A DNA stretch of 64,000 nt from an uncultured Endomicrobiia bacterium (GTDB lineage: Bacteria; Elusimicrobiota; Endomicrobiia; DTEH01). The translations under genes and the position numbers were made by a program. Numbering within the stretch: the stretch's first letter is position 1; the number at the start of each line of letters is the position of its first letter. The stretch covers positions 16,246-80,245 of the forward strand of contig CALFVX010000001.1 of NCBI GenBank assembly GCA_937928765.1. The letters are read 5' to 3'. Below the pieces are notes generated by a model, which did not search any database, was not told the origin of the DNA, and saw only the letters and a program-made list of their open reading frames with translations. Positions 1 through 64,000 of this stretch are shown in pieces.

Positions 1-215
1 AACCAGTTCCTGATTTTGTAGAAATAGCAAAGGCATATAAAGCAGAAGGTTTTAGGGTTACAAAAAAAGAAGAAGTTGAATCTGTATTAAAAAAAGCCTT
101 AGAGATAAAAGACAAACCTGTAATAATTGATTTTTGGGTTGAAGAAGAAGAAAATGTATTTCCAATGGTACCTGCAGGCGCACCGTTGGATGAGGTTATT
201 ACAAGTTTAGCATAA
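1..215 (+). CDS. ilvB: Acetolactate synthase large subunit, 3' end (partial; start lies upstream of the window)
   Basis: An open frame from the window start translates to ...PVPDFVEIAKAYKAEGFRV...FPMVPAGAPLDEVITSLA*, which matches the ALS large-subunit C-terminus. The ilvN small subunit follows immediately. Confidence 0.7.
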   Translation, partial: PVPDFVEIAKAYKAEGFRVTKKEEVESVLKKALEIKDKPVIIDFWVEEEENVFPMVPAGAPLDEVITSLA

Positions 216-242
216 TTTTTTAAAAATTGGGAGAATGAAAAT

Positions 243-731
243 ATGGCAGATAATATAAAAAAACATATAATCTCAGCTTTGGTATACAATAAACCTGGAG
301 TTTTGGCAAAAATTGCAACATTATTTGCTGCAAGAGGATATAACATTGATTCATTAGCTGTTGGAGAAACAGATAATCCTGAGATATCTCGTATGACTAT
401 AGTTGTTCGTGGTGATGAAAAAATTTTAGAACAGGTTGAAAAACAATTGAACAAAATCATAGATGTAATAAAAGTATATGAATTTTCAAAAATGAAGCAT
501 ATAGAAAGAGATCTTATATTGCTTAAGGTTAACTCTACAGGTAAAAAAAGAGCTGAAATCATAGAGATTGCAGAAATATTTCGTGCAAAGATAGTTGATG
601 TTTCTCATAATAATTTAGTTTTAGAAATTACTGGTGATGAAGACAAAGTTGAAGCTTTTATAGATCTTCTTAAACCATATGGTATAAAAGAACTTGTTAG
701 AACAGGAGTTATAGCGATTGCTCGTGGTTAA
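243..731 (+). CDS. ilvN: Acetolactate synthase small (regulatory) subunit, ACT domain
   Basis: N-terminal ACT motif ISALVYNKPGVLAKIATLFAARGYNIDSLAVGETDNPEISRMTIVV is typical of IlvN/IlvH. It sits downstream of the ilvB tail and has a GGAG RBS. Confidence 0.85.
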   Translation: MADNIKKHIISALVYNKPGVLAKIATLFAARGYNIDSLAVGETDNPEISRMTIVVRGDEKILEQVEKQLNKIIDVIKVYEFSKMKHIERDLILLKVNSTGKKRAEIIEIAEIFRAKIVDVSHNNLVLEITGDEDKVEAFIDLLKPYGIKELVRTGVIAIARG

Positions 732-733
732 AG

Positions 734-1570
734 ATGAGAAAAATTTTTAAAGAAGAGTTTGTAGCAGCAATAAAAAATTTAGTTTCTCAAACAAATTATT
801 TCTTACCAGAAGATATTCTTAAGGAGATAAAAAATTGTATTGTCCAAGAAACTAATGAAATAGCTAGGGATGTTTTATATAAAATTTTAGAAAATGCAAG
901 TGTTGCTTCTTTAACAAAACTTCCTTTATGTCAAGACACTGGAATTCCGCAGTTTTTTTTAAAAATTGGCAAAAATACATGTTTTGATTTTAATCCTGAA
1001 GAAGTTTTAAAAGAAATTACTTATGAAATTTATGAAAAAGAGAGGTTTAGAAAATCTTGTGTCTTTGATCCAATTGTTAGAAAACATTTTTCCCATTGTA
1101 TAACAGTTTACACAGAATTTTACAATGAAAATGAAAAATGTGAAGTTTCTGTTTTAATTCGTGGCGGCGGTTCTGAAAATTCATCTTATACTACAACACT
1201 TTTACCAACAACAGATGTGACTGAAATAGTTGAAAAGATAGTTGAAGTTGTTTTAAATAAGTTAGTTTATAATTGTCCACCAGCAGTTGTAGGAGTTGGT
1301 ATCGGAGGGACTGTAGAACAGAGTTTAATAATAGCAAAAAAATCGTTATTAAGGAAAATAGGAGAAAGAAATAAAAATATAATTTATGCTGAGCTAGAGA
1401 GACAGATAAAAAAACAAATAAATTTGTCTCAAATAGGACCGTTAGGATTAGGTGGAAACACTTCTATATTAGATGTTTTTGTAGAAACAGCTCCAACCCA
1501 TATTGCAACTTTGCCAGTAAGTGTAGTATTACAATGTCATTCTTATCGTAGAGAAAGTATAGTGATATGA
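734..1570 (+). CDS. fumA: Class I fumarate hydratase / L(+)-tartrate dehydratase, alpha (N-terminal catalytic) subunit
   Basis: The size (278 aa) and family-like sequence features fit the Fe-S hydro-lyase alpha subunit. It is translationally coupled (ATGA overlap) to the beta subunit. Confidence 0.7.
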   Translation: MRKIFKEEFVAAIKNLVSQTNYFLPEDILKEIKNCIVQETNEIARDVLYKILENASVASLTKLPLCQDTGIPQFFLKIGKNTCFDFNPEEVLKEITYEIYEKERFRKSCVFDPIVRKHFSHCITVYTEFYNENEKCEVSVLIRGGGSENSSYTTTLLPTTDVTEIVEKIVEVVLNKLVYNCPPAVVGVGIGGTVEQSLIIAKKSLLRKIGERNKNIIYAELERQIKKQINLSQIGPLGLGGNTSILDVFVETAPTHIATLPVSVVLQCHSYRRESIVI

Positions 1571-2094
1571 AAGAATATGATATAGAAATACCGTTGAAAA
1601 ACATAGAAGTTTTATCTAAACTCAGAATAAGAGATAAAATTTATCTTACAGGAGAAATTTTTGTTTTTCGTGACCAAGTACATAAAAAAATTGCTAATTC
1701 TGAGATTGATCAAATAACAAAAATAAATTTTTATAATTCAGCGATATATTATTGTGCAGCAACCCAAGCTAAAGAAGGATTTATTATAGGTTCTTGTGGA
1801 CCGACATCAGCATATCGTATGGATAAATATACTGAAGATATTCTAAAGTTAGGTGTAAAAATAATGGTTGGCAAAGGATATAGAGGCCAAGAAGTTGTTT
1901 CTCTTTGTAAAAAATATAAATCAATTTATTGTATAACTTATGGAGGTTGTGGTGCGTTTCTTAATAGGTTTGTAGAAGAAGCAAAAATTTTGGCGTATCC
2001 AGAGCTTTCTACAGAAGCTTTATATATGTTTAAAGTAAAAGATTTTCCTTGTATTGTTTCAGTGGACATTTATGGAGGTAAAATATGGAGATAA
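1567..2094 (+). CDS. fumB: Class I fumarate hydratase / tartrate dehydratase, beta subunit
   Basis: A 175-aa partner with a 4-bp overlap on the alpha subunit. This two-gene split architecture is typical of thermophile and archaeal class I fumarases. Confidence 0.7.
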   Translation: MKEYDIEIPLKNIEVLSKLRIRDKIYLTGEIFVFRDQVHKKIANSEIDQITKINFYNSAIYYCAATQAKEGFIIGSCGPTSAYRMDKYTEDILKLGVKIMVGKGYRGQEVVSLCKKYKSIYCITYGGCGAFLNRFVEEAKILAYPELSTEALYMFKVKDFPCIVSVDIYGGKIWR

Positions 2095-2118
2095 TTTTTT
2101 GATATATATAAAGATTAG

Positions 2119-2147
2119 TTGACAAATTGATGCAAAATGTGTATATA
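2119..2147 (+). promoter_or_regulatory. Sigma70-like promoter (TTGACA, 17-nt spacer with TG, TATATA) upstream of the M23 peptidase gene
   Basis: TAGTTGACAAATTG...TGTGTATATA. It is one of three near-identical promoter blocks in the window, the others being at about 25765 and 55316. Confidence 0.45.
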
Positions 2148-2164
2148 TAAAAAATGTTAGGTAT

Positions 2165-3115
2165 ATGAAAAAAACAAATTTTTTAAAATCTTTATTTTCT
2201 CAGAAAATAACATTTTTACTACTTTTCCACGATACAAAAAATCCTATAAGAAAGAGTGTATCTTTAGCATTTTTGATATTTATCATTTTTTTATGGACAT
2301 TATTTACTGTTGTTTCCGTATACTTTTCTACGCGACATATAGATTATTGGTCTGCAAAGTTGAAATCTATAATTTTAGCCTCGAAATATGAATATTTAAA
2401 TAAAGAAATTTCAAGAACTTGGGAGATGTTATCAAAAGTTGAAGAAAATGATCGTGTGATAAGAAAATTGTTAAATATGAAAGATAAAAAAGAAATAATA
2501 CTTAAATCTGACACTATAGTTGGTGAAGGCGGTCCTGCGAATATACAACAAGCAGAATTTTTACAGAAATTTGTTAAACAACCTCAAGAAATCCCATTGG
2601 TTGAATATAGTAAACATTTTAGAATATTGTATCAAAATTTGCAACAACAATTAGACAGTTATAAAGAAGTATTTAATTATATTGATTATCAGAAGAAGTT
2701 ATATCGTTCAACACCTTTGATTTGGCCTTGTTATGGATATGTTGTATCTCCTTTTGGTAAAAGGATACATCCTTTATATAAAATAGAACATTTTCATACG
2801 GGAATTGATATAGCAAATAATATAGGAACACCAATTCGTGCAACTGCAGATGGAACAGTAACTTTTGTTGGTTGGCAGGAAGGATATGGTAAGGTAATAT
2901 TAATAGAACACGAATTTGGATATACAACAGTATATGGCCATCTTTCTGTTTTTAAAGTAAAAAAAGGACAGAAAGTTTTAAGAGGCGAAGTTATAGGACT
3001 TATGGGTAATACTGGTACTGTTACAGGACCTCACTTACACTATGAAATTTGGAAAGATTCTAAATTACAAAATCCTATAAAATATGTGAACATTGAAGAC
3101 TTTTTTAAAAAATAA
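2165..3115 (+). CDS. M23 (LytM) family peptidoglycan endopeptidase with N-terminal membrane anchor and coiled coil
   Basis: The catalytic motifs HTGIDIA...D...GNTGTVTGPHLHYEI correspond to the M23 HxxxD / HxH signature. There is an N-terminal TM helix. Confidence 0.85.
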   Translation: MKKTNFLKSLFSQKITFLLLFHDTKNPIRKSVSLAFLIFIIFLWTLFTVVSVYFSTRHIDYWSAKLKSIILASKYEYLNKEISRTWEMLSKVEENDRVIRKLLNMKDKKEIILKSDTIVGEGGPANIQQAEFLQKFVKQPQEIPLVEYSKHFRILYQNLQQQLDSYKEVFNYIDYQKKLYRSTPLIWPCYGYVVSPFGKRIHPLYKIEHFHTGIDIANNIGTPIRATADGTVTFVGWQEGYGKVILIEHEFGYTTVYGHLSVFKVKKGQKVLRGEVIGLMGNTGTVTGPHLHYEIWKDSKLQNPIKYVNIEDFFKK

Positions 3116-3139
3116 TTTTTTAATAAAAAGGAGTTTTAT

Positions 3140-3544
3140 ATGTTTGGTAGAAAAATTTCTGAGCCGCCAAAAGAAGTTGAAACTATTATTGGAGAAGATA
3201 CTATTTTGCAGGGAACTTTAAAAACAAAAGGTTCTATAAGGATAGATGGTAGATTGGAGGGGAATATAATTGAAGCAAGTCAGGTTATAGTCGGTGTTAA
3301 AGGATATGTCCAAGGGGATATAACTGCACAAGCTGTTATTGTAGGAGGTAAAATTAACGGCAATGTTACCGCTATAGAAAGCATAGAATTAAAAGCAGGA
3401 GCACAACTTTTGGGAGATATTCACACTTCAACACTTTCAATAGGAGAAGGGGCAATTTTTGAAGGTCATTGTGTGATGGCTTCAGAAAAAACAAAAATTA
3501 TTGAATTAGATAAAGAAGTTCATTCAGTACAGAGAAAATTTTAA
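3140..3544 (+). CDS. Bactofilin (CcmA/BacA family, DUF583) cytoskeletal polymer-forming protein
   Basis: Repetitive beta-helix sequence of the form IRIDGRLEGNI...VIVGVKGYVQGDI...VIVGGKINGNV is typical of the bactofilin domain. It is adjacent to the M23 peptidase. Confidence 0.8.
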   Translation: MFGRKISEPPKEVETIIGEDTILQGTLKTKGSIRIDGRLEGNIIEASQVIVGVKGYVQGDITAQAVIVGGKINGNVTAIESIELKAGAQLLGDIHTSTLSIGEGAIFEGHCVMASEKTKIIELDKEVHSVQRKF

Positions 3545-3548
3545 GTTT

Positions 3549-4484
3549 TTATTTCAAAGTTAACAAAATTATTTCAATAAATTCAGATATATAAGGTAAA
3601 AGAAATAAAGTTATAAAAGTACCCCATACAATCTCGCCTGAAGTAAAGTCTGTATTGATATCTAAATTTTTTAATATTATATAATTCATTATTGCTGAAG
3701 GTAAAATTGATATTAATATAAGTGTTTTTACAAAGTTCTCATCTAAAGAAATGAAGTTTTTTAATATAATGCAAAACAGCATAGATAAAATAAAAATTAT
3801 AACTATCCTTAAAAGATTTACAATAATGTGAAGAAAAACATTTCTTGTAAGATTTTTCCATTGAATATTATAACCTATAAATATTAGCATTGTTGGTGAC
3901 AAAGTTAAGGAAATAAAATTTTTTATACTCGTTAAAAGTTGTAAATTAGGAATTTTATAAACATTAGCAATATATCCGAATATAAATGCGTAAACTATTG
4001 GTGAAGAAAATATAAATTTTAAAGATTTTATATTTGGAGATATCAAAAAAATTCCTAAAGTAAATTGTAAAATAGTAGCAATAATCGAATATAATATAGT
4101 ATAATATATAGCAGATGGTGAAATAAAATATTCTGTTACAGGAATACCAAGGTACAATGTGTTCATAAAGGTTAAAGAAAGATAGGTTTCTTTAACAGGT
4201 AGGTTATACTTTTTTAATATTAAACTAAAATAATATGTAACTGACATTATAAAAATTAATAAGAACAAGATAGGAAATAATAATTCTTTACTAATTCCAT
4301 TGGCCCAGATATTTATTCCTACAAAATAAGGAATAATAAGAAGCATTATCATACGGGAAAAAAAGTCTATTGTTTTTATTAATTTATTTTTTAGAATATA
4401 TATTTTATTTGTTATAAATTTTAACAAAATTCCTGTTGTAATCCAGAAAAAAATTTTTAATGATGCTAAAATAAATCTTTCCAT
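3549..4484 (-). CDS. Polytopic membrane permease, possibly auxin-efflux-carrier (AEC) family
   Basis: 311 aa with about 10 predicted TM helices in a two-halves arrangement. The family assignment is tentative. Confidence 0.4.
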   Translation of the reverse strand: MERFILASLKIFFWITTGILLKFITNKIYILKNKLIKTIDFFSRMIMLLIIPYFVGINIWANGISKELLFPILFLLIFIMSVTYYFSLILKKYNLPVKETYLSLTFMNTLYLGIPVTEYFISPSAIYYTILYSIIATILQFTLGIFLISPNIKSLKFIFSSPIVYAFIFGYIANVYKIPNLQLLTSIKNFISLTLSPTMLIFIGYNIQWKNLTRNVFLHIIVNLLRIVIIFILSMLFCIILKNFISLDENFVKTLILISILPSAIMNYIILKNLDINTDFTSGEIVWGTFITLFLLPYISEFIEIILLTLK

Positions 4485-4579
4485 AAGTTTAAAAACTTTT
4501 AATTTACAATTTTTGTTGATTTAAGTATAAATTTTTTATATTAAATTCAACAAAATCTAAATAAATAGATTTTAAAAAA

Positions 4580-5194
4580 ATGAAGCTAAAAGTTAACCCG
4601 AACAGAATGAACTTGTTGAAGTTAAGAAAAAGGTTGAAGTTTGCAATTAGAGGACATAAATTGTTAAAAGATAAACAAGAACAATTAACTAAAGAATTTA
4701 ATAATCTAATCTTAAAACTTATAGAACTTAGATCGAATATAGAACAAAAACTTAATGAAATTTATTTATATGTTGAAGTTTTACATAAATATTTACCTAA
4801 AGAAATTTTTGAGAAATTGTGTGAAAAAATAAATTCTCTAAAATATTTTGAAGTAACAGAAGAAAAACAATCAAAGTTTAATTTGAAACAAAAAATATTT
4901 AAGATAAAAAAAATAAAAGAAAATTTTGAAATTCTTACCACAGATTTTTACTTTAACATCTTTGTAGTTAAAATGTTTGCTTTATATCCATTAATTTTAG
5001 AATTGTCTAATTTGGAAACACTTTGTGAACTTATTGCAAAAGAGTTGCAAACTATTAGAAGAAGAGTAAATGCTTTAGAATATGTGCTTATCCCACAAAT
5101 TCAACAAGGAATTAAAAATATATTAGGAAAATTAAATGAAATAGAAAGAACAAATATTATACAACTTATGAGAATAAAACAATTAATGCAATAG
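4580..5194 (+). CDS. V-type ATP synthase subunit D homolog (isolated)
   Basis: N-terminus MKLKVNPNRMNLLKLRKRLKFAIRGHKLLKDKQEQL matches the conserved V/A-ATPase D-subunit start (V.PTRMnLl.lK.rl..A.rGh.LLK.Krd.L). No other V-ATPase genes are nearby. Confidence 0.6.
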   Translation: MKLKVNPNRMNLLKLRKRLKFAIRGHKLLKDKQEQLTKEFNNLILKLIELRSNIEQKLNEIYLYVEVLHKYLPKEIFEKLCEKINSLKYFEVTEEKQSKFNLKQKIFKIKKIKENFEILTTDFYFNIFVVKMFALYPLILELSNLETLCELIAKELQTIRRRVNALEYVLIPQIQQGIKNILGKLNEIERTNIIQLMRIKQLMQ

Positions 5195-5204
5195 TTTTTA
5201 AAAG

Positions 5205-5927
5205 ATGAAGATTTTAAAATTATTGAAAGAAGATATAGAAACAGTGTTAAAAAAAGACCCTGCTGCAAAAAATGTTTTTGAAGTAATATTATGTTATCCT
5301 GGGTTACATGCCTTGTGGTTTCATAGAATAGCTCATTGGTTTTATAAAAGAAAAGAATTCTTAATTGCAAGAATAATATCACATATTGTTAGATTTCTTA
5401 CTGGGATAGAAATTCATCCTGGAGCAAAGATTGGCAGAAGATTTTTTATAGATCATGGTATGGGTGTAGTAATTGGTGAAACTGCAGAGATAGGTGATGA
5501 TGTTTTGATATACCAAGGAGTTGTTTTAGGAGGTGTCTCGTTATCAAAAGGTAAAAGACATCCTACTGTTGGCAATAATGTTGTTATAGGAGCAGCAGCG
5601 ATTGTTTTAGGAAATATTAAAATAGGAGATAATTCAAGAATAGGTGCGGGTTCTGTGGTATTAAAAGATGTTCCTGAAGGTGCAACAGTTGTTGGTGTTC
5701 CTGGAAGAGTTGTGCTAGGTTTTACTCAACAACAGTTTCAAATTTTAGAACATAACAAGCTTCCAGACCCAATAGCAGAAGGATTTGAGATTTTGATAAA
5801 AGAGATAAATAGGTTAGAAGAAAGGATTAAAAAGGTAGAATCTCTAGAAGGAATTACAACACAGATTGATGAATATATTGAACAAAAAAAGAAAGAGATA
5901 GAAGGAATGTTTGAAGATAATAAATAG
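5205..5927 (+). CDS. cysE: Serine O-acetyltransferase with about 70-aa C-terminal coiled-coil extension
   Basis: Left-handed beta-helix hexapeptide repeats [44 protein letters not shown] are present. The C-terminal tail is K/E-rich and helical. Confidence 0.8.
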
Positions 5928-5935
5928 AATATAAT

Positions 5936-6409
5936 ATGTCAAACAATAAACAAAAAGAAAATAAAGTTTTAACTATAAACAAAAAGTTATACTATAATTT
6001 CGAGATTATAGAATCATATGAAGCAGGTATAGTATTAAAAGGCAGTGAAGTAAAATCAATCCGCGAAGGTAAAATTGATATAAAAGATGCATTTTGTATT
6101 ATAAAGAAAAACGAAGTGTGGTTATTTAATGCAAGAATTGCAGAATATGAGAAATCTTCACATACAAAAATTCCTATTGATAGAGAAAGAAAATTGCTTT
6201 TACATAAAACAGAGATTAAAAGGTTGATTGGCAAAATTTCTGAACGAGGATATGTATTAAAACCAACAAAGGTATATTTTAACAACAGAGGATTTGTAAA
6301 AATAGAAATTGCTTTGTGTAAATATAAGAAAAAATATGATAAAAGAGAAGAGATAAAAGAAAGAGAATTAAATCGTGAGTTATTGCGTGCTAAGAAAGGA
6401 ATATTTTAA
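5936..6409 (+). CDS. smpB: SsrA-binding protein (tmRNA trans-translation)
   Basis: Conserved SmpB core YEAGIVLKGSEVKSIREGKIDIKDAF...WLFNARIAEYE, 157 aa. Confidence 0.85.
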   Translation: MSNNKQKENKVLTINKKLYYNFEIIESYEAGIVLKGSEVKSIREGKIDIKDAFCIIKKNEVWLFNARIAEYEKSSHTKIPIDRERKLLLHKTEIKRLIGKISERGYVLKPTKVYFNNRGFVKIEIALCKYKKKYDKREEIKERELNRELLRAKKGIF

Positions 6410-6444
6410 TAAAAAATTTTTTAAATATAAATAAAAAATAAATT

Positions 6445-7062
6445 ATGGAATTAAGAAAAGATTCTTTAATAGAATTGTTTAAAAAATATAATGCAATACT
6501 TGAAGGACATTTTTTGTTATCTTCAGGATTGCATAGTGATAAATATATTCAATGTGCGCTAGTGTTGCAATATCCTCATTTAGCAGAAAAAGTTGCTATC
6601 TTGTTGTTTGAAGAAATAAGAAACAAAGTTTCTTTTTGGCAAGAGGTTAGTTTGATAGTTTCGCCAGCATTAGGTGGAATTGTTATAGGTCAAGAATTAG
6701 CAAGAGTAATTAAGACTTTAACTAACAATCAAATTAGAGCAATTTTTACAGAACGGGATGACGAAGGTAAGATGGTTTTAAGAAGAGGATTTGAAATTTT
6801 ACCAGAAGATAAAATAATTATAGTTGAAGATGTTGTTACTACAGGTAAATCAACAAAAGAGGTTATAGATGTTGTTAAAAATTTTAGTAGTAATATCTTA
6901 GCAGTATGTAGCATATTTAATAGAGCAAAAGAAATAAACTTTAGCCTACCATATTTTTACATTGAAAAAATAGAGGTAAATAATTATAGTAAGCAAGAAT
7001 GTCCTCTTTGTGCAAAAGGTATTTCGTTAGTAAAACCTGGTAGTAGAAAAGTTTTTAAATAA
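6445..7062 (+). CDS. pyrE: Orotate phosphoribosyltransferase-like (type I PRTase)
   Basis: PRPP-binding motif IIVEDVVTTGKST and PyrE-like N-terminus GHFLLSSGLHSDKY, 205 aa. Confidence 0.6.
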   Translation: MELRKDSLIELFKKYNAILEGHFLLSSGLHSDKYIQCALVLQYPHLAEKVAILLFEEIRNKVSFWQEVSLIVSPALGGIVIGQELARVIKTLTNNQIRAIFTERDDEGKMVLRRGFEILPEDKIIIVEDVVTTGKSTKEVIDVVKNFSSNILAVCSIFNRAKEINFSLPYFYIEKIEVNNYSKQECPLCAKGISLVKPGSRKVFK

Positions 7063-7103
7063 AATTTCAATGTTAAAAAACTTACCTAAAAATTTTTTGT
7101 TTT

Positions 7104-7994
7104 ATGAATTTTAAATATGCAGATTCTTATATATTACAACTTTTAAATAATTTTATTTTTGAACCAGGTGGTGTTGTAGATGGAAAACATCCAGGAAAAC
7201 ACAGAAGTTTTTCTATAGGAAGATCTTTAGAATTTGTTCAACACAGAGAATATACTCCAACAGATGATTTAAAGTATATTGATTGGAAAGTTTATGCAAG
7301 AAGAGATAGGTTTTTTATTAAACAATACTATCAAGAAACAAATCTTGAATCGTGGATTTTTATAGATTGTTCAAGATCAATGTGGTTTCCTGAAAATACT
7401 AAAGAGGTTACAAAATATGAATATGCTAATTATTTAGCTTCGTATTTAAGTTATATATTGTTAAAACAAGGAGATACTGTAGGAATAGCGAAGTTTGATA
7501 ATAAAATAAAATATTTGTTAGAAAAATCTTCTAAAGAAAAATTTTATTATAAAATACTTCAATTTTTAGAAGAAGAAACCGTAGGTCAACAGACAAAGTT
7601 TGTAAATATTATAGATGAAATATTTAAATTTGTTAAAAAAAGGATGTTTTTAATATTTATTTCAGACTTAATTGTAAATAACGAATTAGAAATTGTAAGA
7701 TTATTTAAAAAAATCTCTTCTTATGGAATAAATATTTTAATTTTACACATAATTCATCCTAAAGAATATGATCTTAACTGGATACAAGAAAATAAAATTA
7801 TTTTTGAAGATATTGAATACTTAAATCAGATAACAACTGAAATTTATGAAATAAAAAATTTATATCAAAAAGAATTCAAAAAAATTTTGGAATATTATAA
7901 AAAAGAATTAAATGATAAAAATGTTCATTATTTTGTAATAAATACTAAATTACCTGTTTTAGAAAATCTTAGATTAATAATTTCACAAAAGTGA
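7104..7994 (+). CDS. DUF58 family protein (vWA-like; usual partner of MoxR AAA ATPases)
   Basis: Motif GKHRSFSIGRSLEFVQHREYTPTDDLKYIDWKVYARRDRFFIKQY matches the DUF58 signature. It is the first gene of a long ATGA-coupled operon. Confidence 0.7.
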   Translation: MNFKYADSYILQLLNNFIFEPGGVVDGKHPGKHRSFSIGRSLEFVQHREYTPTDDLKYIDWKVYARRDRFFIKQYYQETNLESWIFIDCSRSMWFPENTKEVTKYEYANYLASYLSYILLKQGDTVGIAKFDNKIKYLLEKSSKEKFYYKILQFLEEETVGQQTKFVNIIDEIFKFVKKRMFLIFISDLIVNNELEIVRLFKKISSYGINILILHIIHPKEYDLNWIQENKIIFEDIEYLNQITTEIYEIKNLYQKEFKKILEYYKKELNDKNVHYFVINTKLPVLENLRLIISQK

Positions 7995-9955
7995 TAAAAT
8001 TTTATAATCAATATATATTATTTTTTCTTCCATTAAGTTTGCTGCCTGTTATATTACACTTTTTATTTTCTAAAAAAACAATAAAAATCAAATTTACATA
8101 TACAAGTCTTATTGAAAAAATATTAATACAAAATTTTTCTAAAAATAAAATTATAGATATTATTATACTTTTTCTTAGGTGTTTAATAATATTTTTGTTG
8201 ATAATATATTTTTCACGGCCTGTGATGTATTTAAATCCTAAACAAAAAAATTTGGATTTAATAATAGCTATTGATACATCCTTTTCTGTAAGACAGAAAG
8301 TTTTAAATACCACAAAATTTGAAATTTTAAAAGAAAAAATAAAAAATCTATTAAAATTTTTAAAGAATAAAAATGTTAAAATAAAATTACTATTGTTTGA
8401 TGAAGATATAAAAGTTTTAAATGAAACATTTGATTTCTCATCTGATGAATTGATTGAAAAAATTAATAATATTAAACCATCATATAAATCTACTAATATT
8501 AAAACTTTGTTCAACTATATATCTTCCTTTTCAGAATTAGATATAAGAAGAAATTATTATAAAATAATAATATTTACAGATTTTGCAGAACATATTTTAA
8601 AAGACAGTTTTGTTAGTTATGATATAAACAAAATATCAAGAGAAATTCTGTTTTGTTATCCAGAAATTGTTTCTACAAATATAGGTATTGAAAGTTTATA
8701 TTTAGAAGATAAAAATGATGATATTGTTATAAATTGTTTATATTTTATTTCTGGGAAAGAAATAAAAAACTTTAATGCGAAATTATTTATTGGTTTTAAA
8801 CATATAGATACTGTTAATGTAGATATTGAAAAGAAAAAATTTGTATTCAATTATCTTTCTAATGAAAAAAATTTTTTTGGTAAGATACTTTTACCAAATG
8901 ACAGTTTAATAGAAGACAATGAATTTTATTTTTTAAATAATATTTCTAATAATGAAGAAGTTTTCTGTTTTATTAAAGAAAGAGAATATTATACAGGATT
9001 TAAAAGTAAAAAATTTTATTTTGAAAAATTAAATATACCTAGAATTAGTTTTAAAATAGTATCTTCAGAAGAAAATTTAAAAAACAAAAATTTAATTATA
9101 GTGGATGAAGAAAAAATTAATGATTTATTAAGTTCTTTTTCTTTTGATAACAAATTAGTAATTTTCCCTAAAGAGAAGATTGATTATGAGGATTACGAGG
9201 AATTTTTAAAAGAAATAGAAATAATAGAATTCCAAAAAGATAACCCAAATCCTTATAGTATAACATTAGCAGAAAGTTCTGAGTTTAATGAATATTTTAA
9301 CAGATTTGATTATGAAAAAATATGGGTTAAAAATAAGTTTTTAATAAATATTGAAAAAAATTCTAGCTGGATAACTTTACTAAAATTTAACGATGGAAAA
9401 CCTGCATTAATTAAAAAAAATGGTATCTTTTTTTTTACTTTTCCTATAGATCAGAGTAATACAAATCTTTTATACAAACCAATTTTTTTAGGTTTATTAA
9501 AATTCATTTTTTTAGAAAAAAAACAAAATTTAAATAAAAATTACTATTTTATTTCAGATAAAATATCTTTATTAGATGATAAGATTATAAAAATTAATAA
9601 TTTTATAACAACAACATATAATATAGAAGATTCTTATAGTTATGAAGATAATAGTATCATTTTTAATATACCTGGGGTATACGAAGTATTTCTTGAAAGT
9701 AAAAATAAACTTTATGTTGCAGTTAATATAAATCCAGAGGAAGGCAAAGTTGATTTAATAGAAAAAAATAGAATTAAAGATTATATTAAAAATATAAATT
9801 TAAGTTTTTTAAATACACAGAAAACTTCTTTTGAAAAAGAACTTTATAATTGGTGTATTGGGAAAGAATATTCACAAAATGTGATGTATTTTATAATTTT
9901 GTTTTTTATAATTGAAACATTATTATCTAGGATTGTTTATAAAAGATTAATATGA
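7991..9955 (+). CDS. BatA-like membrane protein: N-terminal two-TM aerotolerance-regulator-type domain plus vWA (MIDAS IAIDTSFS)
   Basis: N-terminal hydrophobic pair LFFLPLSLLPVILHFLF / ILFLRCLIIFLLIIYF. A D-x-S-x-S MIDAS motif is present. There is a 4-bp overlap with the DUF58 gene. Confidence 0.5.
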   Translation: MIKFYNQYILFFLPLSLLPVILHFLFSKKTIKIKFTYTSLIEKILIQNFSKNKIIDIIILFLRCLIIFLLIIYFSRPVMYLNPKQKNLDLIIAIDTSFSVRQKVLNTTKFEILKEKIKNLLKFLKNKNVKIKLLLFDEDIKVLNETFDFSSDELIEKINNIKPSYKSTNIKTLFNYISSFSELDIRRNYYKIIIFTDFAEHILKDSFVSYDINKISREILFCYPEIVSTNIGIESLYLEDKNDDIVINCLYFISGKEIKNFNAKLFIGFKHIDTVNVDIEKKKFVFNYLSNEKNFFGKILLPNDSLIEDNEFYFLNNISNNEEVFCFIKEREYYTGFKSKKFYFEKLNIPRISFKIVSSEENLKNKNLIIVDEEKINDLLSSFSFDNKLVIFPKEKIDYEDYEEFLKEIEIIEFQKDNPNPYSITLAESSEFNEYFNRFDYEKIWVKNKFLINIEKNSSWITLLKFNDGKPALIKKNGIFFFTFPIDQSNTNLLYKPIFLGLLKFIFLEKKQNLNKNYYFISDKISLLDDKIIKINNFITTTYNIEDSYSYEDNSIIFNIPGVYEVFLESKNKLYVAVNINPEEGKVDLIEKNRIKDYIKNINLSFLNTQKTSFEKELYNWCIGKEYSQNVMYFIILFFIIETLLSRIVYKRLI

Positions 9956-10689
9956 GAAAAATATTCAGTGTTTTTATAATTTTTATATTAGAAATTTGTT
10001 TTTTATATTCTTCAGATAAATTTATTTTTACGCAATTAAAATATAATGGCAATTGGGATCCTTATCCATACGTATATATAGATGTTTTAGAACTAATTTC
10101 CATAACTACAAGTATTAAAGTTGAAAAAGAAAGAAAGGTTGTTGATTTAAATTCAAATAGTTTAAAAGAAGATTTGGCTTCTAAACCATTTGTTATTTTA
10201 TTAGGAGATGACGAGATTAAAATTCCTTATGAAAATATTTTAGTTTTAAGAGATTATGTTATTTGTGGAGGAACAATCTTTATTGAAGACACCTCTGAGT
10301 TATATTATAGCAAGTTTGATACTTCAATCCGAGAAATTTTAAAAATAATGTTTCCTGAACACAGATTAAAAAAAACCACAATAAATTCAGTATTAATGAG
10401 ATCTTTTTATTTGATCCGTAGTGTTAATGGAAGGGTAGCAATGTTTAATTATCTTGAGTACATAGAATATGAGGGCAGACCTGCAGTAATTTATTCAAGA
10501 AATAACATAATTTCTTGTTGGGCAAGGGATAGATTTGGTAAATTTATTCATAGTTGTATTCCTGCTGGAGAACAGCAAAGGTTTAATGCACAAAAATTGT
10601 TTTTAAATATAATAATTTATTCTTTATGTGGAACATATAAACTTGATAAAGTTCATCAGCCTTTTATAGAAGAAAAACTTAAAAGATGA
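9952..10689 (+). CDS. DUF4159-like secreted/periplasmic protein
   Basis: Signal peptide followed by FTQLKYNGNWDPYP, which resembles the DUF4159 core. It sits in the position expected within Bat/MoxR-type clusters. Confidence 0.45.
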   Translation: MRKIFSVFIIFILEICFLYSSDKFIFTQLKYNGNWDPYPYVYIDVLELISITTSIKVEKERKVVDLNSNSLKEDLASKPFVILLGDDEIKIPYENILVLRDYVICGGTIFIEDTSELYYSKFDTSIREILKIMFPEHRLKKTTINSVLMRSFYLIRSVNGRVAMFNYLEYIEYEGRPAVIYSRNNIISCWARDRFGKFIHSCIPAGEQQRFNAQKLFLNIIIYSLCGTYKLDKVHQPFIEEKLKR

Positions 10690-12791
10690 TTACAGTAAAT
10701 TTTAACTTAATAACTTTTTTTATTATTATAACTTTTTTTATTTTGTTATTACTTTTATTTGTAAAATTGAAGAATTTAAAATTAAATTTTTTAAGGTTGT
10801 TAGTAATTTTGTTTTTAGTTTTTTTAACTTTAAATTTTACTTATAAAAAATCAAAAAGTATCTCTGATACAAAGATAGCGTTGTTAATTGATAATTCTTA
10901 TAGTATGAGTTTTAATGGTAGACTAAACAAAATTAAAAATTTTATAGAAAAAAATTATGAAAAACTAAAGAAATATAAACCATCAATATATTTTTTTAAC
11001 GAAGATTTATATCCTTTAAAATACATACAAGAATTAAAAATAGAAAATAAACAAACAAAAATTAATGATGTTTTAGAAAATTATATACTTAAAAATTATG
11101 ACATAATATTTATTTTTTCTGATGGAATAAATTATACTTCTGAATTACCAAGTTTGCAAAAAAATGAGATGACTATTTTTCCTATATGTTTTAAAGAAGA
11201 AAATTTTAAAGATTTGGCTTTATCTAGAATTAGAACAAGTAAAATTGGATTTAAAGATATTGAACATATTATTACAATAAATATAATTTCTTATAAATAC
11301 GAAAGTGTTAAATGTAATATCCAATTGATAGACTTTGAAAACAAAGAAGTTTTGTGTTCTAAAGATTTTATAGTTAAAGAAGGTGAAAATGAAGTTATTT
11401 TGTCTTTTATACCTAAAAAAATTGGCAAAAATAAATATCTTATAAAATTAAAAGAATTAAAGGATGAAATTACATATGAAAATAATAAAAAATATTTTGA
11501 TTTGGAAGTTAAAAAAAATAAGATAAGAGTTTTATACATCTGTGGTCAACCATCTCCAGAATATTTTCATTTAAGAAATTTATTAAAAAACGATCCTTCA
11601 GTAGATTTGGTTTCTTTTGTTATTTTACGTAACCCTGAAAGTGTTGTAGTTGTTTCAGACGATGATTTAGCTTTAATACCTTTTCCAACATATGATATTT
11701 TTGTGAAAGAACTTTTTAATTATGATTTGGTAATTTTTGAAAATTTTACATATAATAAATTTGGCATATATACTCATTATTTAGAAAATATAAAAAAATT
11801 TGTTTTATCAGGTGGTGGATTTATTATGATTGGTGGGGTAAACTCATTTTTTTTGGGAGGCTATAAATTTACTCCTATTGAAGAAATATTACCTGTAGAA
11901 TTGTCAGAAAAAGAAAGATTTTTATATTTGGAATATAGACCTCAAGTAGTCAACTATAATAATAAATTTGTAAAAATTTTATACGATGAGAAAGAAAATA
12001 AAAACTTATGGGAAAATATTCCTAAGTTAGGGAATTATCAAAAGGTTACAACTAAACAAGATGCAAATATTATTTTAAAATATCAAAACGATCCTATAAT
12101 GTGTTATTCTAAAAAAGACAAAGGAAAAGTTTTTGTTTCACTAACAAATACTACTTGGAGATGGAATTTTGGAAATTTATTACAGAAAAGATATGATTAT
12201 AAAAATTTATATAATAAATTTTGGAAAAACATAATTTATTGGTGTGCAGGTGTTGAAGATTTAAAGGATATCTATATTATATGTAGTGATAACTATAATA
12301 TTGATGAAGAAGTTGAAATTAATGTTTTCAGTAATTTAGATGAAAAAGTAAATTCTACTCTGAATGGATTTGTAATATTTCCAGATGGTAATAAAAGAAA
12401 TGTATCTATAAATAAGATAGAAGACAAAAGATATAAGTTTAAGTTTATCCCTAATATGGTAGGGCAATATAAAATTGTTATTATTGCCCAAAAAGCTAAA
12501 GATTTAGATTTTATAAAAGAAGAAAAAAATATTTCGGTTGACTACTTAAATTTTGAAGAAATAGCAAGATTAAAGCCTGACATAGAATATATGTCAAAAC
12601 TTGCAAAAATAAGTGGACAAAAGATTTACTTTTTAGAAGAAGTTAAAATTGAAAGTTTAATAGAAGAAATTAATAAAAATTTAAAAAAGAGGTTTGTTTA
12701 TATAAATGAAATTTATAAAAATCCCATACTAGGGCTTATAATTATATTTTTGTATCTATTAGAAATATATTTTGCAAAGATGAAAAGATGA
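10686..12791 (+). CDS. Membrane-anchored vWA-domain protein with putative class-I glutamine-amidotransferase-like domain
   Basis: N-terminal TM helices; MIDAS-like IALLIDNSYSMSF; later RVLYICGQP...GGGFIMIGGVNSF, which resembles a GATase1/ThuA-like fold. The call is tentative. Confidence 0.45.
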   Translation: MITVNFNLITFFIIITFFILLLLLFVKLKNLKLNFLRLLVILFLVFLTLNFTYKKSKSISDTKIALLIDNSYSMSFNGRLNKIKNFIEKNYEKLKKYKPSIYFFNEDLYPLKYIQELKIENKQTKINDVLENYILKNYDIIFIFSDGINYTSELPSLQKNEMTIFPICFKEENFKDLALSRIRTSKIGFKDIEHIITINIISYKYESVKCNIQLIDFENKEVLCSKDFIVKEGENEVILSFIPKKIGKNKYLIKLKELKDEITYENNKKYFDLEVKKNKIRVLYICGQPSPEYFHLRNLLKNDPSVDLVSFVILRNPESVVVVSDDDLALIPFPTYDIFVKELFNYDLVIFENFTYNKFGIYTHYLENIKKFVLSGGGFIMIGGVNSFFLGGYKFTPIEEILPVELSEKERFLYLEYRPQVVNYNNKFVKILYDEKENKNLWENIPKLGNYQKVTTKQDANIILKYQNDPIMCYSKKDKGKVFVSLTNTTWRWNFGNLLQKRYDYKNLYNKFWKNIIYWCAGVEDLKDIYIICSDNYNIDEEVEINVFSNLDEKVNSTLNGFVIFPDGNKRNVSINKIEDKRYKFKFIPNMVGQYKIVIIAQKAKDLDFIKEEKNISVDYLNFEEIARLKPDIEYMSKLAKISGQKIYFLEEVKIESLIEEINKNLKKRFVYINEIYKNPILGLIIIFLYLLEIYFAKMKR

Positions 12792-14830
12792 AAAAATTAA
12801 TAATTATTTTTTATTTATTTTTTATATTCTTATTTTTGCTTCGCAATACTTCGCCTTTTGTTAACAGCGGAGATAGTGGAGAGTTTATAACTACAAGTTG
12901 TATTTTAGGTATAGCACATAGTCCAGGATATCCTTTATATTCTTTGTTGGGGAAAATTTTTTCATTTATAATACCTTTTGGAAATTATGCGTATAGAATA
13001 AATGTAATGAATATAATTTTTACAATGTTTATTTTAATTCTAATTATTTTGTTTGCGGAAAAAATTTTATTGGATTACAGAAAAGTTTTAATTTATATAT
13101 TCATCTATGGAATATTAATTTTTTCTGAATCATATTTAAAAAATACGATACAGACAGAAGTTTTTGTTCTAAACTCTTTATTTTGTGTTATATTAATTAT
13201 TTTATCATTTTTTGCAATTAATGATGATAATTTTAACTTTTGGTATCTAATATTTTTTTTATTTGGTTTATCATTAGGAAATCATCATACTATAATTTTT
13301 TTATTTCCATCTATATTTTATTTGTTTTTAAAAACAAAAATAAATTTTAAAAAAATAATCTTTTGTATTTTATTTTTTTTGTTAGGTTTTATTGTATATT
13401 TTGTTCTTCCTTTGAGATCGCAAAAAGATCCATATTTTGACTGGGGCGATACTGAAAAATTAGAAAATTTATATAGGGTTATATTAAGAAAAGATTATGG
13501 CACATTTCAACTTACAATTGACAAACCTTTAGAAAGAAATTTTACAAATATTCTTCTTCAAATAAAAAGATTTTTTAAAAAAAGTATAAAAGATTTAACA
13601 ATTTTTGGATTGATATTGGTTATAATAAGTTTTTACTTTTTATTTATAAATAATAAAAAAATATTTGTTTTAATTTTTACATCTTATATTATATCTGGCA
13701 TAGGATTTATGTTATTGTCTAATATGCCATTTGAACCTTTATATGATGGAATATTAGAAAGATTTTATATTTTACCTAACACAATAGCAATACTATCTTG
13801 TTTGTTATGTTTGGTTTATATAAATAAATTTTTGATAACAATTTTTTTATTTGCTATCTTAGGATTTGGATATAATTTCTACAATAACATAAATGTTTGT
13901 AATTATAGAAATTATTATCTAAATTATGACTATGGAATTAACATTTTTAAGATTTTACCTTATAATAGTTTACTTTTTATGGATGGTGGCGATGATACTT
14001 TTTATACTTTAGGATATCTGCAAGCAGTAGAAAGAAGAAGAAAAGATGTTGGTTTATATGATCGTGGTGGCTTGGTATTTAAAAGTATATATGGTAAAGA
14101 TTTTAGAAGTTTATCTAAACAAGAGAAAGAAGTGTTGAGGATTAGTGTTGAAAAAAGTTTTATTAATTCGAGGCCAGTTTTTTATTCTACATTTAATAAA
14201 AATATTTTGCCTGAAGAGAAATTAAAATATGCAGGCGTTTTGTATTTTGTGGAATCAAGTTTTTTAAATAGAAATTATGATAGAGAATTTATTACAGAAA
14301 TTTATTCTTACCGTGGAATATTTGAGAAATATTGTGATTATAGAAGTAATGCATTGGCACCAGTATATCTTTTTATGGAAAGTTTGCAAGAAAAAAATTT
14401 AAAAGAAAAGATTAAATTGTTAAAATATCTTTATTATTTATATCCTGAAATAGATTGGTTAAAAAATAATTGTATAATTGAATTACATAAAATAGGTTTT
14501 GAACTTTTTAATAATGAAAATTTTTTATTAAGTAGAGATGTATATGAGTTAATATTGAAAATAAAAGCAGATGATGTTTATGCTTTATTAAACTTAGGAG
14601 TAAATTATGAAAAGGTTGGAAAATTCATTTCTGCTGAGGAGTGTTATAAGAAAGCAATGAGTATTCAACCATCAAATGTTCGTGCTCATTATAACCTAGG
14701 AAGTTTATATTGGAGACAAAATAAATGGCAAGAGTCATTGTTGATGTTTGAAAAAGTTTTAGATTTAGAACCACAAAATGAAGAAGTAAAAAAATATATA
14801 GAGTATTTAAAACTAAAAATTAAAAGTTGA
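12788..14830 (+). CDS. DUF2723 / TMTC-like GT-C fold glycosyltransferase (protein O-mannosyltransferase-like) with C-terminal TPR repeats
   Basis: N-terminal motif NSGDSGEFITTSCILGIAHSPGYPLYSLLGKIF (DUF2723/TMEM260 family), more than 10 TM helices, and a C-terminal TPR module (LNLGVNYEKVGKF...AHYNLGSLYWRQNKWQES). Confidence 0.65.
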   Translation: MKKLIIIFYLFFIFLFLLRNTSPFVNSGDSGEFITTSCILGIAHSPGYPLYSLLGKIFSFIIPFGNYAYRINVMNIIFTMFILILIILFAEKILLDYRKVLIYIFIYGILIFSESYLKNTIQTEVFVLNSLFCVILIILSFFAINDDNFNFWYLIFFLFGLSLGNHHTIIFLFPSIFYLFLKTKINFKKIIFCILFFLLGFIVYFVLPLRSQKDPYFDWGDTEKLENLYRVILRKDYGTFQLTIDKPLERNFTNILLQIKRFFKKSIKDLTIFGLILVIISFYFLFINNKKIFVLIFTSYIISGIGFMLLSNMPFEPLYDGILERFYILPNTIAILSCLLCLVYINKFLITIFLFAILGFGYNFYNNINVCNYRNYYLNYDYGINIFKILPYNSLLFMDGGDDTFYTLGYLQAVERRRKDVGLYDRGGLVFKSIYGKDFRSLSKQEKEVLRISVEKSFINSRPVFYSTFNKNILPEEKLKYAGVLYFVESSFLNRNYDREFITEIYSYRGIFEKYCDYRSNALAPVYLFMESLQEKNLKEKIKLLKYLYYLYPEIDWLKNNCIIELHKIGFELFNNENFLLSRDVYELILKIKADDVYALLNLGVNYEKVGKFISAEECYKKAMSIQPSNVRAHYNLGSLYWRQNKWQESLLMFEKVLDLEPQNEEVKKYIEYLKLKIKS

Positions 14831-16998
14831 ATTTTATGCTTATACAGATAATTTTGTTTTTTAATATTTTTTTGACTTATCTTTACACTTTATTTCCAAC
14901 GATAGCTGCATATCGTGATTCAGCAGAATTTTGTAGCGTAGGAAAAATTTTAGGTGTTGCTCATCCTCCAGGTTATCCATTATATACCTTGTTAATAAAT
15001 ATTTTTGGGCGGATATTATTTTTAGGTAATTATGCTTATAGGATTAATATATTTTCTGCTTTAATATCAACATTAGTTGCATTAGGATTATATAAGTTGT
15101 ACATTTTTTTAAATGAAGAAATATATAAAGAAAATAAATCTATAGAATATAAAATAATTGGTTATATTTTAAGTTTAATTTTTGCATTTGGATATTTGCA
15201 ATGGTATTTATCTTTAGTTTCTGAGATGTATACATTAAATACTTTTTTTGCATTTATATTAGTTTATTTATGTATTTTATATTTTTTAAAAGACAAGAAA
15301 TTAGTGTTTTTATCATTTTTTGTTTTTGGTTTAGGAATAACAAATAGATTAGATTTAATTTTGTTTTTTCCGTTGGTAATTTTAATTTTCTTTGACTATA
15401 TAAAGTATTGCAGAGAAAAATTTAAAATTTTTTTTGTGTTATTATTTATTTTTTTATTAGGGTTTAGTTGTTATTTATACTTACCAATAAGATCATCCCA
15501 AAATCCTTTTATAGATTGGAATAATCCAGAAGGATTGAATAATCTATGGGCATCTTTGATAAGAAAAACCCATGGTTCTACTTTGGATCTTATTTCCAAA
15601 GGTTATAAGAAAGCAGAAAATTTTTTTGAAGGACTACGTCTATACTTTTCTTATGTTTTTAAAAATTTTGCGGCTTTAGGTGTTATATTTATTATTTTAG
15701 GAATTATTAATACTTACAAATTTAGCTTTAAAATTTTTGTTTCTTTAATTTTAAGTTGGATTTTAAGTTGCATATATTTTATCTATACAGCAAATATGCC
15801 GCCTAATCCACATTCTTTTGCTATACTTGAAGCACATTTTTTGTTACCAAATATAGTTATGTTTGTATGGTTTATTTTTGGTGTATTATTTTTAACACAA
15901 AAGTATAAAAAAATAATTTTTTTTGTTTTAGTTTTTATTCTAATATATAACATCTATTCTAATTTATACAAACTTAATAAGAGGAACAATTTTTATGCTT
16001 ATGATTATACTTTAAATTTGTTTAGAACAATAGATAAAAATAGTTTGGTAATAATAAAAGAAGATGTACAACTTTTTTCTTTGTGGTATAGAAAGTTTGT
16101 AGATAAAATTCAAAAAGAAATTCCTTTATTGGCGTTTGGTTTAATGGGTTCTATTTGGTATCAAAAAATGTTTTTTAATTATGCTAATTACTACGGCTTT
16201 AAGAAAGATTTATTTTTTGTAAGATTAGATAGTGAAAATCGTTGGAAAGAATTTTTATATAATAATAGAAATTTTAATATTTTTATAACTCCAGATGTAG
16301 AATATAAAAATATAGATGGTTATAAAGTTGTTCCTTATGGTTTATGTTATCAAATATTAAAAGAAGATAAAAAGGTTGATAAGTTTATAGAGAATAAAAT
16401 TTTTTATGATGAAATTTATCTTTTTCGTAATGAATATATTTATAATGTTGAATTTGACTTTTTTTCTTCAGATATAGTTGAAGATTATAACAAGTCATTA
16501 TCAAGTATAGGGTATTATTACTTTAAAAATGCTTTTTTTGAAGACGCTATTAAGTTTTATATAAGATCAATTTCTATGAATTTTATAAATCCATATTCAT
16601 TTTTTGAATTAGGATATTTATATTTTAATTTAGGAGATTTAAAGAAAGCAAAAAAAATATATTCTGTTGCTAAAAAAAAATTTGAAAATTATCTTAAGTT
16701 AGCAACAAAATATAAAGCGTTTAAAGAAGTGCAACAAAATATAATATATTATACTTCAATATGTTGTTTAAATTTAGGTGTTGTAGAAGAAAAATTAGGT
16801 TTTTTAGATAATGCCATAGAATATTATAATACTGCTATTATGTATAACCCGAATGTGGCAGATATTTATTATAATCTTGCAGTAGTTTATTGGAAGAAAA
16901 AAGAATTTGATAAAGTGATACAAAATTTGCTTAAAGCTTTAAGTTTAAATCCACAACATAAAGAAGCAAAAGTATTACTTGATAGATTTAAAAAATAA
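14827..16998 (+). CDS. Second DUF2723 / TMTC-like GT-C glycosyltransferase with C-terminal TPR (tandem paralog)
   Basis: Paralogous N-terminal motif AYRDSAEFCSVGKILGVAHPPGYPLYTLLINIFG. The architecture matches the upstream gene, with an ATGA overlap. Confidence 0.65.
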   Translation: MNFMLIQIILFFNIFLTYLYTLFPTIAAYRDSAEFCSVGKILGVAHPPGYPLYTLLINIFGRILFLGNYAYRINIFSALISTLVALGLYKLYIFLNEEIYKENKSIEYKIIGYILSLIFAFGYLQWYLSLVSEMYTLNTFFAFILVYLCILYFLKDKKLVFLSFFVFGLGITNRLDLILFFPLVILIFFDYIKYCREKFKIFFVLLFIFLLGFSCYLYLPIRSSQNPFIDWNNPEGLNNLWASLIRKTHGSTLDLISKGYKKAENFFEGLRLYFSYVFKNFAALGVIFIILGIINTYKFSFKIFVSLILSWILSCIYFIYTANMPPNPHSFAILEAHFLLPNIVMFVWFIFGVLFLTQKYKKIIFFVLVFILIYNIYSNLYKLNKRNNFYAYDYTLNLFRTIDKNSLVIIKEDVQLFSLWYRKFVDKIQKEIPLLAFGLMGSIWYQKMFFNYANYYGFKKDLFFVRLDSENRWKEFLYNNRNFNIFITPDVEYKNIDGYKVVPYGLCYQILKEDKKVDKFIENKIFYDEIYLFRNEYIYNVEFDFFSSDIVEDYNKSLSSIGYYYFKNAFFEDAIKFYIRSISMNFINPYSFFELGYLYFNLGDLKKAKKIYSVAKKKFENYLKLATKYKAFKEVQQNIIYYTSICCLNLGVVEEKLGFLDNAIEYYNTAIMYNPNVADIYYNLAVVYWKKKEFDKVIQNLLKALSLNPQHKEAKVLLDRFKK

Positions 16999-17016
16999 AT
17001 ATAGAGGAGTAATATT

Positions 17017-18135
17017 ATGAATAAAAAAATTTTGTTACTTACAGCAAGTTATGGCAGCGGTCATATCACCGCAACAAAATCTTTACAAGAAATGTTTAAA
17101 AAATTATATCCTGATACGGAAACAAAAGTTGTAGATTTTTTAGATATTAACAATACATCTTCAAAAGAAAAAAAATTAACTTTTTTTCAGAAATTATACA
17201 ATTTTTCAATGGAAAAACCAATTATTTTTGATATATTTTTTTATATTACTAATAATAAATTTTGTAGTTTTTTGTTGAGTAAAATGATTACATTTAGATA
17301 TTATAAAACAGTTGAAAAACTTTTTGATGAGTATAAACCAGATCTTATTATTTCCTCACATCCGTATTGGAATTTTTTGGTTAAAAAATATAAAAAGAAA
17401 AAAAATGTGCCATACATTTGTATAATTACAGATTCTTATATGATTCATAATGCATGGATAGAAAAATCAGTTGATTATTATTGTGTAATAGATGATGATT
17501 CAAAACATGTCTTGATAAATAAAGGGATGAGAAATATCGTAGTTACAGGTTTTCCAGTAAGTTATAAGTTGTTTGAAAGCATAGACAGAAATAAAATTCT
17601 TTCAGAATTAGGATTAAAGGAAAATAAATTAACTATTTTAATCACAATAGGTCTGGGCGCGTTAGAAAAGTTTTTAAAGATTATAGAATTTTTAAGAACA
17701 AAAAAAGAGGATTTTCAATTAATTATTATAACTGGAAAATATCAAAAAATATATGAAGAGTTAAAAAATAAAAACTTCATTCCACCAACTGTTATAATTG
17801 GATGGACAGATCGTATGTATGATTTTATTTGTGCAAGTGATTTAGTAATATGCAAAGGAGGCGGAGCTATTACATCTGAAGCATTATCTGCTAGATGTCC
17901 TATTTTCATTCCTCTATTTGTACCTGGGCAAGAAAGAGGAAATGTTTACATTATTAAAAAATATAAAATGGGTTTTTACGAAGAAAAATTAGAAAATGTG
18001 TTTTGTAATTTAGAGGAAATTATATCTAAAAATATTAATCTGCAAGAATATGTAAATAATATAAAATCTTATGTTAAGTATAACCCGGCAGAAAAAATAG
18101 TAAAATTTGCGTATAAGCTTATCTATAATTTATGA
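17017..18135 (+). CDS. MGDG-synthase-family glycosyltransferase (GT28-like, UgtP/MGDG synthase type)
   Basis: N-terminal LLLTASYGSGHITATKSLQEMF is the hallmark of the MGDG_synth domain. The C-terminal GT28 region includes CKGGGAITSEAL. Confidence 0.65.
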   Translation: MNKKILLLTASYGSGHITATKSLQEMFKKLYPDTETKVVDFLDINNTSSKEKKLTFFQKLYNFSMEKPIIFDIFFYITNNKFCSFLLSKMITFRYYKTVEKLFDEYKPDLIISSHPYWNFLVKKYKKKKNVPYICIITDSYMIHNAWIEKSVDYYCVIDDDSKHVLINKGMRNIVVTGFPVSYKLFESIDRNKILSELGLKENKLTILITIGLGALEKFLKIIEFLRTKKEDFQLIIITGKYQKIYEELKNKNFIPPTVIIGWTDRMYDFICASDLVICKGGGAITSEALSARCPIFIPLFVPGQERGNVYIIKKYKMGFYEEKLENVFCNLEEIISKNINLQEYVNNIKSYVKYNPAEKIVKFAYKLIYNL

Positions 18136-21100
18136 GAATAAAAGATTATTTTGAAAAAATTGTAATATTAAGAATTCTGTTTTTAGTTTCTAGATTTGTT
18201 ATAACAGCAGTTAATGTGATAATTGGATTCTTTGTATTAAGTATGTTAATAGATAAAATTTTACCGTTGCCTATTATAATTTTTCACATTTATTGGTTTA
18301 TTATTTTAGGAGTGATTTTTATATTTTTTATTAATCTTATCGTAAGAGTTGTAGAACTTAAAGTAAAACCTTATTATTATATTATGGAATCTATAAACAA
18401 ATATTTAAGGTTAGAAAATAAAGATGCTGTAATTAATGCTTTTTTATTAGAACAAAATTTAGTCTATGATAAAAATTTGAATTTTTCTTCTGAGTTAGCT
18501 AGCGAATTTATTAAAAATGTAAAAGAAAAATTGTTAGAAATAAAACCAAAAAAGATAGTTGAATTTGAAAAAATTTTTAAAGTCTTACCACTTAATTTTA
18601 TACTAATTTCTTTAGCTTTTATACTTTACATATACCCTCCATATGTAATCAAAGAAGGTGTATATAAAATTCTATTTACAAGAAATCCGGAAATACTAGG
18701 TATTTTTATTATGCCTAAAAATATAAAAATTCCCTATAAAGAAAGTTGTGAAATAAAAGTTATTATAGATAAAAATTATGAACTTTATATTCCGGCTTTA
18801 TTTGTAAAAACAAAAAATTTTGATAAGTTTGTGAGAGTAAATTTTGATTCTCAAGAAAATTTTTTAAATAGGAAAATATATAAATATAAAATAAATTCTA
18901 TAGAAGAAAAAATATTTTATAAAATAAAATTTCGTGGAGTAAAAACTAAAACTTTTGTTATAGATCCGATTCTATATCCTGAGATTTCTAAAATAAAAAT
19001 TTTTGTATCTCCTCCAGAATATACAGGAATAGAACCTTATGAAATAAATAGTTTTAATGCAACAAAATATTTTTATAACACTAACATAAAATTTACAGGT
19101 ACAACAAATAAAAAGGTAGAAAATGTAAATCTTTTGTTTAGCGATGGTGAGAAAATAATACTTTCATTAGATAAAAATAAAACAAATTTTTATGGAGAAT
19201 TTAAAATAACTAAAGACACAGAATTATGGTTTGAAATTACTGATACAGAAAATATGAACAACTTTGAAAAATTAAGATATAAAATAAATATTTTAGAAGA
19301 TAAATATCCTGAAATTAAACTTATTTCTCCTCAAGATGAAATTGTAGTTGAGCCTAATGTTAAAATACCACTAGTTTTTTCTTGTAGAGATGATATTTCT
19401 TTAAAAAAGGTTGAGTTGGTATATTATATTAACAACGATGTGAAAAATAAAATAAAAATTAAAGAATATCTTCAAAAAACAAAAGAAGATTTAGAAGAAT
19501 ATATTTTTGATCTAAGTAAATTAAAAGTTAATTTTGGAGATGTTATAAGTTATTATTTTATCGTATATGATAACAATCCTTATAAAAGTCAATATAATCT
19601 CTCTTCTGTACAAAAGATAGAAATTTTTAGCTATGAAAAACAACATAACAATATACAAAAACAAATAGAGGAATTTAATAAAAAATCTCTGGATTTACTT
19701 TCTAAAGAGATTGAATTAAAAGAATTTTTTTTAACCAAAACTACTACAACAGCAAATTTTAATGATGATTTACAAAAATTTATTATTTCTCATTTAAAAA
19801 CAAAAGAAGATTTTGATAATTTGGAAAAAATAATTTCTTCTATTGTAGAAAATATGTCAAAAGATCCATATACTTCGTTTGATACATATATAGAATTTAA
19901 AAATATAGAATCTTTAATTAAAGAGTTAAAAGAAGAAATTTTTCCAAAACTTTTAGATGAGTTAAGAGATAAAAATTTGTCTAAAGCAGAAGAATCTCAG
20001 CAACAAATTGTAGATAGTTTAGAAAGAATTACAGGATTATCTAATGAAATTGTTAAAAAACAAAATATGCATAATATAGCAGAAATTGCTAGAGATATAA
20101 AAAGTTTTAGTGAAGATATTTTCGAAATTTTGAAAAATTCAGATAAAAATATTTCTGAAGAAGAAAAAAATAAGATAAAAAATTTGCTTAAAGAAATTGA
20201 AGATAAATTAAAAAAAATAAATGATTTGATCAAAAATATGCCACAGGATTTGCCAATTGAGTTTGTTAACCAAAGAGATATACAAAATTTAGATTTATTT
20301 TCACCAACAGATTTAATACAAAAAATTGTCTCTGCTATAGAACAAAACAATCTTTCTTTGGCAACAATGTTAGCAAAAAATTTGTTGTCCCAGTTAGATT
20401 ATATAACTAAAAAGATTTCTCAGCCAAGCTATGAAATAGCTTTATCTGGGACATCATATTTAGATAAGGAGCTAAAGGAGTTGATTAGTAATTTGGATGA
20501 AATTATTTTTGAAGAAGATGAGATATATAAAAATACAAAAAAGATTGAAAACTATAGAATAACAGAAGTTTTAAAGCATCAAGAAGACAAAAAGGACATA
20601 ATAAAAAATCATATTGAGGAAATAAAAAATGAGATTAATAAAGTATTAAATACAGATGAATTTAATCAATTTGTAAATAAAAACATTTATAAACAAAATT
20701 CTTTAAAAGCTATAAATAATTTAAATGCGGTAATTTTAGAAACAGAAAAAAATATATTTTTAAAGACAGCACAATTAATAGAAGATAGCAAAAAAATATG
20801 GATGAATAACTTTGATTTAATTAATGATTTAGATATAGAAATATATAGAGTTTTAATAGAAAAAACAAAAATTGTAAAAGAAAAAATTGATGAATTACAT
20901 AAAATTGTAAATTTAGAACCGGAGATAAAATATAAAAGTGAAATATTAAAAAAAAATGAAGAGTTGATATATAAGCAAGAATTTGTAATTAATAAAACAA
21001 AAAATTTTAGAGAAAAATTAAAATCTTTAGGTAAAAAGAGCTTTATTATTTCTTACAAAGATATACTAATCACTAACCAGTCTATAAATTCAATGAATAA

Positions 21101-21440
21101 TTCAAAAGAATTTTTAGAAATAAAAAACTTTTCTTTGGCACTACAAGAACAAAATTCTGCAATAAATCTATTGTTAAAATTAAGGAATAAGTTTAATGAT
21201 AAAAAATCTATGATGCAACAAATATTAAATTCTATTGGTAAACCTATAGCGGAAAAATTGCAATATAAATCTTCTGCTGGTAAAATTGGTGTTATTGAAG
21301 GAAGAGTGTTGTTACCTTCTGTAAAAGATTATGAACCACCAAAAGAGTTAAGAGAAGAGATAATAAAGTCGTTAAGCGAAAAATATCCTAAAGAGTTAGA
21401 AAATATATTACAAAAATATTATCAAGAAATTTTAAGATGA
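18132..21440 (+). CDS. Large (1102 aa) membrane-anchored coiled-coil protein of unknown function
   Basis: N-terminal 3-4 TM helices followed by a long K/E/I/N-rich helical region. It is ATGA-coupled both upstream and downstream. Confidence 0.45.
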   Translation: MRIKDYFEKIVILRILFLVSRFVITAVNVIIGFFVLSMLIDKILPLPIIIFHIYWFIILGVIFIFFINLIVRVVELKVKPYYYIMESINKYLRLENKDAVINAFLLEQNLVYDKNLNFSSELASEFIKNVKEKLLEIKPKKIVEFEKIFKVLPLNFILISLAFILYIYPPYVIKEGVYKILFTRNPEILGIFIMPKNIKIPYKESCEIKVIIDKNYELYIPALFVKTKNFDKFVRVNFDSQENFLNRKIYKYKINSIEEKIFYKIKFRGVKTKTFVIDPILYPEISKIKIFVSPPEYTGIEPYEINSFNATKYFYNTNIKFTGTTNKKVENVNLLFSDGEKIILSLDKNKTNFYGEFKITKDTELWFEITDTENMNNFEKLRYKINILEDKYPEIKLISPQDEIVVEPNVKIPLVFSCRDDISLKKVELVYYINNDVKNKIKIKEYLQKTKEDLEEYIFDLSKLKVNFGDVISYYFIVYDNNPYKSQYNLSSVQKIEIFSYEKQHNNIQKQIEEFNKKSLDLLSKEIELKEFFLTKTTTTANFNDDLQKFIISHLKTKEDFDNLEKIISSIVENMSKDPYTSFDTYIEFKNIESLIKELKEEIFPKLLDELRDKNLSKAEESQQQIVDSLERITGLSNEIVKKQNMHNIAEIARDIKSFSEDIFEILKNSDKNISEEEKNKIKNLLKEIEDKLKKINDLIKNMPQDLPIEFVNQRDIQNLDLFSPTDLIQKIVSAIEQNNLSLATMLAKNLLSQLDYITKKISQPSYEIALSGTSYLDKELKELISNLDEIIFEEDEIYKNTKKIENYRITEVLKHQEDKKDIIKNHIEEIKNEINKVLNTDEFNQFVNKNIYKQNSLKAINNLNAVILETEKNIFLKTAQLIEDSKKIWMNNFDLINDLDIEIYRVLIEKTKIVKEKIDELHKIVNLEPEIKYKSEILKKNEELIYKQEFVINKTKNFREKLKSLGKKSFIISYKDILITNQSINSMNNSKEFLEIKNFSLALQEQNSAINLLLKLRNKFNDKKSMMQQILNSIGKPIAEKLQYKSSAGKIGVIEGRVLLPSVKDYEPPKELREEIIKSLSEKYPKELENILQKYYQEILR

Positions 21441-23023
21441 AAAAAAACATATATTTTGTGGCTTTAATTTTGTTAAACTCTATTTCTTTATTTTTAGCAG
21501 ATGTTAATCATCAAAATAGCAAGATAAATTTTATTTTAAATTATTTAGAAGCAGGCAATTTCAAACAAGCAGAAGAAATTATAAATACTGAGAGAGATTA
21601 TGATTTAAAAGGATATCTGTATAGTATATATCATTTATATAGCGGAGATAATGTTTTAGCCGAAGAATATGTTAAAAGAGTACAGAATAATTACAAAGAT
21701 GACTTCTTTTCTAATTATATTGTAAACATTAATAAAATTATAAACGATTATGAAGTTTATGAATCTCAACATTTTAAAGTTTTTCTTAAAGGTAAAGATA
21801 CTATACTAAAAGATTTTATTTTAGAAAAGTTAGAAAAAATTTATGAGATATATGGAAGGATATTTAATTATTATCCAGAAGATAAAGTTAGAGTAGAAGT
21901 TTATAATACAAAACAGGAATTCTATTTTGCTACAACTTTAAAAGAAGACTTAGTTAAAAATACAGGGGTAGTTGGTATTTGTAAGTTTAACAAAATTATG
22001 ATTATCTCACCAGAAAATTTGCCGTTAGGATACAGGTGGATTGACACATTAGCACATGAATACATACATTTTATTCTTAATAGAAAAACATCATATAAGT
22101 ATCCTTTATATCTACACGAAGCAACTGCAAGATATTTTGATACTATATATAGATCTTCTTTTGTGGTATGTTTTACAGCTGGTAATTTGAAATTATTAGT
22201 TGAAGCTAAAAAAAATAATAAACTTATAAATTTTGATGAGATGAAAGGATCTTTAATATATTTTGAGGATATAGATAAAATAGAATTAGCATTTGTAGAA
22301 CTTGCTAGTTTTGTAGAATTTTTAGTTAAAAATTTTGGTATTGAAAAATTTGTTAAATTTATAGAACAATATGATTCTCAGAATGAAAAAAAATTATATA
22401 AAGAAATTTTTGATAAAGATTATAAAGAGATCATATCTTTATGGATGCAAACAATAGATGAAAAAGAAGAATATATAAAACTATATCCTGGTGCTGTTTC
22501 AGATTTAAAAATTAAAACCGCAACAGATGAAAATAGTTTGATAGGCCTTGATTTAGAAAGTTATATTAGATTAGGAGATAAATTTTTAAGTTTGAATAAT
22601 TATAAATCTGCATTGTTTCAATATAATAAGGCAAAAGAGATTGAAGCCTATAATCCATTGGTTTTAAGTAGAATTGGGAAAATATATTTATTAACAAAAA
22701 AATATGATTTATGTGAGGAAGTATTAAAAGAATGTATATTGTCCAACCCAAATTTTGTTACTTCCTATGAGATTTTGTTAAAATGTTATTATGAAAAAGG
22801 TGATTATGAAAAAGTTTTAGAGATTTTTAATTCTGTTGTTGAGATTAATCCGTTTAATTATGAAATAAGAAAAATAGTTGCGGAAGTATATGCAAGTTTA
22901 GGTAAAATTAAAGAAGCATTGCAACAATATAAAATAGTAAAGATTTTACAACCAAATGATATAGAAATAGAAAATATTATTAATTCTTTAGAAGAATATT
23001 TAAAGATAAAATATAGAAGATGA
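21437..23023 (+). CDS. Putative secreted zinc metallopeptidase (HExxH) with C-terminal TPR repeats
   Basis: Signal peptide, HEYIH motif in the sequence DTLAHEYIHFIL, and a C-terminal TPR block. Confidence 0.45.
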   Translation: MKKNIYFVALILLNSISLFLADVNHQNSKINFILNYLEAGNFKQAEEIINTERDYDLKGYLYSIYHLYSGDNVLAEEYVKRVQNNYKDDFFSNYIVNINKIINDYEVYESQHFKVFLKGKDTILKDFILEKLEKIYEIYGRIFNYYPEDKVRVEVYNTKQEFYFATTLKEDLVKNTGVVGICKFNKIMIISPENLPLGYRWIDTLAHEYIHFILNRKTSYKYPLYLHEATARYFDTIYRSSFVVCFTAGNLKLLVEAKKNNKLINFDEMKGSLIYFEDIDKIELAFVELASFVEFLVKNFGIEKFVKFIEQYDSQNEKKLYKEIFDKDYKEIISLWMQTIDEKEEYIKLYPGAVSDLKIKTATDENSLIGLDLESYIRLGDKFLSLNNYKSALFQYNKAKEIEAYNPLVLSRIGKIYLLTKKYDLCEEVLKECILSNPNFVTSYEILLKCYYEKGDYEKVLEIFNSVVEINPFNYEIRKIVAEVYASLGKIKEALQQYKIVKILQPNDIEIENIINSLEEYLKIKYRR

Positions 23024-24516
23024 ACAGAGATATTTATTTAAAAATAAGGAAAGAACAGTTTAAAAAAATTAATAATTTAGTTAAAGAAAATTTTTTTGAA
23101 AAAAATCTTAGTAAGAAAATAATAGGTGAAATTTGGTATAGACAAGAGTTTGAAAAAAGAAATCTGACTACTATAGATGGTAAAAAAATTTTTGTTATTT
23201 CTCCTGGAGAAAGAAGTAGTTTTATTCATTTCGACTTTACTAAAGCAAAGATTTTGGTTGATGGCAAAGAATATGTTTTAGATATAGAAGTCCATAAGAA
23301 TCGTTCTGATTGGTTTAAACATAAACACGATTTTAGTTTAAAAGATGATGAAGGAATTTTACATGTTTTTTATAATTTTGACACTAAGAGATTAATTGAA
23401 GGCAGAAAGATTTTTGAGATATGTTTAAAAGGCTTTATTAATTTTGAAAATTTATATTTATTTGAAGATTTGAAAGAAATAAGATTTAAAGAAGCAGGTT
23501 TGTGTGGTTACAATATGTCAAACAAGGATTATGAATATTTGGAGGGTTTAATAATTTCTGCAGCAGAAGCAAGAGTATTTTTAAAATCTGAAAAATTTTT
23601 TAAATGGTTTATAAGTAAACAACAAGAAGAACAACTACTTTATGAACAGATTTGTGAAGTTTATGGTTTTGCTAATAATAGAGATAATTTTTTATTATTG
23701 TCAAATTTAGTACCAATAAAAAAAATTAGAAAATTAATCAGAAAGTATCCTAAAAGTCAGCATATTGAAATAATAGAAAGTATTTTTTTTGGCGTGAGTG
23801 GTTTATATTATGATTTAAAAGATAAATGTATAGTTGACGACTATGTATTAAAAATATACAATTTTTGGGAAAACAAGTTTAATAAATTTTTTAGCAAAAA
23901 ACTATTAAGAGATAAATGGAGATTTTATAAAACCCGGCCAGTAAATTATCCTTATAGAAGAATCTCTGCTTTAAGTAGGACATTAGCAAATTTTTTAGAA
24001 TTTAAAATTAACAATTTTTTAACTAATCTATTAGAAAATTTTTCTGTAGAAGAAATTTTTTATCATTTAAATAATATTTTTTACCAACCTGCTGAAGGGT
24101 ATTTTTCAAAAAAATGTAGTTTTACAAGTAAAGAATTTAAAAAACCAGTAGTTTTGTTTGGTGAAGAAAAAGTTTCTGTTTTAATAATTAATGTTATTAT
24201 ACCATATTTTATTTACTATTCGAGAAAGAAAAAAGATGAAAAACTTTATTCAAAAATTTTAAAGATATTTGAAAATATAAAATTAGCGGAAAAGAATAAT
24301 ATAGTTATTAATTTTTCAAAAAATTTGATAAAAAGTAGAGAACATAGAAAATATTTTTTATCAAAACCAATTTTTGTTCAAGGGTTGTTACAAATTTATA
24401 AAGATTTTTGTGAATCATTTTATAATAGATGCAGTGATTGTTATCTACCAAAAATTGTAAAACAGGATTATATTATTAATGAAGACAAGAATAAATTTGA
24501 TTTTATAGAATTATGA
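23020..24516 (+). CDS. DUF2851-like protein
   Basis: 498 aa, coupled within the operon, with no catalytic motif recognised. The family call is from overall resemblance and is low confidence. Confidence 0.35.
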   Translation: MNRDIYLKIRKEQFKKINNLVKENFFEKNLSKKIIGEIWYRQEFEKRNLTTIDGKKIFVISPGERSSFIHFDFTKAKILVDGKEYVLDIEVHKNRSDWFKHKHDFSLKDDEGILHVFYNFDTKRLIEGRKIFEICLKGFINFENLYLFEDLKEIRFKEAGLCGYNMSNKDYEYLEGLIISAAEARVFLKSEKFFKWFISKQQEEQLLYEQICEVYGFANNRDNFLLLSNLVPIKKIRKLIRKYPKSQHIEIIESIFFGVSGLYYDLKDKCIVDDYVLKIYNFWENKFNKFFSKKLLRDKWRFYKTRPVNYPYRRISALSRTLANFLEFKINNFLTNLLENFSVEEIFYHLNNIFYQPAEGYFSKKCSFTSKEFKKPVVLFGEEKVSVLIINVIIPYFIYYSRKKKDEKLYSKILKIFENIKLAEKNNIVINFSKNLIKSREHRKYFLSKPIFVQGLLQIYKDFCESFYNRCSDCYLPKIVKQDYIINEDKNKFDFIEL

Positions 24517-25619
24517 AGAACATATTATCAAAACAAGTTTTAAAATTGTTAAAAAATAACTATTTATATAAGTATGTTTATGTTTTCTTACAATTTCTGG
24601 TTAACAATAACTACAACTTTTATTTTGTAGGAGGTAGTTTAAGAGATGTTATTCTTTCAATTTTGTATAACAAAAAATTTTTGCCACAAGATATAGATAT
24701 TGTAGTTGAGACAAAAGATTATTTTGGTTTAGTGGAAAAAATTAAAGATTTATACTTCAAAAACAACAACATAGAATTTATAGCACATCCAAAATTTCTT
24801 ACTTTCAGTATCATTATATATGAAAAGAATAAAAAATTAAAAATAGATTTATCATTGCCAAGAAAAGAACAATACAAATTTTCAGGTGCGTTGCCAGAAG
24901 TAGATTTTGGAAGCATACAAGAAGATTTGTTTAGGAGAGATTTCACAGTAAATTCTATAGCATTAAGATATGATAATGAAAAAAAAGAATATTATTTTTT
25001 TGACCCGTATTATGGAATTAGAGATTTATTTGATAAAAAAATAAGGATTTTACATAATAAAAGTTTTATAGATGATCCTACACGAATAATTAGAGCTATA
25101 AGGTTTGCTGCAGATTTGAATTTTAAAATTGAAAAAAATACAGAAAAATTGTTAAAGGAAGCAGTAAATAGTGGTGTATTAAAAAATATTTCAAAAGTAA
25201 GATTGCATAATGAATTCCTATATATTTTAAAAAAAGGTAGAAACTTATCTCAAATTAGTAAGAACTTTTTAAAATATAATGTTGTAAGTTACTACAAAGA
25301 TATAGAAGATATAATAGGTGTTTTTGTTAAACAAAGTAAAAAAATTGAATTGCAAGAAATAAGGAATTATGATATAAAATTTTACATTAGACTATTTTAT
25401 CTTATAAAATCCACTTTAATAGAGATTGATATATTTGATAAGGAATACTTAAAGAAAGTTAAAGATATAATGGTTAGATTATATATTAATAAAAAAGATA
25501 GAGAAGATATTTATTATGCAGTAAAAACTTTTATTGGGAAAAACAAGGTTTTAAACCATGAAAAATTACCTTTATGGATAGAATACTACTCTAAAATTTT
25601 TGATAATCCTCTTTATTAG
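24513..25619 (+). CDS. Poly(A) polymerase / CCA-adding-enzyme family nucleotidyltransferase (head domain)
   Basis: Pol-beta NTase motif FYFVGGSLRDVIL...DIDIVV plus the RIIRAIRFAADLNF helical region typical of PF01743. Confidence 0.55.
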   Translation: MKNILSKQVLKLLKNNYLYKYVYVFLQFLVNNNYNFYFVGGSLRDVILSILYNKKFLPQDIDIVVETKDYFGLVEKIKDLYFKNNNIEFIAHPKFLTFSIIIYEKNKKLKIDLSLPRKEQYKFSGALPEVDFGSIQEDLFRRDFTVNSIALRYDNEKKEYYFFDPYYGIRDLFDKKIRILHNKSFIDDPTRIIRAIRFAADLNFKIEKNTEKLLKEAVNSGVLKNISKVRLHNEFLYILKKGRNLSQISKNFLKYNVVSYYKDIEDIIGVFVKQSKKIELQEIRNYDIKFYIRLFYLIKSTLIEIDIFDKEYLKKVKDIMVRLYINKKDREDIYYAVKTFIGKNKVLNHEKLPLWIEYYSKIFDNPLY

Positions 25620-25764
25620 TTTTTCAAATTTTAATTTTTTTATAAAATTATTAAAAAATCAATGAGAGTTGTATTGTTTGATTTCTATGCAAAGATTTTT
25701 TAAATTTTAATTTCCGTTGTAAAAAACATAAAAGTTAACAAAATGTAAAAATTTTCTTGTTTAG

Positions 25765-25793
25765 TTGACAAATTGCACTTTTTTGTATATTTA
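25765..25793 (+). promoter_or_regulatory. Sigma70-like promoter (TTGACA at about 25765-25770; -10 TATTTA/TATAT about 17 nt downstream) driving the riboswitch-led operon
   Basis: TAGTTGACAAATTGCACTTTTTTGTATATTTATATTAATTGG is nearly identical to the block at 55312-55350. Confidence 0.45.
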
Positions 25794-25841
25794 TATTAAT
25801 TGGCAGGGGCAACAAAAAGTTCTTAAAATATTAAGATTAAT

Positions 25842-25934
25842 TTCCTTCACGCGATAAAGGCAAACCCTGAGTAATCAGGGGGCGCAAAGCTATAGGGTCC
25901 TTCAGATGAGGGGCAGCCAGCTGCCGAAGGAAGG
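25842..25934 (+). promoter_or_regulatory. Cyclic-di-GMP-I (GEMM) riboswitch in the 5' leader
   Basis: CACGCGAUAAAGGCAAACCCUGAGUAAUCAGGGGGCGCAAAGCUAUAGGGUCC...GGGGCAGCCAGCUGCC carries the GEMM-I hallmarks GGCAAACC and GGCGCAAAGCUAUAGGG with a GNRA-like tetraloop hairpin. Flanking P1 strands UCCUUC/GAAGGA overlap the SD, and the ATG is at 25938. Confidence 0.7.
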
Positions 25935-25937
25935 AAA

Positions 25938-26399
25938 ATGAAAGTAGAAGAAAATTTTTTTGCTTTCAAAAAAACATTTTACAAAAATTTTACATACTCT
26001 TTCCTTACTTTACTTTTTAGTATAATACTTATAAAAAATCTTTTGTTATCAAATCATAACATACAAAACTTACCTAATAATGATTTAAAATTTAGCAAAA
26101 GCTCTTATAGCACTATAAATTTTTATTCTGAAGAAGGTATTATAGTTAATTTTCCTAATCCGTTTAGTAATTTCACTTATATTTATGTTAGATTGCCTAA
26201 AAAAGATGATTGTATAATAAAAATATACGATTTGTTTGGTAATTTGATTAAAGAATTTAATCTATCTGGCGAAGATAAATATATGTTGGTTTGGGATGGA
26301 AGAAATTTTAATTCTGAAAAGGTATCAAAAGGCGGATATATTTGTGTCTTACAATATAGTGGTAAAAAAATTATAAGAAAAATAGGTTATTTAAGATGA
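25938..26399 (+). CDS. Small membrane-anchored protein consisting essentially of a T9SS C-terminal sorting (CTD) / FlgD-Ig-like beta-sandwich domain
   Basis: FPNPFSNFTYIYVRL...CIIKIYDLFGNLIKEFNL...WDGRNFNSEKVSKGGYICVLQYSGKKIIRKIGYL matches the Por_Secre_tail / FlgD_ig consensus. There is no cargo domain. Confidence 0.55.
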   Translation: MKVEENFFAFKKTFYKNFTYSFLTLLFSIILIKNLLLSNHNIQNLPNNDLKFSKSSYSTINFYSEEGIIVNFPNPFSNFTYIYVRLPKKDDCIIKIYDLFGNLIKEFNLSGEDKYMLVWDGRNFNSEKVSKGGYICVLQYSGKKIIRKIGYLR

Positions 26400-28003
26400 A
26401 GCTAAATAACAACAATAATATCTTTTTTGTTTTTGAATTTAAAATAAAAGTATGGGTTATTATTTTTTTGTTTTTATTTAATAATATTTTACAATCTTCT
26501 TACACAGGAGGCCAACCTGCAGAATTTTTACAATTTGGTGCTTCAGCAAAAGGTATGGCTATGAAAGCATTTTTTTCTATTTCAGATGATGCATCTGCAG
26601 TATATTATAATCCAGCAGGACTTGTACAGTGTGATAGAAAAGAAATTTTAGCCTTGCATACTGAACTTTTTCCTAATACTCAAACAATATATGATTTTAT
26701 AGGTTTTGTTTATCCTACGATAAAATATGGTATTTTTTCTTTAGGGATTACACAGTTGTTATCTACTGGATTTGAAAAAATCGAGATAGAATACGATTCT
26801 TCTTCAGAGGATATCATCAGAATAGAAAATAAAGGTACTTTTGATGATAGACAAATTGCTATTTTGTTAGGTTATGCTAAAGAAGTTGTTGAACATATAA
26901 ATTTAGGTGTCGGGTTTAAATATATTTCTAGAAAGTTAGATATTTATTCTGATACAATGATAGGTAGCGATATTAATGTATTAGTGAGTGGACTAAATTC
27001 AAAATTGCCAAAACTTAATGTTGCTTTTGGAATAAAAAATTTAATTTCTACTAAAAGTGGCACTGAAGATAGTTTGCCTATAATATTTAAATTAGGCAGT
27101 TCCTATAAGTTTATGAGAGACAGGTTAGTTTTAGGTTTTGATATTGAGAAAAATATAAATTCAGAGTTGAAATGGATGTTGGGAACAGAATATTGGTTAT
27201 TGGAGTTTTTTGCTTTGAGATTAGGATTTGAAGGTTTGAGTTATTTAAAAGAAACAACTGCAGGATTAGGGTTTAAATATAAAGATTATCGCGTAGATTA
27301 TTCCTTTGCATATCACGAATTGGGTTTTTCTCATAGAATTTCTGCAGATATAAAATGGGGTAAATCAGTAAAATTTGACCGAGAAGAAGAGATAAAAAGA
27401 TTAATTAACGAAACCATTGCTTTGTATACTGCAGGAAAGTTTATGGAAGCTGCAAAAAAAGCCGAAACAGCATATCAATTAGATCCTAACAAAAAAGATG
27501 TTAAAAAAATTCTTGATAATTTACTTTTGATAACAGCTTATATTCGTTCTGCAACAGAAGATACTGAAGAACATCAGGGTATAAGAAGGGCAACTTTATC
27601 TTTGATGGAAAACGATTTTGCTGGAACAGTTAATGCTTTAAGATATGCATATTATAAGAATCCAACTAATAAATCATTACATCAACTGTTAAATCGTATT
27701 GAACAAATAGCTGGAATGACTCTTACCGAAGCTTATAGGGAAGAAGTTGCTGGTTGGTCTATAATAGATAAAAAGATTTATGAAGCAAGAGAAGATGTTT
27801 TAAATGGTAGATACACTGACGCCATAAGAAAATGTCAGGAAATACTTAATTTAGAGCCAAAAAATACAACTGCACTTGAAATTATGGGTTCTGCCTTCTT
27901 TATGATGAATGAGATAGATAAAGCAAAAGCTGTCTGGAAAAAAGTCTTAGAATTAGATCCAACGAACAAGGTTATACAACAATTTTTACAAGAATTAGAA
28001 TAA
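26396..28003 (+). CDS. Outer-membrane beta-barrel protein (FadL/PorV-like N-terminal motif) with C-terminal TPR repeats
   Basis: Signal peptide, then FGASAKGMAMKAFFSISDDASAVYYNPAGL, which is the FadL/TodX/PorV-type hallmark. It has an alternating beta-strand pattern, and the last ~200 aa are TPR-like. Confidence 0.5.
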   Translation: MKLNNNNNIFFVFEFKIKVWVIIFLFLFNNILQSSYTGGQPAEFLQFGASAKGMAMKAFFSISDDASAVYYNPAGLVQCDRKEILALHTELFPNTQTIYDFIGFVYPTIKYGIFSLGITQLLSTGFEKIEIEYDSSSEDIIRIENKGTFDDRQIAILLGYAKEVVEHINLGVGFKYISRKLDIYSDTMIGSDINVLVSGLNSKLPKLNVAFGIKNLISTKSGTEDSLPIIFKLGSSYKFMRDRLVLGFDIEKNINSELKWMLGTEYWLLEFFALRLGFEGLSYLKETTAGLGFKYKDYRVDYSFAYHELGFSHRISADIKWGKSVKFDREEEIKRLINETIALYTAGKFMEAAKKAETAYQLDPNKKDVKKILDNLLLITAYIRSATEDTEEHQGIRRATLSLMENDFAGTVNALRYAYYKNPTNKSLHQLLNRIEQIAGMTLTEAYREEVAGWSIIDKKIYEAREDVLNGRYTDAIRKCQEILNLEPKNTTALEIMGSAFFMMNEIDKAKAVWKKVLELDPTNKVIQQFLQELE

Positions 28004-28014
28004 TTTTTAGGAGG

Positions 28015-29922
28015 ATGTTTATGAATATATTGAAAACAAATATAAATTTTTATATAAAAAATTATATGTTAAAACATATAAGCAAAGTTTTAATCCTAAT
28101 TATTCTTGCCACATTTCTACACCCACAACAAACAATTCAACAACTTTCTGCAGATCAACAGATAACTCCGGCAATGTTGCTTGAATATGAAACCAAGTTG
28201 GAACAGCAAAGGACAGAATATGTACAAAAAAATATTCTTGATAAAATTTTTGGCCCCAATAGATCTACAGTAATGATAGATATTACTTTAGGATTAAAGA
28301 CAACTACTACAAGACAACAGGCTTCTGCAAAAAAGCTTGATGCAAAAAGAAAATTAGGAGATACAGAATATTTACTACCCGGTATACCAAAACCTGGTTC
28401 TATTGCAGAGTCAGCTGTTCCAGCAGAAGCAAAAGGTGAGGCATCTGGTACTGAAATTATCGGAGTAAATACAGAGATAGTTATACAAAAGCAGAGTATT
28501 ACTGTAATATATGATGAAAAAATCAAAGATAATAAAGTAGAAATGGTTAGAGATGCTATTGCAGCAGCATTAGATATAAGAAAAAAAGAAACAATAGTAT
28601 TTAAGAAAGCAAAGTTTACTACGAATGTTTTGGAAAAATTTTTTGAAAATATTTTGTTACCAAAATATCTTATACCTTTGATAATAACTTTATTGTTATT
28701 AATGTTTTTGTTTGGTCCCATAGCAGATTTTTTAAGAAATTATATAAGAATGTTAAGAGAAAGATCACCCACAGAAATTTCTATAGACTCTAAACTTGCC
28801 AAAGAAGGAGAGTCGCCAACTGAAGGATTAACAGGAGCAGCTGGTGCAAGTGGAGTAGGAGGTGTATCTACAGGGTTGACAGAGGAAGAATTACAAGAAA
28901 AAGAAAAAATTAAAAAAGAAGAAAAATATATACCATTTAGTTATATAGATGACAGTAATATAAAGAGGTTAACATACTTAATAGCAAAAGAGAAACCAGA
29001 AGATATAGCTATTGTGCTTAGCTATTTAAAACCAGAGTATGTTAAACAAGTAATTGAAAGTTTTAAACCACATTTGCAAGCAGAGGTAGCAGTTGCTTTA
29101 GCTCAAGCAAGAGAAATACCGCAAGAAGATATTGTTCGTATGGATAACTATGTAAAAGAAAGAATTGATTTTTTGGTTGGAGGTATGCATCATCTTATAG
29201 AGTTATTACAGAAAGTAGATAAAACTACCCGAGATAATATATTAGAGTATCTTAAAAATGAAAAACCAGATATATATCAAAAAGTTCGTCCACAAATATT
29301 TTTGTTTGAAGATATTATTGATATTCCTGATATAACTTTACAAACTATTATTCGTGAATTAAAACCAGAAAATATTGCTCGTGCTTTAAGAAATGCTCCT
29401 AAAGAATTAGTTGATAAATTTTTTAAAAATATGTCAGAAGGAGCACAGGCACTTGTGAGAGAAGAAATTGACTATGGAAGGCCAATGACAAAAGAACAAA
29501 TTGAAGAAGAACAGAATAAAATTGTAGAATTAATTAAAAGAATGGAACAAGAAGGAAAAATTTATATTAAAGAAAGAGGAAAAACTTTTTTAATTGATGC
29601 AAGCGAAATTGTTTCAGAAACACAAAGAAATAAAAAAACAAATATAGAAGAATCTTTAGGATATGAGTATTATATTCAAGGTATAGATTTTTATCAACAA
29701 GGTGATTTTGAAAATGCAGTAACATATTTACAATATGCAACAGAATTAGATCCACAATTAAAAGAAGCATATCAATATCTTGGAAATATTTATTATGAAT
29801 CAGGGCAATATCAAGAAGCATTGAATTATTACAAAAAAGTTATAGAGATTAATCCAGAAGATAAAGAGTTTGCTTTATGGGTTGAAGAATTTGAAAAATC
29901 ATTATCAGTATCATCAATGTAA
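28015..29922 (+). CDS. Two-TM membrane protein with periplasmic segment, cytoplasmic FliG-like (middle plus C-terminal torque-helix) domain and C-terminal TPR repeats
   Basis: IAIVLSYLKPEYVKQVIESFKPHLQAEVAVALAQ compares with FliG IALILSYLDPDQAA..L..E.L..EV..RIA. FEDIIDIPDITLQTIIRELKPENIARALRNAPKELVDKFFKNMSEGAQALVREEIDYGRPM...EEEQNKIVELIKRMEQEGKIYI compares with FliG FEDIVNLDDRSIQRVLREVD...ALKGA..ELREKF..NMSKRAAEMLREDLE..GPV...VE.AQ..I...RRL...GEIVI. Confidence 0.6.
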   Translation: MFMNILKTNINFYIKNYMLKHISKVLILIILATFLHPQQTIQQLSADQQITPAMLLEYETKLEQQRTEYVQKNILDKIFGPNRSTVMIDITLGLKTTTTRQQASAKKLDAKRKLGDTEYLLPGIPKPGSIAESAVPAEAKGEASGTEIIGVNTEIVIQKQSITVIYDEKIKDNKVEMVRDAIAAALDIRKKETIVFKKAKFTTNVLEKFFENILLPKYLIPLIITLLLLMFLFGPIADFLRNYIRMLRERSPTEISIDSKLAKEGESPTEGLTGAAGASGVGGVSTGLTEEELQEKEKIKKEEKYIPFSYIDDSNIKRLTYLIAKEKPEDIAIVLSYLKPEYVKQVIESFKPHLQAEVAVALAQAREIPQEDIVRMDNYVKERIDFLVGGMHHLIELLQKVDKTTRDNILEYLKNEKPDIYQKVRPQIFLFEDIIDIPDITLQTIIRELKPENIARALRNAPKELVDKFFKNMSEGAQALVREEIDYGRPMTKEQIEEEQNKIVELIKRMEQEGKIYIKERGKTFLIDASEIVSETQRNKKTNIEESLGYEYYIQGIDFYQQGDFENAVTYLQYATELDPQLKEAYQYLGNIYYESGQYQEALNYYKKVIEINPEDKEFALWVEEFEKSLSVSSM

Positions 29923-29957
29923 GAAAGGATATTCTTCCACATCAGGAGGAATTAAAA

Positions 29958-32900
29958 ATGAGTATATTTGATAATATAAAAAATAAGTTAAATAAAAAAG
30001 AAAAAACAGAAACAGATGATAAAATAGAATTTTCAAATAAAAATGACGAGTATATACAAACAGATATGAATGATCCTATTATGTTAAAAGAAAACATACT
30101 TGCACAGATAAGGTATCTTGAACAAAAAATACAACAAGAAAGAGAAGAATTAATAAATCATCTTAAGTCTAAGGAAGAAGAAAAGGTTTCTTTAGAAATG
30201 AAGTTAAGTAATTTAGAATATAAAATTAATTCTAATAGGAATAATTTTGAAAAAGAAATAGAAAAATTAAGAGCAGATTTAGAAAGAGAGTTCCAACGTT
30301 TAAATTCAGAATATAATGAAGAAATTTCTTCTTGGGAAAAGATGTTAAATGTTAAGCAGAACGAAATAGAACAGTTGAGAAACAAAGCAGTATTTGAAGA
30401 AGCACAAAATAAAATGTTATTAGAACAAAAACAACAAGAAGTTAAACAAGAGATAGAAAGATTACAAAATAATCTAAAATTGTTAGAAAGACAGTTTGAG
30501 GAAGAAAAGAGCAAGTTTCATAGACGAATAGAAGAAAAAGATGAAGAAATTTTTAAATTAAAATCTTTAATAGAACTTAAAGAAAAACAACTAAAAGTTG
30601 AAGAAGAGAAATTTTTGTTATCAGCAAAAGATTTAAATGCCAAACGGCTACAGCAGATAAGTGAGATGCAGAAAAAATTTGAAGAAAAAATAGAAAATTA
30701 TAAGAAGTTATATAAGGCAAAAGATGAAGAATTTTTTACTGTAAAATATGTTTTGGAACAAAAACATTCAGAATGGGAACAACAACAAAAAGAAATGATT
30801 TCAAATTTAGAAAAATCAAAGAAAGATTATGAAAACAGGATAGGTCTTCTTAAAGAAGAAATAAAAAGTCATCAACAAGAGTTTGAAAAATTAATACAAG
30901 AGAAAGAAGAAGAAATAAAAAAATTAAAAGTAGAAATTATGTTAAAAGAAACACAATTTAATTCATTGATAGAACAAAAAAAGAAAATATTGTTAGAAGA
31001 AGAACAAAAGATAAAACAACAACTTTTTGATATTGAACAGAAATTTACAAAAGAATATGAAAACTATAATAAGTTGATACAAGACAAAGATCAAGAAATA
31101 ATGCATTTACAACTGATACATCAGCAGCAGTTGTCTAAGCTTAGAGAAGATTGGGATATAAAGATAAAAAAGTTATATGAAGAAAAAGAAGAATTAGAGA
31201 AAAAGATTCCTGAATTAGTTTCACAATTAGAAGAGATGAAATCAAAAGTAGCAAGTATTATGCAAGAGAAGAAGAGTTATATAGCAAAAATAAAGAAACA
31301 GAATAATGAGAAATTGCAAGAATTGAAAGAAAAATTAGAAAATACAATTAAAGAGATGTTAGAAAAAAATCAAAAATCAGAACAAGAATATAAGTTAAAA
31401 AAAGAAGAATTTGAAAACAAAAAAAATACATTAAAAATAGCACTGCAACAAAAAGAGTTAGAATTAAAAGAATTAAAAGAAAAATTAGAAAATGAAATTG
31501 AAAAAGAAAAAAACAGAGTGTTTTTGTTTGAACAAGAAATGAGACAAAAAAATTTACCTTTATATGAAAAAGTTAGTTTATTAAAAGAGGAAATTAAAGA
31601 TACGGAGAATAAAATACAGGATATTTTAAAAGCAAAAGATAAAGAAATACAGCATATTAACTTTAAGTATGAAATGTTAGAGAAGAATTTACAACAGAGA
31701 TATAGTAATGAATTAGAAAGTATTCAAAATAAAAAAATTTTATATGAAGAAAGGATTCTTCAGTTAAGAAATGAATTGAGTAAAATAGAACAAGAAAATA
31801 ATTTGAAGCTACAACAATATGAAAATGAAATAAAAGAAATACAAAACAATATAAATTTTTTAAATGAAAAAACAGAAGTAGAAAAAAGGAAAATAATAGA
31901 AGAAAACGAAAAAATAAAATATCAGTTGAATGAAGAAATTAAAAAATTAGAATGTAGATTAAATGAACTTATAAAAGAAAAAGAACAAATACTTAGTTCT
32001 AAACAACAAGAGGTTGATAGCTTAAATAATAAAATTTTAAATTTAGAAAAACAAAAGTATACTGAGATTGAAATGTTAAATAAAGATTGGCAACAGGAAG
32101 AAGAAAAGTTAAAGTTTAATATTCAACAATTAGAAGAAATTATAAAAGCAAAGATGGAAGAATATAAGACAAAAGTTATTCAAAAACAAAATGAATTGGA
32201 TTTGTTGAAAGAAAAATTTGCTAAAGAAGATTCAAATACGAGAAAAGATGTTGATAATTTAAAAATAAATTTAGAACAACAAAACTTACCTTTAGTTGAA
32301 AAACAGAAAGAAATTTTAAAAGCAATAGATGAATTACAAAAGGAAATGCAAGAAAAAGTTATTGAATATGATAAAAAAATTAATGATTTAAAAATTGAGT
32401 TAGATGATAAAATAAAACAATTTTCTGACATTGAACAGAAAAAGAAACAAGAAATAAAAATCTTAAGAGAAAAACTTAAAAGTTATTTGTTTACAAAAGA
32501 AGCACGAATTAAAGAATTGCAGACAGAATATGAGGAAAGGATTAAGCAGATAGAAAAAGAAAAGCAAGATTTTATTTTAGAACATAACAAAAAAATTCAA
32601 GAGTTAGAAATGACAAAAGATGGCATTGTTGAAAAATATAATATAGAAAGGCAGAAATTATTAGAAAATATTGATAATCTCACAATACAACTTAATAATT
32701 TTCAAGAAGAGATGCCAGAAGTTATTTCTGAAAAAGAAAAGGAAAAAGAAGAGTTGATTGTGCAGCTACAACAAATACAGAAAGAATATGCTGAAAAATT
32801 TGAAAATTTAAAGAACATGCAGATTACTTTACAAGAAAGACTAGAAAAAAGGATAAATAATTATCAAAAAATTATAAATTCTTTAAAGGAAGAACAAGAA

Positions 32901-34766
32901 AGAAAGATATATCAAAAACAGCAGGAGTTTGATAAAGTTAAAGAAGAATTAAAAGAAAAAGAAAACAGATTGTTAGAAGAAATAAGAAATTTGAATGAAA
33001 AAAATACTACAGAAATTGATAGATTAAAACAACAGAAAGAAAATCTTATCAAAAAAATAGAAGAGTTAGAGGCCACAAGTAAACAAATAATTAATAAGTT
33101 AGACTCAGAAATATTACAGATTAAGACAGAAATTATATCTAAAAAAGAATCTTTTGAACAAGAATGGACATTAAAACAAACAGATTTTGAAGATTTAAAA
33201 AATTCTTTAAACATTGAAATAGAATCTTTAAAAGTTAAGTTAAAAGCTGAAGAAGATAATTATAAAATTAAACTTATTGAAAGAACACAAGCACTTGAGA
33301 ATCTTAAAAAAGAATATGAGAATAGATATCAGCAATTGTTAAATGAATTTAACAATAAAAAAAATGACTTTAATGTTAAAATAGAAAAATTAAATATTAA
33401 AATTGCAAATTTGGAAGAAGAATTGAGGTCAAAGCAAGATTATTATTCTGCTTTGCAAAAAGCTAAAAAAGAAGAGATAGATAATATAAAATCTGAACTT
33501 TCTAATTTGGAAATAAATACTAAAATTGAAGAAGAGAAAAGGCAAAAAGAACTATCTTTACAACAGCAGAAATTAAAAGAAGAATTGGAAATATTAAAAC
33601 AACAATTAGAAATACAACGTGATAAATATATTGAAGAATTAAATAATAAAATAGCTGAAGAACAAAAAATTACAAACGATTTTAGACAAAAAGAAAAAGA
33701 GCTATTAGAAAAAATGACTCAAATAGAGGAAGAATATAATACTAAGAAACAACAATATCAGGTAGAATTGTCAAAATTGCAGAAACAATTAAAATTATTA
33801 TCTGAACAAAATGAAAAATTAATATCTGAGTTGGATAAAGAAATAGAACAAAATAATACAAAGATTGCTTTAAAACAAATTGAATTTAATACAATGAGAC
33901 AAAAATTTGAATTTGAATTTAAGAAACTTGTTTTACAGTATCAACAACAGAAAGAAAAAATTATTAGAGATTTTAATAAAGAAAATGAAGAGTTGATAGA
34001 ATCAATAAAAACAAAAGAAAATGAAATTGATACTATAAAGATGAGATATAATATAAGACAAAAAAGTATAGATGAAGAAATTAAAAGAAGAAAAAATTTT
34101 ATAGTAAAAGAATTATCTGAGTTAGAAAATGAGATTAAAAATATGGAAAATGTCTATGATGTAAAAAGTAAAGATTATGAAATACAAATTAACAGGAAAA
34201 AAGATCTTATTTCAAAGTTGAAATCTGAATTAGATAAATTAATTTTTTGCTGGGATGAAGAAAAAGAAAAAATTCTTAAAGAGAAACAAGAAAATAAAAA
34301 ACAATTAGATGAAGAGATAAATATTTTAAAGCAGAAATTAGATGAATACAAAACATATATTAACGAACTCATAATGAAAATAGAATCAAAATTTAAATTA
34401 GAACAAGAATTACTTGATTTTAAAGATTTTGAATTTATCAAAGAAAAACATATAACTTATAATACATTAGATAAAATTTATAGCTTGGTTACAAAAGATA
34501 AAACTAAATCAGAAATTAAGTTCAATAAAAATTTATTAGATGAAGCATTGATGTATTTTGATAACAAACAGTATGATTTATCTATAAAAAAATTTTTAAT
34601 TTTATTAGAACAAGATAAAAACAACGAGTTGTTAAATCAATATTTAGCATTATGTTATTATAACATTAAAGATTTTAAAAAAGCTAAAGAATATGGATTA
34701 AAAGTTTTAGAAATAAATCCTAACAATGAAATTATTAAATCCTGGCTTAAAGAAATAATTGAATAA
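29958..34766 (+). CDS. Giant (1602 aa) coiled-coil protein with C-terminal TPR module
   Basis: Continuous E/K/L/Q/N heptad-rich sequence with no globular ATPase head, and a TPR-like terminus (QYLALCYYNIKDFKKAKEYGLKVLEINPNN). Strong AGGAGG RBS. Confidence 0.6.
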   Translation: MSIFDNIKNKLNKKEKTETDDKIEFSNKNDEYIQTDMNDPIMLKENILAQIRYLEQKIQQEREELINHLKSKEEEKVSLEMKLSNLEYKINSNRNNFEKEIEKLRADLEREFQRLNSEYNEEISSWEKMLNVKQNEIEQLRNKAVFEEAQNKMLLEQKQQEVKQEIERLQNNLKLLERQFEEEKSKFHRRIEEKDEEIFKLKSLIELKEKQLKVEEEKFLLSAKDLNAKRLQQISEMQKKFEEKIENYKKLYKAKDEEFFTVKYVLEQKHSEWEQQQKEMISNLEKSKKDYENRIGLLKEEIKSHQQEFEKLIQEKEEEIKKLKVEIMLKETQFNSLIEQKKKILLEEEQKIKQQLFDIEQKFTKEYENYNKLIQDKDQEIMHLQLIHQQQLSKLREDWDIKIKKLYEEKEELEKKIPELVSQLEEMKSKVASIMQEKKSYIAKIKKQNNEKLQELKEKLENTIKEMLEKNQKSEQEYKLKKEEFENKKNTLKIALQQKELELKELKEKLENEIEKEKNRVFLFEQEMRQKNLPLYEKVSLLKEEIKDTENKIQDILKAKDKEIQHINFKYEMLEKNLQQRYSNELESIQNKKILYEERILQLRNELSKIEQENNLKLQQYENEIKEIQNNINFLNEKTEVEKRKIIEENEKIKYQLNEEIKKLECRLNELIKEKEQILSSKQQEVDSLNNKILNLEKQKYTEIEMLNKDWQQEEEKLKFNIQQLEEIIKAKMEEYKTKVIQKQNELDLLKEKFAKEDSNTRKDVDNLKINLEQQNLPLVEKQKEILKAIDELQKEMQEKVIEYDKKINDLKIELDDKIKQFSDIEQKKKQEIKILREKLKSYLFTKEARIKELQTEYEERIKQIEKEKQDFILEHNKKIQELEMTKDGIVEKYNIERQKLLENIDNLTIQLNNFQEEMPEVISEKEKEKEELIVQLQQIQKEYAEKFENLKNMQITLQERLEKRINNYQKIINSLKEEQERKIYQKQQEFDKVKEELKEKENRLLEEIRNLNEKNTTEIDRLKQQKENLIKKIEELEATSKQIINKLDSEILQIKTEIISKKESFEQEWTLKQTDFEDLKNSLNIEIESLKVKLKAEEDNYKIKLIERTQALENLKKEYENRYQQLLNEFNNKKNDFNVKIEKLNIKIANLEEELRSKQDYYSALQKAKKEEIDNIKSELSNLEINTKIEEEKRQKELSLQQQKLKEELEILKQQLEIQRDKYIEELNNKIAEEQKITNDFRQKEKELLEKMTQIEEEYNTKKQQYQVELSKLQKQLKLLSEQNEKLISELDKEIEQNNTKIALKQIEFNTMRQKFEFEFKKLVLQYQQQKEKIIRDFNKENEELIESIKTKENEIDTIKMRYNIRQKSIDEEIKRRKNFIVKELSELENEIKNMENVYDVKSKDYEIQINRKKDLISKLKSELDKLIFCWDEEKEKILKEKQENKKQLDEEINILKQKLDEYKTYINELIMKIESKFKLEQELLDFKDFEFIKEKHITYNTLDKIYSLVTKDKTKSEIKFNKNLLDEALMYFDNKQYDLSIKKFLILLEQDKNNELLNQYLALCYYNIKDFKKAKEYGLKVLEINPNNEIIKSWLKEIIE

Positions 34767-34785
34767 TTAATAGGAGGACAAAATT

Positions 34786-37700
34786 ATGGCAGAAGAAAAA
34801 AACAAACAATTTGTTCCAAAACCACCATTGATTAATAAACCTGCTCAAGGGTTTATACAAAAACCGCCTTTGCCAAAAATTAATTTACCACAGTCACCAA
34901 AGATACAAGATAAATTACAACAAGGTATGGCTAATTCTGGAATATCATCTGCACCACAATTTTCAACTTCTATAGAACAACGTCTATGGGAAGCAGAACA
35001 AGCTAAAAGACAAATGGAAATTCAACTGCAGGAATTACAAAAAATGTTGTTGGAAGAAAGAGAAAAACTTATGATGCAGACTATAAAAACTAAAGAAGAA
35101 GAAAGTTTAGCTGCTAAAGTTGAAGAAAGTATTAAAGATATTCAAGAGAGGTTAAGAAGGGAGAAAAGAGAACAAGAACTTCAAGAAGAGAAAGAAAAGT
35201 TGTTGAAACAAATTAAAGAATTAGAGGAACGTCTAGTTAAAGAAAGAGAAACTTGGATTGAAACACTTAAAACACAACTTTCTCAAAGAGATTTACAAGA
35301 ACAACAAATAGAGCAACAGTATTTGTCTAAAATAAGAGATTTGGAATCAAGATGGCAAGAAGAAAAGTCAAAATTTCAATTTATTTTGAGGTCTAAAGAT
35401 GAAGAAATAAGTAAAATAAGAAATGAATATAAAATTTTAGAAGAAAAACTCAAAGCAGAAGTTGAAAAACAAATTTCCGAATACAAATTTGAAAAGAAAA
35501 ATTTTGAAACAGAAATTAAAAATTTAAAAACCATAATTGAAGATAAAGAAAAAGAAATAATTTCTTTAAAATCACAAATATCTACAATTATTTCAGAATC
35601 AAATATAAAAAAAGATAAAACAGATTTTGAATTAAAGAAAAGAGAAGAACATATTGCAAAATTACAAAGTATTTTAGATAATATGAAATCTGAAATTAAT
35701 GTTTTGAAAAAACAAAAAGAACAAAATGAAAAAGATTTTTTTATATTAAAAGCACAGATGGGTATAATACAAGCAAAACATAAAACAGAGTTAGAAAAAC
35801 TTTCTGAAAAAAAAGATTTAGAATTAAAATCAGTTCAACAATTAGTTGAGCAGTTAAAAAAGAATTTAGAAAACAAAAATGAGATAATTAAAAATTTAGA
35901 AGTGGAAATAGAAAACTATAAAAAAGAAAAAGAAAAATATGTCTCTGAAAAAGAGAATGAAATTAATATTTATAATGAAAAGCTAAATTCTATAGCCAGT
36001 TTATTGAAGAACAAGGAAGATTATATAAATAAACTTAACCAAGATTTTTCTAAATTAGTCCAAAATAAGGAAAATTTAGAAGAAAAATCTAAAATTTTGG
36101 AAGAAGAAAATAATAAACTTAAAGTTGAATTAGAGAAAAATCTACAGCAGAGAGATGCTGAATCTAAATTGTATCAACAACAAATTTTAGAACTACAGAA
36201 ACAAATTAATGATAAAATCAATTATGTTATGAAATTGGAATTAGAATTAGACAAAAATAGATCTTATTTATTACAGAAGGAACAAGAAAATAATAATCTT
36301 AGGTTAGAATTAAATAGCTTATTGCAAGAGATAGAGTTAAATAAACAAGTAGTTGATGAAATAAAAAAAGAGATATTACTTAAAGATGATCTATTAAGGA
36401 ATTTAAATTTTGAGTTAGAGAAGACAAAATCTAATTTAGAAAAGAAAATTTTAATATTAGAACAGAAAGAAAAAGAGTTAAAACAAATTTTAGAAAAAAA
36501 TGAATACTTAGAAAAAAGTTTAAAACATAAAGAAGAATTGGAAGGAAATTTAAAAGATTTAATAGATAAGATGAAAACAGAAATATCTAAGTTAGAAAAT
36601 GAAATAAAAGTTTCAAAAATAGAAAAGGAAAAGTTAGAAATAGAAGTTAAGAGATTTTTAGAACAATATGAACTAGAAAAAAATAATAATCAATTGCTTG
36701 TTTCTCAACTTCAGGAGAGTAAAGTTAATATAAACAAATTGGAGTTGCAATTAGAAAAATATAAATCAGAATTAGATTTGGCTAATCAAGTGTTGTCAAA
36801 CAGAGAGAAAGAAATAGATAACTTTAAAGAGATTAACATAAGTCTTAAGCAAGAATTGGTAATTAAAGATGAAAAAATTAATAAGATAGAGAATGAAAAT
36901 AAATTACTTATATCAGAATTAGAAAGAACAAAAAATGATTTTGAATTATATTTAAATGAATACAATAAAATTAAATTAGAGTATGAGAAATTAAAAAATA
37001 ATTTTAATGAAGAATTAAACAAAGTAATTTCTGAAAAGTTATTCCCTTATGAAGAACATATTAAAAATATAGAATTTGAAAATCAGAAGTTATTGCAAGA
37101 GCTACAAACTAAGAATACAAAAATAGAAGAATATATAGACTCTATTAAAAATTTAAGTCAGAAGCTAGATAATTTATATAAAGATTATGAAAAACTACAA
37201 CAAGAAAACCAGCAAAAAGAGCAAAATATTTTTTCTCTTAGAGATTTAATTTCAGATTTACAACAAGAAAAAGATAAATTTTTAAAAGAAATAAAAGATT
37301 ATGAATTAGAATTAATAAATAAAAATAATAAAGTTTACGAGTTATCAGAATTAGTTCAGCAGAAAGAAACTGAGATTAAGAAATTTTCTGAAGATATAGA
37401 TGTTTACACTAAGGAAATTAATAATTTAATGTCTACCATAGAAAGCCTCAATATTAAAATAAAAGAACTAGAAGAGAAAAGTAAAGAAGAGAAAGAAAGC
37501 TTGATTTCTGAAAAAAGAATTTTAGAACAAAAGGTAAAAGATCTAATTGAAACAAACGAAGAAAAAAAAGAAACAATTTCAAGAATAAATTCAGAATTAG
37601 ATAATATTAGGAAGAAATATGAACAAGAAAAATTGCAAATTGAAAAACAATATAATGAAAAATTGGAAATTTTGCAAAAAAATCATGAGACTACAATAGA

Positions 37701-37983
37701 TAAAATAGATATTGCTTGGAAAAGGATACATTCAAAATTATTAAGTGAATATCGTTTGTTGGAAAAAAAATTGAACCAAAAAGATGAAGAAATATCAAAA
37801 TTAAAATCAAGATTAGAAACAATAAGTTTAGCTAATGATATTAAGAACAATAAAATTAAAGTGAAAAATTCAAAAATTATAAGTGAAGAAGATGGTGTTA
37901 TTGATATTAACACAAGATATGATAAGAAAAATTTGTTTTTAAGAATTTGGTTGTGGTTAAATAAGCCAATATTGAAAATATAA
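34786..37983 (+). CDS. Giant (1065 aa) coiled-coil protein with Pro-rich N-terminus and hydrophobic C-terminal tail
   Basis: N-terminus PKPPLINKPAQGFIQKPPLPKINLPQSPK, a ~950-aa heptad coiled coil, and a C-terminal NLFLRIWLWLNKPILKI. GGAGG RBS located 19 bp after the upstream stop. Confidence 0.6.
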   Translation: MAEEKNKQFVPKPPLINKPAQGFIQKPPLPKINLPQSPKIQDKLQQGMANSGISSAPQFSTSIEQRLWEAEQAKRQMEIQLQELQKMLLEEREKLMMQTIKTKEEESLAAKVEESIKDIQERLRREKREQELQEEKEKLLKQIKELEERLVKERETWIETLKTQLSQRDLQEQQIEQQYLSKIRDLESRWQEEKSKFQFILRSKDEEISKIRNEYKILEEKLKAEVEKQISEYKFEKKNFETEIKNLKTIIEDKEKEIISLKSQISTIISESNIKKDKTDFELKKREEHIAKLQSILDNMKSEINVLKKQKEQNEKDFFILKAQMGIIQAKHKTELEKLSEKKDLELKSVQQLVEQLKKNLENKNEIIKNLEVEIENYKKEKEKYVSEKENEINIYNEKLNSIASLLKNKEDYINKLNQDFSKLVQNKENLEEKSKILEEENNKLKVELEKNLQQRDAESKLYQQQILELQKQINDKINYVMKLELELDKNRSYLLQKEQENNNLRLELNSLLQEIELNKQVVDEIKKEILLKDDLLRNLNFELEKTKSNLEKKILILEQKEKELKQILEKNEYLEKSLKHKEELEGNLKDLIDKMKTEISKLENEIKVSKIEKEKLEIEVKRFLEQYELEKNNNQLLVSQLQESKVNINKLELQLEKYKSELDLANQVLSNREKEIDNFKEINISLKQELVIKDEKINKIENENKLLISELERTKNDFELYLNEYNKIKLEYEKLKNNFNEELNKVISEKLFPYEEHIKNIEFENQKLLQELQTKNTKIEEYIDSIKNLSQKLDNLYKDYEKLQQENQQKEQNIFSLRDLISDLQQEKDKFLKEIKDYELELINKNNKVYELSELVQQKETEIKKFSEDIDVYTKEINNLMSTIESLNIKIKELEEKSKEEKESLISEKRILEQKVKDLIETNEEKKETISRINSELDNIRKKYEQEKLQIEKQYNEKLEILQKNHETTIDKIDIAWKRIHSKLLSEYRLLEKKLNQKDEEISKLKSRLETISLANDIKNNKIKVKNSKIISEEDGVIDINTRYDKKNLFLRIWLWLNKPILKI

Positions 37984-38054
37984 CTTAATGTTGAAAAATT
38001 GATTATATTATATTATTTATCAACTAACCTTTAATTGCTTTTCTTTTTATCTTT

Positions 38055-39365
38055 ATGATGTTTTTTTTATTTTTTTTTATTTTCTGTTTTAATATTTACA
38101 GTGAGGAAATAAAAATGAAATATAATTTATTATTTGACAATTTTTTAGATAAAAAATATACTTTGAAGAATGGGTTGACTGTTATATTAAAGCCATTTAA
38201 CAAATTACCTGTTGTTTCTATTCAGATTTGGGTAAAAGTAGGATCTGTTTATGAAACAGATAAAAATAATGGCATCTCACATTTTCTTGAACATTTGGTT
38301 TTCAAAGGTACTAAAAAATATTCAGTTAATCAAATAAGTAAAATAATAGAAAAATATGGAGCAATTTTAAATGCTGGTACTTCAAAAGAGTTTACAATAT
38401 ATTATACAGATATTCCAAAAGATGGTTTGTATGACGCTTTAGATATTTTGTGCGAATTAGTTTTTGAAGCAACATTTCCAAAAGAAGAATTAGAAAGAGA
38501 ACGTAATGTTGTAATAGAAGAAATAAAAAGAGCTAATGATAATCCATCAGATGTTTTATTTGAAAATTTCAATACCTTATTATTTAAAGAAACACCTTAT
38601 AAAAGGAAAGTCATAGGAAAAGAAGAAATTATAAGAAATCTATCAAGAGATGAATTAATTGATTATTATAAAAAATTTTATCAACCTAAAAATATGATTT
38701 TAAGTATTTGTGGTGATATAAACATTCAAGAGTTAAAAAGTGTTATTGAAGAAAAATTTGGTAGATATGAGTCAGAGGAAAATTTTGTAATTCCTGTTTT
38801 AAATCTCCAAGAAAGTAAAAAACCAGAAATTTTTGAAGTAAAAAAACATAAGGTTCAACATACATATTTTTTATCAGGATTTTTAGGTCCACAGATAAAT
38901 GATGACCATCAATATACAGCAGATGTTTTATCTGTGATTTTAGGTGAAGGAATTTCTTCAAGATTATATAAAACGATAAGAGAAGAAAAGATGTTAGTTT
39001 ATGAAATATCTAGTGGGTTTTATACTCAAGTTGGAAATTCTATATTTTATATTTCAGGTGTTTGTGAACGAAAAAATCTAGAAAAAACAATTTTAGAAAT
39101 AAAAAATATTTTATCCGATCTAAAAACTAATGGTCCCAAAGAAGAAGAGCTAAATAAAGCAAAACAGATTATTACAACAAGATGGTATTTTGGTAATGAA
39201 ACTGTTCATTCAAAAGCTTCTTCGTTAGCTTGGTGGGAAATATTTAAATCTTTAGAAGAATTAAATATGTATATAGATAATATAAACAAGGTTTCTTCTG
39301 AAGACATAAAAAATTTTATAAGTTTATATGCTGATTCTATAACTAGTTTTGCTTTAACACCTTAA
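38055..39365 (+). CDS. M16 family zinc peptidase, catalytically competent subunit (HxxEH)
   Basis: Inverzincin motif HFLEHLVFKGT and a signal peptide. Confidence 0.8.
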   Translation: MMFFLFFFIFCFNIYSEEIKMKYNLLFDNFLDKKYTLKNGLTVILKPFNKLPVVSIQIWVKVGSVYETDKNNGISHFLEHLVFKGTKKYSVNQISKIIEKYGAILNAGTSKEFTIYYTDIPKDGLYDALDILCELVFEATFPKEELERERNVVIEEIKRANDNPSDVLFENFNTLLFKETPYKRKVIGKEEIIRNLSRDELIDYYKKFYQPKNMILSICGDINIQELKSVIEEKFGRYESEENFVIPVLNLQESKKPEIFEVKKHKVQHTYFLSGFLGPQINDDHQYTADVLSVILGEGISSRLYKTIREEKMLVYEISSGFYTQVGNSIFYISGVCERKNLEKTILEIKNILSDLKTNGPKEEELNKAKQIITTRWYFGNETVHSKASSLAWWEIFKSLEELNMYIDNINKVSSEDIKNFISLYADSITSFALTP

Positions 39366-40682
39366 ATGAATAATGAAGGAAAGATATTTTTTGTTATTTT
39401 AGGAGTTATTTATATGAATATATCTTCTTTATTTTCTTATCAAAACAAAGAAACTTTAGACAATGGCATTATATTAATACATAATTATAATTCAGAACAA
39501 CCTATAGTTGCATTTACTATATTTTTAAAAATGGGTTCTATTTATGAACCACAAAATATCTGTGGTATTTCTGCTTTACTACAGTCAGTTATTATAAAAG
39601 GTACAAAAAATAGAACTGCACAACAAATTGCCGAAGAAATAGAAACATTAGGTGGAAGTATTTCTGCTGACAGTGATTACGATTATTCAACATTGTCAGT
39701 TGCAGTAGGAAGCCAATATTTTGATAAAGCAGTTGAAATAATGGCTGATATATTTCTAAATCCAACATTTAAAGAAAATGAAATTGAAAAAGAAAAATTT
39801 AATCTTATTGCTTATGTAGTTTCAAGAAAGGATAATATCTTTAATTTAGCAATTGATGAACTACTTTATAATCTTTATGGTAAAAAACATCCTTACAAAC
39901 AGATACCAGAAGGTAATACTAAAACATTAAAAAAAATTTCGCGTAAACAATTATTGGATTGGTGGCAGAAGTTTTACGGCATAGATTACAAAAATATTGT
40001 TATAGTTGTAAGTGGGGATATTGATTTTGAAAATACAAAAAAAATTATAATGAAACATTTTGAAAAAATACCTAAGATTAAACTGCCAAAAATAGAGTAT
40101 GAAAATATTAAAATTAAACACAAGTATGTAAAAAAGAAAGCACATTTTAAACAAGGATATTTAATGTATGGCTACAAAGCACCTAATTTGTCAAAGGAAA
40201 AGATAAAAAATTTTTTATCTTTAAAACTGTTAAGTTTATATCTTGGCGGTGGTATGAGTGGGAAATTATTTGAGATTCTAAGAGAACAAAATTCTTTAGG
40301 ATACGAAACAAATTGTTTTTATCCTACAAGATTTTTGGATTCACATTTTGTAATTTATATTGGTTTGGACTATGATAGAGTCAGTATTGGTAAACAAAAG
40401 ATCAAAGAGATTATAGATAAACTTAAGTCAAATGAATTTTTTGATGATGAAGATTTAAATGAAGTCAAAAGTAAGTTCAGAGGAAGATATTTGTTAGACC
40501 ATCAGACAAATCTTCGTCAAAGTTGGTATTTAGGTTTTTGGGAAATTATGAGTTTTGGTTATGAATATGACAAAAAATATTTGGAAGAAGTAGATAAGAT
40601 AAGTATAGAAGATGTTAGAAGAGCTGTCAATGAAATATTTAATGAAGAATTTGTATTAGTTGAGATAATTCCTAAAAAATGA
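39366..40682 (+). CDS. M16 family peptidase-like, non-catalytic partner subunit
   Basis: M16 fold with ALLQSVIIKGT in place of HxxEH. It starts directly at the upstream stop. Confidence 0.7.
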   Translation: MNNEGKIFFVILGVIYMNISSLFSYQNKETLDNGIILIHNYNSEQPIVAFTIFLKMGSIYEPQNICGISALLQSVIIKGTKNRTAQQIAEEIETLGGSISADSDYDYSTLSVAVGSQYFDKAVEIMADIFLNPTFKENEIEKEKFNLIAYVVSRKDNIFNLAIDELLYNLYGKKHPYKQIPEGNTKTLKKISRKQLLDWWQKFYGIDYKNIVIVVSGDIDFENTKKIIMKHFEKIPKIKLPKIEYENIKIKHKYVKKKAHFKQGYLMYGYKAPNLSKEKIKNFLSLKLLSLYLGGGMSGKLFEILREQNSLGYETNCFYPTRFLDSHFVIYIGLDYDRVSIGKQKIKEIIDKLKSNEFFDDEDLNEVKSKFRGRYLLDHQTNLRQSWYLGFWEIMSFGYEYDKKYLEEVDKISIEDVRRAVNEIFNEEFVLVEIIPKK

Positions 40683-42274
40683 TTTTCTATTTTTTGTTTT
40701 TTATTTTTATTTCTTTCAGTATTGCAGAAGATTATGGTGATATTTTTATAGATACATTATTAGGAGACGCTTCTTACCTAAATCCTATCTTAGCAAGCGA
40801 TTCTGCCTCTGCTTCAATAAATTCTTTAATTTTTAATGGCCTTGTAAAATATGATAAAGATTTAAATCTTGTAGGCGATTTGGCAGAAAGATGGGAAATA
40901 AGAGGTGATGGCAAAGAGATTATTTTTTATTTAAAGAAAAATATATTTTGGCATGATGGTAAAAAATTTACTTCTCAAGATGTAAAGTTTACTTACGAGA
41001 AACTTGTATCTCCTTTAATTAAAACTCCTTATTCTTCAGATTTTATGTTAATCAAAAAGTGTGAAATTATAGACGATTATACTATAAAATTTCTCTATTC
41101 AGAACCATTTGTTCCTGCGTTAGAATCTTGGGGTATTGGAATTATACCAAAACATATTTTTGATACAGAAAGATATGATTTTCATAAACATCCAGCAAAC
41201 AGAGCTCCTGTAGGTACAGGACCATATAAATTTTTAAAATGGGTTACTGACGAAAAAATAGAGTTAATATCTAACGAAAATTATTTTGAATCAGAACCGT
41301 ATATAAAAAAATATGTATTTAGAATTATACCAGACCAAAGTATACAATTTCTTGAATTGTTAAATGAAAGTATAGATTCTATGAATCTTTCAGCAGAACA
41401 GTTTTTTGCATATAAAGAATTTTTCAATAATTATAATAAATTTAGTTATCCATCATTTTCTTATACTTATTTAGGATTTAATTTAAAACATCCAATTTTT
41501 AAAGATAAAAAAGTTCGCAAAGCAATCGCTTATGCAATAAACAAAGATGAGATAATAAACGGTATTTTGTTAGGTAAAGCTAAAAAAGCTACTGGACCTT
41601 TCCCACCACAATCTTGGGCGTATAACGAAAATGTTAAAGATTTTGAATATAATATAAAAGAAGCAAAAAAATTGTTAGAAGAAGCAGGATGGATATATGA
41701 CGAAAAAAATAAAATTTTACAGAAAATAACTTATGTAGATGGTAAAAAAAATGTTGAGAAGTTTAAATTTACATTAATCACTAATCAAGGAAATAAATCT
41801 AGACAACTAATTGCAGAAATAATCCAAAAGCAACTAAAAGATGTAGGTATAGAAGTAGAAATATTAGTTTTAGAATGGTCAATTTTTATAAATAATTATA
41901 TTATACCTAGAAACTTTGATGCAGTTATATTGGGATGGTCACTATCTCGTGATCCTGACCAGTTTTCAATTTGGCATTCAAGTCAGAGGAGTCCTGGCAA
42001 GTACAATTTTGTAGGATATATAAATTTAGAAGTTGATAAATTATTAGAATTAGGAAGAAAGGAATTTAATTTTTTAAAAAGAAAAGAAATATATAAAAAA
42101 ATACATAAAATAATTCACGATGATGTCCCATATATATTTTTGTATTACCCAGAATCTATGCCTGTTGTTCATAAAAGATTTAAGAATGTAGAATTGACAA
42201 AGATTGGGATAGGCTGGAATTTTATTAAATGGTATGTTCCAAAAGAAAAACAGAGATATTTGATACAGAGATAA
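40679..42274 (+). CDS. ABC transporter substrate-binding protein, family 5 (peptide/nickel Opp/Dpp/Nik type), orphan
   Basis: Signal peptide and SBP_bac_5 core motifs (e.g. IFWHDGKKFTSQDVKFTYEK). There are no permease or ATPase genes nearby. Confidence 0.7.
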   Translation: MIFYFLFFIFISFSIAEDYGDIFIDTLLGDASYLNPILASDSASASINSLIFNGLVKYDKDLNLVGDLAERWEIRGDGKEIIFYLKKNIFWHDGKKFTSQDVKFTYEKLVSPLIKTPYSSDFMLIKKCEIIDDYTIKFLYSEPFVPALESWGIGIIPKHIFDTERYDFHKHPANRAPVGTGPYKFLKWVTDEKIELISNENYFESEPYIKKYVFRIIPDQSIQFLELLNESIDSMNLSAEQFFAYKEFFNNYNKFSYPSFSYTYLGFNLKHPIFKDKKVRKAIAYAINKDEIINGILLGKAKKATGPFPPQSWAYNENVKDFEYNIKEAKKLLEEAGWIYDEKNKILQKITYVDGKKNVEKFKFTLITNQGNKSRQLIAEIIQKQLKDVGIEVEILVLEWSIFINNYIIPRNFDAVILGWSLSRDPDQFSIWHSSQRSPGKYNFVGYINLEVDKLLELGRKEFNFLKRKEIYKKIHKIIHDDVPYIFLYYPESMPVVHKRFKNVELTKIGIGWNFIKWYVPKEKQRYLIQR

Positions 42275-42294
42275 TTATTCTTATAAAAAATTTT

Positions 42295-42379
42295 GCCGCG
42301 AGAGGGAGTCGAACCCTCATCCCGTTAAACGGGACTGGTTTTTGAGACCAGCGCGTATGCCAATTCCGCCATCGCGGCA
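42295..42379 (-). tRNA. tRNA-Leu (anticodon CAA), class II with long variable arm
   Basis: Reverse complement GCCGCGA-UG-GCGGAAUUGGCAUACGCGC-UGGUCUCAAAAACCAG-UCCCGUUUAACGGGA-UGAGGGUUCGACUCCCUC-UCGCGGCA folds as a cloverleaf. The 7-bp acceptor, anticodon loop CUCAAAA and T-loop UUCGA are all present. Confidence 0.85.
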
Positions 42380-42456
42380 ACTTTAATTTTCTATAATATT
42401 TTTATTTTTTTTTCAACTTTTTAAAGGTATTTATTTTTTGTCATATTAGAGTTTAT

Positions 42457-43158
42457 ATGAAAACAAAAATTAAAGCTGTATTATTCGATTTAGATAACAC
42501 ATTAGTTGATTTTGTAAGAATGAAAAAAATTGCTGTGGAAATTGCTGTGGAATATATGATAAATGCAGGTTTACCCGGAATAAAAGATGAGTTAATAAAT
42601 AAAATTTTTGAAATTTATAATAGAACACATATTGAAAGTCAATCTGCACTTGAAGAAATTATTATTGATAAATTAGGATATATTGATTATAAGATTTTAT
42701 CTTCAGGAATTATCGGATATCAAAAAGGGCGGGATCTTGCTACTTATCCTTATCCAAAAGTTTTTTCTACATTGAAAGAGCTTATAAGGATGGGTCTACA
42801 AATAGGCACAATTTCTGATGCACCAGCAGAACAGTGTTATAATCGTCTTGCAAGATTAAATTTGTTAGATTGGATGGATATAGTTATAACATTTAATGAT
42901 ACAAATGAATATAAACCATCACCAAAACCATTTATACTTGCTTTACAACGGCTTAATTTACAACCAAAAGAGGTAATATATGTTGGTGATTGGCCACAAA
43001 GAGATATTGTTGGAGCAAAAACTGTTGGTATGACAACTGCATATGCTCGTTGGGGAAAATATCATAATTGTGAAAATATTTCTGCAGATTATGATTTAAA
43101 TTCTATAGAAGAGATTATTGATGTTGTAAAAAAAATTAATAATGAAAAAAATTTTTAG
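42457..43158 (+). CDS. HAD-superfamily hydrolase
   Basis: Motif I VLFDLDNTLVDF with DxD nucleophile. Confidence 0.7.
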   Translation: MKTKIKAVLFDLDNTLVDFVRMKKIAVEIAVEYMINAGLPGIKDELINKIFEIYNRTHIESQSALEEIIIDKLGYIDYKILSSGIIGYQKGRDLATYPYPKVFSTLKELIRMGLQIGTISDAPAEQCYNRLARLNLLDWMDIVITFNDTNEYKPSPKPFILALQRLNLQPKEVIYVGDWPQRDIVGAKTVGMTTAYARWGKYHNCENISADYDLNSIEEIIDVVKKINNEKNF

Positions 43159-43546
43159 AAAAACAATAATTTTGTTTGTATTATTTTTATTTGGTGCTTT
43201 TTTATATTTTAATAGATTGAATTTTGAAATTATAGAATACGAGCTTGAAGGTAAAAAATATAAACTTTATTTAGCAGATACACAAAAGAAAAAAGAGGTT
43301 GGATTAATGTACAAAAGAAGGTTAAATACTGTAGATGGTATGTTATTTGTTTTTGATAAAAAAACTAAACCTGTGTTTTATAACAAGAATACTTATTTAG
43401 ATTTAGAGATTTATTGGATTGACGGAAGCAGTGTAGTTTTTAAAAGTTTTCTTCCTTCTTTTAAAACTGCCAGAAAAATTATTTATATATCTGCTCCAGT
43501 AGAGGTAGATAAAGTAGTTGAACTTGTAGTAAAAAACAAACATTAA
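43142..43546 (+). CDS. DUF192 family protein (secreted)
   Basis: 134 aa with an N-terminal TM/signal. The core EVGLMYKRRLNTVDGMLFVF resembles DUF192. Confidence 0.5.
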   Translation: MKKIFRKTIILFVLFLFGAFLYFNRLNFEIIEYELEGKKYKLYLADTQKKKEVGLMYKRRLNTVDGMLFVFDKKTKPVFYNKNTYLDLEIYWIDGSSVVFKSFLPSFKTARKIIYISAPVEVDKVVELVVKNKH

Positions 43547-43559
43547 ATTTTTTTATAAT

Positions 43560-44768
43560 ATGTCAAAAAATCATTCTTACCAAAAATATATTTATGTTTA
43601 CAAACAAACAAAGAAAGAACTTCATGGATGGTATATTGGAAAAGAATTTCGTCGTGAGTGTACTTCAGAAAGATTGCTTATAAATCCTTACAATGGTTGT
43701 TCTGTTGGATGTTTTTATTGTTATACAAGGGCATTACCTGGATATTTTGAAGATTTTCATAAAGAAAACAAAATTTTTGTATTTGAAAATTTTGCCGAAG
43801 TTGTAGAAGAACAGATTTCACAAATTTGTGTAGCATCGTGTGGATATTTAAGTCCAATAACAGATCCATTTCAAAAAATTGAAGAGAAAGAAAAATTGTC
43901 AAAAAAAATTTTTGAAATATTTTTAAAATATAACATACCTATAGAATTTATAACAAAGTGTAAAATACCAAAAGAAATTATAGACCTTTTGAAGCCTAGC
44001 TATAATGAAGAAAAAAATTCTTGTAAAAGACATTGTTTTGGCCAAGTTTCTATACTTACAATAGATGATGATTTAAGAAAAATTTTTGCTCCTAATGGAG
44101 CAAATGTAGATGAACTTTTTAATAATTTAGTTTTGCTTTCAAAAAATAATATTTTTGCTATTTGCAGGATAGATCCAATTTTTCCTTATATTACTGATAA
44201 TAAAGAAGATCTTAAAGAGATATTGCTTAGAGCAAAAGATTGTGGTAGCAAACATGTTATAGCAAGTGTACTTGATATACCAGTCAAAATTTACAATTTT
44301 GTGCTTGATAATATTAAAAGATATTTTGGTACTTCTATTTATTATGAGTATAAAAATTTGTATATTGAAAAAATAGGATATATAAACGCAAAACTTGATT
44401 ATAGGTTGAAAATTTTTGATTATTTAAGAAATCTTTGTGATAAATACGGATTAACATTTGCTTTATGTATGGAGTATAAAATTGTAGACAACAAAGAAAA
44501 CAAACTTTATTATGAAGGATTAAATAAAATTTTTATGTCATCAACAAATTGCGAGGGTATTGATATACCAATATATATAAAGAATCCTGGGCAAAAAAAA
44601 TTTTATTCTGCAACAGAGTGTTTAGGCAAATGTTTAAGTTGTATTAAACCATTATGTGGAATTGAAGAGTTTGCACAGGGTAAATCTTTACCTAAAGGAT
44701 TTAAATTAAAAGATTATAAAAACTTTTCAAAGTTGATAAAACAGAAATTCGAATATAGTTTATTTTAA
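43560..44768 (+). CDS. Radical SAM protein, spore-photoproduct-lyase / DNA repair photolyase (SplB-like) family
   Basis: CxxxCxxC cluster CSVGCFYCY and a size of about 400 aa, with a C-terminal Cys-rich region. Confidence 0.6.
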   Translation: MSKNHSYQKYIYVYKQTKKELHGWYIGKEFRRECTSERLLINPYNGCSVGCFYCYTRALPGYFEDFHKENKIFVFENFAEVVEEQISQICVASCGYLSPITDPFQKIEEKEKLSKKIFEIFLKYNIPIEFITKCKIPKEIIDLLKPSYNEEKNSCKRHCFGQVSILTIDDDLRKIFAPNGANVDELFNNLVLLSKNNIFAICRIDPIFPYITDNKEDLKEILLRAKDCGSKHVIASVLDIPVKIYNFVLDNIKRYFGTSIYYEYKNLYIEKIGYINAKLDYRLKIFDYLRNLCDKYGLTFALCMEYKIVDNKENKLYYEGLNKIFMSSTNCEGIDIPIYIKNPGQKKFYSATECLGKCLSCIKPLCGIEEFAQGKSLPKGFKLKDYKNFSKLIKQKFEYSLF

Positions 44769-44831
44769 ATAATAAAGAATAATTTTATAATATAAAATTA
44801 AGCAATTTTTCGGATTTTTAGATTAGGAATT

Positions 44832-46058
44832 ATGAATATAATAATTATAATTTTGTTATGTATGATACTTATTTTGTTATTTGTCATGTTTTTAAAACAA
44901 AGAGAAAGAAATTTAGAAGAAAAAATTTTTTCAAAATTTGATGAAATAGACAAGATTCAACAAAGAACAGAACTTATGCTAAGAGAAGAAATTTCAAGAA
45001 ATAAACAAGAAACAAATTCTGTTATTACTACCCAGATTGCCTCCTTATTACAAATGACACAACAACAAGTTGAAGTTTTGAGACAAAGTGTAGAAAAACA
45101 ACTGCAGTATATTCAACAAGAAAGTTCACAAAAGTTAGAACAAATAAGAGAAGTTGTGAACGAAAAATTGCAGTCAACTTTAGATATAAGGTTAACAAAT
45201 GCTTTTAGACAAGTTTCTGACCGGCTTGAGATCTTACATCAAAGTTTAGGTGAGATGCAGGTTTTGTCAAATACTGTTAGTGATTTAAAAAAAGTTTTGT
45301 CAAATGTAAAAACGAGAGGTATTTTTGGAGAAATACAACTTAAAAATATTCTAGAAGACATTTTAACAAAAGAACAATATTTTGAAAATGTAAGAATTAA
45401 AGACGATACTAAAGAAACGGTAGAATTTGCTATAAAAATACCATCAAAAGAACAAGATAGTAAATACATACTTCTGCCGATAGATGCAAAATTCCCTATA
45501 ACTTATTATGAAAATATACTATATGCACAAGAAAAGTCTGATACAGAACTGTTAAAAAGTTCTATAGAATCTTTAAGGCAGAGAATCATTCAAGAAAGTA
45601 AGAACATAAAAGAAAAATATATTTTTCTTCCTAAAACAACAGATTTTGCAATAATGTTTTTGCCTTCAGAAGGACTTTTTGCTGAAGTTTTAAGAATACC
45701 AGGACTTTTTGAAAAAATAAGAAGGGAACAGAATGTTATAATTACAGGTCCAACAACTATTACTGCTATAATAAGTAGTTTACAGATGGGATTTAGAACT
45801 CTTGCAATAGAAAAACATACCTCCGAAGTATGGAAATTGTTAGGAGAAATAAAATCTGATTTTTTTAAATTTGGTGATTTGTTAGATAAAATTTCTAAGA
45901 AATTAAAAGAGGTTTCAGATATTATTGAAGATGCTTCAAAAAAAACAAAAACGATACAAAAAAAACTCAAAGATGTTGAAACTTTACCTCAACAAACAGA
46001 GCAAAAGATGTTATTATATGAAAACTTTATAATCAATACCACAAATGAGGAAGAATAA
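44832..46058 (+). CDS. rmuC: DNA recombination protein RmuC
   Basis: N-terminal TM, coiled coil, then the conserved RmuC core GIFGEIQLKNILEDIL...FLPSEGLFAEVLR. Confidence 0.75.
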   Translation: MNIIIIILLCMILILLFVMFLKQRERNLEEKIFSKFDEIDKIQQRTELMLREEISRNKQETNSVITTQIASLLQMTQQQVEVLRQSVEKQLQYIQQESSQKLEQIREVVNEKLQSTLDIRLTNAFRQVSDRLEILHQSLGEMQVLSNTVSDLKKVLSNVKTRGIFGEIQLKNILEDILTKEQYFENVRIKDDTKETVEFAIKIPSKEQDSKYILLPIDAKFPITYYENILYAQEKSDTELLKSSIESLRQRIIQESKNIKEKYIFLPKTTDFAIMFLPSEGLFAEVLRIPGLFEKIRREQNVIITGPTTITAIISSLQMGFRTLAIEKHTSEVWKLLGEIKSDFFKFGDLLDKISKKLKEVSDIIEDASKKTKTIQKKLKDVETLPQQTEQKMLLYENFIINTTNEEE

Positions 46059-46061
46059 TTT

Positions 46062-46823
46062 ATGCATTTATCAGAAGTTTTTAAGATTAAAAAACAGTTT
46101 ATCCCATTTATAACTTGTGGATTTCCTGATAAAAGTTCTACTGTAGAAATTATAAAATTGTTTTTAGATGAAGGGATAAACATCATAGAAATAGGCATAC
46201 CATTTTCAGATGCTGTAGCAGATGGTCCTACTATACAGTATTCATCGTTTATTGCCTTAAAAAATAGAGTAAATATAGATGATGTGTTTGATGTTGTATG
46301 TCAAACTTTGAAGTATAAAAAATATTATCCGATATTGATGACATATTTAAATCCTGTAGTTATTTATGGTATTGAAAGATTTTTTAAAAAATCAAAAGAT
46401 TTAGGTATAAAAGGGATAATTTTTGCTGATTCTATAGTAGAAACAAAAGAAGTATTTTATTCGTTGACAAATAAATATGGAATTTGTAGAATATTTTTGT
46501 TATCTCCTACGACAGAATTTAACAGAAGGAAGTTGATTTATGACAACTCTGATGGTTTTGTATACTTATTAACTTTGTCTGGTACAACAGGTGCAAGGAT
46601 AAATTTACCTAAAGAATTTTATAAATTTGTAAAAAAAATAAGAAAAGAAACTACAAAACCTTTATGTGCAGGATTTGGAATTTCTTCTTCAGATCAAATT
46701 TTGCCTATTTTGGAAAGTATTGATGGTTTTATTGTAGGTTCTGCTATAATTGAAAAAATTAAAGAAGATAAAAAATTATATAGTTTAAAAAATTTTGTAA
46801 AAAGTTTTTTAAAGATCATATAA
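46062..46823 (+). CDS. trpA: Tryptophan synthase alpha chain-like (TIM barrel)
   Basis: FIPFITCGFPD...IEIGIPFSDAVADGPTIQ matches the TrpA signature. No trpB is adjacent. Confidence 0.7.
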   Translation: MHLSEVFKIKKQFIPFITCGFPDKSSTVEIIKLFLDEGINIIEIGIPFSDAVADGPTIQYSSFIALKNRVNIDDVFDVVCQTLKYKKYYPILMTYLNPVVIYGIERFFKKSKDLGIKGIIFADSIVETKEVFYSLTNKYGICRIFLLSPTTEFNRRKLIYDNSDGFVYLLTLSGTTGARINLPKEFYKFVKKIRKETTKPLCAGFGISSSDQILPILESIDGFIVGSAIIEKIKEDKKLYSLKNFVKSFLKII

Positions 46824-46828
46824 AATAC

Positions 46829-48208
46829 TTGAAAAAATTAATGAACCAAAATCTGTTAAAAAAATTTTTAAGTTCATTTAAGTTTGATTTTAGACTAGCC
46901 AAATATGATATACAATCATGTATTGCGTGGACAGAATTACTTATAAAAAATAAAATTGTAGATAAAGCTCAAGGTGAAAAAGTTATAAAGATTTTGAAAA
47001 AAATAAATAGAAATCCAAAAAAAGTTTTTCCTGAAGAAGATATACATTTTGCAGTTGAAAAAACATTGGAAAAATTTTTAGGAAAACAAAAGCATTTAGC
47101 TGGTGTCATAAGAACTGCAAGAAGTAGAAATGATCTTGTAGTTTCTGATGAAAGAATGTTTTTAAAAGAAGAAATTATAGAAATAATAAAATTGTTAAAA
47201 AATTTAATTTTAACAATAGTTAAACTAGCTGAAAAAAATTTTGATATTCCTATAGTTGGATATACTCATCTTCAACCAGCACAACCAGTACTTTTTAGTC
47301 ATTATATACTAAGTTTTGCTTGGTGGTTTTTAAGAGATATTGAAAGATTACAAGATTGTTATAAAAGGGTAGATGTATCGGTTTTGGGTTCAGCAGCGTT
47401 TGCAGGAAGTAGTTTTGAAGTTGACAGAGAAGAAATTGCTAAAAAATTAGGATTTTCAAAAATTTCAGAAAATTCTGTAGATTCTGTCTCTGATAGAGAT
47501 TTTATTATAGAATTTATCTCTTGTTGTTCGATTATTATGATGCATCTGTCAAGAACATCAGAAGAATTAATAATTTGGTGTAATCCTAATTTTGGATATA
47601 TTAGTTTGCCGAAAGAGCTTACTTCTGGTTCTTCTATTATGCCACAAAAACAAAATCCAGATTATTTAGAACTTATAAGAGGGAAATCAGCAAAAGCATA
47701 TTCTGACCTTATAGGTATTTTAGTTTTAATGAAAGCTTTACCTTTAAGTTATAACAGAGATATGCAGGAAGACAAAGTTTATTTATTTTCATGCGTTGAT
47801 ACAACTAAGCAATGTTTAGAGATAATTGATATGATTTTTTCTAATTTAAATATTAACATAGAGAAGCTAAAGAAAGATTTAGAAAGTTATGATTTTATTT
47901 TAGCTACAGAGATTGCAAATTTTTTTGTTAAAGAGATGAAATATACCTTTAAGTTTGCACATAAAAAAGTCCAACAACTGCTAAATTTTTGTGTTGAAAA
48001 TAAAAAAAGCATAAGAGAATTAAACTTTGATGAATATAAAAATTTAGTTGATAAAAAATTTACAAAAGAAATGTTTAGTAAGTTACAAGAGATTTTAGAT
48101 ATTAAAAACTTGGCAGAGAATTATAAAACCTATGGTGGAAGTTCTATAAATCATGTAAAAAATCAGATTAAAAATATTAATAATTTATTAAAAAAAATAC
48201 AGATATGA
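46829..48208 (+). CDS. argH: Argininosuccinate lyase
   Basis: GYTHLQPAQPV and the fumarate-lyase signature GSSIMPQKQNPD. Confidence 0.8.
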   Translation: MKKLMNQNLLKKFLSSFKFDFRLAKYDIQSCIAWTELLIKNKIVDKAQGEKVIKILKKINRNPKKVFPEEDIHFAVEKTLEKFLGKQKHLAGVIRTARSRNDLVVSDERMFLKEEIIEIIKLLKNLILTIVKLAEKNFDIPIVGYTHLQPAQPVLFSHYILSFAWWFLRDIERLQDCYKRVDVSVLGSAAFAGSSFEVDREEIAKKLGFSKISENSVDSVSDRDFIIEFISCCSIIMMHLSRTSEELIIWCNPNFGYISLPKELTSGSSIMPQKQNPDYLELIRGKSAKAYSDLIGILVLMKALPLSYNRDMQEDKVYLFSCVDTTKQCLEIIDMIFSNLNINIEKLKKDLESYDFILATEIANFFVKEMKYTFKFAHKKVQQLLNFCVENKKSIRELNFDEYKNLVDKKFTKEMFSKLQEILDIKNLAENYKTYGGSSINHVKNQIKNINNLLKKIQI

Positions 48209-49458
48209 AAACCGTTACACCAAGATTAAAATATAAAGATAATATTTTATATTTTGAAGATGTAGAGTTAACTAAAATTGTAAAAAAAATTTCGACACCA
48301 GTTTATGTTTATTCAAAAAATCAAATTATAGAAAACTTTTTAAATTATAAAAGTGCACTATATAAAAGGAAAAATTTAATATGTTTTGCAATGAAGGCCA
48401 ATTCTAATTATGAAGTTCTAAAGATAATAAAAACTCTTGGTGGTGGTTGTGATGTTACAAGTGGTGGAGAGTTGTTTCGTGCATTGAATGCTAAAATCAA
48501 TCCTAAAAAGATTGTTTATGCAGGTGTAGGGAAAACAGAACAAGAAATAAATTATGCTTTTAAAAATGAAATTTTGATGTTTAATATAGAGTCAAAAGAT
48601 GAAGTAGAATTTTTAAACAATATAGCAAAAAATAAAAATAAAAAAATTAACATAGCAATAAGAATAAACCCTGAAGTTAACACACATACAATATCTCATA
48701 TTTCTACTGGAGAAGAGGGGACAAAATTTGGTATTCCACTATATGAAGTTAAGGATTTTGTAAGATTTGTTTTAAATGAATGTAAAAATTTAAATCTGAT
48801 AGGTTTACATTATCATATTGGTTCGCAGATTTGTACGGTTACACCTTTTGTAGAAGCAACAAAAAAAGTTTGTAATTTAATAAATGAGTTAATATCTATA
48901 GGAATAAAACTTAAATATTTAGACATAGGTGGCGGTTTGGGTATAAGATACAAAGATGAAGAACCTCCCACACCACATAAATTGATAAATGAGTTGTTAA
49001 AATACATTCCTCAATATTTAACAATAATTTGTGAACCAGGAAGATACATTGTTGGTAATGCAGGTATTTTAATTACAAAAGTTTTGTATCATAAAAAAGT
49101 TAAGAATAAAAATTTTTTAATTGTAGACACAAGTATGACGGATTTGATTCGTCCAGCTTTTTACGGTGCATATCATAATATAATACCTTTAAAATTAAAT
49201 TCAAATAATTTTAAAAAATTTGACATAGTTGGACCTGTATGTGAAACATCAGATTTTTTAGGAAAAAATATGCTTATTTCTGATGTAGTAAATGGTGAAT
49301 ATTTAGTTATAGAGACAACAGGTGCATATGGGTTTGTGATGAGTTCAAATTATAATTCTAGATTACGTATTTCAGAAGTTATGGTTGATAAAGATAAATT
49401 TTATTTAATTCGTAAAAGAGAAAGTTATAAAAATTTAATAAGTGGAGAAATTTTTTAA
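48205..49458 (+). CDS. lysA: Diaminopimelate decarboxylase
   Basis: The PLP-binding region (CFAMKANSN), CEPGRYIVGNAG and CETSDFL motifs are present. Confidence 0.85.
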   Translation: MKTVTPRLKYKDNILYFEDVELTKIVKKISTPVYVYSKNQIIENFLNYKSALYKRKNLICFAMKANSNYEVLKIIKTLGGGCDVTSGGELFRALNAKINPKKIVYAGVGKTEQEINYAFKNEILMFNIESKDEVEFLNNIAKNKNKKINIAIRINPEVNTHTISHISTGEEGTKFGIPLYEVKDFVRFVLNECKNLNLIGLHYHIGSQICTVTPFVEATKKVCNLINELISIGIKLKYLDIGGGLGIRYKDEEPPTPHKLINELLKYIPQYLTIICEPGRYIVGNAGILITKVLYHKKVKNKNFLIVDTSMTDLIRPAFYGAYHNIIPLKLNSNNFKKFDIVGPVCETSDFLGKNMLISDVVNGEYLVIETTGAYGFVMSSNYNSRLRISEVMVDKDKFYLIRKRESYKNLISGEIF

Positions 49459-50298
49459 GTGAAAAAAATAAAATTTGCAAAATTTGTAGCAGCAGGTAAT
49501 GATTTCGTTATTATTAACAATTTTGATTTAAAAATAAAACCTAAGGAGTATCCATATTTAGCAAAAAAGTTATGTCAACAAAAATTTGCAGTTGGAGCAG
49601 ATGGTTTTTTAGTAGTTGAACCGTCTAGCAGAAAAAATTGTGATTTTAAGATGGTTTATTATAACTCTGACGGTTCTTTTGCTACGATGTGTGGTAATGG
49701 AGCAAGAAGTATTGCTTATTATGCGTATGAACTAGAATTGTGTGAAGACATAACAAATTTTGAGACAGCAGCTGGTATTGTTAGTTGTGAGATAAAATCA
49801 AAAGGTAATGTTAAAATAAAACTTCCAGACCCAAGAGATTTAAGACAAAATATTATATTAAATTTAAAAAATGCTGAAAAATTAAAAGTGGATTATATTA
49901 ACACAGGTGTGCCACATACAGTTGTTTTTGTAGAAGATATAGATAATGTTGATGTTTATAATTTAGGCAAAGAAATTAGATTTAATAAAATTTTTTTACC
50001 TGAAGGGACAAATGTTGATTTTGTAAAAGTAAAAGACGAGCATAACATTTATGTGAGAACATATGAACGGGGAATAGAGAATGAGACATTATCTTGCGGA
50101 ACAGGTGTTATTGCTTCAGCAATAATTTCTTCCTTAAATGGTTATACTAAACCTCTAGTTAAATGTTGTACAAAAAGTGGAGAAATTTTAACTGTTGGGT
50201 TTAAAAAAAATTCTGAAGAAGATTTCATCTCTGTAGTTTCTGATTTATATTTAGAAGGTAAAGTTTATCACACTTTCGATGGTGAGTTTTATTTATAA
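49459..50298 (+). CDS. dapF: Diaminopimelate epimerase (GTG start)
   Basis: FAKFVAAGNDFVI, MCGNGARS and SCGTGV catalytic Cys motifs. Confidence 0.85.
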   Translation: MKKIKFAKFVAAGNDFVIINNFDLKIKPKEYPYLAKKLCQQKFAVGADGFLVVEPSSRKNCDFKMVYYNSDGSFATMCGNGARSIAYYAYELELCEDITNFETAAGIVSCEIKSKGNVKIKLPDPRDLRQNIILNLKNAEKLKVDYINTGVPHTVVFVEDIDNVDVYNLGKEIRFNKIFLPEGTNVDFVKVKDEHNIYVRTYERGIENETLSCGTGVIASAIISSLNGYTKPLVKCCTKSGEILTVGFKKNSEEDFISVVSDLYLEGKVYHTFDGEFYL

Positions 50299-50728
50299 AT
50301 TTTCTTACCACTTGACAAATAAACAATAAGTAAACTAATTAAATAAAATCTCGGACTAAAGATAGAGCTTAAGTTAATAATTTTGTATAGAAAAATCAAT
50401 AATAAAATCCAAGATACTTACACACTTACTTTTTTATCCAGCAACTATAAAAGTTATCAATTTTTAAGAAAACTTCGTAGGACAAAAAGGTATTGTCCAA
50501 AATTGAAAAATTGGTAACAAATTTAGTACAAGATGTTCTCTAGTAAAAAAGAAATTATTGTAGATTCAAAGAAAATAAAAGGAAACATAATTCCAATTTT
50601 TTACGATAGAAAAGTTCATAAAGTTAAAATTTTTATTAATTTTTAAAATAACTATTCTGTAATGCTTTATCTATTTTTTATTTCAAATAACTTTTTATAT
50701 TTTAATTAAATAACTTTGGAAATATGCT

Positions 50729-51241
50729 TTGATATATCTATATATGGTCATAGATGTCAAAGAATTTTTTAATAACTTAAAGCACAAAAAAATTGTTTTT
50801 GTAGGTTTAGGTAATATTTGCCGTGGTGATGATGCAGTAGGATATTATATTGTAGAAGAATTGCAAAAAAGGTTTTATTGTGATAATATTTACTTTGTTA
50901 ATTCTGGTATAATTGTTGAAAATTATATCAATAAAATTGTAAAATTAAACACAGAAGTGATAATTTTTGTTGATGCTATAAGAGATAAAGGTTTTGTTAA
51001 TGATTTTTGTATTTTAACCAAAGACGAAATAAAAAATTTTACTTTTTCTACTCATAATATTTCTTTATCTACAATAATAGAATATCTACAAACACAACAA
51101 TATGTTGACTATAAAACAAATCCTGAATTTTATGTTTTAGGTGTAAAAATTAACTCAACATATTTTGTTGAAAAATTGTCAGAGAAAACAAAAAATACAG
51201 CAGATAAAATTGTAGAAATTATTTATAGTTCTTTTAAATAG
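50729..51241 (+). CDS. Hydrogenase maturation protease (HyaD/HybD/HycI family)
   Basis: VFVGLGNICRGDDAVGYYIVEEL and VIIFVDAI are signatures of the family. Confidence 0.65.
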   Translation: MIYLYMVIDVKEFFNNLKHKKIVFVGLGNICRGDDAVGYYIVEELQKRFYCDNIYFVNSGIIVENYINKIVKLNTEVIIFVDAIRDKGFVNDFCILTKDEIKNFTFSTHNISLSTIIEYLQTQQYVDYKTNPEFYVLGVKINSTYFVEKLSEKTKNTADKIVEIIYSSFK

Positions 51242-51280
51242 AATATATGACTCATATAGAAAGGAGAATTTTTTAGTAAA

Positions 51281-51616
51281 ATGCACGAACATACATTAGC
51301 AAAAAATTTGGGTTATTTGATATTTAAAGAAATAAAAGAAAACAAACCTAAGAAGGTAAAAAAGATTGTTTTTATAATAGGTGAGGCATCTGCTGTAGAT
51401 AAAGAATTCTTAGAACATTCTTTTAAAGAACATATTTTTAAAAATACAATTTGTCAACAAGCAGAATTAGTTTTTAAAATAGAAAAACCTAAGATAAAAT
51501 GTAAAAAATGTAATAAAGAATACGAAAAAGCAATACTAAAGTGTGATTGTGGCAGTATAAGTTTTGATATTATGTCTGGTAAAGATGTTTATATTGAGAC
51601 AATTGAAATGGAATAA
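51281..51616 (+). CDS. hypA: Hydrogenase nickel-incorporation protein HypA
   Basis: N-terminal MHEHTLA Ni-binding motif and a C-terminal Zn site CKKC...CDCG. Confidence 0.75.
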   Translation: MHEHTLAKNLGYLIFKEIKENKPKKVKKIVFIIGEASAVDKEFLEHSFKEHIFKNTICQQAELVFKIEKPKIKCKKCNKEYEKAILKCDCGSISFDIMSGKDVYIETIEME

Positions 51617-51665
51617 ATATTAAAATTATTATTCGCTTAAATTTTTTTAAACTTCTCTTCTATAG

Positions 51666-54086
51666 ATGAAATCTTACAAAATTGAAATTTATGGTAGGGT
51701 ACAATCTGTAGGATTTAGACCTTTTATATACAATCTGGCAAAAAAATATAATCTTTTTGGATATGTAAAAAATAAAACTTCTTATGTTGAGATAGTTATT
51801 ACTACAGAAGAAAAAATATTAAATAAATTTTTAAAAAATATGAAATCCGCCCTTCCTTATCCAGCAAAGATAGACAAAATTTATTTCTATGAATATGAAC
51901 CAAAAAAATATTTTTCTGAATTTAAAATTTTAGAAAGCGAAGATGAAAAATCAGAATTTATATATATTCCTGCAGAGATAAAAGTCTGTAAAGAATGTTT
52001 AGAAGAGTTGTTTAATCCAGATAACAGAAGATATCTCTATCCGTTTATAAACTGTACTCATTGTGGTCCAAGATTTACCATAATTAAAACTTTGCCTTAT
52101 GATAGAGAAAATACCACAATGGATGTTTTCAAGATGTGTGATGATTGTTATAAAGAATATAAAGATACAAAAAATAGAAGGTTTCATGCACAACCTAACG
52201 CATGCCATATATGTGGTCCTGGATTAAAGTTGCAAGTTATAAACAAGACCTTAAAAATTAATGACAATTATAAAGATATATTTAACAAAATTACAAACTC
52301 GTCATTTGATGTTGAAAAGATTTTGGATTTCGTTGTTAAAGAAATTATAAATGGAAAAATTTTTGCAATAAAATCTTATGGTGGTTATCATTTGGTTTGT
52401 GATGCTACAAATGACGAAGTAGTTTTGAGATTAAGAAAAAACAAATATCGTGAATTTAAACCTTTTGCTATGATGGTTTCTGATTTAGAAACAATAAAAA
52501 AATACTGTTATGTAAGTAAAAAAGAGGAAGAAATTTTAAATTCACCACAAGCGCCGATTGTTTTGCTAGAAAGAAAAGAAAATTTAGAAAAAAATGGTTT
52601 AATGATAAGTCGCTATGTAACATATAAAAGTAAATATTTTGGTTTTATGTTTCCTTATACACCACTTCATTATTTAATATTTTATTGGTTGAAAAAATAC
52701 AAAAAAAACATTCCATTAGTTATGACTAGCGGAAATATTTCAGATGAACCACAGGTGTATACCGACATCGAAGCAGTAGAAAAATTTAAAAATATAGCAG
52801 ACTATATTTTAAGTTATAACAGAGAAATAAAAATTCGCTGTGATGATTCTGTAGTAAGAATTTTTAATGACGATATATATTTTATTAGAAGATCTCGTGG
52901 TTATGCTCCCGAACCAATTTTTGTAGATTATTATTTTAATAGGGAAATTTTTTCTTTTGGTGCTGAATTAAAGAATACTTTTGCATTTGGGACAAAAAAT
53001 TATATAATTTTAAGTCATCATATAGGAGATCTTGATAGTTTAGAATCAATAAATTCATACGAAGAATCAATAAAGTATTATTTAGAAACTTTTAGATTTT
53101 CACCTGAAGTAGTTGTTTATGATTTGCATCCATTTTATATTTCTTCAAAAATCGCAAAGGAATTTGCACAAAAATATTCATTAAAATCTTTAGCTATACA
53201 ACATCATTATGCTCATATGTTAAGCTGTATGTTAGACAACAACATTTTTGAAAAATGCATAGGGATAATTTTTGATGGCACAGGTTATGGTTTAGATGGT
53301 AAGATTTGGGGTTCTGAATTTTTTGTAGCAGATATTTATAATTTTAGTCGTGTAGGGTATTTCGATTATTTAAAACTTGTAGGAGGAGATAAAAGTATAA
53401 AAGAACCCTATAGAGTTGTTTTAGCAAACTTATATGATATTTATAAGGATGATAGTTTCATAAAAAGTTTTATAAAAAAATTTTTTGACTATTATACAAA
53501 TTTTAAACAAAATTTTAGTTTTAAAGATTTTATAAAATTTTTCTATAGTATAAAATTTTTAGTTGACAACAATATGAATATTTCTTATTCTTGTGGTATG
53601 GGAAGAATTTTTGATTTAGTGTCAGTATTGTGTGGGTTGGGGTTTATTAATTATTACGAAGGTCAACTTCCCCAAGAATTAGAATTTTTTGCCACGAAAA
53701 ATTTTTATGAAATTAAAAAAAATGGTTATTTTTATGAATATAATATTTCTTATAAAGACGGTTGTTATGTTGTAGATACTAAAAATTTGATAAAAGAAAT
53801 AGTTAAAGATTTGTTTAATAGCAATTTTTCTATTGAAACTACAAAAGTTTCTTCAAAGTTTCATTACACTATAGCAAAAATTTGTTTAGATATTGCGTTG
53901 AAAATTAGAAACAAATTAAATATAAACAAAGTAGTAATTTCGGGTGGAGCATTTAACAACAATCTTTTGCTTTTAACATTAATAGAGTTATTTAAAAAAA
54001 ATAACTTTGAAGTTTTTATACACAAAAAATTTCCTTGTAATGATGGCGGAATATCTTTGGGTCAACTTATTGCAGGAAATGTTTAA
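51666..54086 (+). CDS. hypF: [NiFe]-hydrogenase maturation carbamoyltransferase HypF
   Basis: The domains appear in the expected order: acylphosphatase (YGRVQSVGFRPFIY), two CxxC Zn-finger pairs (CKECLEE...CTHCGPR; CDDCYKE...CHICGP), a YrdC-like region and a Kae1-like region. Confidence 0.85.
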   Translation: MKSYKIEIYGRVQSVGFRPFIYNLAKKYNLFGYVKNKTSYVEIVITTEEKILNKFLKNMKSALPYPAKIDKIYFYEYEPKKYFSEFKILESEDEKSEFIYIPAEIKVCKECLEELFNPDNRRYLYPFINCTHCGPRFTIIKTLPYDRENTTMDVFKMCDDCYKEYKDTKNRRFHAQPNACHICGPGLKLQVINKTLKINDNYKDIFNKITNSSFDVEKILDFVVKEIINGKIFAIKSYGGYHLVCDATNDEVVLRLRKNKYREFKPFAMMVSDLETIKKYCYVSKKEEEILNSPQAPIVLLERKENLEKNGLMISRYVTYKSKYFGFMFPYTPLHYLIFYWLKKYKKNIPLVMTSGNISDEPQVYTDIEAVEKFKNIADYILSYNREIKIRCDDSVVRIFNDDIYFIRRSRGYAPEPIFVDYYFNREIFSFGAELKNTFAFGTKNYIILSHHIGDLDSLESINSYEESIKYYLETFRFSPEVVVYDLHPFYISSKIAKEFAQKYSLKSLAIQHHYAHMLSCMLDNNIFEKCIGIIFDGTGYGLDGKIWGSEFFVADIYNFSRVGYFDYLKLVGGDKSIKEPYRVVLANLYDIYKDDSFIKSFIKKFFDYYTNFKQNFSFKDFIKFFYSIKFLVDNNMNISYSCGMGRIFDLVSVLCGLGFINYYEGQLPQELEFFATKNFYEIKKNGYFYEYNISYKDGCYVVDTKNLIKEIVKDLFNSNFSIETTKVSSKFHYTIAKICLDIALKIRNKLNINKVVISGGAFNNNLLLLTLIELFKKNNFEVFIHKKFPCNDGGISLGQLIAGNV

Positions 54087-54091
54087 ATTCT

Positions 54092-55264
54092 ATGGTAGAG
54101 ATAAAAGAGTTTAAACCTATTTTATATAACAAAGAAAAACTTGAAAAATTAAATATAGAATTCAAAGACATAATTTGTCCTCCGTATGATGTTATTTCAG
54201 AACAACAATATAAATCTTTGATACGAAAAAAATATAATTTTGTAAACCTTGAATTGCCAAAAGGTAAAGAAAACAAAAAATATCAGAATGCAAAAAAGTT
54301 TCTAAGTAATCTAAAACGATACAAAATCTTAATAAAACAATCAGCACCATCAATATATATTTATCAACATAAATTTTCTTATCCTGAAGGATCTAACAAA
54401 TACTATACTAGAACAGGAATTTTTTGTTTAATAAAATCTGACCCAGAATACAAGACAATTCTTCCTCACGAACAAACAAAGCCAAAACCACTTCAAGATA
54501 GGCTGAATTTAATTTCTACTTTAAACTTGCAAACATCAGCACCATTTTTTCTCGTAGAAGACAAAGATAAAAAGTTTTACAACAAACTTTTAGAACTTGC
54601 AAACAAAAAAAATCTTATCTTAAGTTTCAAAGATGACAAATCTGAAGAACATAAAATCTATCGTGTTATTGTTGGGACAAAAGAGTTTATCTGGATAAAA
54701 AGATTTTTTAAAAAAGAAATACTTTTTATAGCTGATGGTCATCATAGATACAAAGTTACTTCTGAATATTTAAAAAATATTGACAAGAATTATTTGATGG
54801 GATATATATGTTCTTTTTCTGACGACGGGTTGTTGATTTTACCTACACACAGAGCTGTTTTAGGAAAGTATGTTTTAGAAGAAGTAAAAAATTATTTTGA
54901 TATAAGCTTATGGGATGGTAAAACTAAACCTAAGATTTTGTTTTATCACAATGGAGAATTTAAAATTTTAAATTTAAAGACTAATTTAAAAAATTCAGAT
55001 AAAACCTTAAAAAATTTAGAATATGTTGTTCTTAATGAAACTGTATTTAAAAATTTATCTAAAGAACAGATTTTTTATCATCAAGAGATGAAAGAAGTTA
55101 TAAATTTTGCAGATAAATATAATGGATTTGCATTTATACTACCTGCTGTGACAAAAGATGAGTTTATAAAAGTTGTAAAAAAAAGTCTTGTATTTCCGCC
55201 AAAGACAACTTATTTTTATCCAAAAGTTATAAGTGGGTTGTTTTGTTATGATTTAGAAGAGTAG
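54092..55264 (+). CDS. DUF1015 family protein
   Basis: N-terminal ...FKDIICPPYDVISEQQYKSL matches the DUF1015 PPYDVI motif. Confidence 0.6.
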   Translation: MVEIKEFKPILYNKEKLEKLNIEFKDIICPPYDVISEQQYKSLIRKKYNFVNLELPKGKENKKYQNAKKFLSNLKRYKILIKQSAPSIYIYQHKFSYPEGSNKYYTRTGIFCLIKSDPEYKTILPHEQTKPKPLQDRLNLISTLNLQTSAPFFLVEDKDKKFYNKLLELANKKNLILSFKDDKSEEHKIYRVIVGTKEFIWIKRFFKKEILFIADGHHRYKVTSEYLKNIDKNYLMGYICSFSDDGLLILPTHRAVLGKYVLEEVKNYFDISLWDGKTKPKILFYHNGEFKILNLKTNLKNSDKTLKNLEYVVLNETVFKNLSKEQIFYHQEMKEVINFADKYNGFAFILPAVTKDEFIKVVKKSLVFPPKTTYFYPKVISGLFCYDLEE

Positions 55265-55315
55265 ACAAAAATTTATTGTAAAATTTTTGTAAAGATTAAA
55301 TTTTGTGAATTTTAG

Positions 55316-55344
55316 TTGACAAATTGCAATTTTGTGCATATATA
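55316..55344 (+). promoter_or_regulatory. Sigma70-like promoter (TTGACA, 17-nt spacer with TG, TATATA)
   Basis: TAGTTGACAAATTGCAATTTTGTGCATATATAAAATAATTGG is a near-copy of the block at 25761-25800. Confidence 0.45.
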
Positions 55345-55430
55345 AAATAATTGGTTAAAAAAATTGTTAAATTTGTAAGTATAAATAAAGGAGATAAAGT
55401 TTTAAGAAATTTTTTTAAAATTTTTAGTAA

Positions 55431-55898
55431 ATGAAAAAATTATTAATTATTTCAGTTTTCACAGGTTTTTTCATAGCATTATTTATAACAGAAAGTAATT
55501 ATTTATCTCACCAAAATTTTGAATTGATAAATTCCAATTTTGTTTCTTTAAATCTTTTTGATACAAGAGATTTTTCTAATACCCAGTATCATCAAAACAA
55601 TCTTTTGAAACAATTGTTTGTAGAAAAAATTTATCTAAATTTTGTATTAGAAGAGCTTGAGAGTTTTAAATCTATAACTGTTTTATTACTTAAAAAATTT
55701 GTTAATTTTTGGTTCATTACTGAAACATTCAAAATTTTGTTAGAAAAAGTAGTTTATTTGTTTACAGAGATAAGAAAACTTTTTATTTTTAACTGCATAG
55801 TTTTGTTTAATTTAGTACTTCCTATTTTTATTTTCCTTTTCTATTTTAAAACACAACATAAAACTTTTAAACTACCTAATATAGTTTTAAGATGTTGA
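55431..55898 (+). CDS. Hypothetical membrane protein
   Basis: 155-aa ORF with N- and C-terminal hydrophobic segments, sitting downstream of the strong promoter. No recognisable family. Confidence 0.3.
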   Translation: MKKLLIISVFTGFFIALFITESNYLSHQNFELINSNFVSLNLFDTRDFSNTQYHQNNLLKQLFVEKIYLNFVLEELESFKSITVLLLKKFVNFWFITETFKILLEKVVYLFTEIRKLFIFNCIVLFNLVLPIFIFLFYFKTQHKTFKLPNIVLRC

Positions 55899-56270
55899 TT
55901 TAAACCTTTATACCCCCTGCTAGGATAATTTTGGCAGGAAAAAATTCATATTCATAACAGGTCCCGTACTACATATATTTTTGCGGGACTAGTTATGGGT
56001 ATAAAGGGAAAAAATCAACATCGAAATAAAAAATAAGACAGAGAAAGTTCAAATAAGTTAAAAAGAAAAAAAGCACTACTATTTAAAATGCCATATATAA
56101 AGTTTTTTTGTAAAGAGTAAAAAAAATAATTGGATTAAAAAATAAGTGAAATGAAAGTTAACCAGCAAAATACAAAATTTAACTATAAGGTAAAAAAGCT
56201 TTTTTATTTTAAATTTTGGTTTAAAAAATTAATATTTTGCTCTATTTCCATTTTCTTAAAGGAATAAAAA

Positions 56271-56438
56271 ATGAATAGCATTACTGAAAAAGAAAAGCAG
56301 GCATTAAAAGAGTTAGTTGAAGCTCTTAAGAAACTTTATGGTAACAATTTAGTTCGTGTGATACTTTATGGTTCAAAAGCGTGGATAGATAAAAGAGAAT
56401 GATTGATAAAGGAGGTATGGATAAAAATGAGTAGATTG
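56271..56438 (+). pseudogene. Truncated 5' duplicate of the MNT-type nucleotidyltransferase antitoxin gene (56874..57203)
   Basis: A ~90-nt stretch (about 56292-56381) is about 98% identical to 56895-56984. It encodes MNSITEKEKQALKELVEALKKLYGNNLVRVILYGSKA and then diverges into an early stop, losing the GSxxxGD...DIDI catalytic motif. Confidence 0.55.
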
Positions 56439-56621
56439 GTTATAAAACCAGAATTTGTGGTTGACAGGAAAGGGAACAAAAAAGCAGTTATTATTAGTTA
56501 CAAAGAATATCAGGAGTTGTTAGAAGATCTTGAAGATTTGAAAGACATTGCAGCAAGAGAGAAAGAGCAATCACGACTTTTTTCTGACTATCACAAGGAA
56601 CGGATATCAAAGAGAAAATGA
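56403..56621 (+). CDS. Type II antitoxin, Phd/YefM (or RelB)-like
   Basis: 72 aa, ...KKAVIISYKEYQELLEDLEDLKDIAAREKE, overlapping the downstream RelE/ParE toxin by 4 bp. Confidence 0.6.
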   Translation: MIKEVWIKMSRLVIKPEFVVDRKGNKKAVIISYKEYQELLEDLEDLKDIAAREKEQSRLFSDYHKERISKRK

Positions 56622-56869
56622 AATATATTACAAAGATAAAACGTTCAGCAGAAAAAGAGTTAGACAAAATTCCTTTAAAAGTTTATAGACAGATTGCAAA
56701 ACATATATTTGCGTTAGGGACTAATCCGCGACCTTCGGGGATAAAAAAACTAAAAGAAGGAATTTATCGGATACGAGTTGGAGATTATCGGATAGTATAT
56801 TCTATAGATGATACAACTAAAATAGTAGAAATTATAAAAGTTAAGCACAGGAAAGAAGTTTATAGATAA
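56618..56869 (+). CDS. Type II toxin, RelE/ParE family
   Basis: 83 aa, ...GIKKLKEGIYRIRVGDYRIVYSIDDTTKIVEIIKVKHRKE, the typical RelE/ParE C-terminus. Confidence 0.7.
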   Translation: MKYITKIKRSAEKELDKIPLKVYRQIAKHIFALGTNPRPSGIKKLKEGIYRIRVGDYRIVYSIDDTTKIVEIIKVKHRKEVYR

Positions 56870-56873
56870 TAAA

Positions 56874-57203
56874 ATGGACCACTTGACAGAGAAAGAAAAG
56901 CAGGCATTAAAAGAGTTAATTGAAGCTCTTAAGAAACTTTATGGTAACAATTTAGTTCGTGTTATACTTTATGGTTCAAAAGCGCGTGGTGATGCTACAA
57001 AAGATTCAGATATTGATATTATGGTCGTGTTGAAAAATTATGAAGATTGGAATGAAGAATTTGATAAAGTATTTGATATTGTCTATCCAATAAATTATGA
57101 GTACAACATGCTTATATCTGTGGTTATAAAAAAAGAGGAAGAATACCTGACTAAAAAAACTCCCTTGCTATTAAATGTTAGAAAGGAAGGAGTAGAGATA
57201 TGA
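56874..57203 (+). CDS. Minimal nucleotidyltransferase (MNT) antitoxin of HEPN/MNT module
   Basis: LYGSKARGDATKDSDIDIMVV matches the Pol-beta NTase GS...D.D motif. Confidence 0.75.
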   Translation: MDHLTEKEKQALKELIEALKKLYGNNLVRVILYGSKARGDATKDSDIDIMVVLKNYEDWNEEFDKVFDIVYPINYEYNMLISVVIKKEEEYLTKKTPLLLNVRKEGVEI

Positions 57204-57490
57204 AAAACGAAATTAGTGCACTTATTAAAAAAGCAGAAGCAATACTTCTTACTAAAGATTTATCTTACTCAACGCACAAAGGTGTAATTGCTGGTTTTAG
57301 TGAACATTTCATCAAAAATGGGACATTTGATAAGAAATTTGGAAGAGAACTTAACAAAGTTTACGAATTAAGAGTGAATGGCGATTATGAAGCACAAGAT
57401 AAAATATCAAAACAGCAAGCTGAGACATATTTGAACTTAGCAAAAGAATTTCTACAAGCAGCAAAGAAATATTTGGAGAAGTTTAAATAA
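57200..57490 (+). CDS. HEPN domain protein (toxin partner of MNT)
   Basis: 96 aa, helical, overlapping the MNT gene by 4 bp. It is the canonical MNT-HEPN arrangement. Confidence 0.6.
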   Translation: MKNEISALIKKAEAILLTKDLSYSTHKGVIAGFSEHFIKNGTFDKKFGRELNKVYELRVNGDYEAQDKISKQQAETYLNLAKEFLQAAKKYLEKFK

Positions 57491-58161
57491 TGAAAAAATA
57501 TCTTAGTCAACATTTTTTTGTGTTTGTGTTAATTTTTATTCCAATTTTTGTTTTCTGTGATGAAAGAGAGGATATAAGAAAGTATGTTTCTTCTTTAAAA
57601 TCTTCTGATGCTAAGGTACGTCTTGCTGCGATAGAGTCGTTAAGTAGGATACAAAACAATCCTGAAGTTGTAGATATTTTAGTTGATGCGTTCAAACAAG
57701 AGCAAGATAATTATCTTAAGATCCAAATTTTAGAAGTGCTTGCTATCCAAAAGTCAACTAAATCGTTGGAATGTATTTATTCTGCATTAGATGATACTAA
57801 TCCTTATGTTCGTCAGCAGGCAGTGATATCACTTGGGTATTATAATGACGAAGAGAAAGTGGCGAATATACTTTCAGATATTTTTGATAAAGAAGAGAAA
57901 GAGTTTGTGAAACTGACAATTGTTAATACAGTTGGTAATATGACTAACAGAGTTGCGATTCCTGTATTATCAAAAGCGTTAAATGAGAAAAATAGTAAAC
58001 AACTGCGTTTTCTTGCAATAGAAAGGCTACACAATATAGGCAATACAGAGGCACTAATAGAGTTAGAAAAATACAAAAATGATAAAGATTTGGAAATAAA
58101 GCAAAGGATAAACAAGATAATATCAGAGAAAAGGAAGAAAATTGAAATAAAGAAAAAATGA
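57490..58161 (+). CDS. HEAT/PBS-lyase-type repeat protein with signal peptide (lipoprotein-like Cys)
   Basis: Repeats of the form VRLAAIESLSRIQN...PEVVDILVDAFKQE / VRQQAVISLGYYND. Confidence 0.6.
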   Translation: MKKYLSQHFFVFVLIFIPIFVFCDEREDIRKYVSSLKSSDAKVRLAAIESLSRIQNNPEVVDILVDAFKQEQDNYLKIQILEVLAIQKSTKSLECIYSALDDTNPYVRQQAVISLGYYNDEEKVANILSDIFDKEEKEFVKLTIVNTVGNMTNRVAIPVLSKALNEKNSKQLRFLAIERLHNIGNTEALIELEKYKNDKDLEIKQRINKIISEKRKKIEIKKK

Positions 58162-61100
58162 GTAAAACCAAACAATATAAAAATTTTTGGCTGGAAATTA
58201 TATATGTTACTATTTTTTTGGTTTTGATTGTTAGTAATTTATATGCTACAAAGTCAAATTCGCATGTTGCGTTTAATCTTACTCAAACTGCACCTATGGT
58301 TAAGGAGTGGTTAGCTTCTACTGGTGAGTGGTCGGATTTTCAACTTGCTCAGGAAGTTGTTGGCACAGAGGGAATAATATATGCTGCTAAACTTATCTCT
58401 GCGCCATCTGATGGTCCAAGACCTAATGAAAAAATACTGATTGTAATGCTATTTGACAATGTTGGGAATGTAGGTAGAATTTTAGCTCAGGTTTATGATG
58501 GCACATCTTGGGGTAATCCACAGATATTACAAACATTTATTGATACTGGTCTTATAGCACCTCTATACAGATTTCCGTTTGATGCTGCTTATGAAACGGC
58601 AACAAGTACTGCAATAGTAGTTTTTACAAATGGCGATAATAATGATACAACAACAACTGCATGGGCAACCTGGGATGGAACTCAATGGATATTAAGAGGC
58701 GATATGCCTGTTCAGACAAATACAAACGCCCAATATGTCTACTGGATAAGGTTAGAAGCAAACCCGAGAGCAGGTTCTCGTGAGATATTTGCTGTTTTTG
58801 CTGATGCAAGTCTTGAGTTATATGCCGTGAGGTGGAATGGAACAAGCTGGGGTAATTCTCAAAACATAACTAACGGCACTCTAATGGGGAATGCTTTGGA
58901 AAATATTGCTTCTTACAGAAGTTTTGATATAGCATTTTCGTCAAGAACCAGTACTTTTTATATATTCGGTGCTATTGGTAGGGTATTTGAAGTTGCATAT
59001 TGGACTGGTAGTGCTTGGGCTGCTGGAACTGATAGTGTAGTTGTAGATGCTCATAATTCAACTTGGCGCTGGTGTATTGCAAAGCCAGATATTTCAGGTA
59101 ATTCAGATAGAATAGCAGTTTTTGCCCAACAGGGGACTATAAGAGCAGCATTAGGGATATTTAATGGTGGCGGTGCAGGCTCATGGTCTAATACATGGAA
59201 CACTAATAATTTTCCTAACGCTAACATTTCTGCTGGATATAGGCCAACTATAGGACTTGAATGGTTAGCAGATGGTTCACAAATAGTTCTTTCTTATTCT
59301 CAATCGGGTATTACTAATCCAAGATATAGAATACTTACATTGCCTAATACCTTAGGTGCTGAGGGTAGTGCGAACAATGTAGGCGGTTCACAGATATATC
59401 AGGTAAAAGTTTTCAGGGAGAGTGGGTCAAACAATATTATGCTTTTTACTGTTAACGACCTTGGAAGACTTACTTCGCAGCGATGGAATGGTTCTTACTG
59501 GGAGCCGGTTCAGATGGTGAATCCGTATGGAAGTTATGCTACTAATCAATTTTTTGATTTTAACGATAATATGGTTGCTTATGGTGGTAACGATCCAAGA
59601 CCTGCTTACAGGAATTGGGCTGCAGATGTTCAAACCTGGTCAGGGACAAATTCTTTTGCTATTGATATAGGTGCAAGTCCAAGGTTTGTAAGGTTTAAGG
59701 CAAGTCCAAAGAGAAATGAGAAGATACTTGTTACACAGGATAATCTTGGTCAGATAATTTCTCAGATATGGAATGGGACTACATTTGTATCAACTCAAAC
59801 ATTGACAACAGCAATAGATGCTGTAGGTGGTAAAGATTTCCGTAGAGGGTTTGATTTTGATTTTGAAAGGAAAACTGGCGATGCGTTGATAGTTTATTCA
59901 AACAATACAACAGTTCCGCAGTATAGGGTTAAAGCAGATGGTTCACTTACCTGGAGTGACCCTGTTGGTATATCAGGTTGGCCAGGGACAGGAACACCTT
60001 TATGGATAAGGTTAGAAGCAAACCCGAATCCTGATTCTGAAGAGATGATACTTGTTGTAATGGATACGAATTATGATTTATTTGCTGCTGTATGGAATGG
60101 CACTGGATGGACAAATATAATTACTCTTACGCTTAATATCGCCGGGTTAATTGAATATACACAGAACTTTGATGTTGCGTATACTTATGAACCATACTAT
60201 ATGGGTTTAGTTGTATGGGGAGATAATGCTAACCAACAGACTCCTTATTATAGAATATGGTATTCAACTTCACAAACCTGGGGTGGGACAAGAGTAGGAC
60301 TTGACCTTGACCCTAATACTAATACTGATTTAGCAAGATGGATGAAACTTAGTTCTGACAGGTCAGAGATAGGAATTTCATATGGTGGTAGGATAGCGTT
60401 GGCAGTTGCAGACGGTGATGCAGACCTTACTGCTATGATATTTTACGGCAATACACAAAGTTGGGGTGATCAATTAGTAAATGCAGAAACAGAGTTACTT
60501 GACCCGGATGCAAGCTCAGTTTATGACTTTCGAACTTTTGATATCTGTTGGGAAGGTGCTGGTGGTGATTTAATTCTTGCATATAGTGATGGTAATACCA
60601 ACTTAAGACACAGGGTTTTTAGGACTGGTGTTGGCTGGGGTCCTGAGGTTGTTAACGATACTGCTGGAAATGCTGCTATACGGCATGTGACTTTGGTTGC
60701 TGACCCTAATGACCCGAATACTAATGAACTTTTTGCAGTTGTTATAAATGCTAACGGTCAGCTCAGGATTTATCACTGGTCAAATCCTGCTGCACAAAAC
60801 GGTACTTTTGATACTCCTTTCCAGCCGAAGATATATAATGGTTTTTATTGGCAAAATACTTTCCGAACAGAACCGTTTGCTTTATGTTATGACAGAGATT
60901 ACACTCCACCTGTGGCTTATTTATCATTTCCGCAAGATGGTGGACATTACAAATATCTTAATGTAATAAGTGGTACTGCGACAGATGGTAGTGGTTATAA
61001 TGTATCAGAACTTAAAAGGGTTCAAATAGCTATACAGGATTTAACTTATCCATCAACTTATTACAGGTTAGGTGTAGGTTGGGTAGCAAGTGGTTCATTA

Positions 61101-64000
61101 ATCTGGAATGACGCTACTGGTGTAAACCCGTGGGATACAAGTGGTTGGGGCAATATTGATAGTATATGGACAAGTGGTCGTAGGTATAGAATATATGTTC
61201 GTGCGATAGACTGGGCTGATAATAGGCAGACAAGTTTAACTACTGCAGAGATAGTTTATGATAAGACAAATCCGACTGGTGCGGTTTTATATCCAAAAGA
61301 TATTTCAACACCGTCAAATCAAAGTTATATAAAAATTGATTATACTCAACCGTTGATTACAATCAGTGGGACTGCTTTTGATACTGACCCTGGTAGGATA
61401 CAGAAAGCAGTTATAAGATTACAATGTGCTGGTTCGCCTACAAAACAAAACCAGTGGTGGAACTGGACAACTGAACAATGGCAGACGGATTATTCAGATA
61501 AAGAAATTACACCGCCAGGTAATCAGTTCTCGTGGAACTGGTCAGTGACAATTACTACAAGAGCGTTTTCCGAAGACCAGACAACTTATTATATTTCAGT
61601 TCAAGTTCAGGATAAAGCAGGCAACTGGCAACCAATAGCATCAACTAATACTTTTGTGATAGACAACACTCCGCCACAAAGTGTAGTTATCTGGCCTGAT
61701 GTTAACTCAGGCCAGTTTTCGCCAATAACACTAATTTCTGGAACTTGTAGTGATACTTTTAATGTATTTTCTGCTTCTATTGCTATAAGGAAGAGCGATT
61801 CTTATTGGGACGGCAGCGGGTTTAATTCTCCAACACCTGTATGGTTTAATGTTAATGGAACTTTGAATTGGACATATCCAGCAGTTGAAAATTTGGATAA
61901 TACTGAATATAGGATTTACACTCGTGCGATGGACTATGCTGGGAATGTAGAATCAGTGAACTTAAATGTTGCAAAACGGAATTATATTATTGATGTTACA
62001 TCGCCAACTACAGTTGTTACTGTGCCACAGAACAACCAATGGTATAGTTCATTAACTCAAATTCAAGGAACTGCGAGGGATGGTCCTGAAGTTGGCTCTA
62101 TTCAAAAACTTAACTTTGTACAGATAGCAATAAGACGACTTTCAGATGGTATGTATTGGAACTGGCCTGGTTGGAGTGCAGCAACTCCGCAATGGGATTA
62201 TCAATCCTCACCACCAACACCTATAAGTGTTTCTTATACTAACTGGACAAAGAATTTTAGTGATTCCAACTGGGGTACAGTTTCAGGTTCTTCGTTTACT
62301 GTTTGGGCAAAAGCAACTGATTTAACTAAACCTACAAACTTAGTTGAACAGGTAAACCCGCCAACAGGTGGGAACACTTTCTTTTGGGATGTAACACCAC
62401 CTACTTCAACTATTACATATCCACAACATTTAGGTGTTGCAGGTACTAACCCTGTATTTTACGGTACTTACTATGATGCTCATTCAGGTATAGGACCTGC
62501 AGTAGGTGGAACAGTCAAGATAAAACTCTATGCAAAGACAGGTGTGAATGCAGGAAAGTGGTATTATGCAGGTGACTGGAGGTCAACACCGCCAACTAAC
62601 GATGACCTACCTTCAGCAGAGATTTGGCCTTCAAGTTGGAGTTGGCAAGCACCAACACTTGAAAGTGGTGCTGAATATCTTTTGGTTTCAATAGCAAAAG
62701 ATAGAGCAATTCCTGGAAATTATCAAACAGAGTTTATAGTAGGTATATCTTCAAATTCTTTCACTTGTGATAACACTGAACCTGACACAAATATAACTGT
62801 TCCTGCAACAAGTTTTAGAAATCAACTTACACAAATACAAGGTAATGCTTCTGATGCACCGCAAGCATCACAGGTTAACCGTATAGAGATAGAGATTGTT
62901 TATCCGGTTGAAGAGGATGGTACAGGTTCACCAACACATGCGTGGAATGGTACTAACTGGGTGGCTTATACAGGTTCATTTGCTACATATGTTGTAGTTA
63001 TGGGCGGGTATCCAACCTGGACATATAATGTACCTTCAAATATAAACTGGCAACAAGGAATAAGGTATAGAATAACTGCTCGTGCAGTTGATAATGTTGG
63101 TAATGTTGAGACATCGCTTACTATTGGTGATGAAATACGAGTTTTTAAATATGATGTATCTTTTCCTACTTCAACACCTACACGTTGCACAGAAGATGGT
63201 CAAATTAAGTATTTTTCTAATGAGACATATTTCCATAACTTAACCAAGATAGAAGGGACTGCACAGGATTATCCTGAAGCACCATATGGTGAACTTGCTG
63301 CAGTAGGTGTGTATATAGAAAAGATAGACAATCCTGGCGCTGGATACTTCTGGGACCAGGCAAACGGTAGATGGCGAAACGATTTAGGTCCTATAAGAAA
63401 CAATGCTACTTTAACTGCTTATGGTTGGGAGTTTGATACTTCAGGTATTAACTGGGCTACGGGACAAAATGGTGGTTATGGACCTTATTGGTCAAACGGT
63501 GGTACTTTCAGGATAAGGTCGGAAGCAAGAGATTCTGCAGTACCTGGTAATGCACCACCGCCTGCAGGAAACCGTGAGAAAGGTGGTGTATATGCAAACC
63601 TAAACTATGTAGATATAGTTTTTGATCCAAGGCCACCTGATTCTAAAATAACTAATATTCCAGCAAATGGTTATACTAACAGTTTACCAACAATTTCAGG
63701 GACTGCTTCTGATATAGATACTGCTGTTAGTTATACTCCTGTAATTGATAGTGTTAGGATAAACATATTTAAACAAAGTCCGCCACCTGCAAAAACTTAT
63801 AATGGTTCTACTTGGGAGGACGGTGAACTTTTAGATGATGCTTACTGGTTAAGTTGTAATTTTGTAGGTTATTCCTCAGGGACATGGACATATCCATCAC
63901 CTGCTTGGGAACATGGTGCAACTTATAGGATTATAAGTAAAGCAAAAGATAAAGCAAAAAATTATCAATTAGTTTTAGATACAAGAACATTTATTTTTGA
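58158..64000 (+). CDS. Giant secreted repeat protein (>1940 aa; 3' end beyond window), with an N-terminal beta-propeller-like region and C-terminal tandem Ig-like ~100-aa repeats
   Basis: I translated the frame from the ATG at 58158, which overlaps the HEAT gene stop (ATGA), to the window end and saw no in-frame stop. It starts with signal/TM MSKTKQYKNFWLEIIYVTIFLVLIVSNLYA. Internal repeats include WIRLEANP (twice, 25-nt DNA identity) and a recurring TxPT..V..P........I.GTA.D....V..V.I.I module. It is absent from the ORF track because it lacks a stop codon within the window. Confidence 0.65.
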   Translation, partial: MSKTKQYKNFWLEIIYVTIFLVLIVSNLYATKSNSHVAFNLTQTAPMVKEWLASTGEWSDFQLAQEVVGTEGIIYAAKLISAPSDGPRPNEKILIVMLFDNVGNVGRILAQVYDGTSWGNPQILQTFIDTGLIAPLYRFPFDAAYETATSTAIVVFTNGDNNDTTTTAWATWDGTQWILRGDMPVQTNTNAQYVYWIRLEANPRAGSREIFAVFADASLELYAVRWNGTSWGNSQNITNGTLMGNALENIASYRSFDIAFSSRTSTFYIFGAIGRVFEVAYWTGSAWAAGTDSVVVDAHNSTWRWCIAKPDISGNSDRIAVFAQQGTIRAALGIFNGGGAGSWSNTWNTNNFPNANISAGYRPTIGLEWLADGSQIVLSYSQSGITNPRYRILTLPNTLGAEGSANNVGGSQIYQVKVFRESGSNNIMLFTVNDLGRLTSQRWNGSYWEPVQMVNPYGSYATNQFFDFNDNMVAYGGNDPRPAYRNWAADVQTWSGTNSFAIDIGASPRFVRFKASPKRNEKILVTQDNLGQIISQIWNGTTFVSTQTLTTAIDAVGGKDFRRGFDFDFERKTGDALIVYSNNTTVPQYRVKADGSLTWSDPVGISGWPGTGTPLWIRLEANPNPDSEEMILVVMDTNYDLFAAVWNGTGWTNIITLTLNIAGLIEYTQNFDVAYTYEPYYMGLVVWGDNANQQTPYYRIWYSTSQTWGGTRVGLDLDPNTNTDLARWMKLSSDRSEIGISYGGRIALAVADGDADLTAMIFYGNTQSWGDQLVNAETELLDPDASSVYDFRTFDICWEGAGGDLILAYSDGNTNLRHRVFRTGVGWGPEVVNDTAGNAAIRHVTLVADPNDPNTNELFAVVINANGQLRIYHWSNPAAQNGTFDTPFQPKIYNGFYWQNTFRTEPFALCYDRDYTPPVAYLSFPQDGGHYKYLNVISGTATDGSGYNVSELKRVQIAIQDLTYPSTYYRLGVGWVASGSLIWNDATGVNPWDTSGWGNIDSIWTSGRRYRIYVRAIDWADNRQTSLTTAEIVYDKTNPTGAVLYPKDISTPSNQSYIKIDYTQPLITISGTAFDTDPGRIQKAVIRLQCAGSPTKQNQWWNWTTEQWQTDYSDKEITPPGNQFSWNWSVTITTRAFSEDQTTYYISVQVQDKAGNWQPIASTNTFVIDNTPPQSVVIWPDVNSGQFSPITLISGTCSDTFNVFSASIAIRKSDSYWDGSGFNSPTPVWFNVNGTLNWTYPAVENLDNTEYRIYTRAMDYAGNVESVNLNVAKRNYIIDVTSPTTVVTVPQNNQWYSSLTQIQGTARDGPEVGSIQKLNFVQIAIRRLSDGMYWNWPGWSAATPQWDYQSSPPTPISVSYTNWTKNFSDSNWGTVSGSSFTVWAKATDLTKPTNLVEQVNPPTGGNTFFWDVTPPTSTITYPQHLGVAGTNPVFYGTYYDAHSGIGPAVGGTVKIKLYAKTGVNAGKWYYAGDWRSTPPTNDDLPSAEIWPSSWSWQAPTLESGAEYLLVSIAKDRAIPGNYQTEFIVGISSNSFTCDNTEPDTNITVPATSFRNQLTQIQGNASDAPQASQVNRIEIEIVYPVEEDGTGSPTHAWNGTNWVAYTGSFATYVVVMGGYPTWTYNVPSNINWQQGIRYRITARAVDNVGNVETSLTIGDEIRVFKYDVSFPTSTPTRCTEDGQIKYFSNETYFHNLTKIEGTAQDYPEAPYGELAAVGVYIEKIDNPGAGYFWDQANGRWRNDLGPIRNNATLTAYGWEFDTSGINWATGQNGGYGPYWSNGGTFRIRSEARDSAVPGNAPPPAGNREKGGVYANLNYVDIVFDPRPPDSKITNIPANGYTNSLPTISGTASDIDTAVSYTPVIDSVRINIFKQSPPPAKTYNGSTWEDGELLDDAYWLSCNFVGYSSGTWTYPSPAWEHGATYRIISKAKDKAKNYQLVLDTRTFIF

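Follow-up and report, generated by a model that had tools for sequence, protein, structure and literature searches.

Two adjacent genes encoding giant rod proteins, CC1 and CC2, are real, conserved genes of the Elusimicrobiota and Endomicrobiia, and their gene context and sequence anatomy indicate that they most likely serve in the cytoplasm as scaffold or ruler subunits of a surface machine that is non-flagellar and driven by MotAB and FliG. We consider the odds slightly in favor of the whole explanation being that both proteins are dedicated structural subunits of an envelope-spanning Elusimicrobiota machine. The machine that we propose is previously undescribed and would place flagellar rotor and stator parts together with T9SS-like outer-membrane parts under c-di-GMP control; a literature search found no earlier description of such a FliG-MotAB rod machine. 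Both genes lie on the + strand of the window, a 64,000-nt stretch of contig CALFVX010000001.1 from an uncultured Endomicrobiia bacterium (Elusimicrobiota), at 29958-34766 (CC1, 1602 aa) and 34786-37983 (CC2, 1065 aa), in agreement with the two adjacent open reading frames of the original prediction.

CC1 and CC2 are the final two genes of an operon that runs from a promoter and a c-di-GMP-I riboswitch through a small T9SS-CTD protein, a PorV-family barrel with TPRs and a FliF(RBM3)-FliG(MC)-TPR fusion, with genes joined by strong AGGAGG Shine-Dalgarno sites across gaps of 11-35 nt. The predicted sigma-70-type promoter (25765..25793, + strand; TTGACA, 17 nt spacer, TATTTA) is a consensus match whose TTGACA and -10 region are also conserved when the upstream regions of four Endomicrobiia relatives are aligned. 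A c-di-GMP-I-type aptamer of the GGC variant (25850..25929, + strand), for which c-di-GMP is the putative ligand, matches Rfam RF03167 at 66.3 bits (gathering score 59, E 1.9e-13), and directly at its 3' side come the Shine-Dalgarno sequence and start codon of the operon's opening gene. The homologous operon is preceded by aptamers from this clan at 33/47 loci by automatic count, or at 35/47 once two mis-called gene starts (L015 and L079) are corrected, with tandem aptamers in 13 loci; no c-di-GMP-I aptamers were found in FliG-MotAB clusters that lack PorV and CC2. The riboswitch had been missed by the original prediction, as had the PorV/T9SS-like genes, the FliF-like half of the fusion, the paralogy of CC1 and CC2 and the 61-residue architecture of CC1 described below.

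The gene upstream of CC1, previously called FliG-like, does carry FliG_C (101 bits) and FliG_M (42 bits) matches in Pfam. Pfam, AF2 and Foldseek analyses describe its 635-aa product (28015..29922, + strand) as a fusion of a FliF RBM3-like periplasmic domain, a TM segment, the FliG middle and C domains and a TPR tail, with TM segments at residues 17-35 and 210-228. In the AF2 model (pLDDT 81.5) the periplasmic domain has an alpha-beta-beta-alpha-beta fold, and Foldseek matched the model to FliG (8e-11) and FliF (2e-5 for 9a67; 4e-3 for 7bk0_B). The best FliG_N match in the fusion, at 21.4 bits, falls under the Pfam cut-off of 25. Similarity among the TPR modules does not exceed their similarity to unrelated TPRs from the same genome.

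Several features of this cluster are those of a flagellar motor. The FliG middle and C domains of the fusion are genuine (E 2e-38 against those of T. maritima) and accompany its FliF-like fold, and the clusters of relatives also hold FlbD, a MotB with plug and OmpA domains, and an ordinary 260-aa flagellar-type MotA (E 4e-54 against C. sporogenes flagellar MotA). At the positions of the acidic pair D288/D289 of E. coli FliG, which faces MotA R90, E is kept in 62/62 and 48/62, with a basic residue at the R90 position in linked MotAs, and CC2 occupies the place expected of a FliG-binding cytoplasmic partner. Unlike in the flagellum, FliF and FliG are fused here, with a TPR tail; a second charge pair is lost on both sides (FliG R281 is G, N or S in 62/62, and MotA E98 is Q in 4/4); the examined neighbourhoods contain no genes for FliM/FliN (SpoA), export gate, rod, hook or filament; and CC1 and CC2 have no flagellar homolog, in a phylum that is mostly non-flagellated. 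Most Elusimicrobiota have no flagellar structural genes yet retain motAB, flbD and fliG, whose role has been called unclear or enigmatic (bioRxiv 10.1101/2022.07.08.499144).

The first two genes of the operon encode the T9SS-like parts. A small signal-anchored protein of 153 aa (25938..26399, + strand) carries a T9SS type-A CTD or FlgD_ig-like domain (Pfam Por_Secre_tail 27.3 bits, cut-off 27; NCBIfam TIGR04183 25 bits, cut-off 23), and small FlgD_ig proteins hold the equivalent position in L013, L014, L016, L018 and L020. It is followed by a PorV/PorQ-family outer-membrane beta-barrel protein (26396..28003, + strand; barrel at residues ~42-319) with a predicted signal peptide and C-terminal TPR matches, which scores 109.9 bits against NCBIfam NF033709 PorV_fam (cut-off 90, E 1.9e-31) and whose gene lies directly 5' of the FliG fusion in loci of types A and B. 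Giant genes adjoin the operons of relatives, encoding a 2,633-aa protein that ends in FlgD_ig (L008), proteins of ~1,200 aa with CHU_C ends (L014 and L019), and products of 7,235 aa (L018) and 17,339 aa (L013) with no domain match recorded. The barrel, the leading CTD protein, the giant surface proteins with CTD-like ends and the ion-driven 5:2-type motor in the same cluster all recall T9SS and gliding machinery. In contrast to T9SS, which the papers found regard as Bacteroidota-specific, the motor here is MotAB with FliG rather than GldLM/PorLM, the barrel has a TPR domain, and the cluster encodes cytoplasmic coiled-coil rods. Because no other T9SS core gene was seen (SprA/Sov, PorK/N, PorU, GldL/M), a cargo-holding role of the barrel is an analogy.

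Relatives keep the rods with the FliG-like gene, a check suggested by the original prediction: CC2, or CC1 followed by CC2, stands downstream of the fusion in all loci of types A, A' and B with a long enough contig. In 16/16 first-batch loci the gene 3' of the fusion, or 3' of CC1 where CC1 intervenes, is a CC2-family member (E 1e-34 to 1e-170), as it also is in the metagenome loci, and this order is still strict across the phylum where FliG identity is as low as ~32%. MotA-MotB lies 3' of CC2 in ~15 of the ~19 type-B loci (in the rest the contig ends earlier), 3' of a short CC1 plus CC2 in L089, and between FliG and CC1 in L066. In type C (~15 loci) FliG-TPR is followed directly by MotAB, without CC2, PorV or riboswitch, so the rotor-stator pair can exist without the rods. 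As no MotAB gene lies within the 64-kb window, nor adjoining the operon in most type-A relatives, the stator link for the source genome is extrapolated from relatives. One CC2-family member (P0220) is solitary and distant from any FliG gene.

This linkage bears on a second reading, that the rods form a generic intermediate-filament-like cytoskeleton of the Ccrp, crescentin or Scy/FilP kind, giving the cell its shape or stiffness and merely co-transcribed with motor genes. Composition and length do resemble those of bacterial coiled-coil-rich proteins, with E, K, Q, L, N and I making up 74% (CC1) and 72% (CC2) of residues much as first described, and a bactofilin gene is present at another place in the window. 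Non-heptad, weakly supercoiled bacterial rods of >1000 aa are also known from Scy/FilP of Streptomyces (PMC9858780), but those are hendecad-based (~3.67) with an Ala-rich core and a DivIVA-like head, whereas CC1 has a period of 61/17 = 3.588, a core of L/I/aromatic residues and conserved Lys, Pro hinges, a TPR tail and another gene context. The crescentin rod profile reached 15.8 bits against a cut-off of 100, neither protein has a DivIVA-like head, the Ccrp- and Scc-like families named in the original prediction do not fit, and its generic cell-shape role found no specific support. The strict gene order with the fusion, the shared c-di-GMP riboswitch control, conserved terminal peptides that suggest specific partners and the similarly small size of the CC2 and FliG-TPR families (156 representatives versus 226 clusters) also argue against this reading, which we regard as quite unlikely.

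A proposed likeness to AglZ/FrzS failed as well, since CC1 and CC2 lack the N-terminal receiver domains of those proteins. The broader suggestion that long rods without ATPase heads act as motility-type scaffolds is consistent with the FliG of the operon and the MotAB of relatives. In concept, the Agl-Glt system of Myxococcus is similar: there, a proton-driven motor in the inner membrane connects to envelope proteins rich in TPRs, barrels in the outer membrane, an adhesin and a long coiled-coil protein in the cytoplasm. However, its AglRQS motor is TolQR-like and works without FliG, and there is no sequence relation.

On the basis of its family-wide linkage, we regard CC2 as the core partner that the FliG fusion has throughout the phylum. 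As first noted, it starts with a Pro-rich segment, predicted to be disordered (aa 10-38; 34813..34899, + strand), with 9 Pro in residues 11-38, of which P13, P14, P19, P30 and P35 are >=90% conserved among 52 family members; AF2 gives no secondary structure over residues 1-68 and pLDDT <50 at 33-69. A conserved N-terminal helix with an 'ERxTW' motif follows (aa 69-330; 34990..35775, + strand), modeled as one helix over 69-329 at pLDDT 90-98 and containing invariant E91, E153, R154 and W157. A profile of this N-domain matches only 156 cluster representatives among 1.84 billion proteins, and among the matches listed its best match is N-terminal in most full-length proteins. The protein ends, as also predicted, in LFLRIWLWLNKPILKI (37933..37980, + strand), a motif conserved family-wide, with related family motifs W..LN.PV.EI, R(L/M)KWA.KGK and LL.WL(R/K)P. 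Between the termini the rod varies in length, from ~480 to 1340 aa in complete type-A and type-B loci. Its hydrophobic period of 3.53-3.55 is roughly heptad, so the claim that both proteins are almost entirely heptads held approximately for CC2; it did not hold for CC1.

CC1 is not a heptad coiled coil and is instead a 61/17 repeat rod, with a short CC2-homologous N-terminal head, ~24 helical repeats of 61 residues and a TPR-like C-terminal module. The array spans aa 62-1525 (30141..34532, + strand) as 24 stacked rows of 61 aa. Its global hydrophobic period is 3.5882 (61/17), constant in phase over ~1,460 residues, and every secondary peak of the spectrum is a harmonic of 61; normalised power is 141 against ~1 expected (raw 29.1 against a shuffled maximum of 2.0), with almost none at the heptad period of 3.50 (0.26 versus 2.94). 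A peak at 3.586-3.591 is present in 28/28 unique complete CC1 proteins, which come in three length classes (584-600, 1514-1633 and 1854-1858 aa). The repeat profile, drawn from 6 orthologs x 24 repeats, has an aromatic residue at column 4, L/I at 8, K at 11, E/D at 12, E at 14, I/L at 15, L at 18 and K at 19. Our literature search found no precedent for a 61-aa (17-turn) repeat. In tropomyosin and nebulin a strict long-range repeat likewise runs along a helical rod whose length is conserved in repeat units, but CC1 has no homology to them and no known periodic partner.

Orthologs are collinear with CC1 over its whole length, with identities of 42-51% for close relatives and 21-23% between lineages, and six of them (21-52% identical) align with zero indels over 1,478 residues (residues 33-1511 of the window protein). 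CC1 has just 6 Pro and 3 Gly. Pro534 (31557..31559, + strand), a predicted hinge or kink at repeat column 46, is invariant in 6 aligned orthologs and found in most of 29 complete CC1 proteins; a second conserved hinge is predicted at Pro778 (32289..32291, + strand), 244 aa (4 x 61) later, and a third at Pro920 (32715..32717, + strand; 5/6 aligned orthologs) after a further 142 aa, a spacing that recurs family-wide. The long length class has exactly one additional 244-aa module, placed between the Pro534 and Pro778 landmarks. The TPR end of the original prediction corresponds to a TPR-like module (34533..34763, + strand) with a TPR_2 match at residues 1561-1590 (E 2e-4; 21.7 bits, under the gathering score of 27); orthologs match TPR_16/TPR_19, and a C-terminal pattern, ...CY.N.G....A......LE..P.N...K.W..., is common to 24- and 28-repeat CC1 orthologs. 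In hhalign the CC1 N-terminus aligns with the ERETW/RWQEEK region of CC2 (probability 96.2%, E 2e-9), which identifies CC1, by profile similarity, as a paralog of CC2.

In the machine that we propose, the FliF-FliG-TPR fusion would form the inner-membrane core, replacing the flagellar MS-ring and the torque-receiving part of the C-ring, and would be powered by the flagellar-type FlbD-MotA-MotB stator. The PorV-family barrel with TPRs would form the outer-membrane end and, by analogy with the T9SS shuttle, would retain CTD proteins, namely the small CTD protein and the giant CTD-bearing surface proteins of relatives. CC2 would occupy the flagellar FliM/FliN place, docking on the cytoplasmic part of FliG-TPR or on the membrane through its N-terminal helix, its Pro-rich peptide and/or its C-terminal W..LN.P peptide, and its rod would link or brace motor units. 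CC1, probably derived from CC2 by duplication, would be a rod of ~24 segments, each a 61-aa repeat of ~9 nm, with hinges at fixed Pro positions and a TPR at its end, either straight at ~210 nm, inside the 150-230 nm first estimated, or folded back at its hinges, and could serve as a ruler, or as a rail with periodic docking sites, to fix how many units there are, how they are spaced or how far they reach. Through the leader riboswitch, c-di-GMP would gate expression of the whole set. The analysis establishes the genes and their conservation, the identities of their domains, how the genes are linked and the geometry of the repeats; physical contacts, the oligomeric state, the material moved or secreted and the direction in which the riboswitch responds are inferred.

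The periodicity of CC1 also suggests that the rods could be the mechanical output, with CC2 and/or CC1 seated on FliG and rotated or pulled by MotAB, delivering torque or displacement along the cytoplasmic face or moving rack-and-pinion fashion along the 61-residue (9 nm) repeats. Transmission of torque or displacement has been proposed for the long ZorA tail of Zorya, a coiled coil tied functionally to a MotAB-like 5:2 motor. Such a role fits the exactly periodic surface and stepwise length of CC1, the charged K11, E/D12, E14 and K19 conserved in every repeat, the retained acidic pair of the FliG torque helix and the position of MotAB immediately before CC1 in L066, and CC1 also weakly matches the profile of the ZorA3 tail (19.4 bits, E 8e-5). 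However, that match is at the level expected of any long coiled coil, and the ZorA tail belongs to the MotA-like chain, whereas here no covalent link joins the rods to MotA or FliG. Type-B systems, moreover, manage with CC2 alone, whose rod is variable and not periodic. There are no Zorya effector genes here, and PADLOC detected no defence system. We judge a mechanical output unlikely and favor the scaffold or ruler reading.

CC1 and CC2 have neither a signal peptide nor a TM segment, and we therefore place them in the cytoplasm. Their operon neighbors are nevertheless envelope proteins, and flagellar T3SS substrates have no signal peptides, so we also weighed whether the rods are exported or surface fibrils that the FliF/FliG-like apparatus or the PorV-like module handles as substrates. 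A CTD sorting domain is absent too, the T3SS export-gate genes (FlhA/B and FliPQR) are missing from all ~100 neighbourhoods, and a TPR end and a Pro-rich end are typical of cytoplasmic adaptor contacts, which makes export highly improbable compared with the scaffold or ruler reading.

Finally, the proteins might have been DNA organisers of the SMC, MukB or RecN kind with cryptic heads, or non-functional low-complexity ORFs, possibilities to which we give almost no credence. The sole SMC match, in CC2, is weak (49.6 bits against a cut-off of 567) and confined to coiled-coil arm regions; Pfam and NCBIfam show no SMC hinge or ATPase head and Walker A/B motifs are absent, as the original prediction had it, ABC signature motifs are absent too, there is almost no Gly for a P-loop, and PDB sequence searches were empty. 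Recently expanded, non-expressed ORFs had been raised as the other possible undoing of the prediction, but TRF found no recent DNA repeats. This last reading is refuted by the missing ATPase motifs and by conserved orthologs, which at 21-52% identity keep the frame, length, repeat phase and individual Pro residues.

CC1 and CC2 are open reading frames of 1602 and 1065 aa on the forward strand at 29958-34766 and 34786-37983, respectively, as the original prediction had placed them. Their claimed E/K/Q/L/N-type composition was also borne out, with E, K, Q, L, N and I together making up 74% of CC1 and 72% of CC2. CC1 contains a total of 6 Pro and 3 Gly residues, and 9 of the 12 Pro residues in CC2 lie within residues 11-38. 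Neither a transmembrane segment nor a signal peptide was predicted in either protein, and a role as exported fibrils is effectively excluded. With Pfam, CC1 gave only sub-threshold TPR matches, located at its C-terminus, and CC2 had no significant match; sequence searches of the PDB with both proteins gave nothing useful. The evidence here and below consists throughout of sequences, structure predictions and gene neighborhoods from metagenome-assembled genomes (MAGs).

The alternative that these genes are recently expanded low-complexity ORFs is countered by their orthologs, their gene arrangement and their DNA. Orthologs of CC1 in four Endomicrobiia MAGs are 42-51% identical end to end (1602, 1616, 1603 and 1602 aa), and a six-way alignment that includes two lineages of 21-23% identity contains zero indels over window residues 33-1511. 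Five genes spanning 25938-37983, of which CC1 and CC2 are the last, are connected by gaps of -4, 11, 35 and 19 nt and by AGGAGG ribosome-binding sites. Tandem Repeats Finder detected no recent DNA repeats, and the 61-aa repeat of CC1 is detectable only at the level of protein properties. CC1 and CC2 are strongly constrained genes of the expressed type, and a reading as junk ORFs is effectively excluded. GC content is 22-29% across the first 58 kb of the window, the nearest genomic relatives are Endomicrobiia/Elusimicrobiota MAGs, and an identical copy of the FliG-like protein encoded next to CC1 is present on a Logan contig. One 100%-identical protein is assigned by NCBI to 'Candidatus Omnitrophica', apparently a label that stems from binning.

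The proposal that both proteins consist almost entirely of heptads held approximately for CC2, where the rod's period of 3.53-3.55 corresponds to heptads with stutters and lacks long-range coherence, and failed for CC1. Fourier analysis of the CC1 hydrophobic pattern gave a sharp peak at 3.588 with a power of 2.94, compared to 0.26 at 3.50 and 0.36 at the hendecad value of 3.667. Restricting the analysis to residues 50-1450 placed the peak at 3.5882, or 61/17, with a raw power of 29.1 against a shuffle maximum of 2.0, and the phase stays within 0.06-0.21 turn throughout residues 28-1484 with no slip. The secondary peaks in hydrophobicity and charge (15.25, 12.2, 10.2, 8.7, 7.6, 6.1, 5.55, 2.77, 2.65, 2.26, 2.10 and 2.03) are all harmonics of 61, as is true of all six orthologs. 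A simple 28-residue heptad-register scan, which flagged 8-9% of residues, failed because CC1 is not heptad-based and was replaced by this analysis.

When arranged in rows of 61 residues, CC1 resolves into ~24 diverged repeats. In the profile of six orthologs x 24 repeats, column 4 (position within the repeat) is aromatic, followed by L/I at 8, Lys at 11 (62%), E/D at 12, Glu at 14 (67%), I/L at 15, Leu at 18 and Lys at 19. Eleven core columns are strongly hydrophobic, and conserved K/E residues occupy several predicted core columns. Repeats within one protein are 17.6% identical (11% in a shifted control), indicating that the array is ancient, and each repeat is kept position by position across species. 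With 3.63 residues per turn taken for an undistorted helix (PMC9858780), the CC1 period of 3.588 would imply about one third of the canonical left-handed supercoil, with a predicted pitch of ~46 nm and ~5 repeats per turn, a value that is sensitive to the assumed helix parameter. With the rise taken as 0.1485 nm per residue, one repeat measures ~9 nm and the whole array ~215 nm. No mention of a 61-residue coiled-coil repeat was found in our literature search. CC1 is an unusually clean natural quantised coiled coil in which 61 residues make 17 turns; it could serve students of coiled-coil theory and design as a test case, and is one in which the idea of a bacterial protein ruler is directly testable by adding or removing repeats.

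Word-indexed homolog searches recovered three relatives with CC2 residues 1-330 and two with full-length CC1, since low-complexity words swamp the candidate list. We replaced them with an exhaustive profile search and with context-based retrieval through the FliG-like gene, and a metagenome scan seeded with an alignment of its product added 80 further loci. After deduplication across all loci we obtained 28 unique complete CC1 proteins, and all 28 have their spectral peak at 3.586-3.591. They fall into a short class of 584-600 aa (~9 repeats, lacking both hinge and TPR), a middle class of 1514-1633 aa (23 proteins, ~24-25 repeats) and a long class of 1854-1858 aa, plus one protein (P0273) of 1860 aa (~28-29 repeats). 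The CC1 rod has no prolines apart from landmark residues at the hinges. P534 and P778, which do not vary among the six aligned orthologs, are separated by exactly 244 residues (4 x 61) and occupy the same repeat column, and P920, 142 residues beyond P778, is present in five of the six. In the long class the spacing is 244, 244 and 142 aa, so that one entire 244-aa module has been added between hinges. From the length classes and this module-sized insertion we conclude that CC1 length evolves in repeat units, as would be expected for a ruler or for a rod kept in register with a periodic partner.

The first ~315 residues of CC2 are 31-34% identical (E 1e-27 to 1e-40) to the product of the gene that directly follows the FliG-like gene in distant Elusimicrobiota of 39-65% GC, genomes from which CC1 is absent. 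An exhaustive search of 1.84 billion representatives with a profile of this N-terminal domain returned 156 proteins only, with the best match N-terminal in most of the listed full-length proteins. CC2 represents a specific family, not a generic coiled coil. All of 52 aligned family members share E91, E153, R154 and W157, and conservation reaches at least 90% at five N-terminal prolines. With this alignment, AlphaFold2 predicts that residues 1-68 are disordered and that residues 69-329 form a single unbroken helix (pLDDT 90-98); as the domain is one long helix, a fold search with it is meaningless. The rod behind it varies over ~480-1340 aa among complete loci with CC1 (type A) and without it (type B). 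At the extreme C-terminus are clade-specific versions of a motif (W..LN.PV.EI, R(L/M)KWA.KGK and LL.WL(R/K)P), which might be either an amphipathic helix for membrane binding or a peptide recognized by a TPR. When the CC1 N-terminus was aligned with the 'ERETW...RWQEEK' region of CC2, hhalign gave a probability of 96.2% (E 2e-9), and by eye the CC1 repeat motif matches FQFILRSKDEEISKIR of CC2. Given this alignment and the shared motif, the most likely origin of CC1 is a duplicated CC2 in which one segment then expanded. In one related locus (L017, 5537-7963 and 11023-15251) a lone CC2-family gene (P0220, 808 aa) has no adjoining FliG gene; an fn3+CHU_C protein followed by a PorP/SprF+TPR protein there constitutes another T9SS-like pair in the phylum, and the contig starts with a Cas12b (C2c1) fragment.

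Consistent with the predicted lack of ATPase heads, regular-expression searches found no Walker A/B motif or ABC signature in CC1 or CC2, and neither has an ATPase match in Pfam. NCBIfam gave no match for CC1 and an SMC_prok_B match of 49.6 bits for CC2 (cut-off 567), which covers coiled-coil arms only; with the head motifs also absent, we rejected an SMC/MukB/RecN assignment, and an SMC-like reading is effectively excluded. There is likewise no SMC hinge, as the CC1 phase is unbroken from residue ~30 to ~1490, with single conserved prolines only and no non-helical domain. A generic cytoskeleton is one rival explanation for the pair, and the original prediction had likened the two proteins to three families of bacterial scaffolds. 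AglZ and FrzS have an N-terminal (pseudo)receiver followed by a coiled coil, whereas no Response_reg match was found in CC1 or CC2 with Pfam or NCBIfam. For the IF-like crescentin (CreS) rod, Rod_CreS matched CC2 only, at 15.8 bits (cut-off 100). Scy and FilP combine a DivIVA-like N-terminal motif with a hendecad periodicity of 3.67; CC1 and CC2 have no DivIVA match, and the CC1 period is 3.588. Zorya systems consist of a MotA-like protein with a long tail and ZorC/D/E, and CC1 has only a 19-bit match to the tail (PADLOC). We rejected a Zorya defense reading, as the linked MotA has no ZorA match, effector genes are absent and the CC1 match is at the level of coiled coil.

The operon begins with a promoter at 25765-25793 (+) that is conserved in relatives. 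Its first gene (25938-26399, +) encodes a signal-anchored protein of 153 aa with a T9SS type-A sorting domain (CTD; TIGR04183, 25 bits, cut-off 23; Pfam Por_Secre_tail, 27.3, cut-off 27; both marginal). Its second (26396-28003, +) encodes a 535-aa protein with an N-terminal PorV/PorQ-family outer-membrane barrel (NF033709, 109.9 bits, cut-off 90) fused to TPRs. The third gene, immediately upstream of CC1 (28015-29922, +), encodes a 635-aa protein in which a signal/transmembrane segment, a 170-aa periplasmic domain and a second transmembrane segment precede FliG middle and C domains (FliG_C 101 bits, FliG_M 42 bits; E 2e-38 to PDB 3ajc/1lkv) and TPRs. The periplasmic domain was modeled by AlphaFold2 (pLDDT 81.5) as alpha-beta-beta-alpha-beta with two long strands. 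Foldseek matched this protein to FliG (8e-11) and to FliF (9a67, 2e-5, and the Salmonella MS-ring chain 7bk0_B, 4e-3), and some homologs have precomputed YscJ_FliF_C matches. On the basis of these fold and family matches, the third gene encodes a FliF-FliG fusion. Within it, residues 121-127 (LPGIPKP, window 28375-28395) lie in a low-confidence region between the long periplasmic strands of the FliF-like domain, and L121, P122, P125 and P127 are invariant or at least 90% conserved in 62 homologs; these residues may form a contact site, perhaps one that the PorV-like protein reaches with its periplasmic TPR. A shared origin of the TPRs in the PorV-like protein, the FliG fusion and CC1 was considered and rejected, as their mutual similarity does not exceed that to unrelated TPRs in the window.

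In distant relatives CC2 is followed by (FlbD-)MotA-MotB and a small lipoprotein. The linked MotA matches flagellar MotA of Clostridium sporogenes over its full length (E 4e-54) and PomA (4e-45). MotA/MotB genes are absent from the 64-kb window, and extending the contig by its edge genes gave only short contigs; across ~30 related loci the homologous cluster does include them, in some cases adjoining CC1 or CC2. In E. coli, rotor and stator interact through charge pairs between MotA R90 and FliG D288/D289 and between MotA E98 and FliG R281. We transferred this numbering of the torque helix by alignment to T. maritima FliG and C. sporogenes MotA, together with established knowledge; in the window the site lies at 29434-29472 (residues 474-486 of the fusion). 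The positions equivalent to D288 and D289 are Glu in 62/62 and 48/62 fusion homologs, and the R90 position of MotA is held by K/R. No homolog has a basic residue in place of R281 (Gly in 47, Asn in 13 and Ser in 2 of the 62), and the E98 equivalent is Gln in all four linked MotA proteins (L006, L008, L010 and L015). Such a reciprocal change would be expected of a co-evolved interface.

We sorted ~100 loci by gene arrangement; as some loci from different collections represent the same genome (e.g. L013/L046 and L002/L035), the counts overstate the number of independent observations. Type A (FliG fusion, CC1 with 24-29 repeats, CC2) comprises ~32 loci including the window and has no MotAB within the flank. 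Type A' (FliG, short CC1, CC2, MotAB) is represented by L089 and, partially, by L063, and L066 has FliG followed by MotA, MotB and CC1. Thus, both rods and the stator are encoded in one operon in some lineages, and in the window's lineage the putative stator would have to be encoded elsewhere. Type B (FliG, CC2, MotAB) comprises ~19 loci, of which ~15 are long enough to show MotA-MotB. In type C, found at ~15 loci (L059-L062, L064, L068, L077, L078, L088, L091, L092, L098, L099, L102 and L104), FliG-TPR is followed by MotAB without PorV-TPR, CC2 or riboswitch, and the rotor-stator pair evidently also exists in this simpler setting. In several type-C loci (e.g. L091, L092 and L098) the tblastn match covers only the FliG_MC+TPR half of the query, from residue ~300. 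A second rival explanation is that the rods are themselves the element driven by this motor. At one locus (L016, 1-7224) the genes directly upstream of the operon encode CheA, a PAS response regulator, a 651-aa PilM/MreB/FtsA-like protein, two CheC proteins, CheD, CheY and another response regulator, a single case of a chemotaxis set, which fits a motility function.

The operon shares FliG and FliF folds with the flagellar motor, together with MotAB and FlbD in the clusters of relatives. FliM and FliN of the C-ring carry a FliM middle or SpoA/FliN domain, for which there is no match in CC1, CC2 or any gene of the operon, and no genes for type III export gate, rod, hook or filament were present in the window or in annotated neighborhoods. 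Flagellar structural genes are reported to be absent in most Elusimicrobiota (bioRxiv 10.1101/2022.07.08.499144). With T9SS the operon shares the PorV family and the CTD, and the remaining T9SS parts are missing in all neighborhoods examined: SprA/Sov, the PorK/N ring and the PorL/M (GldL/M) motor were not seen there or in the window. In relatives, very large genes stand immediately upstream of riboswitch and operon: one of 2,633 aa with a FlgD_ig/CTD-like end (L008, 23-7924), and genes of 7,235 aa (L018, 1-6772) and 17,339 aa (L013, 1-5490) with no domain match recorded. Their products are candidates for what the PorV-like module holds, as its cargo or adhesins. Neighboring proteins of ~1,200 aa with fn3 and CHU_C occur at L014 and L019.

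A c-di-GMP-I-clan aptamer (RF03167, 66.3 bits, E 1.9e-13, gathering score 59) of the GGC variant lies at 25850-25929 (+), 8 nt before the start codon of the first gene. Its 3' end abuts the Shine-Dalgarno sequence, and since the ribosome-binding site is overlapped by the 3' strand of the aptamer, control may be translational. In Rfam searches, the PorV-TPR gene of L006-L010 is directly preceded by aptamers of this type, and L013, L014, L016 and L018-L020 have them in tandem. A covariance model built from the aptamers of these loci identified 53 aptamers in 1.19 Mb, every one upstream of the operon on its strand. Among the 47 loci with enough upstream sequence, at least one aptamer was present in 33 by the automatic assignment and in 35 after two start corrections (L015 and L079), and 13 have two. 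Aptamers were absent from type-C loci and, even at relaxed thresholds, from the nearest relatives L002, L004 and L005, in which the promoter is still conserved. The clade nearest the window (L002-L005, L025-L030 and L035) has lost the riboswitch. Single and tandem riboswitches of this clan offer an experimental handle for switching the system.

The reading best supported by the observed gene linkage, domain identities and rod geometry takes CC1 and CC2 to be cytoplasmic structural subunits dedicated to a machine that spans the envelope. This machine would combine a flagellar-type rotor-stator with a T9SS-like outer-membrane module, CC2 would take the place held by FliM/FliN in flagella and CC1 would act as a ruler or docking rail. 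We infer all contacts among these parts, their oligomeric state and the output, be it surface motility, adhesin movement or secretion, and we classify the system within the broad class of ion-motor-coupled envelope machines with coiled-coil scaffolds. A bolder proposal, which we consider unlikely, is a hitherto unknown kind of motility/adhesion machine made of flagellum-derived, rewired FliF-FliG and MotAB, a PorV-like outer-membrane anchor with giant CTD adhesins, a CC1 ruler or rack and a c-di-GMP switch. Under this proposal, each of the ~24 (or 9, or 28) repeats of ~9 nm, which the Pro hinges group into modules of 244 aa, would dock one motor unit or one step, the repeats would set ring size (24 x 9 nm, ~217 nm circumference and ~70 nm diameter) or the pitch of a linear track, and c-di-GMP would turn the whole device on or off. 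There is a real, though low, chance that the operon encodes a device for motility or adhesion that is categorically new and includes a protein ruler.

Uzun et al. (bioRxiv 10.1101/2022.07.08.499144) recorded motAB, flbD and fliG in Elusimicrobiota that lack flagella and described the role of these genes as unclear; this remark was all that we found in the literature on non-flagellar FliG/MotAB or on T9SS or PorV in Elusimicrobiota, and our search found no description of the operon, the FliF-FliG fusion, its riboswitch or the coiled-coil pair. Our analysis names the full gene set that travels with motAB, flbD and fliG and provides a candidate explanation for this published puzzle; if the bolder proposal is true, these 'enigmatic' genes would be explained. 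If the operon works as proposed, the flagellar rotor-stator interface would have been put to a new use away from the flagellum and joined to an outer-membrane module resembling that of T9SS, which bears on the evolution of, and module exchange among, flagella, gliding machines and other 5:2-motor systems.

Several other features of the window surround the operon. Genes for an M23 peptidase and, after it, a bactofilin occupy 2165-3544 (+); such pairs are known from the cytoskeleton, and by position this one is unrelated to the operon. The region 7104-23023 (+) contains a Bat/aerotolerance-like block (DUF58, BatA-VWA, DUF4159 and GATase1-like) followed by two TMEM260-like glycosyltransferase-TPR proteins and MGDG-synthase-like, 1,102-aa DUF4175-like and Peptidase_MA_2-TPR proteins; its final part is syntenic in the close relatives L002-L005. 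Small genes of toxin-antitoxin type, for a Phd/YefM antitoxin, a ParE toxin, an MNT nucleotidyltransferase and a HEPN protein, at ~56000-57490 (+; 269-1332 of contig L021) lie just upstream of a HEAT-repeat protein (57490-58161). Starting ~20 kb downstream of the operon, a giant ORF (58158-64000, +) runs past the window end; it is at least 1,947 aa long here and at least 2,256 aa on contig L021, and has an N-terminal signal anchor, only a faint Big_13 match in Pfam and a GC content of 38-39% (~25% in the remaining window), and is possibly a giant surface protein like those beside the operons of relatives.

Follow-up and report, generated by a model that had tools for sequence, protein, structure and literature searches.

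The GC-rich end of the window, a 64,000-nucleotide stretch of a very AT-rich Endomicrobiia (Elusimicrobiota) chromosome, is very likely for the most part the start of a native gene for a giant surface protein together with an accessory toxin-antitoxin (TA) islet, with a modest synonymous excess of G and C that is confined to this lineage. The apparent island would consist of two different parts, of which only the TA cluster is demonstrably accessory DNA.

In 1-kb windows the GC content is 0.18-0.305 from 1 to 56 kb, 0.284 and 0.301 over 56-58 kb, 0.356 at 58-59 kb and 0.379-0.404 from 59 to 64 kb. Coding GC follows the same course: the 40 genes that precede 56 kb stand at 0.24, the segment of 56.4-58.2 kb at about 0.30 and everything from 58.2 kb onward at 0.36-0.40. 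Resolved at 200 nt, the profile rises in two steps, slightly at about 56.4 kb with the first of the TA genes and strongly at about 58.2 kb at the start of the giant open reading frame (ORF), which makes up 5.8 of the 7.7 kb in the shifted stretch. Upstream, GC3 ranges over 0.109-0.185 in the 40 genes, with z-scores against expectation between -2.1 and +2.0; in the six downstream genes it is 0.18-0.31 (z of 3.8 for the antitoxin, 1.3 for the toxin, 3.0 for MNT, 2.1 for HEPN, 4.8 for the HEAT-repeat gene and 10.9 for the giant gene). While the background proteins are heavy in lysine (12.1%), isoleucine (11.1%), leucine (10.5%) and glutamate (9.3%), the giant protein is rich in threonine (9.8%), glycine (8.4%), alanine (7.7%) and tryptophan (4.1%) with only 2.5% lysine. 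The tetranucleotide signature of 58,158-64,000 is also atypical, its correlation with the remaining sequence being r=0.645 as against 0.76-0.89 for background chunks. The original prediction, of an island of different composition, codon usage and protein make-up from about 56.3 kb onward, is therefore borne out in all of these respects, except that its point of onset fits the minor step at the TA genes and the main change is placed at 58,158. The right edge of the shifted block and the 3' end of the giant gene lie beyond the window and beyond every contig recovered.

The giant ORF, on the forward strand, is open at the window end. The window holds its first ~1950 codons, and the ORF runs to at least 2256 aa in contig L001 and at least 2448 aa in strain L029; the giant proteins of relatives are longer than 5,800 aa, with a maximum of 14,254 aa. 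The sequence from 58,158 to the window end would represent the first third or less of a gene for a secreted or cell-surface protein. Its start is followed by an N-terminal hydrophobic anchor or signal segment (MSKTKQYKNFWLEIIYVTIFLVLIVSNLYA, 58,158-58,244), judged by eye from the translation and sequence. Residues 30-905 (58,245-60,872) form a variable head, of type A, built as a tandem beta-propeller of ~95-aa units, and residues 906-1947 (60,873-64,000) an array of Ig/FN3-like beta-sandwich repeats of ~110-125 aa each, marked by D-x-T-x-P. A model of two repeats of this stalk (pLDDT 72) matches tandem FN3/Ig pairs, and Pfam Big_13 gives a faint match of 17.5 bits to the region. Along these residues the identity to the L028 homologue rises from 48% to 89%. 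The protein may have an adhesin-like role. Directly upstream, at 57,490-58,161 (forward strand), is the conserved partner of the giant ORF, a 223-aa HEAT-repeat protein (Pfam HEAT_2, 83 bits) with an N-terminal hydrophobic signal-like segment, for which no relative was found outside its own cluster. The gene shares 1 nt with the HEPN stop at its start, and at its stop it runs into the giant start codon (ATGA). From RelB through to the giant ORF, neighbouring genes either overlap or are separated by no more than 4 nt, which makes their co-transcription plausible.

Amino-acid composition accounts for ~82% of the window's rise in GC at the giant gene, since its observed GC is 0.389, that expected for its own protein under background codon usage 0.362 and the background coding GC 0.242; recoding the gene with background codon usage does not drop its GC well below 0.36. 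In three relatives composition accounts for the whole of the jump at this gene, with observed and expected GC of 0.388 and 0.398 in L028, 0.399 and 0.388 in L008 and 0.371 and 0.391 in L007. The composition of the giant protein, rich in T, G, A, S, N, W and P and poor in K, E and I, appears near-constant whatever the GC of the genome, which would hold codon positions 1 and 2 near 45-50% GC and so give a peak of +0.13-0.15 in a genome of 24% coding GC and none in relatives of 60% GC. Across 12 loci, GC12 is 0.435-0.52 for the giant gene and 0.30-0.57 for the flanks, and the GC of the giant gene less that of its flank ranges between +0.135 (the window) and -0.03 (L027). Every locus with AT-rich flanks shows the jump in GC on entry into the giant gene, and L008 and L030 also repeat the window's fall in tetranucleotide correlation.

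The giant gene also sits in a conserved place. The last gene of background composition in the window, p155 (55,431-55,898, forward strand; GC3 0.155 against 0.140 expected), encodes a small hydrophobic protein with no Pfam family above threshold. It neighbours the HEAT-giant pair, and in five related contigs (L007, L008, L028, L030 and L032), all with the order HypF-DUF1015-p155-HEAT-giant, its homologues occupy the place after DUF1015 and before HEAT. Further HEAT-giant pairs occur in L027, L031, L033, L042 and L045. In L007, L008, L028, L030-L033, L042 and L045 a HEAT gene directly adjoins the giant gene on its upstream side; in L027 a single 72-aa ORF separates the two. The window's HypF is 84% identical to that of one Endomicrobiia metagenome-assembled genome (MAG) and 59-60% identical to those of two other Endomicrobiia/Elusimicrobia MAGs, and the flanks of the L006 lineage are 84-89% identical to the window. 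The best hits of the giant protein are to an Elusimicrobiota MAG (50% identity) and to the syntenic L028 contig (49%). The HEAT-giant pair has thus very likely been inherited vertically at this position after HypF-DUF1015-p155. The conserved stalk has not been transferred recently; its same-codon excess at identical residues is 0.04-0.12, compared with 0.03-0.12 for HypF/DUF1015 of the same genome pair and 0.53-0.63 for the close relative L006. The head type conflicts with the flanks, since it clusters with L027 (62% GC) and L042 rather than with the syntenic contigs L007 and L028, and this indicates some lateral exchange within the phylum at the locus at some time.

That the whole of 56.3-64 kb came from a compositionally different, distant donor is very improbable, although the segment stands apart from the remainder of the window in GC, GC3 and tetranucleotide signature, its left boundary is marked by TA genes and a duplication scar, and one best hit is labelled 'candidate division WOR-3'. 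The 'WOR-3' contig itself has the same synteny, HypF-DUF1015-p152-HEAT-giant, with flanks 57-60% identical to the window; the position of the locus is conserved in the five related contigs; no AT-rich relative lacks the anomaly, which amino-acid composition largely explains; and it is again in relatives that the closest TA homologues are found. For the giant gene a foreign island is contradicted by synteny. The original prediction of horizontally acquired DNA is accordingly supported for the TA cluster, absent from five relatives and variable among strains, but not for the giant gene with its conserved position, Elusimicrobiota-type best hits and ~82% compositional effect. The giant and TA genes have their best hits in Elusimicrobiota-type genomes, as the flanks do. 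The contrary possibility it had named, the composition of a native surface protein with the taxonomy of its flanks, largely describes the giant gene, leaving aside the lineage-only shift in GC3 and codon usage.

The four TA genes, RelB/ParE and MNT/HEPN, are demonstrably accessory, because they are missing from the slot in five relatives and differ between strains of the same population. From 56,271 to 57,490 they would form a small strain-variable islet inserted in line between p155 and HEAT, in which RelB/ParE has beside it a repeated 5' piece of the gene that follows, and the toxin of MNT/HEPN is internally deleted. The predicted duplication scar is evident, with 95 of 99 bases matching between 56,283-56,381 and 56,886-56,984. 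It belongs to a truncated 5' copy of the MNT gene (56,271-56,402, a 43-codon ORF without a Pfam hit) directly upstream of RelB-ParE, and L033 has the same layout with a truncated 5' copy of its HEAT gene ahead of RelB-ParE. The four TA genes, which like this copy lie on the forward strand, are confirmed as such by their Pfam matches. The RelB/Phd-type antitoxin (56,427-56,621; GC3 0.312 against 0.152 expected) matches RelB-like at 31.2 bits (cut-off 27) and PhdYeFM_antitox at 30.4 (cut-off 29.8) and is 62% identical to its L033 homologue. An alternative TTG start is present at 56,403. The ParE/RelE-superfamily toxin (56,618-56,869; ParE_toxin, 52.4 bits, cut-off 23) overlaps the antitoxin by 4 nt, is 69% identical to its L033 homologue and is a singleton at 90% clustering. 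The minimal nucleotidyltransferase (MNT; 56,874-57,203), an MntA-like antitoxin of the type VII HEPN/MNT module, matches NTP_transf_2 at 48.6 bits (cut-off 21) and the PADLOC candidate system PDC-S09 at 7.6e-35; the motif GSKARGDATKDSDID is visible in its sequence, which is 63% identical to the L032 homologue. The HepT-like toxin HEPN (57,200-57,490) matches Pfam HEPN at 35 bits over profile positions 39-116 only, while the intact 127-aa allele of strain L029 covers positions 2-116 at 73 bits. It is probably defective, judging from the in-frame internal deletion of 31 aa, the 93 missing nucleotides of which sit between two AGCAGAAG direct repeats. The canonical Rx4-6H motif was not located in it by eye, the equivalent stretch being RVNGDY.

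In L007, L008, L028, L030 and L032 the interval from p155 to HEAT is 173-460 nt long and contains no TA genes; in the window it measures 1592 nt. Among strains, the slot holds HicA-MNT-HEPN in L029 and a HEPN remnant only in L002, with HEAT-giant identity among these strains of 97.4-99.5%. The nearest known TA homologues are in syntenic relatives, at 50-69% identity. The TA genes are decaying.

The left edge of the shifted block is an intergenic spacer (55,899-56,270; GC 0.21-0.28) in which promoter-like or terminator-like sites are not above chance. Contig L004 spans p155 to 56,346 and contig L001 begins at 56,159, and the join across the spacer is supported by the 188 identical bases that they have in common. 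Three assemblies break near this boundary, L006 (which has a p155 homologue after DUF1015 at its contig end) at about 55,920 and the other two at the positions just given, as might be expected if two related populations had been fused at a common MNT repeat and the GC3 step were an artefact. Such a chimera is extremely improbable, as 124 of the 188 overlap bases are unique sequence and the remainder includes copy-specific variants of the truncated MNT, L004 ends inside a 43-nt stretch exact in both MNT copies, as expected of a k-mer assembler, and relatives show the same p155-HEAT-giant adjacency.

Beyond amino-acid composition there is a real synonymous shift, specific to the window's lineage and spanning the whole TA-HEAT-giant block. 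The giant GC3 is 0.245 against 0.171 expected and that of HEAT 0.247 against 0.140, the excess being uniform over head, stalk, HEAT and TA genes and absent at the same locus in L028, L008 and L007. Relative to background, the block uses more GGT (57% against 43%), ACT (49 against 36), AAC (36 against 18), GAC (24 against 13), TTC (16 against 6) and CGT (14 against 9). These rises are typical of highly expressed genes in AT-rich bacteria and would suit translational selection on an abundant envelope protein and its plausibly co-transcribed neighbours. A divergent expression class of this kind, the alternative offered in the original prediction, is nevertheless improbable, because the unrelated TA genes, in which high expression is not expected, have the same shift and because G- and C-ending codons both rise: AAG, GAG, CAG, AGG, CCG, GCG and TCG are also raised, a general lift in GC3 and not a tRNA-adaptation pattern. 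Nor do the relatives' giant genes have a comparable excess, and the window holds no ribosomal or other highly expressed reference genes for comparison.

The excess may instead reflect the recombination history of the block within the clade, not a foreign origin, the leading candidates being replacement from a relative and biased gene conversion. Recombination does occur at the locus, as seen from the clustering of SNPs among strains and from the strain-to-strain differences in the TA slot. It is possible, if only tentatively so, that the locus is native but acquired its present TA-HEAT-giant allele, or at least the 5' 8.7 kb of it, by homologous recombination from a related, less AT-extreme member of the Endomicrobiia with a GC3 of ~0.25, the excess being a footprint not yet ameliorated; this would supplement the preferred reading without contradicting it. 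Consistent with such an import, the excess is uniform over functionally unrelated genes of one contiguous block, sets in sharply between p155 and the antitoxin and accompanies the incongruent head type, and codon choices in the block are closer to those of less AT-extreme relatives than to those of the window's own genes, the fit being better by 0.04-0.07 log units per codon; GC3 in relatives is 0.18-0.22 for the flanks and 0.22-0.25 for the giant gene. However, no donor or closer allele was found, with a best giant hit of 50% identity and HEAT confined to its cluster; synonymous sites are saturated against every available relative, so that the timing is not readable; and at eight AT-rich loci the giant GC3 hardly varies (0.22-0.25), irrespective of that of the flanks, which a gene-specific floor predicts equally.

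A local rise in G and C without any single import, through GC-biased gene conversion or another regional process at a recombination hot spot, seems unlikely, though recombining bacterial genes tend to higher GC3 according to a published hypothesis. It would agree with the differing TA slots among strain variants, the raised G- and C-ending codons and the clustering of head SNPs (17, 13 and 16 per 500 nt in three bins), which are evenly distributed among codon positions (20:24:19). It would also agree with the balance of weak-to-strong changes (29) and strong-to-weak ones (25) despite the strong AT bias of the genome, but these were polarised by majority rule among five sequences only and make a small sample of 64 sites; moreover, L028, L008 and L007 lack the excess at the same locus.

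The preferred reading, of a native giant gene beside an accessory islet, invites comparison with known systems. Giant repeat-rich bacterial surface adhesins include the RTX-type SiiE, LapA and MpIBP and the Bap-like proteins. The window's giant protein resembles these in its very long single ORF, N-terminal hydrophobic segment, long Ig/FN3-like beta-sandwich array, distinct module of ligand-binding type (here the beta-propeller) and K/E-poor, T/G/S/N-rich composition, and differs in that the propeller is N-terminal and the HEAT-repeat gene an obligate upstream partner. RTX repeats, type I secretion genes and a recognised sorting signal were not seen, the C-terminus being outside all data, and no Pfam adhesin domain reached threshold. 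Giant genes have been described in Omnitrophota and other candidate phyla (West-Roberts et al., bioRxiv 10.1101/2023.11.21.568195). According to the accessible text of that preprint, for which Elusimicrobia genomes were also downloaded for analysis, these too are metagenome-derived giant ORFs of uncultivated bacteria with largely extracellular repeats and involve HEAT repeats, which lie inside the giant protein there and in a separate 223-aa protein here; no shared domains are established, and the same text does not describe the window's family.

The RelB/ParE pair would correspond to type II modules of the RelE-ParE superfamily in its two-gene antitoxin-toxin operon, 4-nt overlap and Pfam matches above threshold for both proteins, but the pairs of the window and L033 have an upstream truncated 5' copy of a gene that is intact downstream. 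Type VII HEPN/MNT (HepT/MntA) modules are known (PMC7641770, PMC11586414). By its sequence features the window's pair is a probable member, with MNT upstream of HEPN, a 4-nt overlap, both Pfam domains above threshold and the GS-x(n)-DxD nucleotidyltransferase motif; it differs in the 31 internal residues absent from HEPN relative to the L029 allele. Composition-based detection of genomic islands gives false positives. The window resembles such cases in having a native gene of extreme amino-acid composition with atypical GC and tetranucleotide signature, and differs from them in that a real synonymous-site shift persists after amino-acid correction.

At 200-nt resolution the GC content of the window goes up in two stages, slightly at about 56.4 kb and strongly at about 58.2 kb. 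In 1-kb windows the GC content of the first 56 kb lies between 0.18 and 0.305; it is 0.284 and 0.301 over 56-58 kb, 0.356 at 58-59 kb and 0.379-0.404 over 59-64 kb. The second, larger rise falls on the ATG at position 58158 of a giant plus-strand ORF, which stays open to the final base of the window and comprises at least 1947 codons there. Forty non-overlapping long ORFs upstream, taken as the background set, have a GC3 of 0.109-0.185, and the genes from 56.4 kb on have one of 0.18-0.31. The GC profile and the GC3 thus confirm the shift described in the original prediction and place its main boundary at 58,158. The amino-acid contrast that it described is equally real, with Lys, Ile, Leu and Glu predominating in the background (12.1, 11.1, 10.5 and 9.3%) and Thr, Gly, Ala and Trp in the giant ORF (9.8, 8.4, 7.7 and 4.1%, with only 2.5% Lys). 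The tetranucleotide comparison proposed as a check also flags the segment (r = 0.645 versus 0.76-0.89 for the background), as it does the syntenic giant genes of two related contigs, L008 and L030. The atypical composition expected of an island is therefore present, in the GC content (0.36-0.40 versus 0.24), in the GC3, with z up to 10.9, and in the tetranucleotide correlation.

Most of the rise follows from the protein. Re-encoding each protein with the synonymous codon usage of the background set gives an expected GC for its gene, and for the giant ORF this is 0.362, compared with 0.389 observed and 0.242 in background coding sequence, so that about 82% of the increase derives from the protein sequence alone. 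The rest is a synonymous effect. Over 2256 codons, the ORF being extended with strain contig L001, the GC3 of the giant gene is 0.245 versus 0.171 expected (z = 10.9 in a binomial model, in which the 40 background genes range from -2.1 to +2.0). The small genes just upstream give z values of 3.8 (antitoxin), 1.3 (toxin), 3.0 (the MNT nucleotidyltransferase), 2.1 (HEPN) and 4.8 (HEAT-repeat gene). Both G-ending (AAG, GAG, CAG, AGG, CCG) and C-ending (AAC, GAC, TTC) codons are increased. A recombination breakpoint near the end of the window, suspected from a GC3 of 0.143 in the last 147 codons, was rejected because the following 300 codons, read on L001, are back at a GC3 of 0.28-0.33. The opposite compositional extreme within the window is found at 29958-37983, where two neighbouring ORFs (1602 and 1065 aa), neither with a Pfam match, have a combined Glu and Lys content of about 34-36%, a GC2 of 0.12-0.15 and an AT skew of 0.3-0.4.

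The same peak is seen wherever the gene lies in an AT-rich genome. The GC content climbs at the giant gene from about 0.27 to 0.40-0.46 in L008 and from 0.26 to 0.38 in L007, and exceeds that of the flanks by 0.113, 0.120 and 0.122 in L028, L030 and L032. Observed and expected values are 0.388 and 0.398 for L028, 0.399 and 0.388 for L008, and 0.371 and 0.391 for L007; amino-acid composition accounts fully for the jump in these AT-rich relatives. In the GC-rich L027 and L035 the gene is level with its flanks or slightly lower (-0.03 and +0.02). Over 12 loci the composition of the protein is almost invariant, at about 10% Thr, 8% Gly, 4% Trp and 3% Lys, and the GC12 of the gene spans 0.435-0.52 versus 0.30-0.57 for the flanks. 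The GC peak is a property of the giant gene family.

The giant gene also occupies an inherited position. Its closest homologues are P0001, from an Elusimicrobiota metagenome-assembled genome (MAG), at 50% identity, and P0002, from a MAG labelled WOR-3, at 49%. On L028, which encodes P0002, the order is HypF, DUF1015, p152, HEAT, giant, exactly that of the window, where p155, the gene of a small hydrophobic protein (55431-55898), takes the place of p152. The same order from HypF to the giant gene is found on L007 and L008 and on metagenome contigs L030 and L032, so that the HEAT-giant pair, far from being absent in relatives, follows these upstream genes in all five; HEAT-giant pairs were also found on L027, L031, L033, L042 and L045. 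A metagenome scan with the single giant protein returned no relatives, and a second scan with an alignment of its conserved distal core recovered them, L030 and L032 among them. The giant ORF in those relatives reaches at least 5876, 5789 and 7112 aa and is still open, that of L028 exceeds 3300 aa and continues across an assembly gap, and the second copy on L045 has 14,254 aa; the window therefore holds the first third or less of the gene. An apparent high-GC3 gene following the L028 giant was discarded, being the wrong frame across a run of N through which the giant ORF continues. A homology search with the HEAT protein found nothing beyond its own cluster. L028 (GCA_039803085.1, JBDRXU010000029.1) is labelled 'candidate division WOR-3 bacterium', has Endomicrobiia-type synteny with flanks 57-60% identical to the window, and has its DUF1015 gene split in two; the label or the binning may be wrong.

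The flanks have the same affinities. HypF is 84% identical to its counterpart in the Endomicrobiia MAG L006 (JBKBRH01), the nearest relative, whose flanks are 84-89% identical to those of the window, and 59-60% to those in the Endomicrobiia and Elusimicrobia MAGs L007 and L008, and the best hits of the giant gene, an Elusimicrobiota MAG and the syntenic L028, are not discordant with these. The genes upstream are ordinary chromosomal ones: fumarase, bactofilin, a BatA-like operon, TPR glycosyltransferases, M16 peptidases, and genes for lysine, arginine and tryptophan biosynthesis and hydrogenase maturation. The block boundary has no integrase, transposase or tRNA, and its sole repeat is a 99-nt duplicate of the MNT 5' end that brackets only the RelB and ParE genes. 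The only tRNA found in the window is at 42294-42378 on the minus strand; almost every protein gene is on the plus strand, and the GC skew stays positive along the whole window. A c-di-GMP-I-GGC riboswitch (25850-25929, plus strand, 66 bits, above the gathering score) directly precedes a 153-aa ORF, after which come a TPR protein, a FliG-domain/TPR protein and a pair of very long coiled-coil-like proteins. A scan of 55.3-58.4 kb for promoter and terminator consensus sequences gave nothing above chance.

Exact-sequence look-ups placed the window region on metagenome contigs L001-L005 and L029, from several samples; the contig of origin measures 160,640 nt. An abrupt compositional boundary could arise from a chimeric assembly, which is unlikely here: L004, the contig with the flanks, runs to 56346, and L001, the contig with the block, begins at 56159; the two are identical over 188 bases, of which 124 are unique sequence, and the adjacency of genes at the join is the same as in relatives. 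Nor are the contig breaks at this point a sign of structural variation, the end of L004 being explained by the MNT repeat; real strain variation at the boundary is seen separately in L002 and L029.

Between p155 and the HEAT gene lies a cluster of toxin-antitoxin (TA) genes. A RelB/Phd-type antitoxin at 56427-56621 (Pfam RelB-like 31.2 bits, cut-off 27; PhdYeFM 30.4, cut-off 29.8) is followed by a ParE-family toxin at 56618-56869 (ParE_toxin 52.4, cut-off 23), a minimal nucleotidyltransferase (MNT) at 56874-57203 (NTP_transf_2 48.6, cut-off 21) and a HEPN protein at 57200-57490 (HEPN 35, cut-off 22). From RelB to the giant ORF every pair of neighbouring genes overlaps or is at most 4 nt apart, with overlaps of 4 nt between RelB and ParE, 4 nt between MNT and HEPN, 1 nt between HEPN and the Pfam-assigned HEAT-repeat gene (57490-58161), and an ATGA between HEAT and giant. 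Their arrangement as adjacent small antitoxin and toxin genes, with family thresholds passed, likens RelB and ParE to a putative type II system; the adjoining MNT and HEPN genes, both above their Pfam thresholds, likewise resemble a type VII HEPN/MNT system. The MNT protein also matches the PADLOC candidate defence system PDC-S09 over its full length (E = 7.6e-35). The window HEPN covers positions 39-116 of the Pfam model, having lost 31 aa, versus 2-116 for the allele of strain L029, and no canonical Rx4-6H RNase motif was found in it by eye. The loss is a 93-nt in-frame deletion, relative to L029 619-1002, lying exactly between two 8-nt direct repeats, AGCAGAAG, both of which are present in the intact allele; it looks like slippage that has probably inactivated the toxin.

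These four genes are absent between p155 and HEAT in L007, L008, L028, L030 and L032, where the gap is 173-460 nt versus 1592 nt in the window. Because the cluster is missing from the slot in these loci, absence from relatives applies to these 1.2 kb alone, and the horizontal acquisition proposed for the whole region holds for the TA cluster only and fails for the native, syntenic giant gene. The slot varies even within the population. In L029 it contains HicA, MNT and an intact 127-aa HEPN, in L002 unrelated sequence and a divergent HEPN remnant, and the HEAT and giant genes are 97.4-99.5% identical among strains that differ in it. An exact-cluster look-up found no relatives of the TA proteins at 90% identity or above, each being a singleton at that level. 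The nearest homologues of RelB and ParE are on L033 (62-69% identical) and those of MNT and HEPN on L032, between HypF and DUF1015 (50-63%); since they lie in the same neighbourhood of relatives, the TA genes circulate within the clade. A concatenated four-protein query gave as its best MNT-HEPN match an Elusimicrobiota MAG protein, though with five matches only and the self-matches missed it is not a fair best-hit test. The foreign best hits that an acquired island would lead one to expect were thus not seen, the giant gene and the nearest TA homologues pointing to Elusimicrobiota and syntenic relatives as the flanks do.

The 99-nt duplicate belongs to a 43-codon ORF at 56271-56402, upstream of RelB, which is a truncated 5' copy of MNT; 95 of 99 bases match between 56283-56381 and 56886-56984. 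In both the window (56271-56869) and L033 (189-831) RelB-ParE is directly preceded by such a truncated copy of a downstream gene. In the window the duplicated gene is MNT, directly after ParE (99 nt, 96% identical), and on L033 it is HEAT, separated from the pair by a 165-aa ORF (copy of about 190 nt, 83% identical). At the nucleotide level the two cassettes are homologous over the two coding regions only (71.5%). The sequences suggest a recurring insertion or recombination mechanism that would duplicate the 5' end of its target gene. On L045, a 365-kb contig, three MNT-HEPN pairs with DUF6922 and AbiEii-like genes stand directly upstream of HEAT-giant (3852-9290 and 20228-22361), and a second HEAT gene and then the 14,254-aa gene lie downstream; the window, L029, L033 and L032 likewise have TA modules near HEAT-giant.

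The giant protein itself diverges unevenly. Its stalk (aa 901-2256) is 73% identical to that of L028, rising to 88-89% distally, and about 80% identical to L008 distally, as against 57-62% for HypF and DUF1015 between the same genomes. The 73% stalk identity, set against 60% for HypF, raised the suspicion of a recent transfer from the L028 lineage. At residues identical in both proteins, however, the excess of the same codon over expectation is 0.04-0.12 in the stalk and 0.03-0.12 in HypF and DUF1015 of that pair, compared with 0.53-0.63 in the positive control, the window versus its close relative L006. A recent transfer was rejected because the synonymous sites of the stalk are as randomised as those of the flanks and the control signal is strong; the conserved part thus diverged long ago under strong constraint, to which it owes its high identity. 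From about aa 1850 (window 63705 on; L029 7367-9013; alignment A1) AT-rich relatives share 66-89% identity in the distal part, against only about 60% in HypF, and its synonymous sites are saturated; it forms an unusually constrained core within a repeat protein, of which TPWQDGKTYEINVKCRDKAGNWQ is a sample stretch.

The head behaves quite differently from this core. The N-terminal 900-1350 residues are 59-65% identical to L027, which has 62% GC and other upstream genes, and to the AT-rich L042, and only 26-31% identical to the syntenic L007 and L028, whose own heads are 78% identical; the window-type head is undetectable in L008 and L030-L033. There are thus at least three head types, with a distribution at odds with the relationships of the flanks. 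Comparison of the window with four strain contigs gives 64 SNPs in HEAT and the giant gene; they are clustered and spread evenly over codon positions (20:24:19), a pattern indicative of diversifying selection or of recombination acting on the head. Giant-gene SNPs relative to L001, L002 and L029 are strongly clustered (59342-62916), with 11, for example, in the 100 nt at 60231-60332, and fall equally on all three codon positions.

What remains is the GC3 excess. Codon selection on a single gene is argued against by an excess that is uniform over unrelated genes in one contiguous block. Synonymous choices in the block are closer to the codon usage of relatives than to the window background, by 0.04-0.07 log units per codon, and control genes fit the window background best, although the controls are themselves included in the background model; the block may have been replaced from a less AT-extreme relative. 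In eight AT-rich loci the GC3 of the giant gene is 0.22-0.25, with flanks from 0.15 (the window) to 0.22, and this constancy across lineages argues for a property of the locus. The excess may also come from biased gene conversion in a recombination hot spot or from a gene-specific floor. Relative to expectation, the giant genes of relatives show no consistent GC3 excess, L028 being slightly negative throughout and L008 about zero with sporadic peaks. The modest synonymous shift in the window is real and lineage-specific.

A broader reading, which we think doubtful but worth setting out, is that HEAT-giant might be a long-lived hot spot of the Elusimicrobiota in which head cassettes are swapped between lineages, the core is conserved and TA modules pile up, with the GC3 excess as the footprint of the latest exchange. 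If this were so, swaps would span genomes some 40 percentage points apart in GC within a protein of more than 5,800 aa, the distal core would be more conserved than housekeeping genes, and TA modules would repeatedly gather at the 5' edge (window, L029, L033, L032, L045), where they might simply hitch-hike, or might stabilise a very long, costly gene.

As a candidate for acquired DNA the GC-rich region is mostly explained away, the bulk of the signal coming from a giant surface-protein gene, native and syntenic, whose protein keeps its amino-acid composition regardless of genomic GC. The original prediction had itself named a shift fully explained by the composition of a native surface protein, with flank-like best hits, as the outcome that would count against it, and the syntenic giant gene, its taxonomy and the roughly four-fifths share of the amino-acid effect largely bear this out, but the synonymous shift remains. 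The region exemplifies how a native gene of extreme amino-acid composition can mimic a foreign island in a very AT-rich genome, and illustrates the separation of an amino-acid effect from a true synonymous-site signal. The HEAT gene and the giant propeller/Ig-repeat gene make up a previously undescribed two-gene module conserved across Elusimicrobiota. Further by-products are the variable head on an unusually conserved core, the occurrence of the head repeat family, for which there is no Pfam model, in hundreds of metagenomic protein clusters, and the recurring TA islet at the upstream edge of the module.

The head (58245-60872) is built of a unit of about 95 aa with the motifs W-x-G-x-x-W and FD-x-AYE (in fuller form P-x-YR-x-W-[ND]-G-x-x-W ... 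FD-x-AYE), which is present in 861 representative protein clusters and recurs as many as 26 times within proteins of 6,700-7,900 aa; its repeated four-stranded blades form the ring of a beta-propeller. Sequence searches of head and stalk against the PDB gave nothing meaningful. A structural model covering two repeats of the stalk (pLDDT 72) has matches among tandem FN3/Ig pairs with E of about 1e-5 to 1e-4, including LAR, titin, contactins, RbmA and intimin D00-D0, and with moderate confidence predicts a tandem Ig/FN3-like beta-sandwich fold. These repeats and an N-terminal hydrophobic segment support an adhesin-type envelope or surface fibre, which is what we infer the giant protein to be. 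As to RTX-type adhesins, the genes annotated up to 12 kb upstream include none for type I secretion, and the C-terminus of the giant protein lies beyond the window and every recovered contig. The Big_13 and Big_7 surface proteins offer a further comparison: Big_13 scores 17.5 bits in the giant protein, below the gathering threshold of 27, with no other Pfam family found in it and only faint Big-family matches in its homologue P0002, yet the tandem Ig/FN3-like fold predicted for the stalk is the one that these surface proteins have.

Follow-up and report, generated by a model that had tools for sequence, protein, structure and literature searches.

The window, by which we mean the whole 64,000-nucleotide stretch of DNA analysed here, ends in a tightly packed block of forward-strand genes, in which toxin-antitoxin genes are followed by a gene for a small exported HEAT-repeat protein and by an open reading frame of giant size. 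The features of this block and the parts of the giant protein are:

56283..56381, + strand: truncated second copy of the MNT gene's 5' end, 99 nt, 96-97% identity to 56886-56984
56403..56621, + strand: RelB/Phd-type antitoxin (Pfam RelB-like E = 2.4e-7; PhdYeFM_antitox E = 4.2e-7)
56618..56869, + strand: ParE-type toxin (Pfam ParE_toxin E = 8e-14), 4-nt overlap with the antitoxin gene
56874..57203, + strand: MNT-type nucleotidyltransferase, antitoxin of an MNT/HEPN pair (Pfam NTP_transf_2 E = 1.1e-12)
57200..57490, + strand: HEPN-domain toxin (Pfam HEPN E = 1.8e-8)
57490..58161, + strand: exported HEAT-repeat protein, 223 aa (Pfam HEAT_2 E = 1.9e-23; 83 bits, cutoff 27.7)
58158..64000, + strand: giant open reading frame, 1,947 codons, open at the window end
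58158..58250, + strand: signal peptide, aa 1-31, predicted SPase I site after LYA and before TKSNSH
58260..59588, + strand: Propeller 1, aa ~35-477, four double-blade units of ~105 aa
59607..60809, + strand: Propeller 2, aa 484-884, four units, probably 8-bladed
60891..61259, + strand: Ig-like module 1, aa 912-1034 (module HMM E = 1e-30)
61260..61661, + strand: Ig-like module 2, aa 1035-1168 (module HMM E = 1.5e-23; alignment)
61662..61985, + strand: Ig-like module 3, aa 1169-1276 (module HMM E = 1.1e-25; alignment)
61986..62387, + strand: Ig-like module 4, aa 1277-1410 (module HMM E = 4.4e-29; alignment)
62388..62768, + strand: Ig-like module 5, aa 1411-1537 (module HMM E = 1.9e-21; alignment)
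62769..63146, + strand: Ig-like module 6, aa 1538-1663 (module HMM E = 1.6e-29; alignment)
63147..63617, + strand: Ig-like module 7, aa 1664-1820, carries insertions and is the longest of the eight (HMM E = 1.5e-21; alignment)
63618..63998, + strand: Ig-like module 8, aa 1821-1947 (HMM E = 1.3e-32); the array runs on past the window

An earlier note on this DNA had described a stop-free frame of more than 1,940 aa from 58158 to 64000. Translation of the span yielded 1,947 codons with zero stops, so that the overlooked in-frame stop considered in the note does not exist. The longest ORF in any other frame of the span measures 74 aa at most, and a stop-free stretch of 1,947 codons is thus far beyond chance. 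The frame is indeed missing from the ORF list on which the note was based, only because it runs past the window end. As claimed, its start codon (ATG, 58158) and the TGA that closes the HEAT gene (57490-58161) overlap, forming an ATGA. The gene is collinear in three further assemblies (99.66% identity in L001, 98.6% in L002, 99.95% in L003). Extending the contig, as the note had proposed, was possible with L001, which lengthens the frame to 2,256 aa; it remains open there and the 3' end was not reached. One orthologue measures ~3,100 aa and another at least 5,994 aa. The composition count agrees with the reported richness in W (4.1%), G (8.4%), T (9.8%), N (7.7%) and Y (5.3%), and the mature part is acidic (215 D+E vs 146 K+R).

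The giant protein has only one hydrophobic segment (aa 7-32), and the signal or transmembrane start suspected in the note is a Sec-type signal peptide. The N-termini of six orthologues, including the window protein, share a hydrophobic h-region, a small-x-Ala site and a conserved mature start ([ST]xSEA..[FY]N.TQT.P). A class III signal, defined by a short basic leader with Gly at -1, Phe or Met at +1 and Glu at +5, was also considered; the prepilin motif (G-1, F+1, E+5) was absent from the window protein and the five orthologues in the N-terminal comparison.

The first ~900 aa consist of eight repeat units of ~100-110 aa, arranged as two sets of four. In Propeller 1, the unit HMM matches aa 54-166, 169-270, 279-371 and 394-477 (E 6e-11 to 1.6e-3), and the two halves of the head, shifted by ~430 aa, align as homologues with 33% identity (E = 4e-14). 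The WIRLEANP motif was correctly reported to recur in this region and lies at aa 196 and 616. The AlphaFold2 model of Propeller 1 is of low confidence; the structure model and fold searches indicate the circular array of 4-stranded antiparallel blades that defines a generic beta-propeller. Each propeller comprises four double-blade units, which probably give 8 blades. Of the earlier description as beta-propeller or sialidase-like, the propeller fold was retained and the sialidase part was not, as there are zero Asp-boxes (S-x-D-x-G-x-T-W, strict and relaxed patterns) in 2,256 aa. No WD40, RCC1, Kelch, FG-GAP, NHL or BNR match exceeded the curated Pfam or NCBIfam thresholds in the window protein, nor did it match any enzyme family of these databases. 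The sole match to a known propeller was Beta-prop_EML in the relative P0004 (29.5 bits, cutoff 88.2). Aromatic or structural residues (W, G, Y, P) make up the invariant positions and recur in every unit. In fold searches the head resembles PLL-type lectins, a class defined by a 7-bladed propeller with inter-blade fucose-binding sites, and the PLL/PHL/BP39L beta-propeller lectins are among the closest known systems.

The propeller repeat family has no Pfam model and comprises 873 representative clusters. Distantly related proteins of Saccharimonadales (CPR) carry it as a fusion with type IV pilin N-termini (GFSxVE), and an archaeal relative is encoded within a type IV filament locus (T2SSE/T2SSF). 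Further relatives combine it with a T9SS type A sorting domain (P0181; 24.1 bits, cutoff 23), with an MtrC-like extracellular cytochrome (P0189) or with CBM9 and GH115_C domains (P0038). Given its occurrence on CPR pilins, in the archaeal filament locus and with the T9SS sorting domain, the repeat is a surface-display module.

For the region behind the head, the earlier note had counted at least 8 tandem Ig/fibronectin-like modules of ~100 aa. Eight complete modules are present (aa 912-1947), at a greater length than stated (108-157 aa, mean ~129). L001 contributes two further complete modules (9 and 10) and a piece of an eleventh, raising the count to at least 10, and orthologues carry 17 to >40. 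The reported TxPT...I.GTA.D signature reappears in the module consensus DxTxP...ISGTAxD...W...YRI..A.DxAGN, and P7, G28, D32, W83, Y98, D106 and N110 are conserved at >=85% in 67 modules. The AlphaFold2 model of module 1 (pLDDT 91.9, pTM 0.86) is a beta-sandwich of 7-8 strands, in line with the two-sheet, ~7-stranded Ig-like/E-set fold. Foldseek matched it to PKD, FN3 and adhesin Ig-like domains and to BT4663 (TM 0.5-0.6), where the matching part is probably the Y_Y_Y domain. Among solved structures, the module profile best matches 2yn3, weakly (E = 1e-3), a structure of BIg domains from the giant adhesin SiiE; it also weakly matches cadherins on the Y-x-I...D-x-AGN motif. The domain-profile check suggested in the note touched a single Pfam family, Big_13 (PF19077), in the window protein, at 17.5 bits and hence below the cutoff of 27. 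Big_13 is likewise an Ig-like beta-sandwich; its model has 102 positions, whereas the stalk modules span ~125 aa with a W-rich insertion. Since the subfamily member P0071 passes at 47 bits, the stalk modules are divergent Big_13 relatives. As a whole, the giant protein consists of parts that go unrecognised by present-day domain databases.

A HEAT gene lies directly upstream of the giant in 6/6 double-propeller loci (window, L004, L005, L010, L011, L012), whose genomes span ~24-68% GC, and the five partners outside the window also exceed the HEAT_2/HEAT threshold. Giant orthologues are collinear at 53-55% identity, and the architecture is conserved at 37-60% identity across this GC range. Synteny of this kind indicates that the HEAT protein is a dedicated partner of the giant. 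In L005, a second HEAT gene precedes a gene of 14,254 aa. The earlier designation as HEAT-repeat lipoprotein is borne out for the HEAT repeats; lipidation is not established. The partner has a hydrophobic segment at aa 3-27 and its signal sequence ends in Cys23, which makes it possibly a lipoprotein, yet a canonical lipobox ([LVI][ASTVI][GAS]C at the signal peptide end) was found neither in the window (FVF-C) nor in L004 (GFV-C), L005 (ALC-C), L010 (ALP-C) or L011 (AIA|Q, no Cys).

The upstream genes form type II toxin-antitoxin pairs (RelB-like/ParE_toxin and NTP_transf_2/HEPN), all above threshold and overlapping. The RelB/Phd-type antitoxin gene is the first of the block, with a GC3 0.17 above expectation, and toxin-antitoxin, HEAT and giant genes together differ in codon usage from neighbouring genes, which suggests an island; the block behaves as an acquired one that varies between strains. 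Strain variation is patchy: the HEPN toxin gene has its N-terminal half replaced in L002, and the HEAT gene of that strain matches the one in the window at 100% identity. In the giant, changes among near-identical strains are mostly non-synonymous (dN/dS ~1.2-1.9) and cluster in the propeller loops (p < 5e-5), with 16/18 variable codons outside strands. Such a pattern is typical of exposed recognition surfaces.

What might the function of such a locus be? We propose that it probably encodes a Sec-exported fibrillar surface adhesin with a two-propeller recognition head, an Ig-like stalk and a HEAT partner. Cleavage of the signal peptide would leave a mature protein that opens with the two tandem beta-propellers as recognition head. 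The tandem modules (~125 aa) behind it would form a long, bead-like stalk; as an Ig domain is ~4 nm long, the module counts translate into tens to >100 nm. At the joints from module to module, invariant Asp and Asn residues (DxTxP, GTAxD, DxAGN) probably provide stabilisation by Ca2+ as in cadherins or SiiE. The C-terminal end, beyond the available sequence, would hold the fibre to the cell, while the head at the far end of the stalk could bind a glycan or protein ligand on another cell or surface. The HEAT protein, coupled translationally to the giant via the ATGA overlap, would most plausibly serve as extracytoplasmic chaperone, dock or anchor. The Sec-type signal, the propeller head, the Ig-like array and the surface-displayed relatives thus favour the adhesin or cell-surface giant envisaged in the earlier note, most likely a long-reach surface adhesin of an already known general kind.

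Other explanations have to be weighed against this adhesin. The pilin or class III N-termini of some propeller relatives, the relative in the T2SSE/T2SSF locus, the Glu within the hydrophobic segment of the window protein (FWLEII) and the report of Omnitrophota giant genes beside T2SS/T4P-like systems (bioRxiv 10.1101/2023.11.21.568195) would fit a type IV filament component, i.e. a giant displayed at the tip or base of a pilus or pseudopilus, as in its CPR and archaeal relatives, and exported by a T2SS/T4P-type machine. We consider this unlikely: the prepilin signature occurs in 0/6 orthologues, which instead have an ordinary h-region and small-x-Ala site, the Glu is not conserved, and T2SS/T4P genes were found neither in the 58 kb upstream nor beside the orthologues. 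No better a chance is given to a structural envelope protein (S-layer, sheath or matrix scaffold) in place of a specific adhesin. Large size, export, a repetitive beta structure and an acidic mature part would suit such a role, and the distinct codon usage could stem from expression level instead of transfer. Against it speak the highly variable orthologue length (17 to >40 modules), the strain-specific, loop-focused variation of the head and the use that other lineages make of this head domain on pilins and on T9SS cargo; a variable island rich in toxin-antitoxin genes is also a more fitting place for an accessory recognition protein than for a core lattice protein.

Somewhat less probable still is a catalytic or substrate-capturing head (glycoside hydrolase, lyase or sialidase-like), which would turn the giant into a tethered polysaccharide-processing enzyme. 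The many fold matches do include propeller glycoside hydrolases, a rhamnose-glucuronate lyase and a P. gingivalis sialidase, and the CBM9 and GH115_C domains of P0038 point the same way; the lack of Asp-boxes and of any Pfam or NCBIfam enzyme family in the protein argues against catalysis, as does the recurrence of W, G, Y and P in every unit, a scaffold pattern and not that of a single active site. Hardly credible is an artefact of chimeric repeat assembly or a decaying pseudogene. Apparent frameshifts split the L005 and L012 orthologues and the between-strain dN/dS is near or above 1, but the frame is open in all four collinear assemblies, architecture is kept despite the divergence in identity and GC content, and variation is concentrated in loops instead of being evenly spread. 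The chimera feared in the earlier note is further countered by the lack of DNA-level repetition: the longest repeat in a self-comparison of the gene was 30 nt, at 64-73% identity, and repeat-collapse misassembly is thus unlikely.

Among known systems, the adhesin proposed here resembles the SiiE (Salmonella, 2yn3) and LapA/MpIBP class of giant, non-fimbrial Gram-negative adhesins in being exported and made mostly of tandem bacterial Ig-like domains with the Y-x-I...D-x-AGN motif; in both, conserved Asp/Asn suggest Ca2+-stiffened joints, and both would reach out to bind a target. Adhesins of the SiiE/LapA class lack a Sec signal, use type I export via a C-terminal RTX/secretion signal and carry binding domains near the C-terminus, whereas the giant has an N-terminal Sec signal and an N-terminal globular head. 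GGxGxD repeats were absent from the 2,256 aa seen, the C-terminus lying beyond, and T1SS ABC/MFP export genes from the 58 kb upstream. As to type IX secretion, a window protein at 25938-26399 matches PF18962 (27.3, cutoff 27), and the L005 orthologue of the giant ends without a T9SS sorting domain (TIGR04183/PF18962). PilX2 (Nanosynbacter lyticus TM7x) and PilY1 (Pseudomonas), like the adhesin proposed here, display a propeller recognition domain off the cell that is PLL-like in fold searches. Both are type IV pilus adhesins, in contrast to the Ig-like stalk and Sec signal without pilin helix found here; PilX2 is also set apart by its description as 7-bladed with RCC1 repeats, as the giant's head looks 8-bladed and has no RCC1 match. 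The integrin alpha ectodomain and the periplasmic sensor BT4663 combine two propellers with an Ig-like domain, a likeness in architecture only, as the giant has no FG-GAP motifs, no transmembrane or kinase part seen, and 10 to >40 stalk domains as opposed to 1-3.

Giant repetitive surface proteins, most parts of which are unannotated, are believed to be the means by which many small uncultured bacteria make contact with hosts or prey. Elusimicrobia figure among the phyla that a survey of huge proteins names as prone to them (PMC11573180). Giant proteins described from Omnitrophota and further uncultured phyla (West-Roberts et al. 2023, bioRxiv 10.1101/2023.11.21.568195) are likewise very long, exported and found in small-celled, possibly host-associated organisms; HEAT repeats recur in them. 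In Omnitrophota, these repeats are internal, many enzyme domains occur and a T2SS/T4P-like gene set precedes the gene, whereas at our locus the HEAT repeats form a small exported protein of their own, only two domain types make up the giant and no secretion genes are adjacent. The Endomicrobiia host belongs to a diderm lineage (PMC11257099). An experimental analogue of the proposed adhesin is PilX2, a minor pilin with a propeller, which the Saccharibacterium TM7x requires to bind its host (PMC11623550). A bolder extension of the adhesin proposal, which we regard as doubtful, is that the HEAT protein and the Sec-dependent giant constitute a so far unrecognised two-gene system that assembles and anchors very long surface fibres in diderms without a known outer-membrane translocator, with a head belonging to an ancient cross-domain module of recognition between cells, common to the pili of episymbiotic CPR bacteria and DPANN archaea. 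If true, this unusually AT-rich Endomicrobiia lineage would attach to or prey on other cells.

The locus defines a large Pfam-less propeller family that Bacteria and Archaea employ again and again, on pilins, on T9SS cargo and on giant fibres, as well as a divergent Ig-like stalk module; with the strictly conserved small exported HEAT partner, it offers two proteins as a concrete, testable system. Should the head serve in recognition, its likely binding face is marked by the loop patches that vary between strains, which would point to the attachment target of a lineage unusually AT-rich for its class. As a separate observation at the other edge of the block, the truncated duplicate of the MNT gene's 5' end sits in intergenic DNA ahead of the toxin-antitoxin pairs.

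Translation of positions 58158 to 64000 (+) stayed open throughout, with zero stops in the 1,947 codons from the ATG at 58158 to the window end. The earlier note was thus right about this open frame and its start overlapping the stop of the HEAT gene, and no in-frame stop had been overlooked; the longest ORF in any other frame of this span has at most 74 aa. The ATG of the giant shares ATGA with the TGA stop of the preceding HEAT-repeat gene, and together these two genes follow a RelB-like antitoxin, a ParE toxin, MNT and HEPN in a row of six packed genes whose stops overlap starts. The features concerned are:

56283–56381, intergenic, truncated duplicate of the MNT 5' end
56874–57203, MNT
57200–57490, HEPN
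57490–58161 (+), HEAT-repeat partner gene
58158–64000 (+), giant gene, open at the window end

The same gene is found, collinear and open, in three other public assemblies (98.6–99.95% identity). Extension towards the 3' end, as the earlier note had proposed, succeeded in part: one of these assemblies (L001) lengthens the giant to 2,256 aa, with the stop still not reached. As the gene is free of long DNA repeats (longest, 30 nt; 64–73% identity), a misassembly by repeat collapse is unlikely. A promoter and terminator scan gave no more matches than chance. A scan of genome contigs recovered a collinear orthologue with 55% identity in L004, an uncultured Elusimicrobia MAG; this orthologue runs for at least 5,994 aa without a stop. 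P0001, the closest match at the protein level, corresponds to the N-terminal 786 aa of an orthologue of ~3,100 aa with a frameshift (L005). This gene is split by an apparent frameshift at 12294–12361 (786 aa + 2,340 aa), and another orthologue (L012) is split at 12884–12946 (1,627 aa + 4,628 aa), with the final ~200 aa of the 1,627-aa piece seemingly out of frame; such splits stem from sequencing errors in long genes or else from phase variation or decay.

Self-comparison of the giant revealed two repeat regimes. Residues ~35–884 consist of eight units of ~100–110 aa in two sets of four, offset by ~430 aa (propeller 1, residues ~35–477; propeller 2, residues 484–884), which were found via a unit profile made from cleaner relatives. 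The unit consensus, YRxWNGxxW...W[IV]RLxAxPxxxE...D...Q[IV]WNGxxW...FD[IV]AYExxSGxA, reads as two alternating four-stranded blades, and the composition and motifs remarked on before hold as well (W = 4.1%; WIRLEANP at residues 196 and 616). The first ~900 aa had been described as beta-propeller or sialidase-like; the propeller part of this description stands, and a sialidase was rejected because the giant lacks Asp-boxes. Since propeller 1 was modelled poorly, with an alignment that took in mainly one copy, its putative propeller nature rests on homology to propeller 2. A PDB sequence search with the giant gave no matches, NCBIfam gave just an OmpL47-type fragment under threshold, and the Pfam search proposed in the earlier note gave just Big_13, also under threshold (17.5 bits against a cutoff of 27; the subfamily member P0071 scores 47 bits, above threshold). 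Annotation of the giant from sequence alone yielded almost nothing.

The second regime is a clean tandem array of Ig-like modules starting at residue 912. Eight modules are complete in the window, in agreement with the eight or more expected, but their length is ~125 aa and not ~100 aa. An iterated HMM counted 10 complete modules plus one partial in L001, 17 in the L005 orthologue, which stops directly after module 17, and at least 40 in the L004 orthologue. In the module consensus, DxTxP...ISGTAxD...YWxG..W...W...YxI..A.DxAGN, the residues P7, G28, D32, W83, Y98, D106 and N110 are conserved to at least 85% over 67 modules; the pairwise identity among modules is just 23–34%, which points to an old array. 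With the other seven as its alignment, the model of one module came out as a confident beta-sandwich (pLDDT 91.9) that matches PKD, FN3, PPAD and adhesin Ig-like domains at TM 0.5–0.6 and, in the same range, BT4663, probably through its Y_Y_Y domain. The best solved relative of the module profile is 2yn3 (E = 1e-3), the BIg domains of the Salmonella adhesin SiiE, followed by cadherins; the common motif is Y-x-I...D-x-AGN. By analogy to cadherins and SiiE, the Asp and Asn residues conserved at the module ends suggest joints stiffened by Ca2+. The design of two propellers followed by modules recurs in P0052, P0055 and P0056, which share 37–60% identity with the giant over the whole head.

The predicted N-terminal signal or transmembrane region is borne out as a single hydrophobic segment (aa 7–32). 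In the giant and five orthologues, an h-region is followed by small-x-Ala and a mature start of the form [ST]xSEA..[FY]N.TQT.P, from which we infer an ordinary Sec/SPase I signal. A prepilin was rejected, as the motif is absent from the giant and all five orthologues, and an RTX/T1SS adhesin was rejected on account of the Sec signal and the absence of RTX repeats from the 2,256 aa of L001. Secretion or pilus machinery was not found in the 58 kb upstream of the giant's gene block. The C-terminus of a 153-aa protein encoded at 25938–26399 of the window matches the T9SS-type sorting domain Por_Secre_tail just above threshold (27.3 bits; cutoff, 27) and CHU_C more weakly, which hints at T9SS-like sorting in the host Endomicrobiia bacterium. 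The host may thus use the T9SS route, and such a tag might also be present at the C-terminus of the giant, which lies beyond the window and L001; the absence of a T9SS sorting domain from the end of the L005 orthologue counts against this.

A small protein (187–239 aa) passing HEAT_2 is encoded directly upstream of the giant in all six loci, whose genomes span ~24% to 68% GC. Since a word-index homology search with the HEAT partner matched only itself, its orthologues were located by synteny. The distance from the end of the HEAT gene to the start of the giant ranges from a 4-nt overlap to ~390 nt, and at one locus (L010) a 72-aa ORF sits between the two. HEAT partners bear signal sequences; a Cys stands at the end of the h-region in four of five readable N-termini, never in a canonical lipobox, and the partner at L011 has AIA↓Q and no Cys. 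The claim of a HEAT-repeat lipoprotein thus holds for the repeats and for export, but lipidation is unproven: 'exported HEAT protein' is a safe prediction, 'lipoprotein' is not. Apart from this term and 'sialidase-like', the interpretation of the giant in the earlier note was essentially right. At L005 (GCA_017880035.1; 20033–22361), another HEAT_2 gene stands ahead of a giant gene of a different type, whose 14,254-aa product has a signal peptide and neither propeller units nor Ig-like modules in its first 504 aa. The pairing of a HEAT gene with a giant may therefore be more general and extend to other types of giant proteins.

An exhaustive HMMER search yielded 873 representative clusters of the propeller family, and the combination with this type of Ig-like module occurred in just 8 of the 197 representatives examined. 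Relatives of ~560 aa in Saccharimonadales (CPR) begin with a type IV pilin N-terminus (GFSxVE) and bear the JGI name PilV. P0004, an archaeal member with a class III signal, is encoded in a type IV filament locus together with KaiC-like ATPases, Che genes, T2SSE and T2SSF, and a cluster mate of P0002 stems from a Woesearchaeota archaeon. P0181 combines one propeller with Ig-like domains and a T9SS type A sorting domain, P0189 one propeller with Big_5/Big_13 Ig-like domains and an MtrC/MtrF-like multihaem cytochrome; the latter fusion suggests a further possible use of the propeller, namely to direct proteins of extracellular electron transfer to a surface. What family members have in common is display outside the cell. 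With no propeller relatives in a scan of viral contigs, a phage origin was rejected. P0054 (6,719 aa; L013, 8001–28160) has about 10 separate propellers (37 units) ~580 aa apart and no Ig-like modules, and the gene upstream of it encodes a non-HEAT 178-aa protein; P0057 (7,926 aa), which matches the giant query in 22 stretches, may resemble it.

What could be the function of such a protein? In the best-supported mechanism, the giant and the HEAT protein would both be exported by Sec, and the giant would fold as a double-propeller head on a long Ig-like stalk. With Ig domains of ~4 nm each, the stalk would reach a length of at least 40 nm in this protein and of more than 150 nm in L004. The head would bind a ligand on another cell or surface, with the HEAT protein as an extracytoplasmic partner dedicated to the giant, in the role of chaperone, dock or anchor. 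The giant would thereby work like the giant Ig-repeat adhesins of the SiiE/LapA class and like PilX2/PilY1 propeller-tipped pili, yet it appears to be a member of neither class given its Sec signal, its N-terminal head, the lack of RTX repeats and of a prepilin motif, and the separate HEAT partner. PilX2 of Saccharibacterium TM7x serves as an experimental analogue: this minor pilin has a PLL-lectin-like propeller, and host binding is halved when PilX2 is deleted (PMC11623550). Elusimicrobia are prone to huge proteins (PMC11573180), and giant genes described from Omnitrophota have internal HEAT repeats and adjoining T2SS/T4P genes (bioRxiv 10.1101/2023.11.21.568195). Our literature search found no description of the propeller repeat family, the module type or the HEAT-then-giant gene pair.

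Between the window and L002, another of the three assemblies with a near-identical locus, 29 of the first 1,109 codons of the giant differ, 24 of them non-synonymously (dN/dS 1.86, Nei-Gojobori); compared to L001, 22 of 1,947 codons differ, 17 non-synonymously (dN/dS 1.15). Neutrality is not significantly exceeded (p = 0.11), but ordinary purifying selection would give a very different pattern. These changes cluster strongly at residues 246–252, 274–275, 295–296, 444–447, 692–696, 715–725 and 853–881, a clustering reached by 0 of 20,000 permutations, and of the 18 variable codons in the propeller with a confident model, 16 fall outside strands (p = 0.007). This variation looks like that of exposed recognition loops; the variable patches could also represent small recombination imports or a mixed-strain consensus. 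As the source of these patches, a diversity-generating retroelement was discarded: the changes show no adenine specificity and are spread over ~700 aa, and the window holds no reverse transcriptase.

The window has ~21–29% GC (GC3 0.11–0.18), far less than the 32–38% reported for Endomicrobiaceae (PMC11257099), and the host is probably a strongly reduced or unusual lineage of the Endomicrobiia, which belong to the diderm phylum Elusimicrobiota (PMC11257099). Every named match of the window's argininosuccinate lyase with at least 57% identity (up to 89%) comes from Endomicrobiia/Endomicrobia. The giant gene has 39% GC compared to ~25% in its neighbours. Recoding the protein with the neighbours' codon usage predicts 36% GC, so most of the jump stems from amino-acid composition, and the jump by itself was rejected as a sign of transfer. 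Only the GC3 excess over expectation is a real codon-usage signal: it amounts to +0.066 for the giant, +0.108 for the HEAT gene and +0.05 to +0.17 for the four toxin-antitoxin genes, above a background of 0.002 ± 0.018 (39 genes, maximum 0.042). The block 56403–64000 hence has its own synonymous codon usage, as would be expected of an acquired island, and its GC resembles that of typical Endomicrobiaceae. The toxin-antitoxin region upstream of the HEAT gene is unstable and varies between strains: the truncated MNT duplicate sits in its intergenic part, and in L002 (1–373) unrelated sequence takes the place of the N-terminal half of HEPN, whose C-terminal 60 aa are 77% identical. The HEAT gene is 100% identical between the window and L002.

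A 155-aa, very hydrophobic (L/F/I-rich) ORF without family match (55431–55898) lies between DUF1015 and the island and directly precedes the change in composition. The 58 kb further upstream hold housekeeping genes, a Bat-like/VWA/TPR cluster and two coiled-coil giants. The long same-strand cluster at 7104–23023 encodes DUF58, BatA/VWA and DUF4159 proteins, a GATase1-like protein, two TMEM260-like/TPR proteins, an MGDG-synthase-like glycosyltransferase, a 1,102-aa membrane protein (DUF4175, weak) and a TPR/peptidase-MA protein, and resembles Bat-type aerotolerance/envelope operons. A protein with FliG_M and FliG_C domains and TPR repeats (28015–29922) is followed, up to 37983, by two E/K/L-rich coiled-coil proteins of 1,602 and 1,065 aa without Pfam matches (GC2 0.12–0.15). 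The phylum is reported to be without any flagella (PMC11257099), and the region 28015–37983 may represent a FliG-derived cytoskeletal or other non-flagellar system.
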